DNA of 61,035 nt from positions 1 through 61,035 of the IMG/VR virus record IMGVR_UViG_3300017729_000002; one strand, written 5' to 3'. Numbering within the stretch: position 1 is the stretch's first letter; each line of letters starts with the position of its first letter. The stretch is from a virus (taxonomy: Duplodnaviria; Caudoviricetes). Positions 1 to 61,035 of the stretch are shown here, in pieces. Position numbers and translations under genes: made by a program. The notes under the pieces were generated by a model. The model was not told where the DNA came from. It worked only from the letters and a program-made list of their open reading frames with translations, and made no database searches.

Positions 1-69
1 AGAGCATAACGAGGTGGTATTCGATACCTTGCACGAACTACAACTCAACAAGAGATAGCACATAACCTG

Positions 70-101
70 CACCCCGTGATACCGTATCACGGCACGGGGT
101 G
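70..101. repeat. Early-region hairpin copy 1 (core GTGATAC-C-GTATCAC at 76-90)
   Basis: Perfect 7+1+7 palindrome with additional CACCCCGTG/CACGGGGTG pairing; upstream of the first ORF. Confidence 0.9.
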
Positions 102-163
102 TAGCCATGTGAGATCTGTCACACTGACAAGTCCACTACAAAAAAAAACAAAACATATTAATT

Positions 164-1066
164 ATGAAAACCAACGCTACAAATAACGAAGCCATCATTA
201 CTGACCTTAACTCAGTAGTCCTTGCCAACCTAACTACCCGACGTGGTAACACCAGCACCCAGTGCAAGGTGACTGCCGATGACGTGGCTTACAAAGCAGG
301 GGCAGAGCGCAAGCTACTGAACGTGTCGTTCCGACACCTCAACTCAGAGGAGATCAAGACCGCTAGGTCTATCATCGTGAAGCTGACCAAGGACATCAGC
401 AAGGTGACACTACCCTGCCCGTCTATCCAAGGTGCAAGGTATGTCAAAGCCAAGGACATGGATGACGTGCAACGCATGGTAGACGAGGCGGAAGCCGAGC
501 TTAATGATGCCAAGCAAGAGATCACCAGACGATGGCACTCGATCCTGACCTCAGCTAAGGCATCAGCTAGTCAGCTCGCTCGCATCAATGACATTGACTG
601 GCCCGATGCCGAAGGCTTTGTCGAGACACTAGGCATCGAGCTCGAGTGGCTGGCATCACCCGCCCCTATCCAAGACACCGTGCTCGAGACTATCAGTGAC
701 GAGGTAGCATCCCGAGCCCGTGCATCACAAGCGGCTGACAAGATGTTCCTCAAGGCACACGCCGCCCCCGTCCGCGAGCTGGTCGTGGCACTAGCCAAAG
801 CGGCTGAAGCTACCACCGCGTCAACGCAAAAGGGTAAGCGTCTTCGACAGGCTAACTTCGATAACATCTCCAAGGCTATCGACAATGTATCGACATACAA
901 CTGGCTCGACCTACCCGAGCTGTCTGACCTAGTGCATACCATCAAGTCATCAGTCGGCACAGTAAACGGTCCGAGCCTGTCACGTGATGAGCGCACCAAG
1001 GTTGCCAGTAAACTGGAGGATGCACAAGCTGTTGCACTCGACACCCTCAACGACCTCGGCATCTGA
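164..1066 (+). CDS. DUF3150-like helical protein
   Basis: 300 aa; TLPC..GARYV, coiled coil, WP..E..F pattern recalled from DUF3150-like proteins; adjacent to an AAA+/VWA pair, the usual context. Confidence 0.55.
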   Translation: MKTNATNNEAIITDLNSVVLANLTTRRGNTSTQCKVTADDVAYKAGAERKLLNVSFRHLNSEEIKTARSIIVKLTKDISKVTLPCPSIQGARYVKAKDMDDVQRMVDEAEAELNDAKQEITRRWHSILTSAKASASQLARINDIDWPDAEGFVETLGIELEWLASPAPIQDTVLETISDEVASRARASQAADKMFLKAHAAPVRELVVALAKAAEATTASTQKGKRLRQANFDNISKAIDNVSTYNWLDLPELSDLVHTIKSSVGTVNGPSLSRDERTKVASKLEDAQAVALDTLNDLGI

Positions 1067-1072
1067 ACCCCG

Positions 1073-1128
1073 ATTCCTGAACCCTGCTTGTGCCTACCGT
1101 GATACCGTATCACAGGCAGGGTCAGAAT
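1073..1128. repeat. Early-region hairpin copy 2 (core 1099-1113)
   Basis: Identical 15-bp core; outer CCCTGCTTGTG/CACAGGCAGGG pairing. Confidence 0.9.
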
Positions 1129-1132
1129 TATC

Positions 1133-1161
1133 TTGACTAATTATTCACAATCAATTATTCT
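1133..1161 (+). promoter_or_regulatory. Putative sigma70-type promoter
   Basis: TTGACT-17 bp-TATTCT upstream of the AAA+ gene. Confidence 0.5.
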
Positions 1162-1189
1162 CTAAACCACAACACTAAATACCACTACT

Positions 1190-2317
1190 ATGTCTATTAC
1201 AGCACAACACGAATCGACCTCCCCTATCGTAACCTCTAGCCAGATCGTCGGGCTCGCACAGATTGCATTTGCATCTGGCTCCATGTATCACATCGAGGGT
1301 CAAGGCGGTGGAGGTAAGACCTCCATCCTACAGCACGACCTAGCCACAGCCATGGGCATACCACCCGAGCGTGTCTTCAAGGTCAACTGCTCTGGCTACC
1401 CACCATCAGAGCTGGTCGGCTATGGTATCCCAGACAGCGAGACCCACGATATGTGGTTCGCCCGCCCAGAGCAATGGCCTCATGCCCTCACCGTAGGCAA
1501 GGACGAATGCCTACTCATCCTCGACGAGTTCACTCAGTGGGCACCCGAGGCACAGTCCTTATGTCGCTCACTCTTTGACCCAGTCAATGGCGTCCCGATG
1601 ATCGGCACCCATGAGCTCGGCAGTAATGTCCACATCTGTATCACATCCAACCGTGCGATAGATGGCTCGAGATCCCTGCGAGTTGATGCACCCACATCCA
1701 ACAGGTGCATGACTAACACCCTAGCCCCCGACCTCGATGACTGCCTAGCATACTACGCGAACCAAGGTCTAGCTACCTCACCGTTGTTTGCATTCCTCAA
1801 GTTTACCCAAGGTCTCAATGAGACTGACCACTTCAACCCTGCTATCGGCAAGGGCTGGGATGGCGGACCTCATGCCACCCCCCGTAGCTGGGAGTTTGCA
1901 CTCCGCTATACCAAGGGTCTCAAGCTAGACGCATTCAATCACTCCACCTTGGAGACTGCCATCAAGGGATGGGTCGGCATGAAGGCAGGGTCAGCCGCTT
2001 GTGCTTTCATCCATACCATCAGTGCATACATCCCACGCCTCAAACAGATCAGAGCAGGGCAAGAGTCTATGCCCAACGGTGACCCGTCGGCACAATACTC
2101 CATCGCCTACGCCGCCCTCCGCACAGCTAAGAAAGAGGTCGAGGATCTCGGGGGCATCGCGTCCGACGCGGTGGTCAGTGGCAACGTGGACTGGCTAGTA
2201 GATCGCATCATCATACCTGCCGAGGGTGAGCTAAGAGGCTGGGCATACCGAACTGCCCTAGCCATTGGCATACCCCTCGAGAAGCATGACCGCCGTGCAC
2301 AGATGCAGAGCCTGTAA
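1190..2317 (+). CDS. MoxR/CbbQ-like AAA+ ATPase
   Basis: Walker A GQGGGGKT, Walker B LLILDE, sensor TSNR, NR arginine-finger region, TPRSWE motif. Confidence 0.85.
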   Translation: MSITAQHESTSPIVTSSQIVGLAQIAFASGSMYHIEGQGGGGKTSILQHDLATAMGIPPERVFKVNCSGYPPSELVGYGIPDSETHDMWFARPEQWPHALTVGKDECLLILDEFTQWAPEAQSLCRSLFDPVNGVPMIGTHELGSNVHICITSNRAIDGSRSLRVDAPTSNRCMTNTLAPDLDDCLAYYANQGLATSPLFAFLKFTQGLNETDHFNPAIGKGWDGGPHATPRSWEFALRYTKGLKLDAFNHSTLETAIKGWVGMKAGSAACAFIHTISAYIPRLKQIRAGQESMPNGDPSAQYSIAYAALRTAKKEVEDLGGIASDAVVSGNVDWLVDRIIIPAEGELRGWAYRTALAIGIPLEKHDRRAQMQSL

Positions 2318-2327
2318 CCCGAACCCT

Positions 2328-2356
2328 GCTCCCTGTGATACCGTATCACAGGGAGC
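2328..2356. repeat. Early-region hairpin copy 3 (core 2335-2349)
   Basis: Perfect 14-bp arms GCTCCCTGTGATAC / GTATCACAGGGAGC. Confidence 0.9.
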
Positions 2357-2378
2357 CAACACTAAACTACTACAACCG

Positions 2379-3818
2379 ATGAACGCTACCACAATTCATA
2401 ACGACCTTATCCCACAGGGCAATGGCAAAGCCAACGCCAGCTACGATAGCAATGGCAATGGCATCGTAGCCAAAGCAATGCGCCGAGTCCGCGACCACCA
2501 TGGCATGGCTTATAACAAACTCTTATCACTACGCTGGGAAGCCAGCAACATGACACCGTACGGTGCGACAGATGGCAGACGCCTAGTCCTCAACCCGCAG
2601 GGTATCGACAAGCTATGTCAGACATCCAACCCAGTAGGGTACATGGCTTTCCTCCTAGTTCATGAGGCACTGCACGCACTGCTCAATCATGGCACCAGAC
2701 TCAGCAAGTTCACTGACCACCAGCAAGCTAACATCGCGGCTGACTATGTCATCAATGCCATGATCAAGCGTGCCAACCTAGCTTGTATGCGGGGCGGAGC
2801 TAAGCGACCACCATTCCCCATGATAGCTGGGTGTCTTATCGACGAAGCCCTGTCTGCAGATAAGGAAGTCGAGCAGTTGTATGGTGAGCTCATGTCCCAG
2901 ACCCCCGAGCCCGAGCCCGAGCCCGAGCCCGAGGGTGATGACCAAGGTGATGACCAAGGTGATGACCAAGGTGATGACCAAGGTGATGACCAAGGTGATG
3001 ACCAAGGTGACAGCCAAGGTGACAGCCAAGGTGACAGCCAAGGTCAGGGAACCAGCGGTACACGCACCGACGATGAGATCCTCGGCGATGACTTTGTCGG
3101 GAGCATCAATGGCGAAGACACCTTCGAGCCTGAGCTCGACGAGGGCGAGAGCCCCCGAGATGTGGCCGAAGAGATCGACCGATGCAATGACCGCATCGCT
3201 ATGAATGACCAGATCAATGAGGTCGCAGGTCTCGGCGGTAGCAGTGGACATCTAGAACTTGCTGATCACCAGAATAGAGGTGAGCTCGACACCCCATGGG
3301 AGGACATCATCCGAGACTGGATGACCTACTCCACATATGCTGGCTGGGTCAGCCCATTCAATCAACAGGTCTTCCAAGCCACAGGCATGGTCTCCGCTGG
3401 TCGTGGTGGTAAGTCGATCAACAACCTAGTGTTTATAGTAGACACCTCGGGGTCTATGTGTGGTAGTGCGCTACGTGATATCATGTCTAAGATCCAAGTG
3501 GTACTCGACGAGTTACAACCCCGTAGCACAGCCATCATACCATGTGACCACACTGTGCACACGGTGCATGACGTAGAGCTCGGGGGCTTTGTGCCCCGCA
3601 CCCTAGAGGGTGGGGGCTGGACACTCTTCCAGCCAGCCCTCGACTATGCTGAATCACACTACCCTAACTCAGATGGGATAGTATTTCTTACCGATGGGTA
3701 CGCTTCAGATCTACATAAGATCGAAGAGCCCACTGCCCCAATCCTATGGTTGACCTACGGTCTGACCGAGGACCAATATCCTTTTGGCGACGCCATCAAA
3801 GTTCGTTTGTATGACTAG
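2379..3818 (+). CDS. DUF2201-like protein: N-terminal zincin metallopeptidase plus C-terminal VWA domain
   Basis: ATDG, HEALH and NIAADYVIN in the N-half; acidic linker; MIDAS VDTSGSM, GGGWT and LTDG. ATG 2379 preferred over the TTG at 2265. Confidence 0.85.
   Translation: MNATTIHNDLIPQGNGKANASYDSNGNGIVAKAMRRVRDHHGMAYNKLLSLRWEASNMTPYGATDGRRLVLNPQGIDKLCQTSNPVGYMAFLLVHEALHALLNHGTRLSKFTDHQQANIAADYVINAMIKRANLACMRGGAKRPPFPMIAGCLIDEALSADKEVEQLYGELMSQTPEPEPEPEPEGDDQGDDQGDDQGDDQGDDQGDDQGDSQGDSQGDSQGQGTSGTRTDDEILGDDFVGSINGEDTFEPELDEGESPRDVAEEIDRCNDRIAMNDQINEVAGLGGSSGHLELADHQNRGELDTPWEDIIRDWMTYSTYAGWVSPFNQQVFQATGMVSAGRGGKSINNLVFIVDTSGSMCGSALRDIMSKIQVVLDELQPRSTAIIPCDHTVHTVHDVELGGFVPRTLEGGGWTLFQPALDYAESHYPNSDGIVFLTDGYASDLHKIEEPTAPILWLTYGLTEDQYPFGDAIKVRLYD
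2906..3044 (+). repeat. Coding tandem repeats (GAGCCC)n, (GGTGATGACCAA)x6, (GGTGACAGCCAA)x3
   Basis: Directly visible; encode the EPEP and GDDQ/GDSQ linker. Confidence 0.95.
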
Positions 3819-3826
3819 TAGTAAGG

Positions 3827-3865
3827 CCTTGTCTCCACGTGATACCGTATCACGTGGGGGCAGGG
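3827..3865. repeat. Early-region hairpin copy 4 (core 3839-3853)
   Basis: 19-bp stem with three G-T(U) wobble pairs around the identical core. Confidence 0.9.
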
Positions 3866-3927
3866 TAACTACCTAACCTCAATCACAATAACCCCACCAA
3901 TTAACACCAACAAAATAAAACAAAACA

Positions 3928-4143
3928 ATGACACTAGCATTATTCATTATCATTACACTTGCCACATTCGTAGTATTATTCGCATACTCCTTGTCCACGA
4001 GCAAGCCACAGCAGACCCACCCCGCACCACGTCAACCCAAGTGGATCGAGTCTTGCCAAGTAGCACTACTAATTACCACAGGTGTGGGCTTCGGTCTTAC
4101 CTGCCTGACCTTGGTAGTCGCAGTAATTATATCAATCTCATAA
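3928..4143 (+). CDS. Small membrane protein with 2 TM helices
   Basis: Two hydrophobic segments; A/C-rich leader. Confidence 0.7.
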   Translation: MTLALFIIITLATFVVLFAYSLSTSKPQQTHPAPRQPKWIESCQVALLITTGVGFGLTCLTLVVAVIISIS

Positions 4144-4156
4144 CCTAACTAAACAT

Positions 4157-4393
4157 ATGACAACGACACAAGTAACACTACCCATCCACATGATTGACAT
4201 CGTGCGGTATAAGAACTGGACTGGCCTCACTGTAGCTGAACTCTTCCACGCTGGGAGACTAGGATCCAATGGATCAGACAAGAAGAACATCGAACGCTTC
4301 GCCCTCCACATGCACCAACCCCGAGACCTAGACGAGCACCATGCTCTCATGGCCTTGGCTAACGATGCATACGAATACCTACTTAACGAATAA
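4157..4393 (+). CDS. Hypothetical early protein
   Basis: In-register ORF in a tightly packed operon. Confidence 0.65.
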   Translation: MTTTQVTLPIHMIDIVRYKNWTGLTVAELFHAGRLGSNGSDKKNIERFALHMHQPRDLDEHHALMALANDAYEYLLNE

Positions 4394-4397
4394 GACA

Positions 4398-4556
4398 ATG
4401 CAAGTAACCATAACAATAGATGCAACGAGTGAGCGCCAGCTTACTGACTCTCTAATCAAACTAGCCACCAACATATCTGATACCGATACTGGTTCATATG
4501 AACTGATGGATGGGTCATACCAAATCGAAGAAGCCAACGTAGAAATGCACCCATAA
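4398..4556 (+). CDS. Hypothetical protein, paralog A
   Basis: MQVTITIDATSE... near-identical to 4770-4937. Confidence 0.7.
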   Translation: MQVTITIDATSERQLTDSLIKLATNISDTDTGSYELMDGSYQIEEANVEMHP

Positions 4557-4579
4557 ACAAATAGAAAACAAAACACATC

Positions 4580-4804
4580 ATGAAAAAACTAGATAAAGAA
4601 GAACTGCTCCGAGAAAACCGCGATCTTCGCATCAAGGTTAAGCAGATGGAGCAGGAGATTCTCGACCAAATATCCCACTCAGGAGTTTGGATTGAGAAGC
4701 TGAAAGCAAAGTCGCAGCAGGTTATCGACTTGCTCAACAAGTATGAACCCGACCCATACGAGTCGAACAATGAAAGTAACGATAACAATAGACGCAACGA
4801 GTGA
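4580..4804 (+). CDS. Coiled-coil hypothetical protein
   Basis: A/C-rich leader; heptad-like sequence. Confidence 0.65.
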   Translation: MKKLDKEELLRENRDLRIKVKQMEQEILDQISHSGVWIEKLKAKSQQVIDLLNKYEPDPYESNNESNDNNRRNE

Positions 4805-4937
4805 GCAACAACTTGCTGACTCCCTAATCAAACTAGCCACCAACATATCTGATACCGATACTGGGTCATATGAACTGATGGATGGGTCATACCAGATCGA
4901 AGAAGCTAACGTACAAATACAACCACAATCTAATTAA
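4770..4937 (+). CDS. Hypothetical protein, paralog B
   Basis: MKVTITIDATSE... duplicate of 4398-4556. Confidence 0.7.
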   Translation: MKVTITIDATSEQQLADSLIKLATNISDTDTGSYELMDGSYQIEEANVQIQPQSN

Positions 4938-4948
4938 CAACTAAGACA

Positions 4949-5323
4949 ATGAAACAACTAAGCAAACAAGAGATGGTCGATGCAATGACCACCAACATAG
5001 ACGCCACTTACAACCTGCTCAACACACTGGTTGACCAGACCACCCCCGAAAGCATCCGTGCGCTGTATGATAACTACATGAACGATACGGAAGAAGAAGA
5101 GGAAATGTATAGTGGATACCTCCCAACTAATCTGGAAGTACAGCTTGTCAGTCTAGGAGGTGAGTGGGCAGTCGATGTCCGAGAGCGAGCCAAGCATGAA
5201 GATGATGCTGACCCTTGTCTGGACGGGTATCTCTTTCACTCTTATAAGGAAGCCCGCGCCCTATATGAGAAAGCAGTAGCCTATCACGAGCACCACCCAG
5301 TCACAACCATGGGAGAACTATAA
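4949..5323 (+). CDS. Hypothetical acidic protein
   Basis: ORF in operon. Confidence 0.65.
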   Translation: MKQLSKQEMVDAMTTNIDATYNLLNTLVDQTTPESIRALYDNYMNDTEEEEEMYSGYLPTNLEVQLVSLGGEWAVDVRERAKHEDDADPCLDGYLFHSYKEARALYEKAVAYHEHHPVTTMGEL

Positions 5324-5325
5324 CC

Positions 5326-5514
5326 ATGATCTACTTACTTGCACCCTGTATCCTGATTCCCTTATCCTGTTACACGATCTATTACCTATGGGTCACGTAT
5401 CATAATGATAAGTATCTATCCAAGCTGAGGCGTAAAGCTGATGCACAACTCAAGGACGACACACACCGCACCTTCCTTCTAACCATACGAAACAAAACCA
5501 ACACCCAAAAATAA
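5326..5514 (+). CDS. Small protein with N-terminal hydrophobic segment
   Basis: ORF in operon with 2-bp spacing on both sides. Confidence 0.55.
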   Translation: MIYLLAPCILIPLSCYTIYYLWVTYHNDKYLSKLRRKADAQLKDDTHRTFLLTIRNKTNTQK

Positions 5515-5516
5515 AC

Positions 5517-5810
5517 ATGAAACTAGAAACACAAAAGATAAATGTAATCCGCAAGTTTGAATCCTCAGCTTACCAACGACTCAGCGTCAAGCAAGTGCTC
5601 GCGCTGTTCTACCTAGAGGATGATGACATCACAACCACCGCCCTTGCCAAGAGGGTGGGTGTAACAAGTGCCGCCGCTACTGGCATGATCGACCGCATGG
5701 TGGACCGAGGCCTAGTAGTGAGGAACCGCAACCGCTCCGACCGCAGGGTCATCACCGTTCAGATCACTGACCAAGGCCGAGGCGTAGTAGAAAGGATCGT
5801 TAACTCATGA
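5517..5810 (+). CDS. MarR-family winged-helix transcription regulator
   Basis: LAKRVGVTSAAATGMIDRMVDRGLVVR...DRRVITVQIT..G is a classic MarR signature. Confidence 0.9.
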   Translation: MKLETQKINVIRKFESSAYQRLSVKQVLALFYLEDDDITTTALAKRVGVTSAAATGMIDRMVDRGLVVRNRNRSDRRVITVQITDQGRGVVERIVNS

Positions 5811-6151
5811 CACCAAAACCGCGAACACCATTCGCTAAATCCTTGGGGGCACCCACCCCCAAGGATTATGACCGACTAGTTCAACGAGCTAGTGAATTGT
5901 CTGGTATATCAATGACGGATTTGCTATCCTCAAACCGCACCCAGCGGGTGAGTCAATGGAGACAATCAATCTTCTACGTGCTCCGCCACATGGGTGCTAC
6001 CTTCCACGAGATAGGATCATACTTCAACAGGACACACGGCACCATCATCCATGGGTGCAATGCCCTTGAGAGGAATGCAAACAATAAGACTGTAAGAAAC
6101 ATCATCATCGAGTTAACTAAGCCGACCAATGGAGATACCAACGACGAGTAA
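5807..6151 (+). CDS. DnaA C-terminal (domain IV)-like HTH protein
   Basis: DLLSSNRTQRVSQWRQ...IGSYFNRTHGTIIHG matches the DnaA domain IV pattern (R...IG..F.RDHTTV.H). Confidence 0.8.
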   Translation: MTPKPRTPFAKSLGAPTPKDYDRLVQRASELSGISMTDLLSSNRTQRVSQWRQSIFYVLRHMGATFHEIGSYFNRTHGTIIHGCNALERNANNKTVRNIIIELTKPTNGDTNDE

Positions 6152-6512
6152 TGTAAAAGCACTGGAAGCATTTCATGATGTCTTTCTGCAACATGTTCGC
6201 CCCGTAGCGGAGCATGATCGAATTACTCTGAAGGGTGACGAAGCTAAGAAGTATGAGGAACTACGTGCTAAGTTTATACCTGCATCTATTGTTATGGATG
6301 TCATAAGCTACATGAAGTATCACCTCAGTGAGTTCGCCGCCGATGAAGTATTGAAGATGGGATGTGAGGGAGACACGCAAGCGATGATAGAAAGGTGCGA
6401 CGAGCTCGACCCCTACTTCAAAGCCACAAGGTCACTCGCCCTCGCCGTCCATGTCTTTGCCACCGAGGCCAGTGAGACATTCACAACTGCAGATGAAACC
6501 AACGAAGAATAG
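6129..6512 (+). CDS. Hypothetical protein
   Basis: ORF in operon; start uncertain. Confidence 0.6.
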   Translation: MEIPTTSNVKALEAFHDVFLQHVRPVAEHDRITLKGDEAKKYEELRAKFIPASIVMDVISYMKYHLSEFAADEVLKMGCEGDTQAMIERCDELDPYFKATRSLALAVHVFATEASETFTTADETNEE

Positions 6513-6514
6513 TT

Positions 6515-6703
6515 ATGCCAAACTCACACCACCCATTCGAGAAAGTAACTGGCGGGAAAGGCGATAGAGATATCCGCACTGACCCAGCCAAGTATCGCAA
6601 CAGTTTATTCTGGAAACGATCAGCGTGCTGTGATGCACATGTCGAGTCGGACCAAGGTAAGCTAGTGTGTAAAGCATGCGGTAAGATCACCACGACAAGA
6701 TAA
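6515..6703 (+). CDS. Small protein with C-terminal Cys cluster (possible zinc ribbon)
   Basis: SACC...CKACG; GKGD..R motif. Confidence 0.6.
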   Translation: MPNSHHPFEKVTGGKGDRDIRTDPAKYRNSLFWKRSACCDAHVESDQGKLVCKACGKITTTR

Positions 6704-6820
6704 ACAATCTGGTATTGTAGCGGAGTTTGTTTAGTCTCTGGTTACCACATCGCCATCCCTGTAACTACATAAAAGCAGGGAACATTTTCTAAATTAAATA
6801 TACTAAACCAAACAAACACT

Positions 6821-7291
6821 ATGAACAAAGGAACAATACAAACTATAGCTCAGGCTATTGATAACTCATCTATTGATATCTTCCCTGAGGATGTCACAGT
6901 AGTTGACAATGATGACGTGGAACTAACTATCCAGTATGATAAGAAAGATCCTACTAAGCTGGTGATTAATGAATGGCACAGTCAATGGTATTCAGACGAT
7001 CGCAGTCGAAGGGAAGAGGAAGATCGAGTTGATGATAGTAAATCAATCTATCATTCTCTTGATGGCATCTTGTGTAAAACCTTTGAGCAAGTTACTGAAT
7101 GGGCTGAGCAAGGAAAAAAGTGGGAAGACTTGCAAAGCATGCACACACAAATACTACATACAGTAGAGAAACATTATCAGAAAGCAACGGAGAGGTTCTT
7201 TGTTTATTGTGAGCGATGTGGTAACGACAGTCAATGCCTAGACAACTCACTATGCGACTATTGCCGCTATGTAGCGGAGAAGGACGTTTAA
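6821..7291 (+). CDS. Hypothetical protein with C-terminal CxxC..CxxC
   Basis: CERCG...CDYC; A/C-rich leader. Confidence 0.65.
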   Translation: MNKGTIQTIAQAIDNSSIDIFPEDVTVVDNDDVELTIQYDKKDPTKLVINEWHSQWYSDDRSRREEEDRVDDSKSIYHSLDGILCKTFEQVTEWAEQGKKWEDLQSMHTQILHTVEKHYQKATERFFVYCERCGNDSQCLDNSLCDYCRYVAEKDV

Positions 7292-7346
7292 TGCCCTGAG
7301 AATCGCACACAGCACTGATCCCTACACCCTGCACCGTGCTACGTCA

Positions 7347-7386
7347 GCCCTGAACCCCTTTAAATACAGGGATTCAGGGCTTTCTT
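7347..7386. terminator. Probable bidirectional terminator between convergent early and virion genes
   Basis: GCCCTGAA.CCCT / AGGG.TTCAGGGC stem followed by TTTCTT. Confidence 0.65.
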
Positions 7387-7392
7387 GTGCTC

Positions 7393-10300
7393 TTACTGAG
7401 TCTTCTTTCTTTTGATTACTGAACCCTCGGACAGGAGGTACTTCTTGGGATTAGCATTAATCCATTTGTAAGCTTCCTTAATCCTAGCAAGTTTCATCTG
7501 CTTCTCTTCTTCCGTCTTGGCAGTAGCGATCATCCTCTGAGTAAAGTCAGGTGTCAGGTTGATGCCATCCATGACCCCGTTCATCAGGTTCTTAGTTCTA
7601 CGTTTTGATAACACCTCACTAGCCGTCTGGTAAATGTGCTTGTCAGACATCCCATACTTAGAAGCACCTCGCATCATTCTGATCGCGTGGTTAGACACAG
7701 CCTGTCTGTCCTCATACTCTTCCTCAAATATCTCAACAATGCTTTGTTCAGATATAGGCTTGAGGGATCGGAGTATGTTCTTTCGGGATTTAATATTAGC
7801 AAACTCTCGACGGCTCTCATATAGGTAGTTCGTAAGCTGACGCTCAGGATCAATGGTGTGCACCTTGAACGGTCTGACCGCGCCATATAATATATTCTGA
7901 ACAGAGTTCTCTGGGTCAGTATATACCTCGTCACTCGTAGCCGTCTGATATGCTTTGATCGCACGCTTCAAAATGTCAGGGCTATACGCCTCGTTAAACA
8001 AGAATGTCAATCTCTTGATAGCCGCCTCCCCTGTCGTGTCCGAAACATTCTCGACGATAGGTTTGTTGTTCGTCGGGTCCCTGTTCTCTATGACTGCAGT
8101 CAATGCACCCGCCGCGATCTGTTCATCTAGATACTGATCAACAAACAGACCATTGACTAAGGCCGCGCCCGCTTCACCAAACTCACCTCTGCCCATCTTC
8201 TCAAACGCCCTAACTACAGGGTCTGCGAGTAGAGCATATGGGTTGATGAATGTCAGGTCAATAGTCTTATACTTGTCACCACCTCCGAAGAACTTACTCC
8301 ACTTAGGTGGGATAGATAAGAATGAGTTGCCCCTTAGGTATTCGGGAGCAGTCTCACGTTGGAAGTCCTGCATGTCATCATCCTCGGTACCAGCTATACC
8401 TGCAAGTATAGAAGCCACTAGGCCCATGCTACCAACACCGACCGCGAGCATACCAACCATACGCTTCAACCCGCGAGCCTTGATAACACTACTATCACTC
8501 CTCATCTCCTGATTTGCGAGCTTGAATGTGTTGAACACCACCCTCGGAACCTCAGCCTTGAATCGGATAAAGGGTGCTACTAAAGCACCGATGCCATGTC
8601 TCGCTATGTCTTTAACAATAGGAGGAGCTTGGCTAGATGACTGTGCTGTCATCAAAACTTTATCCCGTGCCATTTGTTTGAGGTCCGAGTCAGAGTAGTC
8701 AGCGAATGAGCCACCTTCCTTCTCGGCCTTAGCCTTAGCTTTACGTAATACTTTAAGCTCGTTCTCGTAGTAGGCTATCTTATAGAAGCCGTCCACTGCA
8801 CCAGCCATCCGAGTGGCTACTTTATAAACCTTACCAAACGTAGCCTCCGTACCCTTAGCCGCAGCCTGAATTAATTTATTCTGCTCACTGATAACATCAG
8901 ACAAGTTACGGGTACCATCCAACATGTCCTTCATCAGCGTGGATCTTAGCTCATTATCAATAACACCCAGTGCGGACAGCTCCGTTAAGTAGGCGTCCAT
9001 CCTGTTCGGATCTTTGAGTTCGTCCCATACATACTTGGTCTTAGCAATCATGGATGCCCCGTTAACAAACCCTTGGGATGGCCCGAAGAACACGATGTTT
9101 GATAACATGTTTCGGATATAGAAACCTATCGAGCCTAATGTCTTAGTAGCCATAGACAAACCAGATGCCTGTCTTAGTGTGGATGTCATGAACCCAACTA
9201 CTTTTTCTGAATCGGTGTCGGTCTCGGTATTGATGTCAGACTTGAACAGTTCGACTAGCCCCTCGCGCACATGCTTTGGTGCATACATCCCACGGAGTGG
9301 GTTGTTAGCGGATGTCTTCTTGGGTGTGACCGCGTCCCAGTCTTCGTAGGCTTCGGGGTCTTTCTTCCGAGCGGCCTTCAGTTGCTTAGCCGTCATTAGG
9401 AATCCTTCTTTCTGACCCATCTTCTGGATGTTTGAGAACATAGCCTGATTCGCCGCCATGGTAGACACGGTTAGGAAGGTACGCACTAGGTTGTCTACTG
9501 TAGCTTCAGTACCAACCTCACCAAGCAACGCCCGTAGTCGGGGGTCTAGGTCTTTCTTCTCTTTGAGATTATCTTCAAGGATCTTAGCATCATCATTACT
9601 GACAACGTCATTCTTACCTGCTCTCTTATACTGGGCTAAGAACTTATCCACTTCGAGCTGACCCATGGTCTTCAGACTATCGGGGCTCTGCTCTTGGAAC
9701 TCTGCCTCTACAATTAGATCAGCTTCCTGAGGGTTGAATACCAGACCAGCGTTCTTAGCTTGCTCACGCAACTCGTCTCTTCTCTTTAACTTGAGATCCT
9801 CAATGAAATACTTACCAGCCTCTTCCCTTATGCCCGCATACTCAGGTGAATTACTAGCGTGCTCATGGAATCCAGTCTCAGTAAACATACGATACTGAGT
9901 GGTCAGGTAGATACCTTTCTGCACATCGAAGTGTGCTTTCATACCCTCGTCCATACCATAGAGATCCTTCATCTTCTCTTGGATAGGTTCGATCAACTCA
10001 GACCTAATATCCCGTATGGTCTGTGCCAACTCAGGAGATACCTCCTCAAGTTCAGCCAGAGCCTGAGTTTGCTCAGCTATAATTTGCTTGGCGATAACTT
10101 GTTTCTCAGCTAATAGCTTACCAAACTTATTATCAGCCGCTATCTGCTCGTCTAGTTTCCTCTCCTTTGTAGACTCATAAGTTGTCTGGGCAATGGTGTC
10201 TAGCTCTGCTTGATACTCGTCCTCGATCTCTTTGCGTCGTTCACGTGGGACAATCGCACTACGACCAATGGCCTTGTTGAGACGAGCAGTGTCCGAGCTA

Positions 10301-13300
10301 TCTAGCTGGTCACCATATGCTTCCTTCATGAGGCGATCAAACTTAGTCTTGAAACTGTTCGCTGTTTTCTCAGCCGCGTTCCTAAAGAACTGACGATTCT
10401 GAATCATACGCTCTATCCTAGGATCTAGGGCGCCCTTTAAGATTCTGCCAATTAAACTAGTCGGGGCATCATACCCACCTGTGGCATAGAACGGTAGCTC
10501 CAGCTGGTCAATGAACCCTGAGTAGTCCATCTTGTCTGGGGTAAATCCTTCGGACGGAGCGATAGCTGACTGTAATCCCAAGCTCCTACGGAACCTGACA
10601 TCCTCAGCTGTTTGCCCATATATCTTGTTACGGTAGCGGTTAATGATACCTTGGTCACTTGGCGATGTTATCTCCCAAGTCTCATTCCAATTATCATCTT
10701 GGATGATGTTGGCAAAAGCCTCGGTAGCACTATCAAAACCAAGATATTCCTGCCGCTTTAGTGCATTGCGAACTGACTGTGGCATCCTTTCCAAGTCCCC
10801 CCGCACTGCACCAGACATCAGAGCCTCCCCCATGAACTGCTCATCGTATTGATTAGGATTTCCAATAGCGGATTGGAGTCCACTTGTTCTAGGTGCGTCT
10901 TCAGTCTCCATGACCCATTCGGGGAGGAGGCCAATCTTCTGATCTGCAAAGATAGTTTCTTCACCCGTGGCCGTTTGATTAAACTCACCATAAGGACCAT
11001 AGTTCACCCAGCTGTTTTGTGCTCTGGTTTCTGTAGTTAGTGCTCTTCTCGCCGCCTTGGAATACATTGTAGAATGAGACCTCCATGCATTCTCTTCACC
11101 ACGTGCTCTAAATCCTACACCATTTCGGATGTGCCCGAAGTAATCATGTACTGCTCTAAATATATCATTTGCTAGTACTTCTCTGCCACCCCATGTATAT
11201 GGACTAACTTCTAGGAGTGGGTTATCTGAAGGGTCAAATCCACTATCAGAACCAAACCCGTCTTTAGTTCCAAAAACATACATGTGGTTGTTCTCAACCA
11301 CATCTAGTATTGCATTTCGAGGGTTCTTATATGGGTCTTTACCCGAGGGTGCAAACTCTAACTTAACTCCCGCCTCAATCATTGCATCATACTGAGCATA
11401 CGTCTCAGCGATTAATGCTTGATATGCCTCGGCTACTTCAGGGTCCGATGGGTTGTGTTGTAGTTTATCAAATGCTCTTGCAATCCTCGCCGCCCTCTTT
11501 TCATTGACTGGGGCATAGTATGATATAGGAGTTTCCCCAATACCTGTCTGTTGCTGGTATTTTTCAGCAACATCTTGCGCGGGTTTGTACCCAGTAAATA
11601 TGGTAGGAGTCCCATCGACCCTTACTGTGACTGGGAGCCCTTTGAGGTGACCCCCCGCGTCCCCGCCGTACGAATCTTTTGCACCTCCAACCACGAGATC
11701 TTCTCTTCGTTGTCTTGGGAGAGGGGCTCCGATTGCTGATTGAAGACTTCGTCCATCAGTATATCTGCGGGCGTCCTCTCTAGTTCCTTCGCGCTCACCC
11801 TCGACGCGTTCAGAAACCTCTCCGCGTCCTCTGGATTCGATGTAAGACTGGACACCTGTTCCGAGCTTAGCTTGTTTGTATTCTTTTTCATGTGTTCTTA
11901 ATGTTTGTTTTTGTGAAGTTGATAATACCTCGAGATCTAGGGTCTGGTCAAATAAATATAATCTTTCTTTTTGTAAGAACTTAATGATTGCCCGACCCTC
12001 AACAAATGTACGAGGTGGCCTATCCTTCGGATAAAAAACATCAGCCGCGTCATCAAAGCTAGACTTGAACGCTCCTGTTTCACCAGTCCACCCATTCTCA
12101 TCCCATGTTTGTTTCTCACCAAACCACACCACCGCCTGAAGATCGTCGGGAGACATGTTTAGTTTCTGGGCTGCTTCTCGGAACACTATCTGACCTAACG
12201 CGAAGTCTTGGTTTTTAACTCCCGTCTCTGCTTTGGGGATAATTCTCCACCTCTTTGTATTACCCGCGTATAAAATTCGGCGTAGAGTCCGTGCCGCCCA
12301 CACATCAATGGTGGCTTCAAGAGACTCCCCACGTAAGTTCATTGCAAATTGTGGTGTCTTAGGTGCTTTTGTATTTTCCCGCCACACTCCAGCAAGCACC
12401 CGCAGAGATGGCATACTATTTTGGCCAAACTTCTTTGTTGCATCATACGACTGGGTCAAGGTCATCCCTGACCGATCCACCCATCGCTCTACAATATCCT
12501 GTGCTTTGACAGTCTTGGCTTGTTTTGCGGTAATCACCTGACGCTTGACGGCTTCGGACACGAGGGTTCCCGCATTGATAATATCATACAGTTCTAGGTA
12601 CTGCTTTATGTTTGAGTCAAACTCACCTGATTTATACCTCTGATAAATTTCAGCGGCATATATAAAGTTTTGTTCGACCCCTGTGTTAGCAGACGTAGCT
12701 CCGAGTAAGTTAGTAAATATTACAAGATCTTCTTCTGTGAATATCTCTTTTAATCTGGATTGCATCCGAGTGTACCACCCCAGTCCCGCCGCTACATCGG
12801 GACGTTCCATCATTTTATTAGTCTCCTCAACGAGACGTTCAACCGCAGCATCGACAGCACCACTATCAATTAGTTTTTGAATGTCTTTACGCCCCCTTGG
12901 ACCGACTTCGTAGTGGAGGGAGTCATAGTCTAAAGGTTGTGAATAAGGCTGGTCTTTTTTAGGGGCGGTCTTAAAGAAGGGAGCGCCTATTAAGTTATAT
13001 TGTTGATTCTTAGGCTCTCCTTTGGCGTTAAGAGGAGTTACAGTAATCTCTTCTCCATACTCACTTGGCTTAGCATACCCATAGTTCTTAGCTATACCAG
13101 CTTGTAACCCGTCGGATCGAGTAAGGAACTCTTCTGGATCAGTAGTCAAACCTTCCTCAAGTTTGTCCGCGAGGACAGCCAAGCCTTGGTCTGGTCGTGT
13201 TGGGTCAAATGCAATAGATGATTCCTGAGTCCTGTATCCTGCTTTGATGGAACGTAGTTCGTGGATCAGGCTATTGACTGCCGAGTCCATGAATCGGTTA

Positions 13301-16300
13301 CCCTCACCGTTGTTAAGCTCCTTCTGGAACTTACGCATTTCAGCCATTCGTCGGAAGTATCCACTAACATAGCGGAACATGATCTTCATTAGCGATGGGT
13401 TGGTGCGGTAGAACGCCCAGTCTTGTTCTGTTGTAAAGCCACTAGTCAGAACTTCCATACGCATACGTAGGTGCTCTTCGGTTAGCCTAGCCTTCAGGTC
13501 CAGTAAGTCAGCCTGACCTTGTTCATCGAGATCGGTCGCACGAATCAGGGCAAGGGCTTCAGCGGCTTGCTCAGGTCGGTCAGCATAGTATGACTCAACG
13601 ATCTCTTCATACATGTAGTCAGGCAGGGTGTCAGCTAACTCGTCTATCTCCTCTTGTGTAAGTGTGTTAAAGGAAGCAACGTGACTTAGCTCATGTGACA
13701 TGACCTTTGCTACGATTAGTTTCGATGATGCTAATCCGAGGTCCTGAGTGAGGTTCATAATGAACGCGGGGTTGACTACAACCACACCGTCGCGGAACTC
13801 AGCCGCAGCATTGATGGTCCGATCAATTTCCAGCGGCACCTCTGGGGGGACTAACTCCCTAGCCACGCGGAGGAGAGCCTCTGCTTTTTGTTGAGCCTCA
13901 CTAATCTGAGCTCGGTTGGTTACGCCCTCCGTGTCAGTATCAACTTCCGTGAGTTCTGACACCAGCTCGTTTAAGTCTTCTGCCGCTTTTTGTGCTATTA
14001 GTTCATCCTCAGTAAGCTCTACGTCTTGCTGTGCCTCAGCCAATGATGGATCAGAGTATACAGCGGGTACACCAGTAGCTTTAAATGCGTCCGAAGTCGC
14101 CTTCATGTTTGCAGTAACCTCTGCGACTACTCGCTTGGCACGGGTCTTAGACCTAGGATCACTCACTGATACTGTTGACTGAGCTAAGTCAATCACGTCC
14201 GTCAGCGCATCAGCATACTTAGATGCCTCCTCAGTTGTCACGCCTTTACCGAAGAACTTAAATATAGAATCCATGATCTTACGGAAGAAACCACGACCAC
14301 CTTTATCAGCACCTAAACCTTTAATCTCTGCTTGGAGTTCTGGGCTTAGCATTATACCAGCCACAAACTCGTCCATGTTAACTAAGGAGTCCATCAGAGC
14401 GCTGTTGGATCGGTAACCAGCGGTACTAGCCGCCTCAGATATCTCTTGTCTTAGTGCATCGAGCCGCGTAACCGCATCCAGTTGGGCTGGGGTCAGTGTA
14501 GAACGTGGCTGGCTAAGGACTTTGGTCAGGGTAGCGTGTACATATTCCTCTAGGAGTACGTTGGATAGTCCGCGACCGTTGTGCCCATCTAAGTTCAGGA
14601 CGACTTCTAGACTTCCATCTGTCATGGTAGTCTGCATCCCAGCGAATGGCAGGTTCGCGCTAATGATTGTGAACTTCACATCACGTACCAATTCCACGTT
14701 CTCTAGGATCAGATTTGCAACTAACTTATGTGCAGTTGTCCCTGTCTCAGCAATCTTTTGAAGTGCACTTACGACACTATTTGAATCCCCAGACACCAAG
14801 CCTAGTCTTTCAGCTTCAGCTTGGTTAGCGGCCCTAGCAATCTTACGTTGTGACTCAGCAATGCGGGATCGGGACTGGTTCTTTTTGACGACGTTCCTTG
14901 CGTTGGTGTTGTGGTCTTTGTTCTGCCGTGGCGTGCCTGTACGTACGACATTGAACCCTTCAGTAATTACCCTGTATAGGTCAGGGTTGCTGGACTCGAG
15001 ACTTCCTAAAATTGTCTGTAGATTTTTACTACCTACGTTTTGATCAAGAGCTCGTTGGGTCGTCTCAGCGATCTCCTTGGTCTCCATCCTCGATATTACA
15101 TTAGCGGCATCTTGGGAACCTCCCGCTAATTCTGTAGCCAGATCTACGAGTATGGCTCTAGCTTCATCACTCTCATATAAAGATTCAGCTACGTCGCTAT
15201 CTTGATCAATAGCATTATTAGCCTCATCACGGCTTACGGGATCTGTGCTAACAGCTGGTATGGATGTGTCCGTATCCTCGTTAAACTGCGATCTCTCCGC
15301 ATTGTTCTGCGTGTCTCTAACCCTCTTAGCTTTCTGCTGCTTCCTGAAGTTATCGCTAGATAGCTGAGCAATGAAACTCATAGGAGGCATCGTATTCTCC
15401 TTTAACAAGGGGTGGTTAACTATTTCTTGTAAAACAAAGTTGGTAGTTCTTTTTGGGAAGCTACTACCAGCAGTCATAGATGACACTTGTTTCAGTTGTT
15501 CGTTTAACTTAGCACCCGTGAGCTCCCTATACCTAGTCTGCTCTACGAAAGCTTGAATTAACCTGCTTCGGTTAGTTGCAGTGTCTTGCCTCAGTTGTAA
15601 ATTCCCTGTTGGCTTTCCCTCTTGGTCTACCTCAATCGTCCCGTCCTTATTTAATTTAGCAGTTAATAGTTTACCGACAGGACCGTCGAGAATGTTCTTT
15701 CTAGCAACGTATGCATTAGCGACTAGCATAGTCTCAACTACAAAACGCTGTGATGCAGCATCAAAGAAATCACCTTCGAGCGGGGCTACACCTTTACGGT
15801 TCATTAGGTTCTTCAACGTACCACGAGAAGAACTTTTTTCAGGATCCGAACTCATCGCGTTACTGATGAACGTAGTTACGTTGTTGATGAAATCCCCAAC
15901 CGTAAATACTTCACCATCTTGTACTTTGGATTTTGTTCCATCAGCTTGAGGAGCTTCGTCTATTTCTAATGGGGTTCCATAAAACGACTGATCAAATAAG
16001 CCAGCCCCCGCTGACTTCTTTAGTAGTATGTTGTAGTTGGCTTGTGTGGACGTTACTTTATCTGGATCTGATCCATCCTGAAGCATACCCTCGTTCTCAT
16101 TATTTACAGACAGCACACTAAGGACTCGCCTTGTGTCTGGGTCTGCGATGATAGAAGGGTTTAGTTCCACGCCCTTAGGGACGATTACAGTCTTACCTGC
16201 TTTGAGGTATTCCGCTGTAAGTACAGGGTCATTGTCAAACACGCCACGACCACTAGAGTCTAGGAATCCTTTGACAGGAGCTCCCTTTGAGCTAGACATC

Positions 16301-19300
16301 TTTTTGGTGTGCGGGTTGTAATGCACCTGCTTACGACCCTCAAATACTTTACCACCCTCTGGCTCAGTGAGTGGTGTGATGGGCCACGTGTCATAAATCT
16401 GACGAGCCACCTCAGTAGATACTCTGGGGTAGTAACCTTTAGGTTTCTTGGAATACTCGAAGCCTGACTTTGTTTTGGCAGTTACGCGTGACGGGAAGCC
16501 AGAGGCCACTAGTGTGTCAAATGATACTTGGTCTTCCTCAGTATTGAGAAACTCGAGTATCTCTGTTACTGGAGCTTCAGCAGTACCTGCTTCCATGGGG
16601 ATGTCAATGTCCTCCTCGGACTCAACGACACGACCCTCCTTGTCTAGATTGATCAGCATCTGTTCATTGACCTCTTCTAAGTCTACCCCCTGTTCAGCCG
16701 CTTCTTCAATCTCTTCGGGGGTGACTGGAGCCAGCGCATCAATATCAGCTCCACGGACATTAGTTTCGTCCCCTAGGTTCAGCTCTTGTTGAACTGCTTG
16801 TGACTCCTCTTCGGTAAGGTTGTCTAGTATGGGAGCCGATTTTACGATTACCTTTTCTTCAACCTGTTGCCGCTCAAATAACTGTAGCTGAACTTCTTCA
16901 AGCGTTCTTTCAACCGACTCTGGGTCTACATTACTGTCCAAATTTTCTAGGGTTGCTCCCACTAGCTCAGACATAATTGGCATCCCGACCCAGTCACTAG
17001 TCGCAGGATCTCTGACACCGATAACATAGTTCTCTAAGTCCAGCATGTAGTCTGCATCGGGACCCTTCAGGAGGTTCTCCTCAGCCTCTTCAGGTGTTAA
17101 GCGTCCCGCAAGAGCACCTTCGCCCTCTTGGTTGAGCCAGTCTGCCATGCGCTGACGTGTACCCACTTCATCTAATGTTACGTCATTAGACTCAGGGAAA
17201 CCTACAATGTTTCCATCCTCATCTTTTGTTAGTGTTCCATCCACAACAGCCTCGGCTATTTGTAATGAGCGAAACAACCCCGATGTCTCCGCAGGATCGA
17301 CCTCTTCAAACAATTTGTATTGATCATCTGTCATCTCCTCTTCGACGAGATAATCATAACGCGCTTGTTGCTCCTCATTTAATTGAGCTGAGTCAGACCC
17401 TTCGGGCGTAAACCATGAGTTCAGGGGGAGCGTAGTCAGTTTATCTGTATCGTGTGATAACTTCTGACTTTGAGATCTAGGATCTTGTGGCGCGGGGGTA
17501 GTAGTGTCAGCTTGAGGGGCATCAGGATCTAGCTTAAGGGTATCCTCGATCTCTTTCACCCTTTGAAGTTGATCTGGTTTGAAGAAAGTTTGCTCTCGTG
17601 CCAACTCTTTAATACCGTTCAGTTCCTCTCGAAGTTCATCTTCTCGAGCTTTTTGTGCAGCTGGACCCGCTAAAGGTTTTGGAACAAATGGGGCTGGTTC
17701 GCTAGGTGCCCCCTCCTCTGCCGACGCTGCTGCTTCAGTAACCTCAGGTGTAGCACTAGGATCTAACTCTTGTGTCAGCTTAGCCCTAGCCTCATCAGCT
17801 CTTTTACCTCGAGCAGGACCTGTCAATATATCACGGACCACTTGTCCAGTAATTGGTGCGGCCGCTGTATCTAGTTCTGCGACGACATTGTCTACAAAAT
17901 CGAGCTCTAACTTCGCTTGATCTCTACGTGACTGTTCACGTAAACCAGATCTACTTGCTAACTTTTGGTATGCCCCCATACCACTACCAATGATGCCCCC
18001 AGTCAGACCTGCTCGGTAAGCTGATTCTAATCGAGCCATTCCATCAGTGCTCTGGTCAGTGTAGTAGTCAGTGATGTAAGAGTTAACGAACTCATCTAAA
18101 CCCTCCTCAAGGGCTTCCGAAGTAAACCCATCAAATGCTTCGCTGACAATATTCTTCTGACCCGCAAACTTCCCAGCGTTCTTAGCCATGTCTTTGTGGA
18201 TTTTGCCCACAGCATTCGCGAAGATCTTCACTGAGTCTTCCGACCCAAGTTTGACCCTAGACCCTATGTTGCCTAGCCGCTCCACGACACCTAACGCTTC
18301 CCGCTTGGTCATTCCTTTAATGAATGCATCCTCGATACCACCCTTACCAATGGATCTGAAGGCCTTCATAATACCAATGGTGGAGAATCCAGATACTATC
18401 CCAGATCCGAAAGCCCTATCATGCTTCTCTTCGTGAGACATGTCAGGATTCATCTGTGTGAGTGTGTCATATGTCGCAGCATAGTTAGCACCCGCAGACC
18501 TAGTAAATGCGGGGGTATTGATTGCGGCGTCTTGCGTCCACTTATTGGAAGCTATCTTAGCAAACGAATCAATAGCTCCCATGGCACCTTTCTTGATCTC
18601 ATCCGTAGCTGGCTCTAGGATGTAACCATCCTTAACTAATCTCTTCAACGCTACCTCCGAGGACTCCTCTACTCCATCCACAACCAAACGCTTAAAGGGT
18701 GAGTTCAAGGTCATACTCTTAACAATACCTTTAGTCAAAGACTTAGTGGTCAGTTTGGCTCCCTGTTTAGCTGCGATCAGCATTGCACCACCAGCGCCAG
18801 TAGTTGCAGTTAGTGCAGCGGTCGCTGCCATGTCAGCAAAGACAGGTCCAATAGTCTCCGCCACATCTTGCCCTATACCAAATTCAACACCAAACAATCT
18901 TGCTCGCTCACGGCGTTGGGCATTGCGTTGGTTAGCTTCGATAAGTTGTTCTCTGGCCCACTCATTACCAGCCATTGCCATTGGTGCTGTCACCATCGAA
19001 ACAAATCCCTGTCCCCAAGCAGCTCCTACACCCTTAGCGCGTGCTTCAAATTGACTGTAGTTGTCTGGATCAGAGAGAAAATTCTCCAATATAACGTGGT
19101 CCTTAGTGCCAGCGGCCCTACCTTCTTGCAATGTACCTAACCATTCCTCAGCATCAGCGCCTTTGCTAAGCAGCTCATTGGCTGAGTCAAAGTTTTGAGC
19201 AGACATCGCCTCACGGTTGGCTCTAAGCTGAGCCTTATCCGCTTCAGTAAGATCAGTGTTTGCATTAATAGCCTCTTCAAACTTAGCGACGTTGGAGACA

Positions 19301-20565
19301 AGTGAGCGGTGCATCTGAGCAGGACCATAGCCGTACTTCTTGATGTTCATCCCTATCTTAGTTGGGTCGTCCTGCAATTTGAACTGCCCAGAACCTAATA
19401 ATTGATCGCCAGCGCGTTGCGTCAACACGGTTTTAAATTCATCAAGATCCATGTCCATGCTACCGAGAGCAGGGTCCATAGAACTCATGGTGCTGTAGAT
19501 TGACATGGTCTCATTATTGATGAGCTTCTCTAATCTCTGCACATTTTCCTTATCGTCGTCTATGACTGCCTCGTCATACGACTTGTATAATTTAACAAAT
19601 CTGTCGAACTGCTTTTGCGAGACTCCTTGTTGTTCCGAGGAACCACTCTTAGTCTCCTGTGTAGGAGGTGCTATTAACTCAGCGTCGAGTATACTGTCAA
19701 CCATATCACCCAGTTCTTGTTTACGGATGATATCATATGTGGGATTACTGAAGCCATCAGGCGTCTCGAGTTGCTTGGAAATATGAGCGGCATCCTGCAA
19801 GGTAACACCATATGGCTTAGATACATCAATGATCTCTTTAGCATTCATGCCTTGTGCAGCTTTTCCAATCTGCACATATGAAGTACCATCTTCTCGTCTA
19901 ATACGAGCTGCCGCTACGCGACCGTCTAAGAGTGCGCTCTTAGCTGCGTTGTCATAAAGCTTGGTTTGCAAGTATCCCTCCGCCTTGCTTTTCCAAAATT
20001 CAAGGTCATCTTTAATTTCTTGGTTTGCCTCGGTAGCCTCTGGGTCAGTTGCCATTGAGTTAGCAAAGGCTTTCTGTTTGGCACGATAAGTGATCACGTC
20101 TTCCCATACCTGTTCTGGGGTAGTGTCCTCAGGTAAATTGTCTAAGTTGTTAGCAGCGATTGCTGTAATCTCAGCTGATGGGGATTCCGCTATGAGCTTA
20201 AGACTAGCCTCTGTAGATAGCTCAGGCGCAGGGAATAGCTTTGCTGTGTTGACTTCATCCCCATCCTCGGGGTTGACTAGACCTCTTTGTACAGCCGCGC
20301 CGTAGAGTGTGTTCCTTAGATCCTGCTCAAAGCCAACCGTGGCTTGGTTTTTTTCCGCGTGCTTCCCTCTAAGATAATCCCCGTAATTTTGCAAATCACC
20401 CAGCTCGTCACCACTAGCATTGTTTACATTCCAGTCATCGAAAGAGTCAAACTCAACTTGCTCAGGAGGAACCGTAGGTTCTTCTGTTGCTTCTGGGTTA
20501 GTAGCATCATTAAGGTGTCCCCAAGGGGTCGGCGATATCGGAGCGAAGGATTTGACGTCAGGCAT
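7393..20565 (-). CDS. Giant (4390 aa) polyvalent internal virion / ejection protein
   Basis: Last gene of the internal-protein cluster; Gly/Ala-rich N-terminal helices; zincin-like EEYVH, HELSH and HDYFGH motifs; TIDVW domain; helical C-terminus resembling podovirus ejection proteins. Confidence 0.75.
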   Translation of the reverse strand: MPDVKSFAPISPTPWGHLNDATNPEATEEPTVPPEQVEFDSFDDWNVNNASGDELGDLQNYGDYLRGKHAEKNQATVGFEQDLRNTLYGAAVQRGLVNPEDGDEVNTAKLFPAPELSTEASLKLIAESPSAEITAIAANNLDNLPEDTTPEQVWEDVITYRAKQKAFANSMATDPEATEANQEIKDDLEFWKSKAEGYLQTKLYDNAAKSALLDGRVAAARIRREDGTSYVQIGKAAQGMNAKEIIDVSKPYGVTLQDAAHISKQLETPDGFSNPTYDIIRKQELGDMVDSILDAELIAPPTQETKSGSSEQQGVSQKQFDRFVKLYKSYDEAVIDDDKENVQRLEKLINNETMSIYSTMSSMDPALGSMDMDLDEFKTVLTQRAGDQLLGSGQFKLQDDPTKIGMNIKKYGYGPAQMHRSLVSNVAKFEEAINANTDLTEADKAQLRANREAMSAQNFDSANELLSKGADAEEWLGTLQEGRAAGTKDHVILENFLSDPDNYSQFEARAKGVGAAWGQGFVSMVTAPMAMAGNEWAREQLIEANQRNAQRRERARLFGVEFGIGQDVAETIGPVFADMAATAALTATTGAGGAMLIAAKQGAKLTTKSLTKGIVKSMTLNSPFKRLVVDGVEESSEVALKRLVKDGYILEPATDEIKKGAMGAIDSFAKIASNKWTQDAAINTPAFTRSAGANYAATYDTLTQMNPDMSHEEKHDRAFGSGIVSGFSTIGIMKAFRSIGKGGIEDAFIKGMTKREALGVVERLGNIGSRVKLGSEDSVKIFANAVGKIHKDMAKNAGKFAGQKNIVSEAFDGFTSEALEEGLDEFVNSYITDYYTDQSTDGMARLESAYRAGLTGGIIGSGMGAYQKLASRSGLREQSRRDQAKLELDFVDNVVAELDTAAAPITGQVVRDILTGPARGKRADEARAKLTQELDPSATPEVTEAAASAEEGAPSEPAPFVPKPLAGPAAQKAREDELREELNGIKELAREQTFFKPDQLQRVKEIEDTLKLDPDAPQADTTTPAPQDPRSQSQKLSHDTDKLTTLPLNSWFTPEGSDSAQLNEEQQARYDYLVEEEMTDDQYKLFEEVDPAETSGLFRSLQIAEAVVDGTLTKDEDGNIVGFPESNDVTLDEVGTRQRMADWLNQEGEGALAGRLTPEEAEENLLKGPDADYMLDLENYVIGVRDPATSDWVGMPIMSELVGATLENLDSNVDPESVERTLEEVQLQLFERQQVEEKVIVKSAPILDNLTEEESQAVQQELNLGDETNVRGADIDALAPVTPEEIEEAAEQGVDLEEVNEQMLINLDKEGRVVESEEDIDIPMEAGTAEAPVTEILEFLNTEEDQVSFDTLVASGFPSRVTAKTKSGFEYSKKPKGYYPRVSTEVARQIYDTWPITPLTEPEGGKVFEGRKQVHYNPHTKKMSSSKGAPVKGFLDSSGRGVFDNDPVLTAEYLKAGKTVIVPKGVELNPSIIADPDTRRVLSVLSVNNENEGMLQDGSDPDKVTSTQANYNILLKKSAGAGLFDQSFYGTPLEIDEAPQADGTKSKVQDGEVFTVGDFINNVTTFISNAMSSDPEKSSSRGTLKNLMNRKGVAPLEGDFFDAASQRFVVETMLVANAYVARKNILDGPVGKLLTAKLNKDGTIEVDQEGKPTGNLQLRQDTATNRSRLIQAFVEQTRYRELTGAKLNEQLKQVSSMTAGSSFPKRTTNFVLQEIVNHPLLKENTMPPMSFIAQLSSDNFRKQQKAKRVRDTQNNAERSQFNEDTDTSIPAVSTDPVSRDEANNAIDQDSDVAESLYESDEARAILVDLATELAGGSQDAANVISRMETKEIAETTQRALDQNVGSKNLQTILGSLESSNPDLYRVITEGFNVVRTGTPRQNKDHNTNARNVVKKNQSRSRIAESQRKIARAANQAEAERLGLVSGDSNSVVSALQKIAETGTTAHKLVANLILENVELVRDVKFTIISANLPFAGMQTTMTDGSLEVVLNLDGHNGRGLSNVLLEEYVHATLTKVLSQPRSTLTPAQLDAVTRLDALRQEISEAASTAGYRSNSALMDSLVNMDEFVAGIMLSPELQAEIKGLGADKGGRGFFRKIMDSIFKFFGKGVTTEEASKYADALTDVIDLAQSTVSVSDPRSKTRAKRVVAEVTANMKATSDAFKATGVPAVYSDPSLAEAQQDVELTEDELIAQKAAEDLNELVSELTEVDTDTEGVTNRAQISEAQQKAEALLRVARELVPPEVPLEIDRTINAAAEFRDGVVVVNPAFIMNLTQDLGLASSKLIVAKVMSHELSHVASFNTLTQEEIDELADTLPDYMYEEIVESYYADRPEQAAEALALIRATDLDEQGQADLLDLKARLTEEHLRMRMEVLTSGFTTEQDWAFYRTNPSLMKIMFRYVSGYFRRMAEMRKFQKELNNGEGNRFMDSAVNSLIHELRSIKAGYRTQESSIAFDPTRPDQGLAVLADKLEEGLTTDPEEFLTRSDGLQAGIAKNYGYAKPSEYGEEITVTPLNAKGEPKNQQYNLIGAPFFKTAPKKDQPYSQPLDYDSLHYEVGPRGRKDIQKLIDSGAVDAAVERLVEETNKMMERPDVAAGLGWYTRMQSRLKEIFTEEDLVIFTNLLGATSANTGVEQNFIYAAEIYQRYKSGEFDSNIKQYLELYDIINAGTLVSEAVKRQVITAKQAKTVKAQDIVERWVDRSGMTLTQSYDATKKFGQNSMPSLRVLAGVWRENTKAPKTPQFAMNLRGESLEATIDVWAARTLRRILYAGNTKRWRIIPKAETGVKNQDFALGQIVFREAAQKLNMSPDDLQAVVWFGEKQTWDENGWTGETGAFKSSFDDAADVFYPKDRPPRTFVEGRAIIKFLQKERLYLFDQTLDLEVLSTSQKQTLRTHEKEYKQAKLGTGVQSYIESRGRGEVSERVEGEREGTREDARRYTDGRSLQSAIGAPLPRQRREDLVVGGAKDSYGGDAGGHLKGLPVTVRVDGTPTIFTGYKPAQDVAEKYQQQTGIGETPISYYAPVNEKRAARIARAFDKLQHNPSDPEVAEAYQALIAETYAQYDAMIEAGVKLEFAPSGKDPYKNPRNAILDVVENNHMYVFGTKDGFGSDSGFDPSDNPLLEVSPYTWGGREVLANDIFRAVHDYFGHIRNGVGFRARGEENAWRSHSTMYSKAARRALTTETRAQNSWVNYGPYGEFNQTATGEETIFADQKIGLLPEWVMETEDAPRTSGLQSAIGNPNQYDEQFMGEALMSGAVRGDLERMPQSVRNALKRQEYLGFDSATEAFANIIQDDNWNETWEITSPSDQGIINRYRNKIYGQTAEDVRFRRSLGLQSAIAPSEGFTPDKMDYSGFIDQLELPFYATGGYDAPTSLIGRILKGALDPRIERMIQNRQFFRNAAEKTANSFKTKFDRLMKEAYGDQLDSSDTARLNKAIGRSAIVPRERRKEIEDEYQAELDTIAQTTYESTKERKLDEQIAADNKFGKLLAEKQVIAKQIIAEQTQALAELEEVSPELAQTIRDIRSELIEPIQEKMKDLYGMDEGMKAHFDVQKGIYLTTQYRMFTETGFHEHASNSPEYAGIREEAGKYFIEDLKLKRRDELREQAKNAGLVFNPQEADLIVEAEFQEQSPDSLKTMGQLEVDKFLAQYKRAGKNDVVSNDDAKILEDNLKEKKDLDPRLRALLGEVGTEATVDNLVRTFLTVSTMAANQAMFSNIQKMGQKEGFLMTAKQLKAARKKDPEAYEDWDAVTPKKTSANNPLRGMYAPKHVREGLVELFKSDINTETDTDSEKVVGFMTSTLRQASGLSMATKTLGSIGFYIRNMLSNIVFFGPSQGFVNGASMIAKTKYVWDELKDPNRMDAYLTELSALGVIDNELRSTLMKDMLDGTRNLSDVISEQNKLIQAAAKGTEATFGKVYKVATRMAGAVDGFYKIAYYENELKVLRKAKAKAEKEGGSFADYSDSDLKQMARDKVLMTAQSSSQAPPIVKDIARHGIGALVAPFIRFKAEVPRVVFNTFKLANQEMRSDSSVIKARGLKRMVGMLAVGVGSMGLVASILAGIAGTEDDDMQDFQRETAPEYLRGNSFLSIPPKWSKFFGGGDKYKTIDLTFINPYALLADPVVRAFEKMGRGEFGEAGAALVNGLFVDQYLDEQIAAGALTAVIENRDPTNNKPIVENVSDTTGEAAIKRLTFLFNEAYSPDILKRAIKAYQTATSDEVYTDPENSVQNILYGAVRPFKVHTIDPERQLTNYLYESRREFANIKSRKNILRSLKPISEQSIVEIFEEEYEDRQAVSNHAIRMMRGASKYGMSDKHIYQTASEVLSKRRTKNLMNGVMDGINLTPDFTQRMIATAKTEEEKQMKLARIKEAYKWINANPKKYLLSEGSVIKRKKTQ

Positions 20566-20594
20566 AGCTGTTGCGTGTATGTATTGGGTGGATA

Positions 20595-21590
20595 TTACAA
20601 TCCAGTTCTATTTTGTAAAGATGATTTTTGTCGTGGTAATACTGTGGGTGCAGAAGTTTGATATCCTGCTCTATTGTATTGCTTAGATCTATATGCTTTT
20701 TCTTGATCTGTAACGTATACGGAGAGCTGATCACGGTAACCTTCTACTGCGTCCCTTAATTCTGCGTCAGTCATACCCTTGTCTCTAACTTCAGATGGTC
20801 TCATACCCGTGAACTTGGCATAGTGACCCACTAGGATGTTCCTAGCCTTGGCTGGCATTGCGGGCTCGTCTCCGTAATCCTTCGCCTCAATATAAGCACC
20901 TTCAAGATCTGAATCCAGATCCTCTAGTTGGTCTTTTGACTCCTCTAAATCCTTAACCCCATACTTCGCGATCTCTTTCTGTGTTTCTATTTCGATTGCG
21001 GAGTCATAAAACGACTGCGCTTCTGCGACACGTTGAGCAGTATCTTCTTCATTTAACCCAAGAGCTTTGGCTCTTGATTTCACTGCTGCAATATTACCAG
21101 CTTCAATAGCTGGCCTCATCATGTTGGTTTGCTTGTCAATCTTAGCCTGTTCTTTCGCTATGCGAGTCTTCTCAGCGTTTATTTTACCAGTGGCCGCAGT
21201 ATACAAGCTATTTGCCGATGGGGTGCTAAACAATTCGGGGTTCTCTAATCGGTAGTTGGCTAACCCTTCGGCGCGATCTTCTGGGCTACCTTCCCCACTA
21301 GTAATCCCAATAAGATTATTTGATATCTGACCAATCCTAGAGTCCTGCTCTCGTTTCCTACGAGCATCATCCCTCCGCTTCTGTAAGGCTTCGAGGTTCA
21401 TCTGGTATGTCAGATCTCGATTACGCTGCTGATCAATTGCTGCATAGATATCCATGGTCTCCTTGATCTCCTTATTGGATGGGCCAAATGCCTTGTTCAA
21501 GTAAGAAGCCTCTGATCCTTTAAGACCAGAGGAGAAGAACCGATTCCTCATCGGCGTGATATCATTTTCTATTGAGAAGCTATTTGGCAT
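20595..21590 (-). CDS. Probable internal virion protein
   Basis: Helical and charged; directly upstream of the giant protein. Confidence 0.55.
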   Translation of the reverse strand: MPNSFSIENDITPMRNRFFSSGLKGSEASYLNKAFGPSNKEIKETMDIYAAIDQQRNRDLTYQMNLEALQKRRDDARRKREQDSRIGQISNNLIGITSGEGSPEDRAEGLANYRLENPELFSTPSANSLYTAATGKINAEKTRIAKEQAKIDKQTNMMRPAIEAGNIAAVKSRAKALGLNEEDTAQRVAEAQSFYDSAIEIETQKEIAKYGVKDLEESKDQLEDLDSDLEGAYIEAKDYGDEPAMPAKARNILVGHYAKFTGMRPSEVRDKGMTDAELRDAVEGYRDQLSVYVTDQEKAYRSKQYNRAGYQTSAPTVLPRQKSSLQNRTGL

Positions 21591-21596
21591 ATGCTG

Positions 21597-22184
21597 TTAT
21601 CTTGTAGAGGTGCGATCCATACGTGTGTCCAAGAGTTTCCCTTCTTCGTATTCCCGAATGCGTTCTTGTGGGGTTCCTAGGTATTGAGAGCTATTGGGAT
21701 CCAGTCGTGCATCCATGCCAGAACCAGTTTCTGACTTTATGAAGTTACTGGGCATCATTAATGCTGGGTGCCCCAGATCATAACTACTACCTCCAACAAC
21801 GGCAGGGCCTCTACCTACACGGGGTTCACCCATATCAATACGGGGTCTGTTTCTGTTTCTGTTTCTGTTTCTGTTACGGAGAAACTCCTCATAAGCATCT
21901 TGTGCTGCACTACCCATACCACCTTTGGCCATGGCATACTGCTCAGCATCGACAAATGCTTGGGACTTAACCGTCGGGTGACCAGCAAGCTTCATCATCT
22001 CTGCTTGTGCAAACATTTGGTTGGCCTCCTTCTTGGCTCCAGCCTTACGTAACTTCCTCGCGGCTACACGTGCCATGTGGTAATCAGATGTAATCCTGCG
22101 TGGCTTATCACTGAGGCTACCCGTACGGAGAGAGGATTTCCACTCACCATCCTGAAGTTTTTGATATTTGCTTTTCCTACTCAT
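21597..22184 (-). CDS. Probable internal virion protein with an RN repeat
   Basis: Operon position; (AGAAAC)n repeat near 21847-21875. Confidence 0.55.
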   Translation of the reverse strand: MSRKSKYQKLQDGEWKSSLRTGSLSDKPRRITSDYHMARVAARKLRKAGAKKEANQMFAQAEMMKLAGHPTVKSQAFVDAEQYAMAKGGMGSAAQDAYEEFLRNRNRNRNRNRPRIDMGEPRVGRGPAVVGGSSYDLGHPALMMPSNFIKSETGSGMDARLDPNSSQYLGTPQERIREYEEGKLLDTRMDRTSTR

Positions 22185-22196
22185 TTACGATTTAAA

Positions 22197-23231
22197 TTAA
22201 GTGTTCCTTCTACGGAGACCTCCTCTAGCACCAAACTGATTATCATCACGTCTTCCCAGCCTGTTCATAAAGTTATCCATTTCTTTACGCCCTATGCCGA
22301 GTGCTTTAGCCCTGCTTTGGTCTCCCTTATTGAATGTGTAGCTACCGCCTGATCTATTAAGTTGATTCTCGAGGTATGATCCAAATTCTTGGCGGCCTTT
22401 TAATCGTTCCTTGGGGTCTGTAATAACGGTGGGGGCATTACTCGCGGTGGCTCGCGCTGAGGATGATGCTTGGGGGCTCGCGGGTGGTGCCATGAACTCA
22501 CGCGGAGTTAGGTCAAGACTTGTATCACCAAAACTCGTGCCAGTTATTTCACCCATTGGTTTAAGCACCGTATTCTCAGGGGCTGCTGCATCTGCTACCG
22601 CTGGCGCTGCGTCCTGTGGCTTAAGCTTAGCTAATTCTCCTAACGCTGCCTTACGATCTACATTGCGCTGTTTGAGGCGAGCTTCATATTGGTCTCCTGT
22701 CTCACCTTCCATAGCGCGTCCCATTGAACCACCGAACTTCTCATTAAAATCTTTCTGGGCAGCTAAGAAGTCATTCGCTCCCTCTGGTGCTGCTGGTGCT
22801 GCGGGTGCTTCAGGGGCAGCTGGGCTGTCCTCACTTTCTCTACCCAGTCCAGTCTCTGCTCTGGCTAGTTCAATGTCAGCCATAACTTTATTGGCCTGTT
22901 TCATGAGATCACTAGGACCCGCCGCACGCTTTGCATCAATTTTATCTAAGAAGTCTTGGGCACCTTGCTTTTCCTGTTGGAATTCACTAGGCTCTTTTTC
23001 TACGGCATCCCGTTGCTCACGCGCTTTGGATACAAAGTCGGCCTTCGCACCTGCTGCGGCACCACCCACCATAGGTCCCTTATAATCTTTTAGAATATCT
23101 TTATCTTCCTTATCCCGCTCAGCACGAGCGGCTTGGGTCGCGGCTTTGCTTTCTTCATTGGCGCGTTGACTAGCTGCGTATTCTGCTGCTTTCTTTTTTT
23201 TCTCTTCTGGTGTGAGTGGTATTGCCGCCAT
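22197..23231 (-). CDS. Ala/Pro-rich probable internal virion protein
   Basis: Low-complexity sequence with no Cys or Trp; operon position. Confidence 0.55.
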   Translation of the reverse strand: MAAIPLTPEEKKKKAAEYAASQRANEESKAATQAARAERDKEDKDILKDYKGPMVGGAAAGAKADFVSKAREQRDAVEKEPSEFQQEKQGAQDFLDKIDAKRAAGPSDLMKQANKVMADIELARAETGLGRESEDSPAAPEAPAAPAAPEGANDFLAAQKDFNEKFGGSMGRAMEGETGDQYEARLKQRNVDRKAALGELAKLKPQDAAPAVADAAAPENTVLKPMGEITGTSFGDTSLDLTPREFMAPPASPQASSSARATASNAPTVITDPKERLKGRQEFGSYLENQLNRSGGSYTFNKGDQSRAKALGIGRKEMDNFMNRLGRRDDNQFGARGGLRRRNT

Positions 23232-23296
23232 GTATGTATTACAAGTTAAAGTTAATGATTAGTATATACATTGTGCCTCCGAACTCAAGGGTAAAA

Positions 23297-25075
23297 TCAC
23301 GGTAAGTAAGCCGCATCATTATACAGAGCAGACTTCAAGTGCTTCATTGTCTTAGGCGGTTTCCGATATGCTTGATTTGGATCTTCTTCTCTGGGCTCCA
23401 ATGCGATCAAACCATGCCTCTGACGAGCGCAGTCCAACGCTAGAAACGCCGCATCTGCAAGGTCAGGTGACTGACCTAGCCTCTGTTTGAACTCTGGCTT
23501 AGATTCGATCCTGACCTTTAGCGATCCTGTCTTGATCATCTCATAGGTCCGACCAACAATCTCCTGAGCAAGATCTGAATCTACACCAAATAATTGTCGG
23601 GTCCTCATCAGCTCTTTCCCTACGAACCATAGTTCTGACACTCGGTTGGTGTATAACTCCACCCCTGTCATCTGACTATTTACGGAGACCCGCTTATCTG
23701 ATGGCTTGCCACCAAAGGTAACACGTAAGAAACGGGGTGACCACTCACCAGCGAGCACGTCACAGAATGAAGATCCAGCACCAGTTGCATCCACCGCCAG
23801 ATCATCGGGGGCAACACCCTCCTTCTCGCAGATCTTTTTGATCTGCTGTACGAGCTGGTAAGATCTTGGCACTGCCTTGTTTGTCGCATCGTCGTTCAGC
23901 TGGTAACTCTTATGGAACTCAAATACATATTGCCCCACATCGTCGGTGCCTACATACCCCGTGTATAGAACTGTGCGGTCACCACCGTTGGTAAACGCGG
24001 GGTCAAGACCAGCCACTTTGATGGGCTTAGACCCCCAACGAACCTTGTTCATGCAGCCACTCTTTGTAATCTCAGTTTCGCTGTATATGCCCTCGTCCTC
24101 GTCGGAGTCAAAGAACACCGCACGAACCATTCGCATGTAACCCCTTGAGCTTGTGCCGAGTAGCTCACGTTTCTCTGCGATCTGGTCAGCACGAGGTAGG
24201 TATGGGTATATTGTTTCACCAGCTAAGATATTAGGACTACGCTCACCGTCGAGTCGGATGTATTTACCACCCCACTTAGTCCTCCAGCCATCATCGACAT
24301 TGGTGTCTACGGAATCCCAGCCATCCTCTGGCTCAGACCAAACACCAAACGCATCAAACTTAGAGCTCGGGTTGGACATACCAATCATGCGGAACTCGGG
24401 GTTTGATGACAAGTTGGTCAGACCTGCGTGTACCACAGCCTCGGAGATCTCAGAAAGCTCGTCACCAATAACGATGACCTTCCTGTTCTTAATACCAATA
24501 AACTTACCTACCGCTTCTCGAGTCCTGCTTTTCTCTGCCGCAATCAGGGACAGACCAGACTTCTCTAAGAGCGTACCATGTTCATTGACGTATGCCACGT
24601 TACCTATTGAATCCCGAATCCTGAAAGGCATATCATCTATCACTGCCAGTAAGCTGATGATAGAACCCCAAATCCTTTTTCGTGCTTCACGCAACGTGGT
24701 TGAAGTAATCAGGACTAAGGTATCCTTTGGCTGGGACAAGCAGTTAACGATGGCATAAGCAGCCATGGTGTGAGACTTGGATGAGGATGCAGCACCGCCC
24801 ACAGCGAGGAACTTATTCTCAAGGCAGCTGCGGATAATCATCTTAGCCCATGGGTTTTGCTGCATTAAGGGTTCAGGAATGTCGGGGCGGTTCCATAGGA
24901 TGTCACAAATACGCCAGAAGTAATACTCCTTGGCTTTTGTAAGCTCATGGTTTGCGAAGCCAAAGAGCAGGGCGGTCAGCAAACTGGTTGGTGGGATAAT
25001 TAGACCACCTACATCCATGTCCGTTGAGGATGGTTTAATGTGCGGCTCGTATTTGCTGTCTAATTTAATGTCCAT
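23297..25075 (-). CDS. terL: Terminase large subunit
   Basis: Walker A GGAASSSKS, Walker B VIVIGDE, MSNP coupling motif, nuclease AGLDPA..GGD and SPDLADA; ATG 25075 is the likely start. Confidence 0.9.
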   Translation of the reverse strand: MDIKLDSKYEPHIKPSSTDMDVGGLIIPPTSLLTALLFGFANHELTKAKEYYFWRICDILWNRPDIPEPLMQQNPWAKMIIRSCLENKFLAVGGAASSSKSHTMAAYAIVNCLSQPKDTLVLITSTTLREARKRIWGSIISLLAVIDDMPFRIRDSIGNVAYVNEHGTLLEKSGLSLIAAEKSRTREAVGKFIGIKNRKVIVIGDELSEISEAVVHAGLTNLSSNPEFRMIGMSNPSSKFDAFGVWSEPEDGWDSVDTNVDDGWRTKWGGKYIRLDGERSPNILAGETIYPYLPRADQIAEKRELLGTSSRGYMRMVRAVFFDSDEDEGIYSETEITKSGCMNKVRWGSKPIKVAGLDPAFTNGGDRTVLYTGYVGTDDVGQYVFEFHKSYQLNDDATNKAVPRSYQLVQQIKKICEKEGVAPDDLAVDATGAGSSFCDVLAGEWSPRFLRVTFGGKPSDKRVSVNSQMTGVELYTNRVSELWFVGKELMRTRQLFGVDSDLAQEIVGRTYEMIKTGSLKVRIESKPEFKQRLGQSPDLADAAFLALDCARQRHGLIALEPREEDPNQAYRKPPKTMKHLKSALYNDAAYLP

Positions 25076-25081
25076 TAAAGA

Positions 25082-25110
25082 TTGAATACATTGTAAATAC
25101 CAAGTATACT
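25082..25110 (+). promoter_or_regulatory. sigma70-type promoter, apparently leaderless
   Basis: TTGAAT-17-TATACT-7 nt-ATG(25118). Confidence 0.65.
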
Positions 25111-25117
25111 CCAACCC

Positions 25118-25801
25118 ATGGCGAAGGACAACCCTGAAGACAATAAAAATAAAGGACCAGAACCGCTGCCTTTACACCATAAAAAAGTCAGTAACCCATT
25201 CGGACAGAATGGTAAGAAGCGCCGTCTGTTTACAAAAGCCATGGAGCTCTATGAGCAGCAGTATACTTTTGCTGCAATTGCTAAGGAGTGCGGAGTCCAC
25301 GTATCGACTTTGCGTAGATGGTTCAGGGATGCAGGTGCACCACCTAAGAAGAGTAAGTGGGAAGAGAACCCAACTCCGTGGATTGATAAAGAAGCGCCTA
25401 AGCCAGAGTCCATCTTTGATGGCACGGAGGAGCATAAGACTAAGCACGCTGTAGACAAAGCTGCCGAGCACGCGCACCTAAAAGAGAAAGGCAGGATCGA
25501 TGAGATAGCTTCTGCCCAAGCCAGTCCAGCAGAGCAATACCAGAGCTACATGGCGAGTCAAGCGGTCCGACTGATGCGAGATGGTATGGCTCAGATGAGA
25601 CCACCAACCAACGTCCGCGAAGTGGAAGTGCTAGATAAGATAGCTCGCCGCCACTTTGGCTTAGACGAAAAGCAAAGCGGTGGCGCGACCAGCCTAAGCA
25701 TAGACATAAACATTCTAAATGACGCAGCTGCGGCTTCAAGGAAGAGGCCCACCAAAGTTGTCGATGTAGACCCAAATCCAAAAGACAACAAAGACCAATG
25801 A
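25118..25801 (+). CDS. HTH DNA-binding protein, possible terminase small subunit
   Basis: FAAIAKECGVHVSTLRRW HTH, helical middle, C-terminal beta-strand SIDINIL. Confidence 0.6.
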   Translation: MAKDNPEDNKNKGPEPLPLHHKKVSNPFGQNGKKRRLFTKAMELYEQQYTFAAIAKECGVHVSTLRRWFRDAGAPPKKSKWEENPTPWIDKEAPKPESIFDGTEEHKTKHAVDKAAEHAHLKEKGRIDEIASAQASPAEQYQSYMASQAVRLMRDGMAQMRPPTNVREVEVLDKIARRHFGLDEKQSGGATSLSIDINILNDAAAASRKRPTKVVDVDPNPKDNKDQ

Positions 25802-26055
25802 AATTCTTCGCCTCACGCACGCATGAGCCCAACCCCTTCGTCATCAAAGGGAGCATCCGCTCTAACCTAGATTACTTTTACTCTGCTAAGCAGATCACGG
25901 GAGACTTTGTCAGGGTAATCCCCTCGACATGGAAAGAGATCTCATTCCTACAGAGTCTTGAGAAAGGCTATAACTTATTTGCTCCATGGCACGGCGACGG
26001 TGTTCTAGTCAAAGCAGACTTCCTCCCAGCTGTCAGTGATAGTAGGCGTCGATAA
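25798..26055 (+). CDS. Hypothetical protein
   Basis: ATGA overlap with the upstream gene. Confidence 0.6.
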   Translation: MKFFASRTHEPNPFVIKGSIRSNLDYFYSAKQITGDFVRVIPSTWKEISFLQSLEKGYNLFAPWHGDGVLVKADFLPAVSDSRRR

Positions 26056-26530
26056 TGGGGCTTGCTCTGGAGCAGCGGTTGCGATTAGCAGCTGGGATGG
26101 TGCGGTGCTAGGATACACGAGGTTGCCCAGCCACAAGGTGGGGAAAAAGACTGAGCTCGACATGATCGGTTTTCGTGATTGGGTGCTGGAATTCAAGCTA
26201 CCACCCGTCAATATTATCATCGAGGAGCCTCTGCATCACGCGCCATCATCTCAGTCCATGCGATCCATGGCATTGTGCTATGGGCAAATCACTGGGTTGT
26301 GCACAGGCATGGCGTGGCCTTGGGAAGGGCTGTCTGTGAGGCAGTGGCAGAAAGATATGCTGGGCAAGTTTCCACGCGGGCAATCGAAGAAGTATGCGCT
26401 GGCAAAGGCCAAAGAGCTGTATCCCGATGAGCAATGGTTAGCAACCCCACGCTCCAAAAAACCACATGATGGGATTGTGGATGCTTACCTTATGGCAGCA
26501 AGAGAATATCAGATCCACTTTGCAGATTAA
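26036..26530 (+). CDS. RuvC-like Holliday junction resolvase
   Basis: IVGVDNG, IIIEE, WQK, DGIVDA acidic catalytic pattern. Confidence 0.85.
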   Translation: MIVGVDNGACSGAAVAISSWDGAVLGYTRLPSHKVGKKTELDMIGFRDWVLEFKLPPVNIIIEEPLHHAPSSQSMRSMALCYGQITGLCTGMAWPWEGLSVRQWQKDMLGKFPRGQSKKYALAKAKELYPDEQWLATPRSKKPHDGIVDAYLMAAREYQIHFAD

Positions 26531-26614
26531 AAAATAATTGAGATTTTATTTGACGGTTTTTATATGGGCTGGTATGTGTTGATCACAATAAATCAGAAAC
26601 CATGAAGCCAGTAA

Positions 26615-27919
26615 ATGAAATCACTATTCCCGAAGCAAGAAGACGCGCATAAGTTTTTCACTATTACCCAGCGGGAGGGACGCAACACACTAGACACCAG
26701 CGATGCTGGAACTGGGAAAACTGTAGTTGCCGCTGCGTTAGCAAAATCATTAGGACACCCTGTTGCTGTCCTGTGCCCGAAGCAAGTCATACCATCGTGG
26801 GAGCGAGAGCTCAAGGAGATGGGTGTGGAGCCACTATTCGTAATTAACTACGAAAAGATCCGAGGTGGTCGAACCAAGTGGATGACCAAGAAGGGTAAGA
26901 ATATCATGAAGTGGATTCTACCCATGGGCACACTAGTTCTGGTTGACGAGATCCATAAGTGCAAAGGTCCTTACACCCAGAACGCGCAAATGATCCTATC
27001 ACTTGTTAACCAAGGATACCAGATCCATGGGATGTCAGCTACCGCAGCTGAGGACCCAACCGAGATGAGGGCTATTGGTTATATGCTAAATCTCCACAAT
27101 CTTAATAAAGCCCAAGCACCACTTAGGTCGTGGTTCGGCTGGATGAAGCACTTTGGTTGCGAACAAGATTTCTGGAATCAGTGGAGATTAGTCAAAAAGA
27201 GCAAACTTAAAGAGCTCAGGACGGCCATGTATGGCATAAGCACTGACCGACTGTCCGTGCAGGATCTACCAGACGCCTTTAAAAAGAACCGTATCTTCGT
27301 TGAGCCAATCCAATTTAAGAATCTTGCCAAGATTAAGAAGGCTTACAAAGACTTAGGTCTCACACCTGAAATACTGGAGCAGTATATCGAGCACGGCACC
27401 GTCGAGAACAGTGAGCACGTGATCGTTAACATCATACGTGCACGCCAGTTAGCGGAGTCATTGAAAGTCCCAGACCTAGTGGAGATGGCAGAAGACCTGA
27501 TGCTTGAGGGTTTGTCCGTTGTTATCTTCGTCAGCTTTAAGGAGACCGTGGAGGCTCTATGTGAGAAGCTTTGCTGTGACCGTATCGAGGGTGGGCAGAA
27601 GTCCGACCGCCAGCAGGTCATCGATGACTTCCGAGATGACAAGACCACATGCGTGGTTGTCAACACGGCAGCGGGTGGCACAGGCATCTCCCTGCATGAT
27701 GTCAAGGGTGACCGACCACGTGTCAGCTTAATATCCCCACAGTTCTCCGCCAAGGATCATGTCCAAGTTCTAGGACGTATCCATCGCAATGGCATGAAGT
27801 CAGATGCACTTCAGAAGATTCTCGTCGCAAGTGGCAGCGTAGAGGAGGCAGTAATGTCTTCGATGCAACGTCGCCTCGACAACCTAGCAATAATGCAAAA
27901 CCAAAACCAAAACCAATAA
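26615..27919 (+). CDS. Superfamily 2 (SNF2-like) helicase
   Basis: GTGKT, DEIH, SAT, GTGISL, QVLGRIHR. Confidence 0.9.
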   Translation: MKSLFPKQEDAHKFFTITQREGRNTLDTSDAGTGKTVVAAALAKSLGHPVAVLCPKQVIPSWERELKEMGVEPLFVINYEKIRGGRTKWMTKKGKNIMKWILPMGTLVLVDEIHKCKGPYTQNAQMILSLVNQGYQIHGMSATAAEDPTEMRAIGYMLNLHNLNKAQAPLRSWFGWMKHFGCEQDFWNQWRLVKKSKLKELRTAMYGISTDRLSVQDLPDAFKKNRIFVEPIQFKNLAKIKKAYKDLGLTPEILEQYIEHGTVENSEHVIVNIIRARQLAESLKVPDLVEMAEDLMLEGLSVVIFVSFKETVEALCEKLCCDRIEGGQKSDRQQVIDDFRDDKTTCVVVNTAAGGTGISLHDVKGDRPRVSLISPQFSAKDHVQVLGRIHRNGMKSDALQKILVASGSVEEAVMSSMQRRLDNLAIMQNQNQNQ

Positions 27920-27933
27920 AACAAAACAACACC

Positions 27934-28101
27934 ATGAGTGAAGAAAATAAAGACAACGAACTCGACGAAATCCTAAAAAACCAGTTTGTGCAAGAGCTGC
28001 TTAAATTCGTAAGTGACATCCGAACTGCCTTAGGTGATGAAAAGGGTGATCTCGAAAACTCCGAAATCGTACAACGCGCAAAGGACGCATACAAAGGATA
28101 A
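27934..28101 (+). CDS. Small hypothetical protein (55 aa, not in ORF track)
   Basis: MSEENKDNELDEILKNQF...; A/C-rich leader; TAATG overlap with next gene. Confidence 0.65.
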   Translation: MSEENKDNELDEILKNQFVQELLKFVSDIRTALGDEKGDLENSEIVQRAKDAYKG

Positions 28102-29234
28102 TGTCAACGCAGCAGCCACACGCTGACCGAGGTCACGCAGAGTTCAGCCCATCTTCCCTGAAGTATGTGGCTGGGTGTGCTGCTTACCACGGCAAGGATG
28201 GTTCATCTCCAGCCGCTGAAATGGGTACTCGTATCCACGAGGCACTGGAAGTGCGCGATCCAGCAGCATTACACAACGAAGAGGAACTGGATCTATATAA
28301 CCGCTGTGCGGATATGGAAGACGAGTTTCTCGCTGATGCGTTCCCACCAGATGACGAGCGCACTGAGTTCTACGAAGTGCAAGTTGACGTAGATCTGGGT
28401 GAAACCCAAACCTATGGCACCTGTGACCGACTGAGTATATCATCAGATGGTAAGTTTGGAGTCCTTGCGGATTACAAGACAGGTATCAGCACCATAGATA
28501 AACCCCATGAGAACATGCAAGCGATTGCATATACCATTGGGGTGTTTCAAAAGTTCCCTGATCTGGAGACCATTATGTTTGCGTTCTATGTTCCTCAACG
28601 AGGTTCATTACCATTACTCGGTTCTTTTGTAAGAACTGAACTACCTGACCTTATTGAGGTTCTCGGTAATGTCATTAAGGAAGGTGAACGTGTCCGTCCC
28701 ATGTGGGGTGGTGGTCAATGCCCCCCAGCTGGGGAGTGTAACCCTACCCAGAATTGTAGGTTCTGTCGCCATGAAGATCGTTGCCCCGCTTTAGGTGGTC
28801 TCGTTCTGGATGTGGCTTCTAACTTACAACGCAAGGACTTCACAAACATAGACATTGAAGCTGTTGATGATCCAGCATCCATTGAGGAACTCTGGAACAT
28901 CTCGAAGATCGTAGAAGCGTGGGCCAAACGCCTACGCGCCCGAGCTATGGAAATGGCGCACGAAGGTGCTGAGTTCCCATCCCTTCGACTCTCATCTATG
29001 GGAGCTCCTACCAAAGTCGTAGACAACCACAAGTTCATTAAGATCGCCTCCGACATGGGTGTTGATACTGATGAGCTTTTAGACAGCGCCACATTTGCAG
29101 TAACTAAGACAGCTAAGCTTGTCGGTGAGACCGCAGACAAAGGCGAAAAAGGACAGAAGTCCGCAGAATTTCTGGACACTTGCAAAGACGCAGGTGCCCT
29201 CGAAAAACAAAAGGAGCGATTCACGCTCCGCTAA
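28101..29234 (+). CDS. DUF2800 / Cas4-like PD-(D/E)XK exonuclease
   Basis: HAEFSPSS, GTRIH, GTCD, DYKTG, C-terminal CRFC..CP. Confidence 0.85.
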   Translation: MSTQQPHADRGHAEFSPSSLKYVAGCAAYHGKDGSSPAAEMGTRIHEALEVRDPAALHNEEELDLYNRCADMEDEFLADAFPPDDERTEFYEVQVDVDLGETQTYGTCDRLSISSDGKFGVLADYKTGISTIDKPHENMQAIAYTIGVFQKFPDLETIMFAFYVPQRGSLPLLGSFVRTELPDLIEVLGNVIKEGERVRPMWGGGQCPPAGECNPTQNCRFCRHEDRCPALGGLVLDVASNLQRKDFTNIDIEAVDDPASIEELWNISKIVEAWAKRLRARAMEMAHEGAEFPSLRLSSMGAPTKVVDNHKFIKIASDMGVDTDELLDSATFAVTKTAKLVGETADKGEKGQKSAEFLDTCKDAGALEKQKERFTLR

Positions 29235-29262
29235 ACCAAAAAACAATAAACCATATAATAAT

Positions 29263-29913
29263 ATGCCAAAAGCAAAAGAAGAAGAAATTGAAGCAGCAAC
29301 AACCACAGCTGTCACTACCGTCGGACAAGAACTTACTATCGATGCCGACGATATCGATATCCCACGACTTAACGTCGTGCAGAAAATGTCCACTGGGGAC
29401 TTTGATCACGGAAGTCTTATCCTAGATAAGACCCACGAGATCTTACCTCGGGAGACTAAAGGACATTGCATCATCCTCGGTGCAATTAAGAAATGGAAAG
29501 AGGACATCGACTTCGACTCGGATGAGATGCCTCGGATCGTAGGAACAAAGCAAGAGATGGAACAGCTTAAGATAGATTCAGAATATCAAATTCTAGAATT
29601 TGCCGAGCTAATTCTTATGTTTGCCCAACCAGAAGGTAATACGGATGATGATGCGTTCCCCTTCCCAATTGGTGACAACAACTACTGTATCGGAAAGATC
29701 TACGTCCAGAAGGATGCATATCGTAAGACCTATAAAAGCCTTATGACGTTTGCTGCTTTCAACCGTGGGCTACCTCTGAACAGCCGTCTATGGAACTTTG
29801 AGTCTCAGATCATGAGCAAGGGTAAATACTCATGGTATGTCCCGACCCTCAGTGTGACTAAAGAGCACGTCCCAGAAGCAGTTGCAGACTTCGCAAACTC
29901 ATTCCAAGCATAG
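29263..29913 (+). CDS. Probable ssDNA-binding / annealing protein
   Basis: DIDIPRLNVVQKMS N-terminal motif and aromatic C-terminal strand; lies between the nuclease and the polymerase. Confidence 0.55.
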   Translation: MPKAKEEEIEAATTTAVTTVGQELTIDADDIDIPRLNVVQKMSTGDFDHGSLILDKTHEILPRETKGHCIILGAIKKWKEDIDFDSDEMPRIVGTKQEMEQLKIDSEYQILEFAELILMFAQPEGNTDDDAFPFPIGDNNYCIGKIYVQKDAYRKTYKSLMTFAAFNRGLPLNSRLWNFESQIMSKGKYSWYVPTLSVTKEHVPEAVADFANSFQA

Positions 29914-29917
29914 TTGT

Positions 29918-30100
29918 ATGAGTTCCCATTTAGACGTGATCTCTGAGGAGATTGCAACCGCCAATAAAATGCTCTCAGATCTCGATGACAACATCAAAAC
30001 TCTGCAAGAACATTACGCTCGCACGGTCGTTATCATTGACGCCTTCGAGAAAGCCAAAGGGCTCTTTGATATCCAAGAAGAGCTTTCACTAGAGGAGTAA
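29918..30100 (+). CDS. Small coiled-coil protein
   Basis: ORF in operon. Confidence 0.55.
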   Translation: MSSHLDVISEEIATANKMLSDLDDNIKTLQEHYARTVVIIDAFEKAKGLFDIQEELSLEE

Positions 30101-30124
30101 TCCCTAGTTTAATATACATGACCC

Positions 30125-30158
30125 ACCCACACCCCTATGACGTCATGGGGGTGTGGGT
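30125..30158. other. Long hairpin upstream of the DNA polymerase
   Basis: ACCCACACCCCTATGAC / GTCATGGGGGTGTGGGT near-perfect palindrome; terminator or processing site. Confidence 0.6.
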
Positions 30159-30198
30159 AAATTTATGCCAAATTACAATCACGGCACACACCAAAAAT

Positions 30199-31986
30199 AT
30201 GAATAATAAAATTACTTACGCGTTAGATTTTGAGACATTTTACAGCAACGACTGTAGTATCAGAACACTCGGCCCCTTGGGCTACTTCTCACACCACGAA
30301 TTTGATGCCTATATGGTCTCGGTTGTCGGCGATGATGGATACGAATTTGTTGGTCACCCCAAAGACTTCGATTGGGATATGCTAATTGACAATGTTGTCC
30401 TCGCCCACAATGCATCTTTTGATGAAACACTTTACAAGTATGGGACCACACAAGGCTGGTGGCCCGATGTCAAATACTCCGCATGGCACTGCACAGCAGA
30501 TCTTGCGGCTTATGTTGGTATACCAAGGAACCTCGCTGGTGCTTCAGAATATGCACTCGGAGTTAAGCCAGACAAGTCCACCCGAGACAACATGAAAGGA
30601 AAGCTCTGGGAAAACATGACACCAGAGTTTCAGGCGGAGGTCTCCGAATATGCATTAGTAGACTCACGTCTCTGCCTACAGCTGTGGCAGAAAATAGGTG
30701 ACGAGTGGCCAGAGCACGAAAGAGAAATCAGCCGTGTCAATAGGGAGGCTCTACAACGTGGCATACCCATTGATCAAGAAGAGCTCAAGATGGCACAAGA
30801 ACGTGTTAAGCAATACTTGTTTGATGCGGAGGCTAACATACCATGGCTTGGTGAGAAGCCGACCCTATCGAGAAAAGCCTTCAATGAAGAATGTCGGAAG
30901 ATGGGCATAGAGCCACCAGCCTCTCTAGCAAAAACAGACATTAAGGCACAGGAATGGATTAAGGAGCATGGGCAGAAGTATAAGTGGATTCAGGCGGTAT
31001 CTGAGTGGCGTAGGATCAACTCCTTACTTAAGAAGTTGGAAGCTATTGATTGTGCCACGATGCCAGACGGTCGCTATTACGGAAACATAATGTATTTTGG
31101 GGCACACACTGGTCGCTTCTCAGGGGGTGGCGGTAACTTTAACCTACAGAACCTGCCCCGAAAAGAAATGTTCGGGGCCGATCTACGCAAACTAATCTGT
31201 GCCCCTGAAGGCAAGAAGCTAGTCGTAGTTGACTTGTCTCAGATTGAGGTGCGGACGCTACTGTGGTTAGCAGAGGATTGGGACATGCTTAAAACTGTTG
31301 AACAGTCTGATGACATCTACGAGGCATTTGCCATAGAATTTGACATGTGGGATCCAGCTAAAGGATCTCTCAGGGTTGAGGACCCAGACACAAGAAACTT
31401 AGTAAAAGCAATTGTATTGGGCGCTGGGTTTATGGCAGGTCCGAAAGCCTTCGCAGCAGCATATGGTTACAGTGAGGAAGATTCACAATCCGCAATTGAC
31501 CTCTACCGAGCCAAGATGAAAAAAGTTGTTAAGTTATGGGACACCCTCAAGGAAAACCTAAATGGGTATCACCAGCTGGATGACAGAAACTGTGAACGAA
31601 AAGACCATGCGGAAGACTTGCCCCTCAGGCAAATTAAGTATGGTAAGCCCAAGCTAGTCAAAGGTAGGTTTGGGTATCCAGAGAACATCACTCAGATTAT
31701 TAAGCACTCGCGCCGAGTTGATGTCAGGATCTGGCAGGGTTTGATAACTGAGAACTTAGCACAGGGTTTAGCCCGCGACATATTTGCTGGCATGATGGTG
31801 GCACTTGATAAGGCTGGATATAAACTCCTGTTCCACGTTCACGATGAAGTTATTTTAGAGGTTGATGACGAAAATGCTTCCGAGGCTTTGAGCGATGTGG
31901 TAAGAATAATGTCGGAGCCGCCACCGTGGATACCAAACATCCCACTGTCCGCTGAGGGTTCTGTCCTGAAACACTACGAGAAATAA
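30199..31986 (+). CDS. polA: Family A DNA polymerase with 3'-5' exonuclease
   Basis: Exo I LDFET, Exo II AHNASFD, TGRFSG, motif A DLSQIEVR, motif B RNLVKAIVLG, motif C HVHDE. Confidence 0.95.
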   Translation: MNNKITYALDFETFYSNDCSIRTLGPLGYFSHHEFDAYMVSVVGDDGYEFVGHPKDFDWDMLIDNVVLAHNASFDETLYKYGTTQGWWPDVKYSAWHCTADLAAYVGIPRNLAGASEYALGVKPDKSTRDNMKGKLWENMTPEFQAEVSEYALVDSRLCLQLWQKIGDEWPEHEREISRVNREALQRGIPIDQEELKMAQERVKQYLFDAEANIPWLGEKPTLSRKAFNEECRKMGIEPPASLAKTDIKAQEWIKEHGQKYKWIQAVSEWRRINSLLKKLEAIDCATMPDGRYYGNIMYFGAHTGRFSGGGGNFNLQNLPRKEMFGADLRKLICAPEGKKLVVVDLSQIEVRTLLWLAEDWDMLKTVEQSDDIYEAFAIEFDMWDPAKGSLRVEDPDTRNLVKAIVLGAGFMAGPKAFAAAYGYSEEDSQSAIDLYRAKMKKVVKLWDTLKENLNGYHQLDDRNCERKDHAEDLPLRQIKYGKPKLVKGRFGYPENITQIIKHSRRVDVRIWQGLITENLAQGLARDIFAGMMVALDKAGYKLLFHVHDEVILEVDDENASEALSDVVRIMSEPPPWIPNIPLSAEGSVLKHYEK

Positions 31987-31990
31987 GACC

Positions 31991-34168
31991 ATGAAATATT
32001 TTTACATTGAGAATCTAAGAAGTTCCGACATCACCATTGTCAAAGATTTGTCCAAGACAAAATCAAAAGTCCCCCACCACAAAACCAAATCGGATCACCG
32101 TAAGTGGTCAGCTGAGCCGTCCACCAAGCATGTCTTTTACAATACCGTAGAAGCGGATTCTCCACGGGAGCGTGTCGGAGTTGATAACCCACCCCGCTTG
32201 ATCTATGGTGTCGTAGGTGACTATGATGCAGCGGTAGACTGGAGCGCAATTGAAGATGTCCTAGAAAAGGCGGCATACACACCGACATGGATTTCACAAA
32301 CACACAGTGGGTACATGCGTCTAGTATGGGAGTTTGAATCACCTGTCCCTACGTCTGATGAAATGTTCCCAGCGTTCATGAAACAGATAGCGCGAATCCT
32401 GACACTGCAAAAGCTACATGCAGGTTTTGATAGCACGTCCATGAAGTCGTCCCAGTATTTTGACTTGGGGACAAACTGGAAGCAGATTGGGGTTTCCCTA
32501 CCTAAGTCTGTGACACAAACCGCAGCTATCAAAGCAGCGTCCGCACAAGCCCCCCGATCTGGTGATGTGGTTATCCCAATCGACGTCGTTGCGGCTGAGG
32601 TAGAAAGCAGATTCCCAGCTAGGTGGACCAACCCATTTGAAGTTGGGCAACGTGGACCCCTGTTCTGGATCAATGATGGCATTGAGAGGGATGGTTGTCA
32701 GGTTGTTGAAGATGGTATTGTCTGTTATTCCGACCGTGCAGGTAAAGGGTTTGTTACATGGGCTGAGATCTTTGGACGTAAATTCGTGCAAGATTATGAG
32801 CAAGAAAAAGTAGGTAGCTTGCTTGACGACTATTGGTATAACGGTAAGAGCTACTACAAGATGAGCTATGGACAAGCAGTCAGCATCAATGAGGCGCAGG
32901 TAATGCGTGAGCTCAAGAAGGCTGGTTTCTCTCAGAAGCCCAGCAAAGGCAAAAACACTTCGGAGATTGACGAGGCTATTCTAGCCATCTGCAACGTGAA
33001 CCGAGTAAATGATATAGCCCCTGTCATCTTCTCCACAGATCGAATCGTGGAGTTTAACTCAAATCGTATTCTCAATACGGCTTGCCTGTGCCCCACGCAA
33101 GCGGACAGTGATGGTGACATTAGTAAGTGGCCTTTTATACACGAGTGGCTACACCAGTTGTTTGCCAATAGTGCTGATCAGCGGCCTACGGTAGAATACT
33201 TTTTTGCTTGGCTACAGCGGTTCTATATTGCCGTGATGAACCACCAGCTAACTCAAGGGCAAGCTCTATTGTTAGTGGGTCCTACCAACAAAGGGAAGTC
33301 TCTGTTGTCAAACAAAGTTATCGCTGCATTAGTCGGCGGCTTCTCTGATGCGAGTGAATACCTCAGTGGCATCAGTCAGTTCAACAAGGACCTAGCTCGA
33401 GTTGCAGCATGGGTGGTAGACGATACCACTTCGGCTGCTTCGTTCCAAGACCAGCTAAAAGCCACCGAGCTTATCAAGCGTGCTGTAGCCAACCCTCGTA
33501 TGGAATACATGGCTAAGTATGCGGATGCTATGTCTGTGCCTTGGACTGGTCGAGTTATTATGTCCCTTAACGAAGACGCTAATAGCCTGTCGGTTATTCC
33601 AGCCCTCGATTCTTCTAACCGTGACAAGATTATGGCACTGAGAATATCAGACAAGGCGACGAGTAGCTTCCCGCCAAACCACGTCTTGGAAGATATAATC
33701 GAGCAGGAACTACCACACTTCGCTCGATGGTTACTAGACCACCAACCACATGAGGATATTATGGACGGTCCCGCTAGGTTTGGTGTAGTTAGCTTTATTG
33801 ACGAGAAGATCGCTGAGGCTGCCTACGACAACTCAAGCCGCAGTAGTGTGGCTGAGCTAGTTGACTGGTTTGCCAAACAGGCAAGGAACTACACGGATGA
33901 CATTGAGTGGCGTGGGACACTGACTGAGTTCCTTATCTCTACGATGGGTTTCAATGAGGGACGCGCAGTCGGTCGGAGTAACAACCCCGAGTTCGTTCGA
34001 CGTGGGATGTGCACGATGGAGGAAACTACCAAGTCCAACACCAGCGTCAGACCTGTAAGGTCAGAGGGGCGCGGTGGTGGAAAGATATGGGTTATCAATC
34101 TCGAAGAGAGATTCGATATCGAGAAAGTGGGTCAGACAGTTCCTACATCAAGTTTGGCACAGACATAG
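31991..34168 (+). CDS. Primase-helicase (AEP-like N-terminus, SF3-like P-loop NTPase)
   Basis: VVGDYD and QTHSGYMRL primase-like motifs; Walker A GPTNKGKS, Walker B WVVDD. Confidence 0.75.
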   Translation: MKYFYIENLRSSDITIVKDLSKTKSKVPHHKTKSDHRKWSAEPSTKHVFYNTVEADSPRERVGVDNPPRLIYGVVGDYDAAVDWSAIEDVLEKAAYTPTWISQTHSGYMRLVWEFESPVPTSDEMFPAFMKQIARILTLQKLHAGFDSTSMKSSQYFDLGTNWKQIGVSLPKSVTQTAAIKAASAQAPRSGDVVIPIDVVAAEVESRFPARWTNPFEVGQRGPLFWINDGIERDGCQVVEDGIVCYSDRAGKGFVTWAEIFGRKFVQDYEQEKVGSLLDDYWYNGKSYYKMSYGQAVSINEAQVMRELKKAGFSQKPSKGKNTSEIDEAILAICNVNRVNDIAPVIFSTDRIVEFNSNRILNTACLCPTQADSDGDISKWPFIHEWLHQLFANSADQRPTVEYFFAWLQRFYIAVMNHQLTQGQALLLVGPTNKGKSLLSNKVIAALVGGFSDASEYLSGISQFNKDLARVAAWVVDDTTSAASFQDQLKATELIKRAVANPRMEYMAKYADAMSVPWTGRVIMSLNEDANSLSVIPALDSSNRDKIMALRISDKATSSFPPNHVLEDIIEQELPHFARWLLDHQPHEDIMDGPARFGVVSFIDEKIAEAAYDNSSRSSVAELVDWFAKQARNYTDDIEWRGTLTEFLISTMGFNEGRAVGRSNNPEFVRRGMCTMEETTKSNTSVRPVRSEGRGGGKIWVINLEERFDIEKVGQTVPTSSLAQT

Positions 34169-35129
34169 ACCCAGCACCTGCTGGTTGGAACTTCACTGTG
34201 GGCTTAGCAGACCCACGGTGAGCATCCATCTCCTCTTCAAGGAGGATACGGCATACACCCCAGTGGTAGTTTGCACGCTCAACATCAGCATTATCCTCAG
34301 CAATGAAACCAAGCAGCCCGTGTTTGATTGCATTGAGGTTTCCAAGATGGACAATATCCTGCACTGATTGAAGTGGGATGAACTTCCGTTTCATCAAAAG
34401 GCGCACATGTTTAGTCAAATTGGTTGGATTAGAGAGCCTGAGACGGCGATAGCGGGCAACTTGATTGCCCTCCCCCCGCGCTAGCGTCAGTATGACGCCT
34501 TTCCAGTCCTCCGAATCAGCAGCAAAGTCCACGGTTCCCACGTTGTCGGTGTCTACCGCTACAATCTTGACGTCGAAGGGGACGGTTTCAAATACGATGG
34601 ATGTGATCCGAGTCGCATCTGAGTTAGTTCCAACCATGGCAGTAGACTCATCAAGCTGGAAGATCTCTTCGCCGAGTTCCCCGTTGGTGTTCAGGTAGCT
34701 AACAATAACGCGCCCGCAATCTGGTAGTGTAGCCCCTTCCTTAAGTGGGCGTGCGTAGAGCTTGTATTGCTTGGAACGATTGAGGTCAATAATTGAAGGG
34801 GCATAGCCATCATCCACCACACCATACAATGGGTCTGGGCCGCTGCCTACTGTGCTCGATCCTGAACCCGTTAACTTGTAATCATGCCACAGGGATCTGA
34901 CAGCCGTAGTATTGTCATCAATGGTCGCTGCCATCAGGGACTCGGCACCATCAGGGAGGGAGAAGTATTGGTGATCTGTGACCACGGTATCCTCATACAC
35001 CAAATCACGCCAGTAGCCCATGCTATATATCCTCGGAAGCACCATATTAAGGCTGGTGAGGAAATCAAAATCGGGGCGAACGTAGTCATTTAGAGACTGG
35101 TTAATGGCTGATAAGGTGAGGGCGGGCAT
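34143..35129 (-). CDS. Probable head-tail adaptor / tail tubular protein
   Basis: Helical N- and C-termini around a beta-rich core; end of the tail operon. Confidence 0.5.
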   Translation of the reverse strand: MPALTLSAINQSLNDYVRPDFDFLTSLNMVLPRIYSMGYWRDLVYEDTVVTDHQYFSLPDGAESLMAATIDDNTTAVRSLWHDYKLTGSGSSTVGSGPDPLYGVVDDGYAPSIIDLNRSKQYKLYARPLKEGATLPDCGRVIVSYLNTNGELGEEIFQLDESTAMVGTNSDATRITSIVFETVPFDVKIVAVDTDNVGTVDFAADSEDWKGVILTLARGEGNQVARYRRLRLSNPTNLTKHVRLLMKRKFIPLQSVQDIVHLGNLNAIKHGLLGFIAEDNADVERANYHWGVCRILLEEEMDAHRGSAKPTVKFQPAGAGSMSVPNLM

Positions 35130-35136
35130 AATTTTA

Positions 35137-35165
35137 ATGGTAGCAGATTAAGGAATCAGGGTCAA
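35137..35165 (-). promoter_or_regulatory. sigma70-type promoter, apparently leaderless
   Basis: TTGACC-17-(TGn)TACCAT-7 nt-ATG(35129). Confidence 0.65.
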
Positions 35166-35178
35166 GGGTTGAGGATTA

Positions 35179-36081
35179 TCAAGGTTGTTGTGACTCGTAG
35201 TTATAAAAGTTAAAGGAACCAGAGGGTGGTAAGCCAGTAGCAGTCCATGTGGTTTGTGTTCGTTCGCCTGCAAAAAAATCGGCATCCCTGCCCTGCCAGT
35301 AGGCTGCAACAAATGGAAACCCGTCTATGGACACGGTGGTTACGTTATCAGGTTGCGCTTGTCTTTCGCGCCTGTTGCCGTAGAACGGTCCGAACTCAGC
35401 CCACCAGTTCGGATAAGGAAATAATCCACCGTCACTTTCCCAATCTCCGTCTTCTGCGAAGTTGCCATATGCAACCCCATTAGCATCAACACCTTCAACA
35501 CCACTATGCATCTGGAGGGCTCCGATGGGGAATCCGTAACCAATATGGTTTGCTTCGTCGTCAACGTCCCCATCATACATCTTAACAAACGGTCCAAAAT
35601 TTACTGAAGCGAATACATCACCTGGATATGTAAATGAGTGTATTTCTCTTGAGGATTCAGCTGGGCCACAAGCTGCTCTCTGTCGAGGCTCAACCTCCTC
35701 CTCTGAATACCTCAAATATTGGAAGTAATCGTCGCCACGTTCTTCAGAGTGAATGGTAGATAACTTAAAGGGCTCCACACCCCATCCTTCTTCCCCATCA
35801 GGATACGCGACATCCGTAAAGATGAGCTCATAAGTTGTTTCTTCCGCTTCGCTTCCATCAGGATACACGGCCTCTGCGGGAATTAAAACAACTTGGAGTT
35901 TAAGTATGTCTTCTGTAATTTCAACGGAAGCCAAGTTAAAAACCAAAGCAGAGGCTTGCTCTAGCGTCATGGGTTCAACATATGCGTAATTAGAGACATC
36001 CATATTCTCAATGCAGAAGGGTAAATTCTGCTGTAAGAATGATTCGGTCGGGTCAGTTATTTCTGGGACAGCGTCATCCAT
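35179..36081 (-). CDS. Acidic probable tail protein
   Basis: Tail operon; beta-rich composition. Confidence 0.55.
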   Translation of the reverse strand: MDDAVPEITDPTESFLQQNLPFCIENMDVSNYAYVEPMTLEQASALVFNLASVEITEDILKLQVVLIPAEAVYPDGSEAEETTYELIFTDVAYPDGEEGWGVEPFKLSTIHSEERGDDYFQYLRYSEEEVEPRQRAACGPAESSREIHSFTYPGDVFASVNFGPFVKMYDGDVDDEANHIGYGFPIGALQMHSGVEGVDANGVAYGNFAEDGDWESDGGLFPYPNWWAEFGPFYGNRRERQAQPDNVTTVSIDGFPFVAAYWQGRDADFFAGERTQTTWTATGLPPSGSFNFYNYESQQP

Positions 36082-36084
36082 ATC

Positions 36085-36699
36085 TTAAAGGGGGATAAAG
36101 GCTGGCAATGCAACACCCCTGAAGCAGGAATCATTAATGACCATGTTGCTCCTTACCAACTGCGTGACTATGTATCGGTCTGCGGGTGTCGGATCGTCTG
36201 GTAAGTCTGGGTTGTTCCGTATTAGAGCAATTGGGGTCTTAGAGTGGGTGAGGTCTTTTATATTATTTGGGTCAGCAAAAGCATCTTCAGGCAGATACCT
36301 TTTCCATACCTCCGTCTCCCCATCGTCTCTTGATGCCACTTCAAATGTTACATTTTTATCCTCAATCCCATACTGAAAATATATCACTGACTCTCCTGTA
36401 ATGTCTATTCCCAGAGCGGCTAACTCAATATTTACATATTTTCCTTTTGTCACTCCTTCGTTCGTGACTCCATCCTCGGTGACAAGGGAGAGATGTGAAG
36501 GGTCATAAATCAATGTCCCTGTAGTTGATAGCACCCACTTCGGTCTTCCTGTCTCAGGAAAATCTGGGTCATTGATAATGGTTATTTTCCATGGGTGTAC
36601 ATCACCACTACCACCACTAAACCTTGATGGTGGGAAGTCAACTAGTGGGTCCGTTTGGTAGTAATTCGTGGGTCCTCCGCTGTAATCAGGATAGGGCAT
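36085..36699 (-). CDS. Probable tail protein
   Basis: Tail operon; HPWKI motif. Confidence 0.55.
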   Translation of the reverse strand: MPYPDYSGGPTNYYQTDPLVDFPPSRFSGGSGDVHPWKITIINDPDFPETGRPKWVLSTTGTLIYDPSHLSLVTEDGVTNEGVTKGKYVNIELAALGIDITGESVIYFQYGIEDKNVTFEVASRDDGETEVWKRYLPEDAFADPNNIKDLTHSKTPIALIRNNPDLPDDPTPADRYIVTQLVRSNMVINDSCFRGVALPAFIPL

Positions 36700-36703
36700 T
36701 GTA

Positions 36704-39700
36704 TTAAACTGGTGGGTAACACGTTATTGTTTTCTGGAGGAAACCTCCTTGGAAGGGGGACACCTCGTCTGAGATTACAACATTAACCCAATTAGTTTGC
36801 TCGGTGGCTGGTATTGTCTCATTCCACACTAGGTATTCCCACTGGTCACTTGTAGTACCAGTAGTACCTGAAAACGTCTGTGCGGTGTGTAAACATGGTG
36901 GGATACTTACCCTAAACAAAGGGCACGAAAAGAAAACAGGGGTCGTCTTCAGGAAGGGTCCTACCGATGATTGTCCTGTTGGGGCTTCTTTAGACCATGT
37001 CTCAGTCACGCTAGCGCGGCAGGGCCCACTATATTCTTCCTGTATGTATGTCGGGAAATATGAGAAAACGTCGGTGCCATCTCTCTGGGACCATTTTTGG
37101 GGCGTTAGTCCCCCTAGCACGGCTGGCCATTTTTTGTTGACGGTGCTCTCATACGTAACTGCGGGCTCTGGAGTAAATACCGTCCTGTCAATTCTGTATA
37201 TGACATCGGTCGCATTATTATACACCGCTGTATTTCTTACTTCCTCAGTAGGCGCTGGAGTTGAGTTGGGGGTCTTATCATATTTAGTGAATGTTTCACG
37301 AGTGAAATATGGGTTAGTCTCCTTAGATGACGTGAACTCTGCGGTGTCTGGAACAGGGGTTTCTTCGTCAATTTGGAACACCTGAATCGAAGCTCCCGTA
37401 ACCTCACCCCTATAAACTGCTCTGATGCGGTTTATCTTATTTGGATCTTCAGCGACACCTGTCTGATTAAAGTAAGTTTTAACTTCCAGATGTCCCCAAT
37501 CAACGGATGATATAACGGTGTAGGTATAAGTCTCGTTAGGGTCTATCTCTGTAACTTCATCAACTTGGTATACTTCGGTGGTGCCATCATTATACACCAA
37601 CCTAGAATTACCCGTGCTGGTTAATGCTCCGCTAGTGGCAAACTTAGACGTAGTGGTAATCGTGGCATATATAGTAGACTCTTTGGTCTCCCCATTCTCC
37701 GCTGCTTTGAATACAAGATCTTCTACATCGACTTGGTAAATGATTGTCCCACCACCCCGATACACTACCCTTGATCTACCAATGTTTCCAGTGACGCTAG
37801 AGCTCTGGCTATATGTACTAGTTGTCGTCAGCGTGCCATATAAACGGGCTTCTTTAGTCTGACCAGCATCTTTATTAGAGGCTACTGTTGTAGTCTCATT
37901 GTCAACTTGGTAGATAACAATCCCACCTCCGCGGTAAGCCACACGTGAACTTCCTGTAGCGGATGAGATATTGCCAGAGGTTGCATATGTGCTTGTTGTA
38001 GTGATGTCGGCGAATATAGTCTGCTGTTTAGTCTGTCCAGCGTCTGTGTTAGTGGGTAACTGAGCGACCTCATTATCAATCTGGTAAAGGATAACACCAC
38101 CACCTCGGTAAACTACTCGAGAGCTACCCGTGTCACCAGTGACATCACCAGACTGGGCATATGTGCTAGTTGTGGTGATCTTGGCAGCAGCTGTTTTTTG
38201 TATTGTCTCACCAGCGTCAGTATTAGTAGTGATCGTTGTCGTCTCTTCATCTACTTGGTAGATCACAACACCACCACCGCGGTAAGCTACACGTGAGCTA
38301 CCAGTGTCTGTGTTGATCGTAGGAGAAAGTCTGAACTCACTTGCAGTAGATATATCGGCGAAGACAGTCTGCTGTTTGGTCTCACCAGCGTCTGTGTCGG
38401 CAGGTAACTCAGCGACCTCGTTATCTATTTGATAAATAGTTACTCCGCCGCCGCGGTAAACGACCCGAGAGCTACCAGTGTCCCCTGTGACATCACCATT
38501 CTGGGAGAAAATACTGCTAGTGGTGATAATTGCCGACGCGGTCTTCTGTATAGTTTGACCCGCGTCCGCATCTTCTTTGGCTACTACAGACTCCTCACTG
38601 ACTTCATATACCTGCGTCGTACCATCATCATAGATAACCCGACTAGATCCTGTTTCAGTGAGAACGTCTCCACTGGTGCGATAAAACTTATTCGTAGTTA
38701 TGGACGCGTAGATCTGCTCATTCTTCTCCTGACCTGCGGAGCCTTCTTTAATGGTGAAGGTGTCTTCGTCGCGTTGATAAATTTGTAAGGTGCCATCATC
38801 AAACACAATACGACTACGGGTGTTGTTCTGCCCTACAATGGGCTCGGTTCCCGCGGATGTGTTGGTCGTTATCTTACCATATGGTCTGGTCTCAACTTGT
38901 GATTCGTATTCAAATCCAGTGAGCTCGGCGCTACGCTGCTTCCTCTGCCACCCACGCTCATCAAATGATACTGTGTAATTACCCTCTCCGTCCTTGTCAT
39001 CCTCTAGGGTGGAGGTTTCGATAATCTTATACCCGATGTTATACTGGTGTTCCTCTTGAAAGGCCCAGCCTTTCTTAGCATAAATGTCCAAGACTACACT
39101 GAAATAGCTGTCTATCTCAGGTGGGGTCTCCTGAGATATACGTCGTGTAGCATATTCATATTGACCATACTTAGAATCTGGAGTTCCTACTGCTGGTCTT
39201 GGGAACGCACCTACCTGACTACGAGGTACGATCCATGTTCGTGTTACCGTAAGCCCTCCTTCTTGTAGGCTTAGGTTACCATCCTGAGCCGCTGGGTCGG
39301 GAGTCTTAGCGTAGACATGCTCCTCAGATACATACAAAGATGAAAGGGTATCATCTTCGATAGGTCTCTGAGCTCTGTCCACAAGGAGGTATTCACCTGT
39401 GAACTTGCCACTAGGGTCTGATGGCATAGATGCACCGACCTCTGGGCTAGTGGGGTTATAGTCTTCCCGTAGTGTGACGTAACTGCGGCGTACCAATGAT
39501 ATACGTACACCTCCAATGTCTACAAATGATTCGGAGAAGTTATACTGGTCTTCGTTGAATCTATCTCGAGCGTAGTAATATTTATAGAAGTCTCCTATAT
39601 TATCATTCGGGACTGCTGCTACAAACTTGTGATCTGTAAATTCACCGTGGGCCTCCCCAAATTCTGGGAGTGGTGATGGCTCCAACTTTTCATTTTTACG

Positions 39701-40522
39701 GTCTACTAACTCATAGAAGACAAAGTCATTCTGGTTGGGCGTCAGGTAAAGGAAAACTCTTCGCTCGTTAGCCTCGCCGTTCTGAACATCTGAGACGTAG
39801 AACCACTCCTCAGAAACCTGCTCAACCCGTCTATGTGACCCTGTGTCTTCGTCCACATCCCAGAAACTAGACGAACTATCAAGGACTAATTCCCCAATGC
39901 TCTTGGTAGAGCCTTCTGGGACCTCGTCACGGTGGAGTAATATTGTAGTCGTGAATACGTGAGCACCTGTATTCTTATCATATGTAGTCGTCGTGATGGG
40001 CACACGCTTCAAGTAGATCCTGCGTTCAATAACGAACATTGAATCCATCTCGTCGGGGTTCCTCTTTGAGGATATGCCAACGGTCTCTCCGATACGTGAC
40101 TGCTCTCTGGATATTAAAGTATACTGGTCGGATTCCTCAAATGGATCCGCGTCCACAATAGGCATTGCGGAACCTAGGGCTGGAGAATCCTCATCATATT
40201 CAGACCTTAACGTAATGTATGACCGCTCTACCTGATCATACGTACCAGACTTATGGTTAACGGTAGTGTGTTCAAAGTTGTAATCGTCTTGGTGCTCTCG
40301 CTTAGCGGCGTAGTAATAGTAATACACCTGCCCTTCGTCGTCGGCTTGGACGGCTTGGGCGAAAAAATGATTGGGGTATTTCCTAAAATCTGGGTGTGGT
40401 TCACCATACTCAGGAACCGATTCCTGAACCCTTTGCTTGTCTACTTTTTCGTAGAATAAGAAATCCTCGTTACGTGGGCTAACGAAGATGGATACGCGCT
40501 GGCGTTGGCTACTCAGAGGCAT
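36704..40522 (-). CDS. Large repeat-containing tail / structural protein
   Basis: Duplicated N-terminal domain and about ten 58-aa SRVxY..G...IYQ.D repeats; ATG 40522 likely. Confidence 0.65.
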   Translation of the reverse strand: MPLSSQRQRVSIFVSPRNEDFLFYEKVDKQRVQESVPEYGEPHPDFRKYPNHFFAQAVQADDEGQVYYYYYAAKREHQDDYNFEHTTVNHKSGTYDQVERSYITLRSEYDEDSPALGSAMPIVDADPFEESDQYTLISREQSRIGETVGISSKRNPDEMDSMFVIERRIYLKRVPITTTTYDKNTGAHVFTTTILLHRDEVPEGSTKSIGELVLDSSSSFWDVDEDTGSHRRVEQVSEEWFYVSDVQNGEANERRVFLYLTPNQNDFVFYELVDRKNEKLEPSPLPEFGEAHGEFTDHKFVAAVPNDNIGDFYKYYYARDRFNEDQYNFSESFVDIGGVRISLVRRSYVTLREDYNPTSPEVGASMPSDPSGKFTGEYLLVDRAQRPIEDDTLSSLYVSEEHVYAKTPDPAAQDGNLSLQEGGLTVTRTWIVPRSQVGAFPRPAVGTPDSKYGQYEYATRRISQETPPEIDSYFSVVLDIYAKKGWAFQEEHQYNIGYKIIETSTLEDDKDGEGNYTVSFDERGWQRKQRSAELTGFEYESQVETRPYGKITTNTSAGTEPIVGQNNTRSRIVFDDGTLQIYQRDEDTFTIKEGSAGQEKNEQIYASITTNKFYRTSGDVLTETGSSRVIYDDGTTQVYEVSEESVVAKEDADAGQTIQKTASAIITTSSIFSQNGDVTGDTGSSRVVYRGGGVTIYQIDNEVAELPADTDAGETKQQTVFADISTASEFRLSPTINTDTGSSRVAYRGGGVVIYQVDEETTTITTNTDAGETIQKTAAAKITTTSTYAQSGDVTGDTGSSRVVYRGGGVILYQIDNEVAQLPTNTDAGQTKQQTIFADITTTSTYATSGNISSATGSSRVAYRGGGIVIYQVDNETTTVASNKDAGQTKEARLYGTLTTTSTYSQSSSVTGNIGRSRVVYRGGGTIIYQVDVEDLVFKAAENGETKESTIYATITTTSKFATSGALTSTGNSRLVYNDGTTEVYQVDEVTEIDPNETYTYTVISSVDWGHLEVKTYFNQTGVAEDPNKINRIRAVYRGEVTGASIQVFQIDEETPVPDTAEFTSSKETNPYFTRETFTKYDKTPNSTPAPTEEVRNTAVYNNATDVIYRIDRTVFTPEPAVTYESTVNKKWPAVLGGLTPQKWSQRDGTDVFSYFPTYIQEEYSGPCRASVTETWSKEAPTGQSSVGPFLKTTPVFFSCPLFRVSIPPCLHTAQTFSGTTGTTSDQWEYLVWNETIPATEQTNWVNVVISDEVSPFQGGFLQKTITCYPPV

Positions 40523-40565
40523 AGCCACATATTACCTGATAATCCAAGAAAACCAATACAAAATT

Positions 40566-40856
40566 CTATGGCTTAGCCTTTAACTCGGCTGCCAGTTTGT
40601 CAAGGGACTGGCTTAATTTACTATAAGATTCTCTGTGTTCTTGTCGGTCCGCCGTGCGAGCAGCCCTGTCTTCACTCCTAGCCTGTCTGTCTTCTTCACG
40701 TAGGAGGCGATCCTCAGACATCATATCCTTAAGGAAGACACGATGCACTTCATCACGTTCGTTTATCGTTTTTAAAAATAACTTACTGATAAAGTATAAT
40801 CCACCCACTGCTACACCTAGTGGCCCGCCTTCTAATATTATAGTTGAGAAATCCAT
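40566..40856 (-). CDS. Membrane-anchored coiled-coil lysis protein (holin- or i-spanin-like)
   Basis: One N-terminal TM plus charged coiled coil, directly after the amidase. Confidence 0.55.
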   Translation of the reverse strand: MDFSTIILEGGPLGVAVGGLYFISKLFLKTINERDEVHRVFLKDMMSEDRLLREEDRQARSEDRAARTADRQEHRESYSKLSQSLDKLAAELKAKP

Positions 40857-40857
40857 G

Positions 40858-41484
40858 TTACGATAAATTCATGTGCTTTTCGAGTCTAGCAACCCTCTCC
40901 TCTAAAGTCAACGACGGCTTTGTTTGCGGGGCGAAACCAAGGTATTTACACACCCCATTGGCCACTGCACGGGCCATCTTCTCCCTGTTCATCGCATCAC
41001 CTATAAACTTCTCTCCCAGTGGGTTATGTATGAACTCACCTTCCATAAGAACAGCGGGACAGTTGGCTAATCTAATCACAGCAAAATTTGCTTCTTTGTC
41101 CAGATCTCCGTCTGACCAGTCGTTGCGAGCATGTTGTGAGGGGAACTCGGCTGCGTGTGCATCACCAATACAAGTCGCGAGCTTGTCTGAGTTGTTGTCA
41201 CGCCGTGTTGTGAACACTTCCCACCCATTAGCAACCTCACTGTCAGCACTGTTAAAATGGTATGAAATAAATAGAGTACATTTTTGTGTGTTACATACGT
41301 CGGCTCTTTCGCTTAAGGTCAAGTAGGAGTCGTTCGTGCGGGTCATTACAACCTCTACTATTGGTTCAAGCATGAGCTTGATGCGTTCACACACGTCTAG
41401 GGCCATCTCCGATTCTTTTAAACCAGAGGGCCCTAAAGCTCCTACGTCATGGCCGCCGTGCCCAGCGTCGATACAGACTTTCAC
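40858..41484 (-). CDS. N-acetylmuramoyl-L-alanine amidase (Amidase_3) endolysin
   Basis: IDAGHGG, E, MTR, L.ER, FISYHFNS, PAVLMEGEFI. Confidence 0.95.
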   Translation of the reverse strand: MKVCIDAGHGGHDVGALGPSGLKESEMALDVCERIKLMLEPIVEVVMTRTNDSYLTLSERADVCNTQKCTLFISYHFNSADSEVANGWEVFTTRRDNNSDKLATCIGDAHAAEFPSQHARNDWSDGDLDKEANFAVIRLANCPAVLMEGEFIHNPLGEKFIGDAMNREKMARAVANGVCKYLGFAPQTKPSLTLEERVARLEKHMNLS

Positions 41485-41648
41485 TTGCCTGAGTCGTCGA
41501 TAATAATGGTTGGCTTAACGTCAATCACGAGCCCTCCTTTGGGAGAGTATGATGCGTTCACCCCATTTGCTTCAACACCCCAAGATACGGGGAGATCTGC
41601 ACATGATGCGAGTGCCATGAAAGGAATAAGTAGAAGTAGGTTCTTCAT
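41481..41648 (-). CDS. Small lipoprotein (55 aa, not in ORF track)
   Basis: MKNLLLLIPFMALASC lipobox; overlaps both neighbours by 4 nt. Confidence 0.75.
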   Translation of the reverse strand: MKNLLLLIPFMALASCADLPVSWGVEANGVNASYSPKGGLVIDVKPTIIIDDSGK

Positions 41649-41812
41649 TTGCTTTCAGGTTTAAAAATCCAGATAGCTGAGATTAGAGCAAGACCTGCTC
41701 CAACAATTGCGTCTGCTTGCTCTGTAGACAGGGCGAGACCTGCTAAAGCAGCGACGGTGATAAGTCCGCGCCAAGTGGACTCTTCTTTCAGGCGGTTTAG
41801 TATGTTCTTCAT
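41645..41812 (-). CDS. Holin with 2 TM helices
   Basis: RLKEESTWRGL then two hydrophobic helices; lysis cassette. Confidence 0.75.
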   Translation of the reverse strand: MKNILNRLKEESTWRGLITVAALAGLALSTEQADAIVGAGLALISAIWIFKPESK

Positions 41813-41903
41813 AATTTTAATGCTATTATATACAAGACAGTATAGATAATGATCGTGGCTCCGCAGAGCCAGATCATATCCGCTTGACTGTCCATGATTG
41901 TTT

Positions 41904-43075
<1,172 letters not shown>

Positions 43076-43082
43076 GGCCCAT

Positions 43083-43110
43083 AGTTTAGGCTACAGGGTC
43101 GGGGGTTCAA
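43083..43110 (-). promoter_or_regulatory. sigma70-type promoter, apparently leaderless
   Basis: TTGAAC-16-TAAACT-7 nt-ATG(43075). Confidence 0.55.
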
Positions 43111-43136
43111 GCTTTTTATACAACTCCCGAGGTGCA

Positions 43137-43838
43137 TTATATATCGGCAAATCTGCGCCCAACGCCCCCATTGTAGAGATAGTCGGCAGTCGCTTGAGCC
43201 TCAGCATCGTTAGTCGGAGCCGCTTCCCAATGCCCCAGCATGGCAAATTTGCAAGGATGATGATTGGTTCCCCAATTTCTACCTAATCGCAGGGGTCTGC
43301 TTCTTGTGCAGACCGAACAGCTGTAGTTAGAATTTGTTCCTTGTGATACACCATCAACATATGCTCTCAATGTAGTGCCGTCATAACTCACAAGGTAATG
43401 CTTCCACCCATCAGCGACGTATTGCTTGGTAATTAATCTTCCTGCTTCGTTGTGTATACTAACAGCCTGATCTGTATTGCTTGTAGATCTGCCGATCATC
43501 ATCATGGTGCCATTTACTGCGGTGTTTCGCCAACAAAACCACGGCGTGTATCTAGGGGCTTCAATAACAAACTTTACCCATGCACTAATTGTAACAGGCG
43601 CAGTCCCTGTGATCGTTTTGCTAAGGGAAGTTGTTGCGCTAGTAACGGTGCAACCACCTCCGTCTGGGGCTGTGTTTGATTCTATAACAGTTGTCCCCCC
43701 CACATCAACCATGTTTCTCAAGGAGTCAATGCTATTGGTGTGTGCTGAATCATCCAGATCCCAGTAATTAGTAGGAACCCCTAAAGGAAAACCACCGCCT
43801 CTTTTGCTAGTTAATGATATTGGGAACTTCAAACTCAT
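43137..43838 (-). CDS. LamG / concanavalin A-like domain virion protein
   Basis: TISAWVK, WKHYLVSYDGTTLRAYVDG, LYNGG. Confidence 0.85.
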   Translation of the reverse strand: MSLKFPISLTSKRGGGFPLGVPTNYWDLDDSAHTNSIDSLRNMVDVGGTTVIESNTAPDGGGCTVTSATTSLSKTITGTAPVTISAWVKFVIEAPRYTPWFCWRNTAVNGTMMMIGRSTSNTDQAVSIHNEAGRLITKQYVADGWKHYLVSYDGTTLRAYVDGVSQGTNSNYSCSVCTRSRPLRLGRNWGTNHHPCKFAMLGHWEAAPTNDAEAQATADYLYNGGVGRRFADI

Positions 43839-45067
43839 AGCATTGGATCTGGGTATGATGTCCACTCAGCAATAGTAATACCAGCTGGTGCTTGCGATGT
43901 CTTCCATGTTGCATCATATTGAGACAGGTAATCAGCATGGACGTAAATTGTATCGGTCACTTTGTGGTAATTGAAAACCTGTCCACCAGTGAATATGCTT
44001 GCTGGGGAGTTGATGTAGTAATCCCTTACTGTGCTGTCTCCGTTGATTTTAGAAAAAGCTACGTTAGCTACACTGGTTAGAGATGTAGGCAGAAAAATGT
44101 CTCCTGCATATCGTGTGCTTTGAAACGCACTAACTCCAATAGTCTGTAAGCCCTCGCTAAAGTTGAGAGCTACATTTGTTTGTGACCCTTGGAAAAAAGC
44201 ATCATTGGAAATGCTTATAATATTGGATGGTATATTTATCTCAGTGCAATCATGTTGCCTGAATGCAGCACTCCCTATACTTGTTGCATTAGTCCCTATT
44301 TGGATTGAGCTTACTGGATTAACGTAACGAGCAAAATTATTAGGAATGTTTCCAGTTGTTAGCTTGAGAACACTACCACTCGCATCAAATGCGTAAGTCC
44401 TATCTGGCACAGGTTCAAAATCGGGAAGATCTACATACCTTCTATACACTCCACCGTTATACAACAAATCAGCGTCTTCTTGTGTCATCCAGCGTTTCCA
44501 GTAAATAATCTGTGCTACATCAACGGCTGAGTTTCCTATTCTGTATATCGGTCCATTGCCTTGGTTGGCGACAGGAGTATATTCTCTGAAATTGTCATTA
44601 AAAAAGGTTTGTCCTTCTCTTGTGTCTGCGTCCCATTGATAAAGAACAAGAACCCATTGCCCTGTCCCTGTATACTTGTTGATACCAGACATGTTGTAAT
44701 AACTTGTGTTGATTCGGTTTCCACCGTTGTTAAATGATACCCGACAAGAACCACTACCTCCTCCTTGCACAACATATGTGTTTACTGCATAAGCTGGTTT
44801 TCTAAGAACTAAACCAAGCGTTTGTTTTCCAGCCCCAGCATTAAAACTGCAACCAAGCGTACCAAAATAGCTGTTTTTGTTATTAGACCACTTATATGCT
44901 GTTGAAAAAGTTGGTGGTTGATTAGCGACAGTACTTCCTATTGTCCCAATGTTATTCCCAGCGAACTGACCGATAGTGCTTCCACCATCCCACCAATCGA
45001 CAAGACCGTCAGTTATACTGCCACCACCTTTTTTGCCAGCTAATGATATTGGAAATTTTAACGCCAT
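43835..45067 (-). CDS. LamG-like plus BspA-type leucine-rich-repeat protein
   Basis: LVDWWD...LLYNGG domain, then TSIGSAAF / ISISNDAF / LQTIGVSAF repeats. Confidence 0.75.
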   Translation of the reverse strand: MALKFPISLAGKKGGGSITDGLVDWWDGGSTIGQFAGNNIGTIGSTVANQPPTFSTAYKWSNNKNSYFGTLGCSFNAGAGKQTLGLVLRKPAYAVNTYVVQGGGSGSCRVSFNNGGNRINTSYYNMSGINKYTGTGQWVLVLYQWDADTREGQTFFNDNFREYTPVANQGNGPIYRIGNSAVDVAQIIYWKRWMTQEDADLLYNGGVYRRYVDLPDFEPVPDRTYAFDASGSVLKLTTGNIPNNFARYVNPVSSIQIGTNATSIGSAAFRQHDCTEINIPSNIISISNDAFFQGSQTNVALNFSEGLQTIGVSAFQSTRYAGDIFLPTSLTSVANVAFSKINGDSTVRDYYINSPASIFTGGQVFNYHKVTDTIYVHADYLSQYDATWKTSQAPAGITIAEWTSYPDPML

Positions 45068-45564
45068 TAAACCTCGATAGCAAAGGCTTGCTCGAACAGT
45101 GAATCCAAAGTGGCATCATCTAAGCCTAAGCCCGTAGCCATTGATGTAAGCAAAGTGGAATCCCTGCGTAGTGTGTTACCGTGATAAAACACCTCTTGAG
45201 CTACGGCTTTCTCGACAGGATCAGCAATAGCTGTGATAGCAGCGTCCACAGCATCCATTAAAACGCTTTCCCCAAAAGGGGTCACTTTAGCAATAGCCCT
45301 AATACGCCATGCTGGGACTTCATACCATTCTTCTTCGGTTTCTACCTGTTCTACTTCAACCCACCCGTAACTTGTAGTGGTCAAGAGCCTAGACCAAATC
45401 TTGCCTTCAGCAGGTGTGTCGGTAGGGAAATCCTCGTCCTCAACGTATGCATAGCCCTCTGGTGTTGTGGGTGGGGGCGTGTCTCTCGATAGTGTGGTGG
45501 GTAATCCACCCACACTCTTATAGCTTATTCGTAAGGGGTTCGTCTGTGTAAGTATGTAGTTCAT
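45067..45564 (-). CDS. Tail fibre-associated / assembly protein
   Basis: C-terminal RRDS.L...LGL....LDSLF..A motif common beside tail fibres. Confidence 0.55.
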   Translation of the reverse strand: MNYILTQTNPLRISYKSVGGLPTTLSRDTPPPTTPEGYAYVEDEDFPTDTPAEGKIWSRLLTTTSYGWVEVEQVETEEEWYEVPAWRIRAIAKVTPFGESVLMDAVDAAITAIADPVEKAVAQEVFYHGNTLRRDSTLLTSMATGLGLDDATLDSLFEQAFAIEV

Positions 45565-45568
45565 ATTA

Positions 45569-45979
45569 TTAAGTTACGTCGCTGATATATAGATATAGAT
45601 CTGAGCCTCCTGTATCATGCTTATACCACCCCAGTGTGCCTACTCCTGTCGATGCCGTGATACTAGCGATGTCTGCAGCATCCCCCGCGAGAACTGTTTC
45701 CCCAGCGGTTAGGTTAAGGACATAGCCACCTGTAGCATCCTGTGTTATTTCTATTAAACCACTGTCACCCACACTAGCATTACTAATTGTCAAAGTAGTG
45801 GCGTCAGCTGTAAGCTGCACCGTTGCGTTAGGGCTGATGCTTGCATCAAATGAAATGGTGTTAGCACTGAAACTGGCTGCTTGGGGTGTTGTGTTCAAGT
45901 TAAGTGCTGATCTAGCACTAGCTTTATTAGCAGACTTTAGGAAGCTGTCTATGTCTGTTGATACGGTTACGTCTGGCAT
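45569..45979 (-). CDS. Small tail-fibre-like structural protein
   Basis: ARSALNL and ITQDATGG motifs; Thr/Ala/Ser rich. Confidence 0.6.
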   Translation of the reverse strand: MPDVTVSTDIDSFLKSANKASARSALNLNTTPQAASFSANTISFDASISPNATVQLTADATTLTISNASVGDSGLIEITQDATGGYVLNLTAGETVLAGDAADIASITASTGVGTLGWYKHDTGGSDLYLYISDVT

Positions 45980-45986
45980 GATTTAA

Positions 45987-46133
45987 TTAAGGTTGAAGGT
46001 AATAAGAAGTTCCGTCTGGCTGCTTGTACAAGCTGTTATCTGGTTGTCTGTATAGGTTACTAGGTATCACACCAACAATTTGCACCACTGTACGTGCTGC
46101 ACACTTTGCGATAGATAATCCAATACCAAGCAT
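45987..46133 (-). CDS. Small protein (48 aa, not in ORF track)
   Basis: MLGIGLSI...YRQPD.SLYKQPDGTSYYLQP; TAATG overlap with the upstream gene. Confidence 0.6.
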   Translation of the reverse strand: MLGIGLSIAKCAARTVVQIVGVIPSNLYRQPDNSLYKQPDGTSYYLQP

Positions 46134-46396
46134 TAGACTTGTTTGTAGGCAGTTACGGACCCTGTAGCCAATGTGAAACCAGTGATCTGCCCGTATAAGA
46201 CATACCCAGCAGGGAATGTAACACCAGTGCCATCATCTCCGCTTGAGTCTAGTTCCTTCCACGTCAGTGCTGACAGGGTGGATTCCTCGATAAATGCCAA
46301 GGCACAGAAATCACCAGTCACAGCTCCTGTTGCGGGGAGTGCGATAGTGGCTCCAGATTGGCCGAATGATTGCTTTTCAATATTTGAAGTTGCCAT
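46133..46396 (-). CDS. Small virion protein
   Basis: Beta-rich, TFPAG..LYG.IT..TL..GSV.AY; extended -10 TGATATAAT 6 nt before ATG. Confidence 0.65.
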   Translation of the reverse strand: MATSNIEKQSFGQSGATIALPATGAVTGDFCALAFIEESTLSALTWKELDSSGDDGTGVTFPAGYVLYGQITGFTLATGSVTAYKQV

Positions 46397-46445
46397 AAGT
46401 TTATTATATCAGTAAGTAGTTTATGTGCGAGTCTAAATGTTTGTC

Positions 46446-49400
46446 TTAGAGTTTTGTGACAACTAGCTGACCCGACTGAACAAGGAAATTGCTAGTACCT
46501 CCCGCGTCAACGCTTTGGAAAACGGCCACTGCTGATGTTGGGCTTGTTGCGGCAATCTCAATAATACCACTTACTGTGGCACTGCCAACGGCTCCATTGT
46601 TTGGCATAGCCCTGTCGGCCACAAACCCCGTGCCTGACCAGCTTGTGCCATCGTAGTGATAAATCTCGAACTGGTATTCGCCAGCAGTGTCGGTCGTGCA
46701 GCAGATATTCGCTTCGACTCTGTAAGTACCCGCAGTCGGTATTGAGATAGCGTTGGCTGTTGTGCTTGGTGTAGTTCCAGTAGACGAGCCAACAGAAACC
46801 CAATCCACTATCGCTGGGGTAGTGTTGCATACCGTATTTGTGGCGTTCGCATTGTTATAAAGCACGCCGTAAGTAGCACCACTTAATTGTTCAATCTTGT
46901 CGTAAACTGCATTCTTTGAAGGGGCCGTGGTGTCACCGTCCCAGCTAATTCCATAAGTGGTGTCGTCTGCTCCCGCAAGATGGGTGTCGTTACCAGCATC
47001 ATCTGTAAACCAAAGCTCGTTTGGTGTTGCGTTTTTAACCCAGATTTGGCCGCGACCTGCTATATCGGCCAAGGCGCTTGCTCGCTCATCAATGAACAAG
47101 GGAGCAGAGATGTGCATTCCGTTAGCCACTCGGAAGTTGGCTGTCTTTTCTTGCGTGATGGTGTAGTCAGCGGCGGTGGTGTCGGCGAAGGCAAATACCC
47201 CGTCCAACCTACCTAGTGGCACACCAGTAGCCTTGACTCGGGTTCCAGCGATAACACAATTTGAACCATAACTGATGTTGTTATTGTTACCACCCAGTAT
47301 AATAGAGCTATCTGCATAATTTCCAGAGTTGGTCTGGCCTGCAAGAATAGCACAGTATCCTCCACCACCCATCCCCCCATCAAGAGTGTGTCCCTGACCA
47401 CCAATAATTGCGCTGTTGTAAGAGGACATTGTGGGAATAGAGGCATTACCCGAATGTGCTAGGATAACACTGTTCCCATAGCTATTAGCCATACTAGAAT
47501 TAGTAGATGCAATAATTGCGGCGTTCGGTGTGGCTGAAGCAAGAGTATTACCAGTTCCAGCAGTAATAAAGCCATGAGTGCCTGCCGCGCTATTGAAGCT
47601 ACCACCGATAAGTGCAGAGTGGGTACCAGCTGCAACATCATCAGCGTTACCCTGCATCTGAAGATCTACCGAATAGTTGCCTCGGGCATCAGGTGTGGAG
47701 CTTCTTGCTACCGCAGAGATATCATAAGTTGAGCTTGAACCTTGGGTCGTGCCACCAGTCGCTGCGTCTTGCCACGCCAGCCCTGTTGCGTAGCCCGATG
47801 CCGTTGTAAGAACTTTACCATCTTGAGGGAACGCCGTTAATTTGGCAGCTGTGTTATTACCCGTTCCGACAATAAGATCACCCTTAGCATCAAAGGCTGT
47901 GTCAGTCGTGATATCCCAACCAAGTGTTTCAATCTTATCGTAGATCGCATTCTTAGTGGCAGCGTCTTGGTTTCCGTTCCACCCAACCCCATACGCAAGG
48001 TCGGATGCTGCTCCTCCCGCTGGGGCGAGCTTGATGACGGATCCATCGTATGTTAAGACTTGCCCGCTTTTACCAGATAGATTCTCATTACTCTGGAACA
48101 CATAGTTATCTAATTCAATGCTTGCTGCTCCAAAATTTCCCGATGCTGAGGAGAGTTTTAAATTACTTCGATAAAAACCACTACCTGTGTTATCAACGAC
48201 ACTTATCGTCGTTGGGTTTTGAGCGCCGTAGCCTGATGAGGTCCCTGATCGGATATCTAGACTGAACTCATCCAAGGTTGAACTAGTAAAAGATAAGAAG
48301 GGTGCGTTTGACTTCCGTATTTCAAAGTTTCCCACATCTAAATTACCGCCTAATTCGGGGCTCGTGTCCTCTACTATGTCTACCAAGCCACCAGAAGGGG
48401 CGGCCCACTTAAGACCAGTGGCTTCAGCAGCATCGGTCGTTAAAACTAAATCATCGGTGACAGGCGCAGGTAGTATTGAAGCGGCTCCTGCCCCAGTTGC
48501 AGCAATTAAGTCGCCTTTAGTGGCCCATGAGGCATCGGTGGTGATGTCGCTTGTGATGACTATCCAATCAGCTGAGTCGGATAGGACTCCCGATGATTTA
48601 GCTATTAAAACATCACCAACCGCAAAGGTTATGTCTGGGTCTGTTACGAAGTTGTATGTTCCTGCTGCGGTGACGTAGTAAATGTCACCTACAGTGGAAG
48701 TAATTACATTCAGGTTTGGGGAACCGAGTCCACCCGATGCAGTTGGATCAAAATCTCCTTTGTATGAAACTTGGTCTGATGATAACCCATTCAATTTTGA
48801 AGCCAGCGCATCTGTGAAAGCGTTGGTATCTGCCTCAGCTTCGTAAGCCACTTTGATCTCTGCTCCTGTCTGGTCAGCTGTCGCAGCGGTTTCTATGCCT
48901 GTCAGTTTTGTTTGCTCAGCATCCGTGAAAGCGTTGGTGTCTGCCTCAGCTTCGTAAGCCACTTTGATCTCTGCGCCTGTCTGGTCAGCTGTCGCAGCGG
49001 TTTCGATGCCTGTCAGTTTTGTTTGCTCAGCATCTGTGAAGGCGTTGGTGTCTGCATTGGACTCGTATTTTGTCTTAACGGTTCCCGCGTCTAACCCACT
49101 CCCGACTATGGTCCAGTCACTTTCCGTGGATGCACTGTCAACCTCTGCAATTATGGTTGTCCCAAGTAATAATGTTTGACTATAAAAACTACCCTCTGTC
49201 TCGACGACATAGGTGTCTCCTGCGGAAATTGCGATCGCTGATGGTGATGTTAAGTCAGGTGTGTTAGTCGAAGCATTGTAAGCTCCTTTGAAACTTGATG
49301 CGCTTAGAAGGATCTCATTATCGACATAGGATTTAACACTAGCTTGTGTTGGGACTTTTGTCTGTGAGTTGCTCACCAAGGTGGCTTCGTTTAATACAAA

Positions 49401-50126
49401 TGAGGCTCCGCTAATATCTGCATCCGTGGTTTTTACAATGACATTACCATCGGTAATATTGGCAAGGGTGTGGGTGTGGGCTGCTTGAGCAAAATCGGTG
49501 GTGTCGGCTGCAGCTGCGGTGCCACTGTCAGATATGTCAGAAAGGGTGTGAGTGTGGCTTGCTTGAGCAAAGTCGGTGGTATCGGATGCAGCGGCGGTGC
49601 CGCTGTCAGATATGTCAGAAAGGGTGTGAGCATGGACTGCGCCAGCAAAGTCGGTGGTATCGGATGCAGCTGCGGTGCCGCTGTCGGATATGTCAGAAAG
49701 GGTGTGGGTGTGTGCCGTCGGGTCACGGTCATCTGATAAACGAGTGTCATTGCCTTTAACAACTTCGGCAGCTGCGGCATTACCTACTGTAGCTACATCA
49801 AGACCAGCGGCACTCCCAGAATCCGTAATCTGAGATAGTGTGTGGCTATGTGTGGTTGGTGTTCTCGCATCACTAAGGCGGGAATCCGTGGTATCAATAA
49901 GGGTAGCATCAGAGATCTGAGAGTTGACTGAAGACAAGGTCCCAGCTTGGATGGAGTTGCTAGCGAGTGTTCCTTGGGATGCGGTCGCAAAGTCGGCTGA
50001 GGCGGAGGCAGCTGCTGTGCCTGCATCAGTAATATCAGCTAAGACATGTGTGTGAACAACATCTGCTTTTCCTTCTAAGGAGCCTGAGACCCCTGTTAAC
50101 TTGATAACTTTAATTGGGTTGGCCAT
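46446..50126 (-). CDS. Long tail fibre protein
   Basis: HTH..DI metal-binding repeats, 37-aa tandem repeats, KGDLI modules, beta-helix-like GG..N repeats, C-terminal beta-sandwich. Confidence 0.85.
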   Translation of the reverse strand: MANPIKVIKLTGVSGSLEGKADVVHTHVLADITDAGTAAASASADFATASQGTLASNSIQAGTLSSVNSQISDATLIDTTDSRLSDARTPTTHSHTLSQITDSGSAAGLDVATVGNAAAAEVVKGNDTRLSDDRDPTAHTHTLSDISDSGTAAASDTTDFAGAVHAHTLSDISDSGTAAASDTTDFAQASHTHTLSDISDSGTAAAADTTDFAQAAHTHTLANITDGNVIVKTTDADISGASFVLNEATLVSNSQTKVPTQASVKSYVDNEILLSASSFKGAYNASTNTPDLTSPSAIAISAGDTYVVETEGSFYSQTLLLGTTIIAEVDSASTESDWTIVGSGLDAGTVKTKYESNADTNAFTDAEQTKLTGIETAATADQTGAEIKVAYEAEADTNAFTDAEQTKLTGIETAATADQTGAEIKVAYEAEADTNAFTDALASKLNGLSSDQVSYKGDFDPTASGGLGSPNLNVITSTVGDIYYVTAAGTYNFVTDPDITFAVGDVLIAKSSGVLSDSADWIVITSDITTDASWATKGDLIAATGAGAASILPAPVTDDLVLTTDAAEATGLKWAAPSGGLVDIVEDTSPELGGNLDVGNFEIRKSNAPFLSFTSSTLDEFSLDIRSGTSSGYGAQNPTTISVVDNTGSGFYRSNLKLSSASGNFGAASIELDNYVFQSNENLSGKSGQVLTYDGSVIKLAPAGGAASDLAYGVGWNGNQDAATKNAIYDKIETLGWDITTDTAFDAKGDLIVGTGNNTAAKLTAFPQDGKVLTTASGYATGLAWQDAATGGTTQGSSSTYDISAVARSSTPDARGNYSVDLQMQGNADDVAAGTHSALIGGSFNSAAGTHGFITAGTGNTLASATPNAAIIASTNSSMANSYGNSVILAHSGNASIPTMSSYNSAIIGGQGHTLDGGMGGGGYCAILAGQTNSGNYADSSIILGGNNNNISYGSNCVIAGTRVKATGVPLGRLDGVFAFADTTAADYTITQEKTANFRVANGMHISAPLFIDERASALADIAGRGQIWVKNATPNELWFTDDAGNDTHLAGADDTTYGISWDGDTTAPSKNAVYDKIEQLSGATYGVLYNNANATNTVCNTTPAIVDWVSVGSSTGTTPSTTANAISIPTAGTYRVEANICCTTDTAGEYQFEIYHYDGTSWSGTGFVADRAMPNNGAVGSATVSGIIEIAATSPTSAVAVFQSVDAGGTSNFLVQSGQLVVTKL
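48805..49060 (-). repeat. 111-bp coding tandem repeat (ADTNAFTDAEQTKLTGIETAATADQTGAEIKVAYEAE)
   Basis: Two full copies plus a partial copy. Confidence 0.9.
49465..49715 (-). repeat. 75-bp coding tandem repeat (HTHTLSDISDSGTAAASDTTDFAQA)
   Basis: Three near-identical copies plus a partial copy. Confidence 0.9.
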
Positions 50127-50127
50127 A

Positions 50128-50460
50128 CTAGTGGGTGATGTGCTTAGATGTTGTCAGGACAATGTTCTCTGAATAATGAATGTCACCACTTGGGTCGGTG
50201 AACTTGATGTCGAATACCATCGACATCTGTGGGGGTAAATTTAAAGTATCGGCTGGGGGTGCAGACACGCGGATTTGTCCGACCGCTGCTGCTGTGTCGT
50301 CGATACTGAACGTAACAAGTTTCTCGTTACTTGAAACAAGTTTAAGGTCGCTTTCAAACGACCATGAAGAAAGATCAATAGGGTTATCCACCTCATCAAC
50401 ACAGAGACAAGTCTGAGAAAATGTAGAACCTCTCTTGATCTCAATCTCTGGGGCGGGCAT
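50128..50460 (-). CDS. BppU-N-like fibre attachment protein
   Basis: IKRGSTF...PIDLS.....S.LK...FDIKFT pattern; directly upstream of the fibre. Confidence 0.55.
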   Translation of the reverse strand: MPAPEIEIKRGSTFSQTCLCVDEVDNPIDLSSWSFESDLKLVSSNEKLVTFSIDDTAAAVGQIRVSAPPADTLNLPPQMSMVFDIKFTDPSGDIHYSENIVLTTSKHITH

Positions 50461-50463
50461 GGC

Positions 50464-50841
50464 TTAGGCGTATTCTTCTTTTTCTTCGTCTTCTTCGTCG
50501 TCTTCAGTCAAGGCTTGCTCAACCGCAGATGCGAAGTCGGCGTCTTCCTCTTCGGGTTCACCCTCGGGCTCCTCCTCGGTCATTTCTTCGGACATTTCCT
50601 CCACCATCTCAGGATCGGCAGGGGCTTCTTCAGCCATCTCTGCTTCAGGGGCTTCTTCAGGGGCTTCTTCAGGGGCTTCTTCGCCTCCTTCGGTCAGGGC
50701 CTCGGCTTCGGCGACAGCCTTATCAGCTTTGATCTGCATTTGTTGTGCTTCGAGTTGTAGCACTTCCGCTTTGGCGCGGGCTAGTTCTGCTTCAATAGCA
50801 GCTGCGAAGTTGTCGGGCTCTTCTGTAGATTGGTTGTCCAT
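50464..50841 (-). CDS. Highly acidic protein
   Basis: Glu-rich with EEAP repeats; FAAAIE/FASAVE motif at both ends. Confidence 0.65.
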   Translation of the reverse strand: MDNQSTEEPDNFAAAIEAELARAKAEVLQLEAQQMQIKADKAVAEAEALTEGGEEAPEEAPEEAPEAEMAEEAPADPEMVEEMSEEMTEEEPEGEPEEEDADFASAVEQALTEDDEEDEEKEEYA

Positions 50842-50852
50842 AGGTAAAAGGT

Positions 50853-50887
50853 GTTGCGGGGGGTATAGTTTTTATACCCCCCACAAC
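50853..50887 (-). terminator. Hairpin downstream of the major capsid gene
   Basis: GTTG.GGGGGGTATA / TATACCCCCC.CAAC stem followed by ACCTTTT on the - strand. Confidence 0.65.
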
Positions 50888-50906
50888 GGTTAGTTTGTTT
50901 TAGCGA

Positions 50907-52277
50907 TTAGGCTGCTGGTGTAGCAGAGTCGCGCTTGAACAGAATGACGTATCCGAACTCAGTCTTGATTGGCTTGGAAGCCGATGCAAGAACACCACGG
51001 AAGAATCCGTTGGTCTGGTCTGGGTTTTTGTCTTCTGATGCGATGTTGAGCCAGTTGAACTTGCCCTTGTAATCACAAGCGTTGAAGCTCAATCCGTTGG
51101 AACCACTGAATGGGTTAGGAATCTGGGACTCCATAACTTCACTGTGAAGAACGAATGCTGCTTCAAGTGGTGCTGTTTCATACGCGGGGTTGTCGGTAAC
51201 GATACCCAGAGTAACTGTGTAAGGTAGGACGCGGGTAAGAACACCAGAAGTTTCAGTGTAACGTGGGGCAAGATCGTCAACCATGTGGTAGTAACCACGG
51301 AAGGACTTCTCAACACCAAGTGGAGCAATGAGCTCGCTTACACGGGCTGCGTTGTAACGTACGTCATCACGGAAACCTGCTTCAGTCTGAAGTTGGTAAG
51401 ATGCCTCAGAAGAACAGACAAGTGCAAAGACTGGACGACCATTCTCACGACCATAAGCATCACGACCAGCACCCTTGCGGACGTTCTGGTAGTAAATCTT
51501 GTCGAGGATAGCATTCGAGATGTTTGCATCAGGGGTGATGTCGGTGTTACCAACGCCTGAAGTTGACAGGTCAAACACGCCATTGTTGATGGAGTTGTCT
51601 TCGTAGACGTCATCAGAAGCTGCGTCGCCGTCGGCGTCAACTACTGTCTGAACTACAGTGCCAGCTGTCTTAGCGGCCATGAAGTTAGCAGAAAGACGCT
51701 CATACTCGTCGCGGTAGCGGCTCTCCCATGTGTAGGCGGTAGCCTCAGTCATGAGATCCATGATAGCACGAAGCTGATCTTGGCGGTGAGCAGCGAAGCG
51801 AAGGTCTTCCAAGGAAATCTTGGGGGACTCTACGTTTGCGCGGCGGAGGGTGTATGGCTTCAGCTTACGGCTGAAGTTGATGTATGAACGAGCGTCATCA
51901 GTTGGAGCTGTGTTGTCATCGTTAATGTCAGCACCACGATCACCTGCGAACTGCTTAGCAGCTTTGGCGAGTGGCTGGCTTCCGATAGTCTGGGAAGTCC
52001 CAAGGGTGTCGGAAGTTTCTGTGACTGCGATACTTCCCCAAGTGACACCAGAGTTATTACCTGTGGAGTCGGTTGTTGGAAGAGCGCGATCATAGATCAA
52101 TGTCTGTTGTGTGTAGCCCATGCCTTCAGGGAAGGGTGACTGCTTGATAAGATCCATCCACGCAGATGTGTGGAGGGTTCGTTTGTGGATATCAGCGCCG
52201 ATGCGTCCAGCTTCCTGAACGAGGGCTGCGTCGATTGCGGTTAACGCGGTATCCGCGTTATTTTGGAATGTTGCCAT
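50907..52277 (-). CDS. Major capsid protein
   Basis: 456 aa, follows portal and scaffold, highly biased codon use, long leader and downstream hairpin. Confidence 0.8.
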   Translation of the reverse strand: MATFQNNADTALTAIDAALVQEAGRIGADIHKRTLHTSAWMDLIKQSPFPEGMGYTQQTLIYDRALPTTDSTGNNSGVTWGSIAVTETSDTLGTSQTIGSQPLAKAAKQFAGDRGADINDDNTAPTDDARSYINFSRKLKPYTLRRANVESPKISLEDLRFAAHRQDQLRAIMDLMTEATAYTWESRYRDEYERLSANFMAAKTAGTVVQTVVDADGDAASDDVYEDNSINNGVFDLSTSGVGNTDITPDANISNAILDKIYYQNVRKGAGRDAYGRENGRPVFALVCSSEASYQLQTEAGFRDDVRYNAARVSELIAPLGVEKSFRGYYHMVDDLAPRYTETSGVLTRVLPYTVTLGIVTDNPAYETAPLEAAFVLHSEVMESQIPNPFSGSNGLSFNACDYKGKFNWLNIASEDKNPDQTNGFFRGVLASASKPIKTEFGYVILFKRDSATPAA

Positions 52278-52390
52278 TGTTTTAGGTTGTTATAGTTGTT
52301 GTATTTAATGTGCCTGCCAAATACGACAGACAACGAGGTTCGTGTATCACGTATGATACCCATTTGTCTTTTTAGGGACGGTTACCTTTA

Positions 52391-52502
52391 AATAGAACTA
52401 CTTATGGCTAGAGCGACCGACGGTATCCGAAATATGTAGGTGAGATAAAACTCATGTAACATACCAAGCATAATAGAACTACTTAAGGCTAGAGCAACCT
52501 AC
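52391..52502 (-). repeat. 31-bp direct repeat (2 copies, 3 mismatches) in the capsid leader
   Basis: AATAGAACTACTTAWGGCTAGAGCRACCKAC at 52391-52421 and 52472-52502. Confidence 0.9.
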
Positions 52503-52520
52503 CTGATTTATTACGCCCCC

Positions 52521-52549
52521 ATTTAAACAAAAAATGAATGGAGCGTCAA
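52521..52549 (-). promoter_or_regulatory. Putative promoter for the capsid gene
   Basis: TTGACG-17-TTAAAT about 240 nt upstream of ATG. Confidence 0.45.
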
Positions 52550-52566
52550 GGTGCAATGTAAAGTGC

Positions 52567-52619
52567 CAAGACAGGTGTGGGGAATAATACTAATACACAA
52601 AAAAACCACACCTGTCTTG
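52567..52619. other. 14-bp perfect inverted repeat after the scaffold gene
   Basis: CAAGACAGGTGTGG / CCACACCTGTCTTG with a 25-nt loop. Confidence 0.7.
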
Positions 52620-52661
52620 ACTAACCACAAACCGCGGGGACACTACAACCCCATGTGGAAA

Positions 52662-53870
52662 TTATTGACCCCCGAGGATAGACTCAATGGAGGACGCGAA
52701 GTCCCCGCTGCTTGAGGCTGATCCTGCGAGTGAGGCGGAGTTAGTCCCGCCTGAAAGTTTTGGTTCTGCATCTTCATATGATGCGAGCTGCTTGGTAAGC
52801 TCTTCAATAAGCTTCTGGGATGAAGCATACTCTTTAACCATGGATGGCAACAACCTTGCGGCTACTGCTTGGTAAGCGAAGTCTACTGAGTGCACAACCG
52901 TAGGGTCAACATCAGCGGCTTCCTTCTGGATGGTATCTAAGTCAAGACCTTCAAATCCCGAAAGGAATGGAACCTTGTCCTTAATCCGTTGCGTCACGTT
53001 CTTGGTTACGTCCACGCGCTCGGCGGCTTTTTCAGCTAGCGTAATCTTATTGCGTTCTTCGTTAACTAGTTCAGCCTCCTTAAGGGCTTCTTCCGCGTTG
53101 GCTCGTAGGTTATCACGGCGCTGTAGGATCGGGTCGATCTCAGATGCGAGGCGATAAAAGATTGCTCTGTCCCTATCTGACGCAGTGGCCATCAGCTCAG
53201 CGACGGCATTCTCCTGCTCCGTGGGGTCTTCCATGGTCATTGCCTCAACAAGTTCACTGTATTCAATACCGTGGGTGTCGGCTAACTTCTCAACCGCTGT
53301 GAACACTTGTTCCAGTGGATGGATAACTGCGTCATGATAGGCAGTTGTCTGCTCCAAGTTTGTAACCATTTGAGCATTCTCATACTCTTGCACACGCTGC
53401 TGCAAAGTTTCAACTGTCTCTGAACCCACAACGCCTTCAAGCTCAGCGACTTTCGCCTCAGCTTCTTTTGCCCGCTGCGTAAGTGTCTCACGCTCAGCAC
53501 GTTCTGACTTTAGTTCTGTCTTCAAACGCTGGAACGCAGAACTGGCTTTCGGTGTCCAGTCATCACCAACGTCGGCATCAAGGGAATCCAATAGGTCATT
53601 TGACTCTTCGGTCTTTTCTTCACCCTCGGTTTTAGTGGACTCCTCTGCCGCTGGTTCAGTCTCGGCTGATTCCTCTTTCTTTGTTTCCTCAACGGCTGGC
53701 GCTTCTTCGGCTGCGGGGGTTTCTTCTACCGCTGGCTCATCGACAGCGTTAATGCTAGCCTCTAGGGCAGCTTCAAAAGAAAAGTCACCAGCATCACCGC
53801 CACCCACTTCAGGGATGGCAGCGACTGGATCAGATGTAGGGGTGGCTTCGGGTGTTGCAGTATCGGACAT
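52662..53870 (-). CDS. Capsid scaffolding protein
   Basis: Acidic disordered N-terminus and coiled coils; between portal and capsid. Confidence 0.7.
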   Translation of the reverse strand: MSDTATPEATPTSDPVAAIPEVGGGDAGDFSFEAALEASINAVDEPAVEETPAAEEAPAVEETKKEESAETEPAAEESTKTEGEEKTEESNDLLDSLDADVGDDWTPKASSAFQRLKTELKSERAERETLTQRAKEAEAKVAELEGVVGSETVETLQQRVQEYENAQMVTNLEQTTAYHDAVIHPLEQVFTAVEKLADTHGIEYSELVEAMTMEDPTEQENAVAELMATASDRDRAIFYRLASEIDPILQRRDNLRANAEEALKEAELVNEERNKITLAEKAAERVDVTKNVTQRIKDKVPFLSGFEGLDLDTIQKEAADVDPTVVHSVDFAYQAVAARLLPSMVKEYASSQKLIEELTKQLASYEDAEPKLSGGTNSASLAGSASSSGDFASSIESILGGQ

Positions 53871-53888
53871 GGTTTATAGGTGTTGTGG

Positions 53889-54206
53889 TTATTGTAGGTG
53901 ATCCCACTCAGACGTGCTGAATGATTGATTGATTTTGGTAGGAGCACTACAAAGTTTTCGTAAATCGTGGAACGCATCGCAGTAACCTGCAAAGGCTGCG
54001 TGACTCAGGGAGTTGGCTTCCGTGTTCCGTAGGGTGCCTCGCGTCGGGCGTGAGTTCTCTTTCAATATGGCTTCCGCTTTACGGAAGACTTCGCTATTGA
54101 CTAACTCTTTCAACGCTCCCGCATTCCCACCAGCATACCATGCACCAACACTCGCATCCATTGGGATTGGGTCTATAGTGAATTGTGGTTCTTGCTTACG
54201 AGGCAT
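53889..54206 (-). CDS. Hypothetical head-module protein
   Basis: ATG 54206 preceded by TTGAAC-17-TAAGAT-7 nt. Confidence 0.6.
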   Translation of the reverse strand: MPRKQEPQFTIDPIPMDASVGAWYAGGNAGALKELVNSEVFRKAEAILKENSRPTRGTLRNTEANSLSHAAFAGYCDAFHDLRKLCSAPTKINQSFSTSEWDHLQ

Positions 54207-54238
54207 GTGAAAGATCTTACGTAGTAATATCAGAATGT

Positions 54239-54667
54239 TCAAGATTTTTTATCTATTATTTCCCAGTTATCCCTAGGGCTGTCAATAAGGTTCCAGCTCA
54301 AGGATGCAGGGCCTAGGATTTCGGTTAGAGGATACAGGGCCCATGAGTCATGTTCGGCTATGTATACAGCGATGATATCAAAGTCTCCTTCTTGATATAA
54401 GGTGTAACGGGGCTTCCCTGTTTTATTCACTCGACGCGTGCTTGACGGTTTGCCAGATCCTATGATTATTTTCCACCGTTCTTTGTGGTGTGGCTTCTCG
54501 TGTTTTTGTTTAGTGGCTTTCTTAACCTGCACCATGATGGGAGGCTCACAAGCTTTGCGGATGATGATATCTGCCTTGGTATTATGTGACGTAGGTAGGA
54601 ACACCTCGAACCCCCTCAGCGCGGCTTGATAAATAAAAGCTGCTTCGGCTACGTCTCCTACGTTCAA
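54239..54667 (-). CDS. PD-(D/E)XK endonuclease (free-standing, homing-type)
   Basis: GDVAE...ADIII...VQVKK...Y...DFDIIAVY. Confidence 0.8.
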   Translation of the reverse strand: MNVGDVAEAAFIYQAALRGFEVFLPTSHNTKADIIIRKACEPPIMVQVKKATKQKHEKPHHKERWKIIIGSGKPSSTRRVNKTGKPRYTLYQEGDFDIIAVYIAEHDSWALYPLTEILGPASLSWNLIDSPRDNWEIIDKKS

Positions 54668-54678
54668 GTGATCGTGGG

Positions 54679-56955
54679 TTATGACCTAGCGTCTTCTTGG
54701 AACTTCATGGCGGCTTCAGCGTCGCGGATGGCTTGATCCTGCTCGTGCTTTTGTTGCTTGATGGCCATCTCGAGCTCAGCCTTCTGCTGCATAATCTGCA
54801 TCTGGACTTGGGCTGCCTCCATCTTTGGATCTGGTGCTTGTTGTTCACCGCCCTGCTGCTGTTGCATCATGGCTTCTTCCTCAGTCATCTGCTGCTGGGC
54901 TTGGGCTGCATCACGTTCTTCTTTCTGCATTGCCTTGGCGGTGTTGTTAATCATTTCTTCACCATACTGTAGAGCCTGCTTAGCCTGTGCGACTAGTCCC
55001 TCAAGTGCAGGTTCCGCAGATGCGAACTGTGTATGCTCGGCAACGTGCTGATACATGGACTGAAGCACTGGCATTGACTGCATTGGGTCGGCTTGTCCTG
55101 TGTTTAATGCTTCAATTAGCTGTCCAAAGACCTGTAAGTGGATAGGTAAGTGGGTTCCATGTAGCTCAGATGACAATACTGGGATAGGTTCACCCTTAGA
55201 AATGTGTCCATTCTCGATGATCGCCATCTTATTGTCCACTGTTTCACGTGGAACATCTACTTGTGGGGCATATCTATCAGCAATATCGGCTCCAACACGG
55301 GTAGCTACGATGTCACGTGTGAGGTTTGCACGCCCAACTTCGTCAAATGAGCCACTAATTGCGTTCAATTCACGTAAGGAAGCCAGTCTGTTAGCCCTAG
55401 ATCCGTCTCCGATAGCTCTAACTGCTGTAGTTCTGGCTGTATCGAGGCTGTTAATGAACTCTTTTGGTACGCCACGAGCCTCACAACGCTTGAAAAAGTC
55501 TGAAATGCGCTTGTCTTTAGGTGATTTGATGATGCGTTTGACCACTTGACGGAGTAATCTACCCCAAGATGCGTAGAATAAGTTCAATGCAGCACCACTT
55601 AACTGGGTGCTAATGTCCATATCGCTAACAACTTGATCCTTATTCCTGTATGGTGAACTCTGATTCGGGCCATATGGGGACTGTGTGTCCGTATTCATGG
55701 CCAATTGGTTCTGCATATCCGATAAAGCGGGCTGCACAGCCTGAGATAAGTTAGGAATTGCCTTCTCAATGATGTTCACATTGGGTGAAAGCACGGCATA
55801 TGAGCCATAAAATGTCATATCGAGCTCCTCAAGAGCGCGACTTGACTCAGGTTGCAGCATTACGGCGGAGCTAATCATGGCTCCGTCGATCATTTGGCAA
55901 CGTAGTCTGTTAGATGTTTGAATGTGAGAGAAGATTCTCTGCCCTAATCCGCGGATCGAGTGGTATGTGCCGTTAGATCCGACGCCATATGTAAACATCA
56001 CGTATGCTTCTTCAGCAGACTTGTAGCGTGATGGCTTCTCATAGAGAAATTCTTTGGGGCTAGACTCGGCGCATGAGTAATGAGACAGGCTCCCGTCAAC
56101 TTCACGGACAAGATAATGCAGAACCGATACGGTGGGGTTCTCTACGCCAATATATAAGTCGTTATTCTTGAGCTCGGCCTGTAAAGCCTCGTAATTACCA
56201 TCAACAGAACCACCTGAGAACGACCCACGCCCCGTGGTGGTCACATTCTTAGTCATGACGCGCTTTACCTCGGCGACATTCCAACCAACTTTAGCAGCTG
56301 CTTCAGGGTCTTTAATAAAATTGTTTAACTCATGGAGGTGATAGCTGCGACGAATGACTGACACGTCGATGGCTTCCTCTGTTGCGGGGGTCTGACGAGG
56401 GATTAGAATGTCCTCAAAGGATCCTACCCTAAACTGCCAGCCTTCAGGGGAGTCAAAGTATGCTACGCCGACACCGTGCTTAATAAATGTTGTGCAAAGT
56501 CGAAGGTAGTTACTGTGAAACTCGGGCCACGACTTTAGTAGCTGAGTAATCTCTGAGCTAACTATGTCTTCCCACTCATGGCGTTGGGCGTCTTCACCGA
56601 GTGTGCCTTTAACATTAACGAACTTCTCCAATGAGGAGTATAGGTCTACGTAAGCTGACAAAGAGATATCAAGCAAACGCTGAGATTCTCCGAAGTTTAA
56701 GTTTGTTTTCTGACCTTGTCCAGAGGCGTTGAGCTTAGCTTGCGAGTATGGGGCTGAGCCATCAAACATGCCGTCGATTCGGGCACGCTGCAATGCTGAC
56801 TGTTTGTCTGCATCCTTGAGGCGGTTGTATACTGCTAAAGCGGACGTTACATCTTTGAGTCTGCGTGCTTTGGTTCCGTCTTCCTTAACCCCCATCGTGA
56901 GCCCTAGCTCATCTATTACGTCTAGGGATTTGGGTTGCTTTGTTTTGTCAGCCAT
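54679..56955 (-). CDS. Portal protein
   Basis: 758 aa, helical, HGVGV and GLG motifs, Gln-rich C-terminal barrel; first gene of the head module. Confidence 0.75.
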   Translation of the reverse strand: MADKTKQPKSLDVIDELGLTMGVKEDGTKARRLKDVTSALAVYNRLKDADKQSALQRARIDGMFDGSAPYSQAKLNASGQGQKTNLNFGESQRLLDISLSAYVDLYSSLEKFVNVKGTLGEDAQRHEWEDIVSSEITQLLKSWPEFHSNYLRLCTTFIKHGVGVAYFDSPEGWQFRVGSFEDILIPRQTPATEEAIDVSVIRRSYHLHELNNFIKDPEAAAKVGWNVAEVKRVMTKNVTTTGRGSFSGGSVDGNYEALQAELKNNDLYIGVENPTVSVLHYLVREVDGSLSHYSCAESSPKEFLYEKPSRYKSAEEAYVMFTYGVGSNGTYHSIRGLGQRIFSHIQTSNRLRCQMIDGAMISSAVMLQPESSRALEELDMTFYGSYAVLSPNVNIIEKAIPNLSQAVQPALSDMQNQLAMNTDTQSPYGPNQSSPYRNKDQVVSDMDISTQLSGAALNLFYASWGRLLRQVVKRIIKSPKDKRISDFFKRCEARGVPKEFINSLDTARTTAVRAIGDGSRANRLASLRELNAISGSFDEVGRANLTRDIVATRVGADIADRYAPQVDVPRETVDNKMAIIENGHISKGEPIPVLSSELHGTHLPIHLQVFGQLIEALNTGQADPMQSMPVLQSMYQHVAEHTQFASAEPALEGLVAQAKQALQYGEEMINNTAKAMQKEERDAAQAQQQMTEEEAMMQQQQGGEQQAPDPKMEAAQVQMQIMQQKAELEMAIKQQKHEQDQAIRDAEAAMKFQEDARS

Positions 56956-56967
56956 AAGATGTTGGGG

Positions 56968-56996
56968 ATGTTACTATTTTATATTGAAGTGGTCAA
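56968..56996 (-). promoter_or_regulatory. sigma70-type promoter of the portal operon
   Basis: TTGACC-17-TAACAT, 12 nt before ATG. Confidence 0.6.
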
Positions 56997-57002
56997 GGTG
57001 CA

Positions 57003-57272
57003 TTACCACTTGACCTTATTCGCCCAGTATGCCGCTGACATCTTGCCTTTATCGATGTTCTTTTTATGGCGAGCTTTGAATGATGCTTGGCGCTTGGTGG
57101 GTTGCTTGTCACCTGTCACACCCTGTTGTCCAAAATGGATAACCTTAGTCTCGCCGTCTTCACTCGCCATGACGACGTGGCTCTTGGTTTTGTGCTTGGG
57201 TGTGCGCTTGGGTTTATTGACCCCAGAAAGACCGAGTCTTTTTATAGTGGCTTTGACGCGATCAGAAGGCAT
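57003..57272 (-). CDS. Basic conserved phage protein
   Basis: K.IHFGQQG...R.SFKARH...SAAYWA.K.KW, a motif I recall from many aquatic phages. Confidence 0.7.
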   Translation of the reverse strand: MPSDRVKATIKRLGLSGVNKPKRTPKHKTKSHVVMASEDGETKVIHFGQQGVTGDKQPTKRQASFKARHKKNIDKGKMSAAYWANKVKW

Positions 57273-57274
57273 GT

Positions 57275-57469
57275 CTAATACTTGGTTGTGCCCTTCGCTT
57301 TGTCATAAACCTCATTAGCAGCCGTCGTCATTTTCCCACGCATTTGTTCTTTACGGGCTTTCTTACGTTGGTCCCTGTCACGCTTGGAAGCACTACTTGT
57401 CATAGGCTTGGGGCTACCACTTGAAAGACCTATGCTTTTTGCTGTTGCTTTAACTTTATCTGAGTGCAT
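57275..57469 (-). CDS. Small basic protein
   Basis: ATG 57469 preceded by TTGACG-17-TAAGGT-7 nt; N-terminus SDKVKATAK resembles next gene's SDRVKATIK. Confidence 0.6.
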   Translation of the reverse strand: MHSDKVKATAKSIGLSSGSPKPMTSSASKRDRDQRKKARKEQMRGKMTTAANEVYDKAKGTTKY

Positions 57470-57479
57470 GTGAATAACC

Positions 57480-57701
57480 TTACACAAGTTCTACCCAATC
57501 GTCAATCCTCGATCCTGCGTCCTTCGACTCGAGGTTGCCCTCGATGAAAGATTGAAGTGCAAGGGTCTCTGACTTGGTTAGCTTGGTGACGGAAATGTAT
57601 CCCGACGACCTCCATGCTTTTACTATCTCCACAATACCGTTCTCCCATCGAAATGATAGGCGGTAGTTCTCGGCTTCGTATTGGTCTGTTTGTCTTTTCA
57701 T
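57480..57701 (-). CDS. Hypothetical protein
   Basis: TAATG overlap with the nuclease gene. Confidence 0.55.
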   Translation of the reverse strand: MKRQTDQYEAENYRLSFRWENGIVEIVKAWRSSGYISVTKLTKSETLALQSFIEGNLESKDAGSRIDDWVELV

Positions 57702-58042
57702 TAGTCTTTTGGGTATGGTTCAGCTAGACCTTCGTCCAGCAATAGTTGATTCATGCTTACTCCATCTAAATATATTGTCCCGAGCCAACGGCCATATTTG
57801 CCTGACTTGTCTCTGTAGGATTCTAAGGTCACCTCCCTACCACTAATCAGGTTCCTGAGTCGGGCTGCTGCTACTAGCCCAGCGGCTCGCTCGTCTCCTC
57901 GTATCTCGGGGGTGTTGATACCGATAAGTCTAATCTTCTGATTCCTCATCCACATGTTGAACCCTAAGTCGATGTCTAGGGTCACGGAGTCGCCGTCGTA
58001 TACACTAGTGCATCGTGCGTTGTATGTATATTGTGTATTCAT
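57701..58042 (-). CDS. Thermonuclease (SNase-like)
   Basis: VYDGDS, IRLIGINTPE, GKYGRWLG, N..LL.EGLA. Confidence 0.9.
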   Translation of the reverse strand: MNTQYTYNARCTSVYDGDSVTLDIDLGFNMWMRNQKIRLIGINTPEIRGDERAAGLVAAARLRNLISGREVTLESYRDKSGKYGRWLGTIYLDGVSMNQLLLDEGLAEPYPKD

Positions 58043-58662
58043 TTTTTGTGTATTTTTTTGTGGCAAGGGATGCAAACCCCCATTAGCTCAAACATAAACT
58101 CGTCTCCAACATGATCATACGTCAGGTGATGTGCTTGTTGAGACTTTGCCTTTAAACACGCCTGACACAGTGGGTCACGCTTTAGTATTTTCTTACGCTT
58201 CTTAGCCCATTTTTTGGATTTTAAATACTCATTATACCACTCCCACCAGTCTGATTTTTCTCTTTCTTGGTCAGCAGCAGCTAGACTATAGCGGATCTCT
58301 GCTATCCTGTTACTCGCTGCCGCTGCTTTGCTCATTAATGTTTTTGTAGATAAAACATCTTCAAGCAGAGGCCAATCGTTATCCCATTCCAATCTTCGGA
58401 TGTCTTTCCCCTGACCTTTCTGGCCACAACCAAGACAAATGGGTACTACATTACTGTCACCAAATTTGTGGGTGTTGTAGCGGTTTTTAATTGTACCAAC
58501 AATTATCTCACCCATCGGAAGATCCCATTTGTTGGTGCCGACGCAATAGCAGAGCCTATTGCGGCCATATGGTTTATCATTACGCTCGCGTATAAGATAC
58601 TCAACGTCTGCGTTTGCCGCGTCTACTAATTTTATCGCTTCGTCTAGTGTTATTGTATTCAT
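58039..58662 (-). CDS. HNH endonuclease domain protein
   Basis: YL.S..W...R..ILKRD..CQAC...HHLTY...VCIPCH..IH. Confidence 0.85.
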   Translation of the reverse strand: MNTITLDEAIKLVDAANADVEYLIRERNDKPYGRNRLCYCVGTNKWDLPMGEIIVGTIKNRYNTHKFGDSNVVPICLGCGQKGQGKDIRRLEWDNDWPLLEDVLSTKTLMSKAAAASNRIAEIRYSLAAADQEREKSDWWEWYNEYLKSKKWAKKRKKILKRDPLCQACLKAKSQQAHHLTYDHVGDEFMFELMGVCIPCHKKIHKK

Positions 58663-59198
58663 GATTTCATCTCTATGAGTTGTTGCATCCGTTCTTCCTG
58701 CATCTCTTTAAGCTGCTTGCGGCTGTAGGTGCGCGGTCGAAAAGATACGTCCCTTAGGTTAACGCGTTCAATGGGGCATCGGCCACTGGTCTCGTCTAAG
58801 TAATACTTTACCTCGCGGAAATATATACCTTGAGCGTCTTCAGTCTGATGGTAAACATTACCGCCGTGGTCTACTAAGTATAAACACCACAAGTCAGGTA
58901 TCTCTATAAACTGGGAACCTATCTCACGCGGTCTTCGCGGTAGCCACTCGTGGTCCTCTCCAGCTGCTATCAGCGCCTCCCTGCGTAGTGCTTGCGGGTT
59001 TCGACTTCTCCTCTTCCCATCGTCAAAAGTAATTTGCACTCGGAGTTCTTTCCAGTTTCTACCTTTACGAGAGGTGAGCGTGGTCTTAATTGGTTTGCGT
59101 GAGCCGCTCTTTAACAAGCGGTATACCTTGCCGTTGGAGGCAATCTGATACTTCGAGGCGTTTGGTATGGGGTAAAACTGTAGTGTGTCTTTACTCAT
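58659..59198 (-). CDS. Protein with two NUMOD4-like repeats
   Basis: PIPNASKYQIASNGKVY and EIPDLWCLYLVDHGGNVY. Confidence 0.55.
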   Translation of the reverse strand: MSKDTLQFYPIPNASKYQIASNGKVYRLLKSGSRKPIKTTLTSRKGRNWKELRVQITFDDGKRRSRNPQALRREALIAAGEDHEWLPRRPREIGSQFIEIPDLWCLYLVDHGGNVYHQTEDAQGIYFREVKYYLDETSGRCPIERVNLRDVSFRPRTYSRKQLKEMQEERMQQLIEMKS

Positions 59199-59204
59199 GT
59201 GGGT

Positions 59205-59232
59205 ATCCTACTAAAAACAGAGGGGGTGTCAA
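59205..59232 (-). promoter_or_regulatory. sigma70-type promoter, apparently leaderless
   Basis: TTGACA-16-TAGGAT-6 nt-ATG(59198). Confidence 0.6.
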
Positions 59233-59298
59233 TCCGTTTTTAACTCCAATTTTGTGCTCGGGGCTGTAGCCTATATTCTATATAGCCTAGCGGCTAAT

Positions 59299-59415
59299 AG
59301 AGATGACCACAACAACCCCTCTTCTTTTAGAAAGTTTTTATTCACTTTCTCCTTCTTAGAGGGAGAATATAGAAAAAAACTTTCTAAAAGAAAGGGGGTT
59401 GTTGTGGTCATCTCT
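59299..59415. repeat. 117-bp imperfect palindrome
   Basis: 41-bp arms with 2 mismatches plus an inner 10-bp stem. Confidence 0.95.
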
Positions 59416-59652
59416 CTTTTTATTTAGCCCTTACCCTATATAGCCCACAGGCCCATAGAGGGGGTGTCAATCAGTAAAAACACACCTTAAAATAAACGCA
59501 AACTACTTGCATTAAGGATCTAATGTATTCACTTTGTAGTTACTTCAGCAGCAAATAGGCGATAATCACCCCTATCCAAAAGCCTAACCAGAGCAACCCA
59601 ATCATTATAAGGCACGCCCCTTCCTGCGCTTTGTTTATTTCATCGTCTTTCA

Positions 59653-59967
59653 TTATTTTGGTTTTAAGTGTTTGTGTTCCAAAATCCACGGTATAATTAG
59701 GTTCTCGACGCACCTTACATACGCCTCCTCCTCATTACGCTCCATGTATGCGATACCCGTTATTCGGAATATCATATGCGACACCTCATGTATAAGCGTG
59801 AGCCAGTGCTGCTTCGGGTCATCTATACACTTCAGAGATAGGAAGATGGTGAGCTGGTCATTGTCACACAGACCCCACTCCTCTATATCTGAATACCGAA
59901 CCTTGATCCATTTACCTAGAACCTTGATTCGTTTGACCTTGCTGCCCTTCTCAAGTTCTTTCTTCAT
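59653..59967 (-). CDS. Small zincin-like metallopeptidase
   Basis: WG.C....TI.L, TLIHEVSH, downstream EEE. Confidence 0.7.
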   Translation of the reverse strand: MKKELEKGSKVKRIKVLGKWIKVRYSDIEEWGLCDNDQLTIFLSLKCIDDPKQHWLTLIHEVSHMIFRITGIAYMERNEEEAYVRCVENLIIPWILEHKHLKPK

Positions 59968-60205
59968 CCGTCATCGTGATAAAGCAAGGTGTTGATTCGC
60001 CGAGCCATGCACCTATCTGGTTAAACTCAAAGAACTCTTCCGCCTCCTCGTAGTCCATTCCGTCCTTCATATGTGCCTTGATGACTTTGTCACGGTCGTA
60101 GCACACGATAGGCGGCTGCCCAAATCGCTCTACTACACCTACGATGCACTCGTCATACCCATCCATAATGAGCATGTCCTCTGTAATTTCATCTTCTAAT
60201 ATCAT
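59951..60205 (-). CDS. Conserved phage hypothetical protein
   Basis: DGYDECIVG...YD..K...GM..EEAEEFFEFN..GAW.GE.TP. Confidence 0.7.
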   Translation of the reverse strand: MILEDEITEDMLIMDGYDECIVGVVERFGQPPIVCYDRDKVIKAHMKDGMDYEEAEEFFEFNQIGAWLGESTPCFITMTDEERT

Positions 60206-60606
60206 GACTTTTTGTTGTAAGGGCTAATTGGTGCTTCGCCTCGGTCTTCGAGTGTGCGTTGCAATAGTGCTAATGCCCGCCACGCAACTTTCGCTGCATG
60301 TAGAATACCATCATCATCGAGCTGGTCATACTGCATCAGGTGTCTGACTAGGCAGTCCGACTCATCGGTAGACTTCTCCCTCGCCCAATGGAGCGGTTCA
60401 CCTGCGTTGTGTTGGTCGTTTCCTGTCTTACTACACTTAGCTACCAGCCACAGTGCATCTGGGAAGTAGTTAAGCACTCCACTAAATATAGGCGCTTGCT
60501 TCCGTTCGTAACCCTTGTTAAAGCCTCCTTCGTCCTGTAGATAAGGCTTCGAGTCGCCTTCACCGACCCCTATACTGGACCATCCTTTCTTTTGTTTATC
60601 GCTCAT
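60202..60606 (-). CDS. DUF5664-like dATP/dGTP diphosphohydrolase domain protein
   Basis: YFPDAL..VA..S..GN.QH..W...RHL...DDDGILH.A..AW.ALA. Confidence 0.7.
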   Translation of the reverse strand: MSDKQKKGWSSIGVGEGDSKPYLQDEGGFNKGYERKQAPIFSGVLNYFPDALWLVAKCSKTGNDQHNAGEPLHWAREKSTDESDCLVRHLMQYDQLDDDGILHAAKVAWRALALLQRTLEDRGEAPISPYNKKS

Positions 60607-60829
60607 TGTTCTTTTTAGCTTTGCGTTTTAGGTAGTATTCATGCTGGTACTTCTTCTGTTTAGATACGTAATCGGGGTCCTTAAGTCTTTTCTCAGCTCT
60701 CTCTTGTAGGATTATTTCCCTTTTAGCATAATATCGCTCTTTGGCATACCTCAATCTAGCGCGTCTATTCTTCTGGTAGTACAGCCGCTTCTTCTTGAGG
60801 GTCGCTTCTGGTGTTTTCTTATCGGGCAT
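60596..60829 (-). CDS. Small Lys/Arg/Tyr-rich protein
   Basis: Repeated YY..R motif; promoter TTGACA-16-TAATCT 5 nt before ATG. Confidence 0.65.
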   Translation of the reverse strand: MPDKKTPEATLKKKRLYYQKNRRARLRYAKERYYAKREIILQERAEKRLKDPDYVSKQKKYQHEYYLKRKAKKNNER

Positions 60830-61035
60830 GACTTAGATTACCCACCACCACACTTGTGTCAAGTCTTTGTGATTCCCATTAATTTTTTCATATGCGTGTA
60901 TATATACACACGCACGACCCGCAAAAAACCCGCACACCCCCCGTGGCGTCCCACAACTTCGCACAACGTATGTAATGCCAGATCCTAAGTCCTTGATCCT
61001 GAGACAGTTACCAGAATAGGGCTGTGGAACAATCG

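Follow-up and report, generated by a model that had tools for sequence, protein, structure and literature searches.

The question raised by this locus is why one short peptide should recur four times within a single giant phage protein, and whether it marks the places where that protein is cut, recognised or recombined. The window, that is, the whole stretch of DNA that was analysed (a complete phage record of 61,035 bases), carries on its minus strand (7393-20565) an ORF of 4390 aa (P0001) that encodes a polyprotein of the phage polyvalent type and has 133 giant homologues, many of which harbour LPD or ART-PolyVal domains of Pfam. The current view of polyvalent proteins is that a phage or a plasmid delivers them into the cell as its earliest weapons. 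Close relatives were absent from viral_contigs, and the DNA search of a phage collection returned one match, with 5% coverage. A reading made from the sequence alone had described this ORF as a virion protein divided into cassette-like domains by four related heptapeptides, and had proposed that these might act as signals for the release of exchangeable effectors after ejection. Its observation is confirmed and its interpretation, as a whole, is partly supported. Indeed, GLQAGIA (junction 1, 13090-13110, aa 2486-2492), SLQSAIG (junction 2, 11728-11748, aa 2940-2946), GLQSAIG (junction 3, 10861-10881, aa 3229-3235) and GLQSAIA (junction 4, 10558-10578, aa 3330-3336) are all encoded on the minus strand within the one ORF, with the consensus [G/S]-L-Q-[S/A]-[A/G]-I-[G/A]; they delimit segments of 454, 289 and 101 aa, and an Arg precedes each Leu by 2-5 residues, as had been said.

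Neither chance nor the repetition of a DNA element explains this recurrence. When all six frames were searched with the loose pattern LQ[SA][AGSR][IVY], four matches were obtained in the 61,035 bases, every one of them in the giant ORF and every one also satisfying the strict pattern LQ[SA][AG]I[GA], for which 0.0038 occurrences are expected from composition; the corresponding Poisson probability of at least four (about 9e-12) is generous, the strict pattern having been set after the hits were known. In 2000 residue shuffles, no motif appeared in 1989 and one in 11, and two or more were never obtained. A chance origin is thus ruled out by the six-frame count and the shuffles, and a DNA repeat by the codons, which differ among the copies (Leu TTA/CTT/CTC/TTA, Ser TCA/TCC/TCA, Ile ATA/ATC/ATT/ATC); an IUPAC DNA pattern matched only two of the four copies, and junctions 2 and 3 are identical at 14 of 18 nt. 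The sequence-only reading had placed the conservation at the protein level, and this holds, both in the different codons of the copies and at junction 4, whose LQSAIA is kept with synonymous changes only in four sequences (L003, L004 and L006 included), one of which has a backbone 54% identical.

The organization of the giant protein follows the positions of these peptides. A backbone of some 2485 aa at the N-terminus (13111-20565, minus strand, aa 1-2485), collinear with P0002-P0005 according to blastp and found by the motif scan to contain no junction motif, is followed by three exchangeable cassettes and then by a C-terminal backbone of about 1050 aa (7393-10557, minus strand, aa 3337-4390 plus the stop codon) that is conserved in 2397 cluster representatives. 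Cassette A, in the first slot (11749-13089, minus strand), has a confident fold at aa 2540-2917 (nt 11815-12948; AF2 pLDDT 81-98) and belongs to Pfam PF23802 (DUF7178; E 7.8e-10, 39.4 bits against a gathering cut-off of 27, aa 2591-2815), with 67 homologues of 249-795 aa; DUF7178 co-occurs with PF18760. Cassette B, in the second slot (10882-11727, minus strand), is a widespread phage domain (phrog_3170) bearing no family name, with a confident fold at aa 2963-3223 (nt 10897-11679; AF2 pLDDT 81-98) and 867 homologues of 158-506 aa; it is present in 115 of 120 giant proteins built on other backbones, many of them with PF18760, PF18857, PF18823 or PF18834. Cassette C, in the third slot (10579-10860, minus strand), is a small helical domain with a pLDDT of about 59-72. 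The idea that segments A and B each form a self-contained domain agrees with their occurrence in proteins of 158-795 aa, some of them encoded on 40-315 kb contigs, most of the other short homologues lying on contigs of 1-5 kb and so possibly being fragments. The same two segments had also been judged more AT-rich than their surroundings, which is only partly borne out: their GC content (0.454 for A and 0.471 for B vs 0.494 and 0.482 in equal-sized flanks) and GC3 (0.41 and 0.37 vs 0.48 and 0.52) are lower, segment A lying about 1.8 sd below the gene mean in windows of the same size.

In its composition P0001 resembles the polyvalent proteins, being a single large chain with several unrelated globular domains (two backbones and no fewer than three cassettes that fold separately), drawn from the network that such proteins share, as indicated by domain B, by DUF7178 and by BFVD fold matches that include LPD and ART-PolyVal-like proteins. 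The Pfam scan matched no LPD domain in P0001 itself, and the NCBIfam scan returned no family at E<=0.01, the PLxRFG-domain model included; P0046, which carries the NCBIfam PLxRFG name, has only cassette B in common with P0001. A PFIRFK string was read by eye at aa 3998. Searches of the PDB with cassettes A and B gave no sequence match below E 0.1, and none of the 60 and 84 PDB fold matches in the searches covering them reached E<=0.001; the Atlas search with the same cassettes returned only unnamed viral clusters or DUF7178.

The comparison with close relatives revealed that domain content changes exactly at the motifs, which bound the cassettes, as the alignment of homologues was expected to show if the motifs were module borders. 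Four architectures were found: A-B-C, A'-methyltransferase-C, A'-methyltransferase-GNAT-like and A'-C. Cassette A is replaced by a divergent DUF7178 allele (A') in P0004, P0005 and L003; cassette B is swapped for Methyltransf_23 in P0004 and L003 and is absent from P0005; cassette C is replaced in L003 by a 155-aa GNAT-like module, whose GNAT match is weak (E 0.0036, below the cut-off) and which ends in IPLSQRFD...SILQS, a type of tail common to many other lineages. In blastp, P0001 and P0004 align over aa 1-2519 and 3221-4390 with nothing between, and the blocks aligned with P0005 are aa 1-2519 and 3229-4386. At the DNA level, identity to L003 stops at aa 2483, just before junction 1, and restarts at aa 3330, where junction 4 opens the C-terminal backbone, with an isolated island of 42 nt (95%) in between; this island, PRTSGLQSAIGNPN (about nt 10853-10894), has junction 3 at its centre, is shared by genomes with unrelated neighbouring cassettes and is matched at 38 of 42 nt by L004, though the whole gene is 74% identical. 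Junction 3 is thus unusually well preserved as DNA also, which would suit a role in recombination too. The alleles A and A' both occur on both backbone subclades, and A' is 83% identical between the subclades, whose C-backbones are 73-74% identical. The cassettes are swapped exactly at the junction peptide.

The motifs also fall outside the folded domains, as had been foreseen for AlphaFold domain boundaries. In two AF2 models all four lie in stretches of pLDDT<50 between folds of pLDDT 81-98: junction 1 in model residues 301-333, junction 2 in such stretches of both models, junction 3 in residues 300-329 and junction 4 in residues 404-461. The possibility that the motifs are buried inside folds is ruled out by these two models; taken with the motif scan, they give a recurrent short motif in predicted flexible, exposed linkers between functional units, which is the arrangement looked for in a processing site.

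The peptide of P0001 is not an isolated case. The C-backbone family was sampled through the best 150 of its 2397 cluster representatives (50%-identity clusters), from which 62 giants of at least 2400 aa were retained, those whose anchor fell within 25 positions of the start of the profile and no fewer than 60 residues from the N-terminus. Further upstream copies of the peptide that precedes the C-backbone are significant at p<0.05 in 17 of these 62 and at p<=0.01 in 12, and the other 45 representatives showed no significant repeat. The variants, which include LQSRYG, LETRFG and LYSELG, follow the rough form [L/R]-x-[S/T]-x-hydrophobic-G. P0007 and P0010, left out of the repeat test on account of a misplaced anchor and inspected by hand, carry LQSR[IY]G twice and [EQ]VL[AIG][ST] exactly three times, all at joints, respectively; LYSELG, at 3514 and 3754, stands on either side of the ART-PolyVal domain (3557-3729) of P0363, and P0321 and P0323 have no Pfam domain to set against the motif positions. 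From these sequence comparisons, the peptide of P0001 appears as the form taken in its clade by a junction signal that extends across the family, is uniform within each protein and differs between lineages.

A single universal motif was rejected. LQ[SAT][AGSR][IVLY] is not enriched in 120 giant cassette-sharing proteins (37 occurrences vs 12-29 in 20 shuffles) and is confined to P0001-P0005 and P0007; similarly, a generic junction motif [IVLM]x[FY]S[RKMLVI] is not enriched (157 vs 188.6 +/- 9.9 shuffled; 183 of 219 proteins kept after near-duplicates had been dropped), and a test of the flanks of domain B was significant in only 10-11 of 79 proteins (79 of 110 kept after the same step). As a lead only, we note that D[IVL]x[FY]S is enriched (59 vs 31.6 +/- 4.4), with a reversed control that is also slightly up (43 vs 31.4 +/- 6.0).

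As for the virion location of the protein, which had been taken for granted in the sequence-only reading, relatives of the class are virion proteins. The distant tblastn matches of the C-terminal backbone are gp129 of Cellulophaga phage phi19:3, annotated as 'virion structural protein', and a protein of Pseudoalteromonas phage vB_Pun_Y3, both weakly similar (20.8-22.7% identity). In excerpts of the respective reports, phi24B gp47 (2811 aa; 10.64898/2026.04.10.717836) is found in virions by mass spectrometry and proposed to be an ejection protein, and gp69 of the Bcep22-like phage JC1 (4515 aa; PMC9144972), a giant polyvalent protein, is likewise found in virions by mass spectrometry. We infer from the distant homology (20.8% identity, E 4e-9) and from the analogy with this class that P0001 might be a virion protein too.

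Based on these data, the junction peptide is probably a signal to cut the chain, and the whole explanation that we prefer, to which we give about an even chance, is that P0001 is a modular polyprotein whose peptide is cut by a cognate protease and whose joints double as exchange points. According to this model, the giant protein would be packed into the capsid; a protease reading the junction peptide would cut the linkers, whether within the head or once ejection has taken place, and set the cassettes free as individual proteins. Since the same peptide stands at both ends of every cassette, crossovers within it would give in-frame, correctly punctuated chimeras, and the joints would thus also be safe points for cassette exchange. 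That cleavage occurs, which protease performs it and that the cassettes act as effectors are what we infer in this model, and the exchange at the peptide is what was observed. A bolder extension, which we put forward tentatively and hold somewhat below even chances, is that of a 'junction code' operating in a very large phage family, in which a peptide of six residues, [L/R]-x-[S/T]-x-hydrophobic-G, stands at every module border, stays uniform within a protein, changes in concert between lineages and is read by a co-evolving phage protease; processing akin to that of RNA-virus polyproteins would then deliver a recombinable cocktail of effectors, with the peptide serving as both cut site and crossover point.

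Which protease might cut is a question for which the chain itself offers one candidate, a HELSH motif (HExxH site 2, 13681-13695, minus strand, aa 2291-2295). It had been described as a zincin just upstream of the first junction; the motif does stand there, 196 aa before junction 1 and with all the junctions downstream, but its identity as a zincin is not accompanied by any family or fold match. Indeed, the HELSH region matched nothing in Pfam, in NCBIfam or in PF18818 (MPTase-PolyVal), which has no match anywhere in this genome, nor any PDB fold, and it is modelled at a pLDDT of about 46-49; a zincin-like MPTase domain is common among polyvalent proteins but not obligatory. The sub-case of the preferred model in which this zincin acts in cis, by autoproteolysis with a hydrophobic residue at P1' (e.g., LQSA/IG, with the cut between A and I), seems unlikely to us. 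It draws on the hydrophobic residues (I, Y, F, L, A) that the various lineages have as the fifth of the motif, thermolysin-like zincins usually preferring a hydrophobic P1', and on the retention of exactly one intact HExxH of two sites in each of three sub-lineages whose junction peptides differ: site 2 in P0001/3/5, and site 1, degenerate here (EEYVH, 14536-14550, minus strand, aa 2006-2010), in P0007 (HELVH) and in P0010 (HEYIH). Autoprocessing would also be in agreement with the prediction by Iyer, Burroughs, Anand, de Souza and Aravind (2017; PMC5512222, as found in the main text) that polyvalent proteins are processed by their own metallopeptidase domains and delivered with the DNA. Self-processing in cis as a general rule, however, is opposed by five of the 15 motif-bearing lineages examined (P0351, P0363, P0348, P0378 and P0340), which have no HExxH at all, and the genome encodes at 2265-3818 a second candidate protease that would act in trans, namely a putative metallopeptidase (DUF2201_N) that also has a VWA-like domain. 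A prohead-protease-like gene was not recognised among the 20 other ORFs scanned.

It is also conceivable that the chain stays whole. The peptide might be a protein-level signal of another kind, either a docking or packaging tag for the capsid interior, the portal or a chaperone, or a hinge ordering the unfolding and threading of the protein through the tail, and we assign only a small chance to this alternative. Its position in linkers, its conservation at the protein level and its concerted variants between lineages would fit a tag recognised in trans equally well, no protease was recognised by the Pfam, NCBIfam, PF18818 or fold searches of the HELSH region, and the N4 vRNAP, a member of the polyvalent class, is packaged unprocessed and requires its metallopeptidase region for encapsidation (main text of PMC5512222). 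However, a docking tag has no need to mark every module border, both backbone borders included, nor need it accompany each cassette that arrives, as it seems to do in the GNAT-like module with its ILQS tail; moreover, an uncut multi-domain chain of 480 kDa would seem harder to pass through a podovirus-type tail than fragments. Less probable still, in our opinion, is that the peptide has no function in the protein and is the footprint of cassette exchange, kept since recombinants that cross over there preserve the reading frame, much as boundary sequences have been invoked to explain phage mosaicism. This would account for crossovers mapping within or beside the motif, for the island of junction 3, preserved despite unrelated neighbouring cassettes and in a relative 74% identical, and for cassettes that bring their own tail, such as that of L003 seen in many other lineages. 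The four copies in one genome, though, share the peptide and not the DNA, so that DNA homology cannot explain the same peptide at all joints; each lineage has its own, internally uniform peptide, and the changes at junction 4 are synonymous only.

Several known systems can be compared with it. In polymorphic toxins, VENN (CdiA) and DPxGL (Rhs) part a constant region from exchangeable C-terminal modules and mark the recombination point, the Rhs motif being an autocleavage site as well; there, one junction precedes one variable tip, whereas P0001 has four in series around internal cassettes of a phage protein, with no sequence similarity. In RNA viruses the 3C/3CL proteases cut polyproteins at sites in which LQ precedes S, A or G. 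The Leu-Gln-(Ser/Ala) core recurring between the units of P0001 resembles these sites, but Pfam recognised in P0001 no protease domain of the chymotrypsin-like (cysteine or serine) type, and the E, Y or F found in place of Q in sister lineages does not fit Gln-specific cleavage. In excerpts of PMC10052503 and PMC5694885, T4 gp21 acting on internal proteins and SPN3US gp245 are cases in which, prior to ejection, a single phage protease cleaves a recurrent short motif in DNA-copackaged proteins; the motif of P0001 differs from theirs and sits between exchangeable modules of one chain, in a genome where no prohead protease gene was recognised. Like P0001, phi24B gp47, JC1 gp69 and phi19:3 gp129 are each the product of a single giant gene occupying about one fifth of a roughly 60-kb genome, and each was detected or annotated as a virion protein; of the giant virion proteins compared, only phi19:3 gp129 and that of vB_Pun_Y3 are similar, and weakly so, to the C-backbone of P0001, and the excerpts concerning phi24B gp47 and JC1 gp69 report neither junction motifs nor fragments.

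The closest parallel is offered by the polyvalent proteins as presented in the main text of PMC5512222, which are, like P0001, very large phage polypeptides stringing together unrelated enzyme-like domains; the P0001 cassettes DUF7178 and domain B occur in other giants beside ART-PolyVal and LPD domains. What distinguishes P0001 from the proteins of that account is a defined junction peptide at every module border that is also the swap point. In the same main text the strings 'linker', 'interdomain' and 'boundar' occur zero times each, and, of its 29 places on cleavage, processing or MPTase, the 12 that were examined name no cleavage or junction motif. No such junction peptide was found in the literature searched; the supplementary alignments of that work could hold junction motifs on which its main text is silent.

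How one multi-domain chain is converted into many working proteins, and how it is rapidly reshuffled, is still a matter of conjecture for polyvalent proteins. The junction peptide predicts the exact termini to be expected in virion proteomes and the borders of uncharacterised domains such as domain B, and it supplies a rule by which modules can be delimited in the thousands of giant phage proteins that lack annotation. Cassette exchange can, in turn, be followed in a clean experiment made by nature, that of near-identical genomes which differ only between the motifs. Should the peptide be a cleavage site whose sequence co-varies with its protease, this phage family would hold a natural set of orthogonal protease/site pairs.

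The four short peptides reported from the sequence-only reading were all found in the giant ORF (7393-20565, minus strand), whose 4390-aa product, P0001, takes up about 21% of this complete 61,035-bp virus record: GLQAGIA (junction 1, aa 2486-2492), SLQSAIG (junction 2, aa 2940-2946), GLQSAIG (junction 3, aa 3229-3235) and GLQSAIA (junction 4, aa 3330-3336), lying at the borders of an N-terminal backbone, three cassettes (A, B and C) and a C-terminal backbone. When all six frames of the record were scanned with a loose pattern, just these four matches came up; given the protein's length and composition, the strict pattern has an expectation of 0.0038 copies, and none of 2000 shuffles held at least two. 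The codons differ between the four copies, so that a DNA repeat does not account for them. Two AlphaFold2 models (input alignments of 56 and 62 sequences) place all four peptides within stretches of pLDDT <50, that is, predicted to be outside rather than buried within folds. The observation is thus confirmed; its interpretation, a cleavage or docking signal freeing anti-host effectors, is partly supported.

What lies between the shared junction peptides varies among close relatives. The A-B-C architecture is present in P0001, P0002, P0003 and the relative L005; P0004 carries A'-Methyltransf_23-C, A' being a DUF7178 allele too divergent from A for any blastp match; L003 carries A'-methyltransferase-GNAT-like (the GNAT match being weak, E 0.0036) and P0005 A'-C. 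The DNA of the window and L003 is 94% identical as far as aa 2483, where identity is lost, to reappear in an isolated 42-nt island at junction 3 (95%, encoding PRTSGLQSAIGNPN) and then from aa 3330 (95.7%). At junction 4, identity restarts at the Ala-Ile-Ala codons and the Leu-Gln-Ser codons are synonymously different; therefore, the crossover fell within the motif and the incoming cassette supplied its own LQS. Each of the two slot-1 alleles is present in both subclades of the backbone, showing that cassettes have passed from one backbone to another. The four architectures and the L003 breakpoints bear out the expectation that the domain content of homologues changes exactly at the motif. On a wider scale, aa 2300-3500 matched 133 giant proteins; among the matches listed, cassette B occurs in 115 of 120, cassette A in 18 and the C-terminal backbone in 7, and those without this backbone have just A or B in common, differently ordered and set in different backbones.

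The constraint appears to act on the protein. At junction 4, LQSAIA is shared by the window, L003, L004 and L006, the last with a backbone identity of just 54%; its codons in these four show synonymous differences at five of six positions and no replacement. More distant members of the backbone family have, at homologous joints, other and internally uniform peptides: LQSR[IY]G in two copies in P0007 and [EQ]VL[AIG][ST] in exactly three in P0010, every one at a joint. The P0010 peptide, in its longer form [EQ]VL[AIG][ST]-x-A-[DE] (aa 2099, 2226 and 2675), is quite unlike the others, and an extra small module lies between its first two copies. A C-backbone profile search matched 2397 cluster representatives; in 62 giants from the best 150 of these, the peptide preceding the C-backbone recurs upstream in 17 at p<0.05 versus shuffles (about 3 expected) and in 12 at p<=0.01, with no significant recurrence in 45. 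Exact copies include LQSR[YF]G (three in P0321), LETRFG (three in P0323), GTSFGD (three in P0311), LYSELG (two each in P0351 and P0363), R[FY]TQAG (two in P0357) and R[FY]SQFG (two in P0376); at the looser similarity threshold of the recurrence test, several of these proteins have the peptide listed at 4-5 positions. Together with GLQSAIG, these variants suggest a consensus [L/R]-x-[S/T]-x-hydrophobic-G. In P0363 the two LYSELG copies bracket an ART-PolyVal domain (3557-3729). How far this generalises is limited by the 45 giants above and by two further results: an independent flank test on carriers of domain B was significant in only 10-11 of 79, and broad regular expressions for the peptide gave weak enrichment or none. 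In many lineages (many P03xx proteins), a conserved tail, (V/I)IPLS(E/Q)RFD-x5-7-[IL]-x-[YFQ]-[ST], lies upstream of the junction peptide, and the GNAT-like cassette of L003 (L003:4211-4696) ends in the same type, MIPLSQRFDSTSRSILQS; through this shared tail, the LQS version is connected with LYS, RFS and RYS found elsewhere.

The junction peptide might be read by a partner evolving together with it, of which a site-specific protease would be the simplest. Such a reader fits because the peptide sits in flexible linkers, at every border, is uniform within a protein and different across lineages, and keeps its residues but not its codons. Protease processing of polyvalent proteins was predicted by Iyer et al. 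2017 (PMC5512222), the sites not being named in the main text. We give cleavage at the junction peptides about an even chance. A protein-level signal working without proteolysis seems unlikely; in its favour, no protease cutting these peptides was identified in the window. The crossover within junction 4 speaks for a recombination joint, and a recombination role, which follows from the design, is real under any reading; that the peptide should be this joint and nothing more appears quite improbable, and it is the residues, not the codons, that are kept.

As to a site-specific protease, the HELSH zincin proposed as cutter in cis is supported by no more than its motif: Pfam, NCBIfam, PF18818, model confidence and a fold search added nothing. 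In P0001, P0003 and P0005, site 2 is intact (HELSH, 13681-13695 in the window) and site 1 degenerate (EEYVH, 14536-14550); P0007 has HELVH at site 1 and NEEIAH at site 2, and P0010 has HEYIH at site 1 and no site 2. Degeneration is thus reciprocal, leaving exactly one intact HExxH site per protein, and across these three lineages the choice of site may track the difference in junction peptide, a suggestive pattern against which counts the complete absence of HExxH in 5 of 15 motif-bearing lineages. This evidence tells against the idea that an HExxH zincin in cis generally does the cutting. A protein with a DUF2201_N putative metallopeptidase and a DUF2201 VWA-like domain (2265-3818, plus strand; E about 2e-14 each) is a possible trans-acting protease; its gene had been placed in a MoxR-like trio. 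No prohead protease was recognised among the window ORFs scanned by PHROG/Pfam.

Concerning the cassettes, the sole family that Pfam recognised in P0001 is DUF7178, in segment A; PHROGs gave two families of unknown function, one each in A and B, and NCBIfam none. Cassettes A (aa 2540-2917) and B (aa 2963-3223; 10897-11679) are modelled as confident folds (pLDDT 81-98), C (aa 3254-3327) as a weaker helical one (about 59-72). No solved-structure relative of A or B was found by sequence or by fold; against BFVD predicted structures, B had 21 matches at E<=0.001, in other phage polyvalent proteins. Both cassettes also have homologues of far smaller size, 867 for B (158-506 aa) and 67 for A (249-795 aa), many on short contigs and possibly fragments, some on contigs of 40-315 kb; the nearest Atlas clusters of both are viral proteins of matching size. 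Across 56 sequences, >40 residues of B are invariant, His, Asp and Glu among them, with the core FRAVHDYFGH...GEENAW...ETRGQNSW, and no Pfam family covers it; it is a widespread unnamed phage domain and a candidate new enzyme family. A putative enzymatic activity of A and B, as the label "enzyme-like" implied, is plausible.

By sequence and analogy, P0001 would be located in the virion. In 50,697 phage records, tblastn with the C-backbone matched two phages only, Pseudoalteromonas phage vB_Pun_Y3 and Cellulophaga phage phi19:3 (20.8-22.7% identity); gp129 of the latter was matched in two records of that genome and is a "virion structural protein" in one. Giant polyvalent proteins of phi24B (10.64898/2026.04.10.717836) and JC1 (PMC9144972) were detected in virions by mass spectrometry, their likeness to P0001 being one of class, not established homology to this backbone. 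Upstream of the giant ORF lie the large terminase gene (23297-25114; phrog_2, E 3.5e-17) and three ORFs without family match. The structural module is very divergent: ORFs of 758, 402 and 456 aa (50907-56955, minus strand), tentatively taken for portal, scaffold and capsid, respectively, had no PHROG match at E<=0.001, and all that Pfam gave for them at E<=0.01 was OmpH on the 402-aa ORF, weakly and below threshold. Amid the structural-region genes lies a sulfotransferase-family gene, unusual in phage (PF13469, E 1e-14; 42236-43075, minus strand); a BspA-type leucine-rich-repeat gene (PF13306, E 4e-13; 43835-45067, minus strand) is close to that of a 1226-aa tail-fibre-like protein (46446-50126, minus strand).

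P0001 belongs to the polyvalent-protein class by its architecture and the domains in common, though not to the PLxRFG family (NCBIfam scan) or to PF18818 (profile test). Relative to published polyvalent proteins, the new element is the junction peptide, of which we found no description in the literature searched, supplements aside; the words linker, interdomain and boundary are absent from the main text of Iyer et al. What the window contributes is an unusually clean series of naturally occurring swaps, covering three slots and with the breaks in DNA identity at the motif; it also offers evidence of concerted peptide variation over a very large backbone family, and evidence against the view that an HExxH zincin in cis does the cutting in general.
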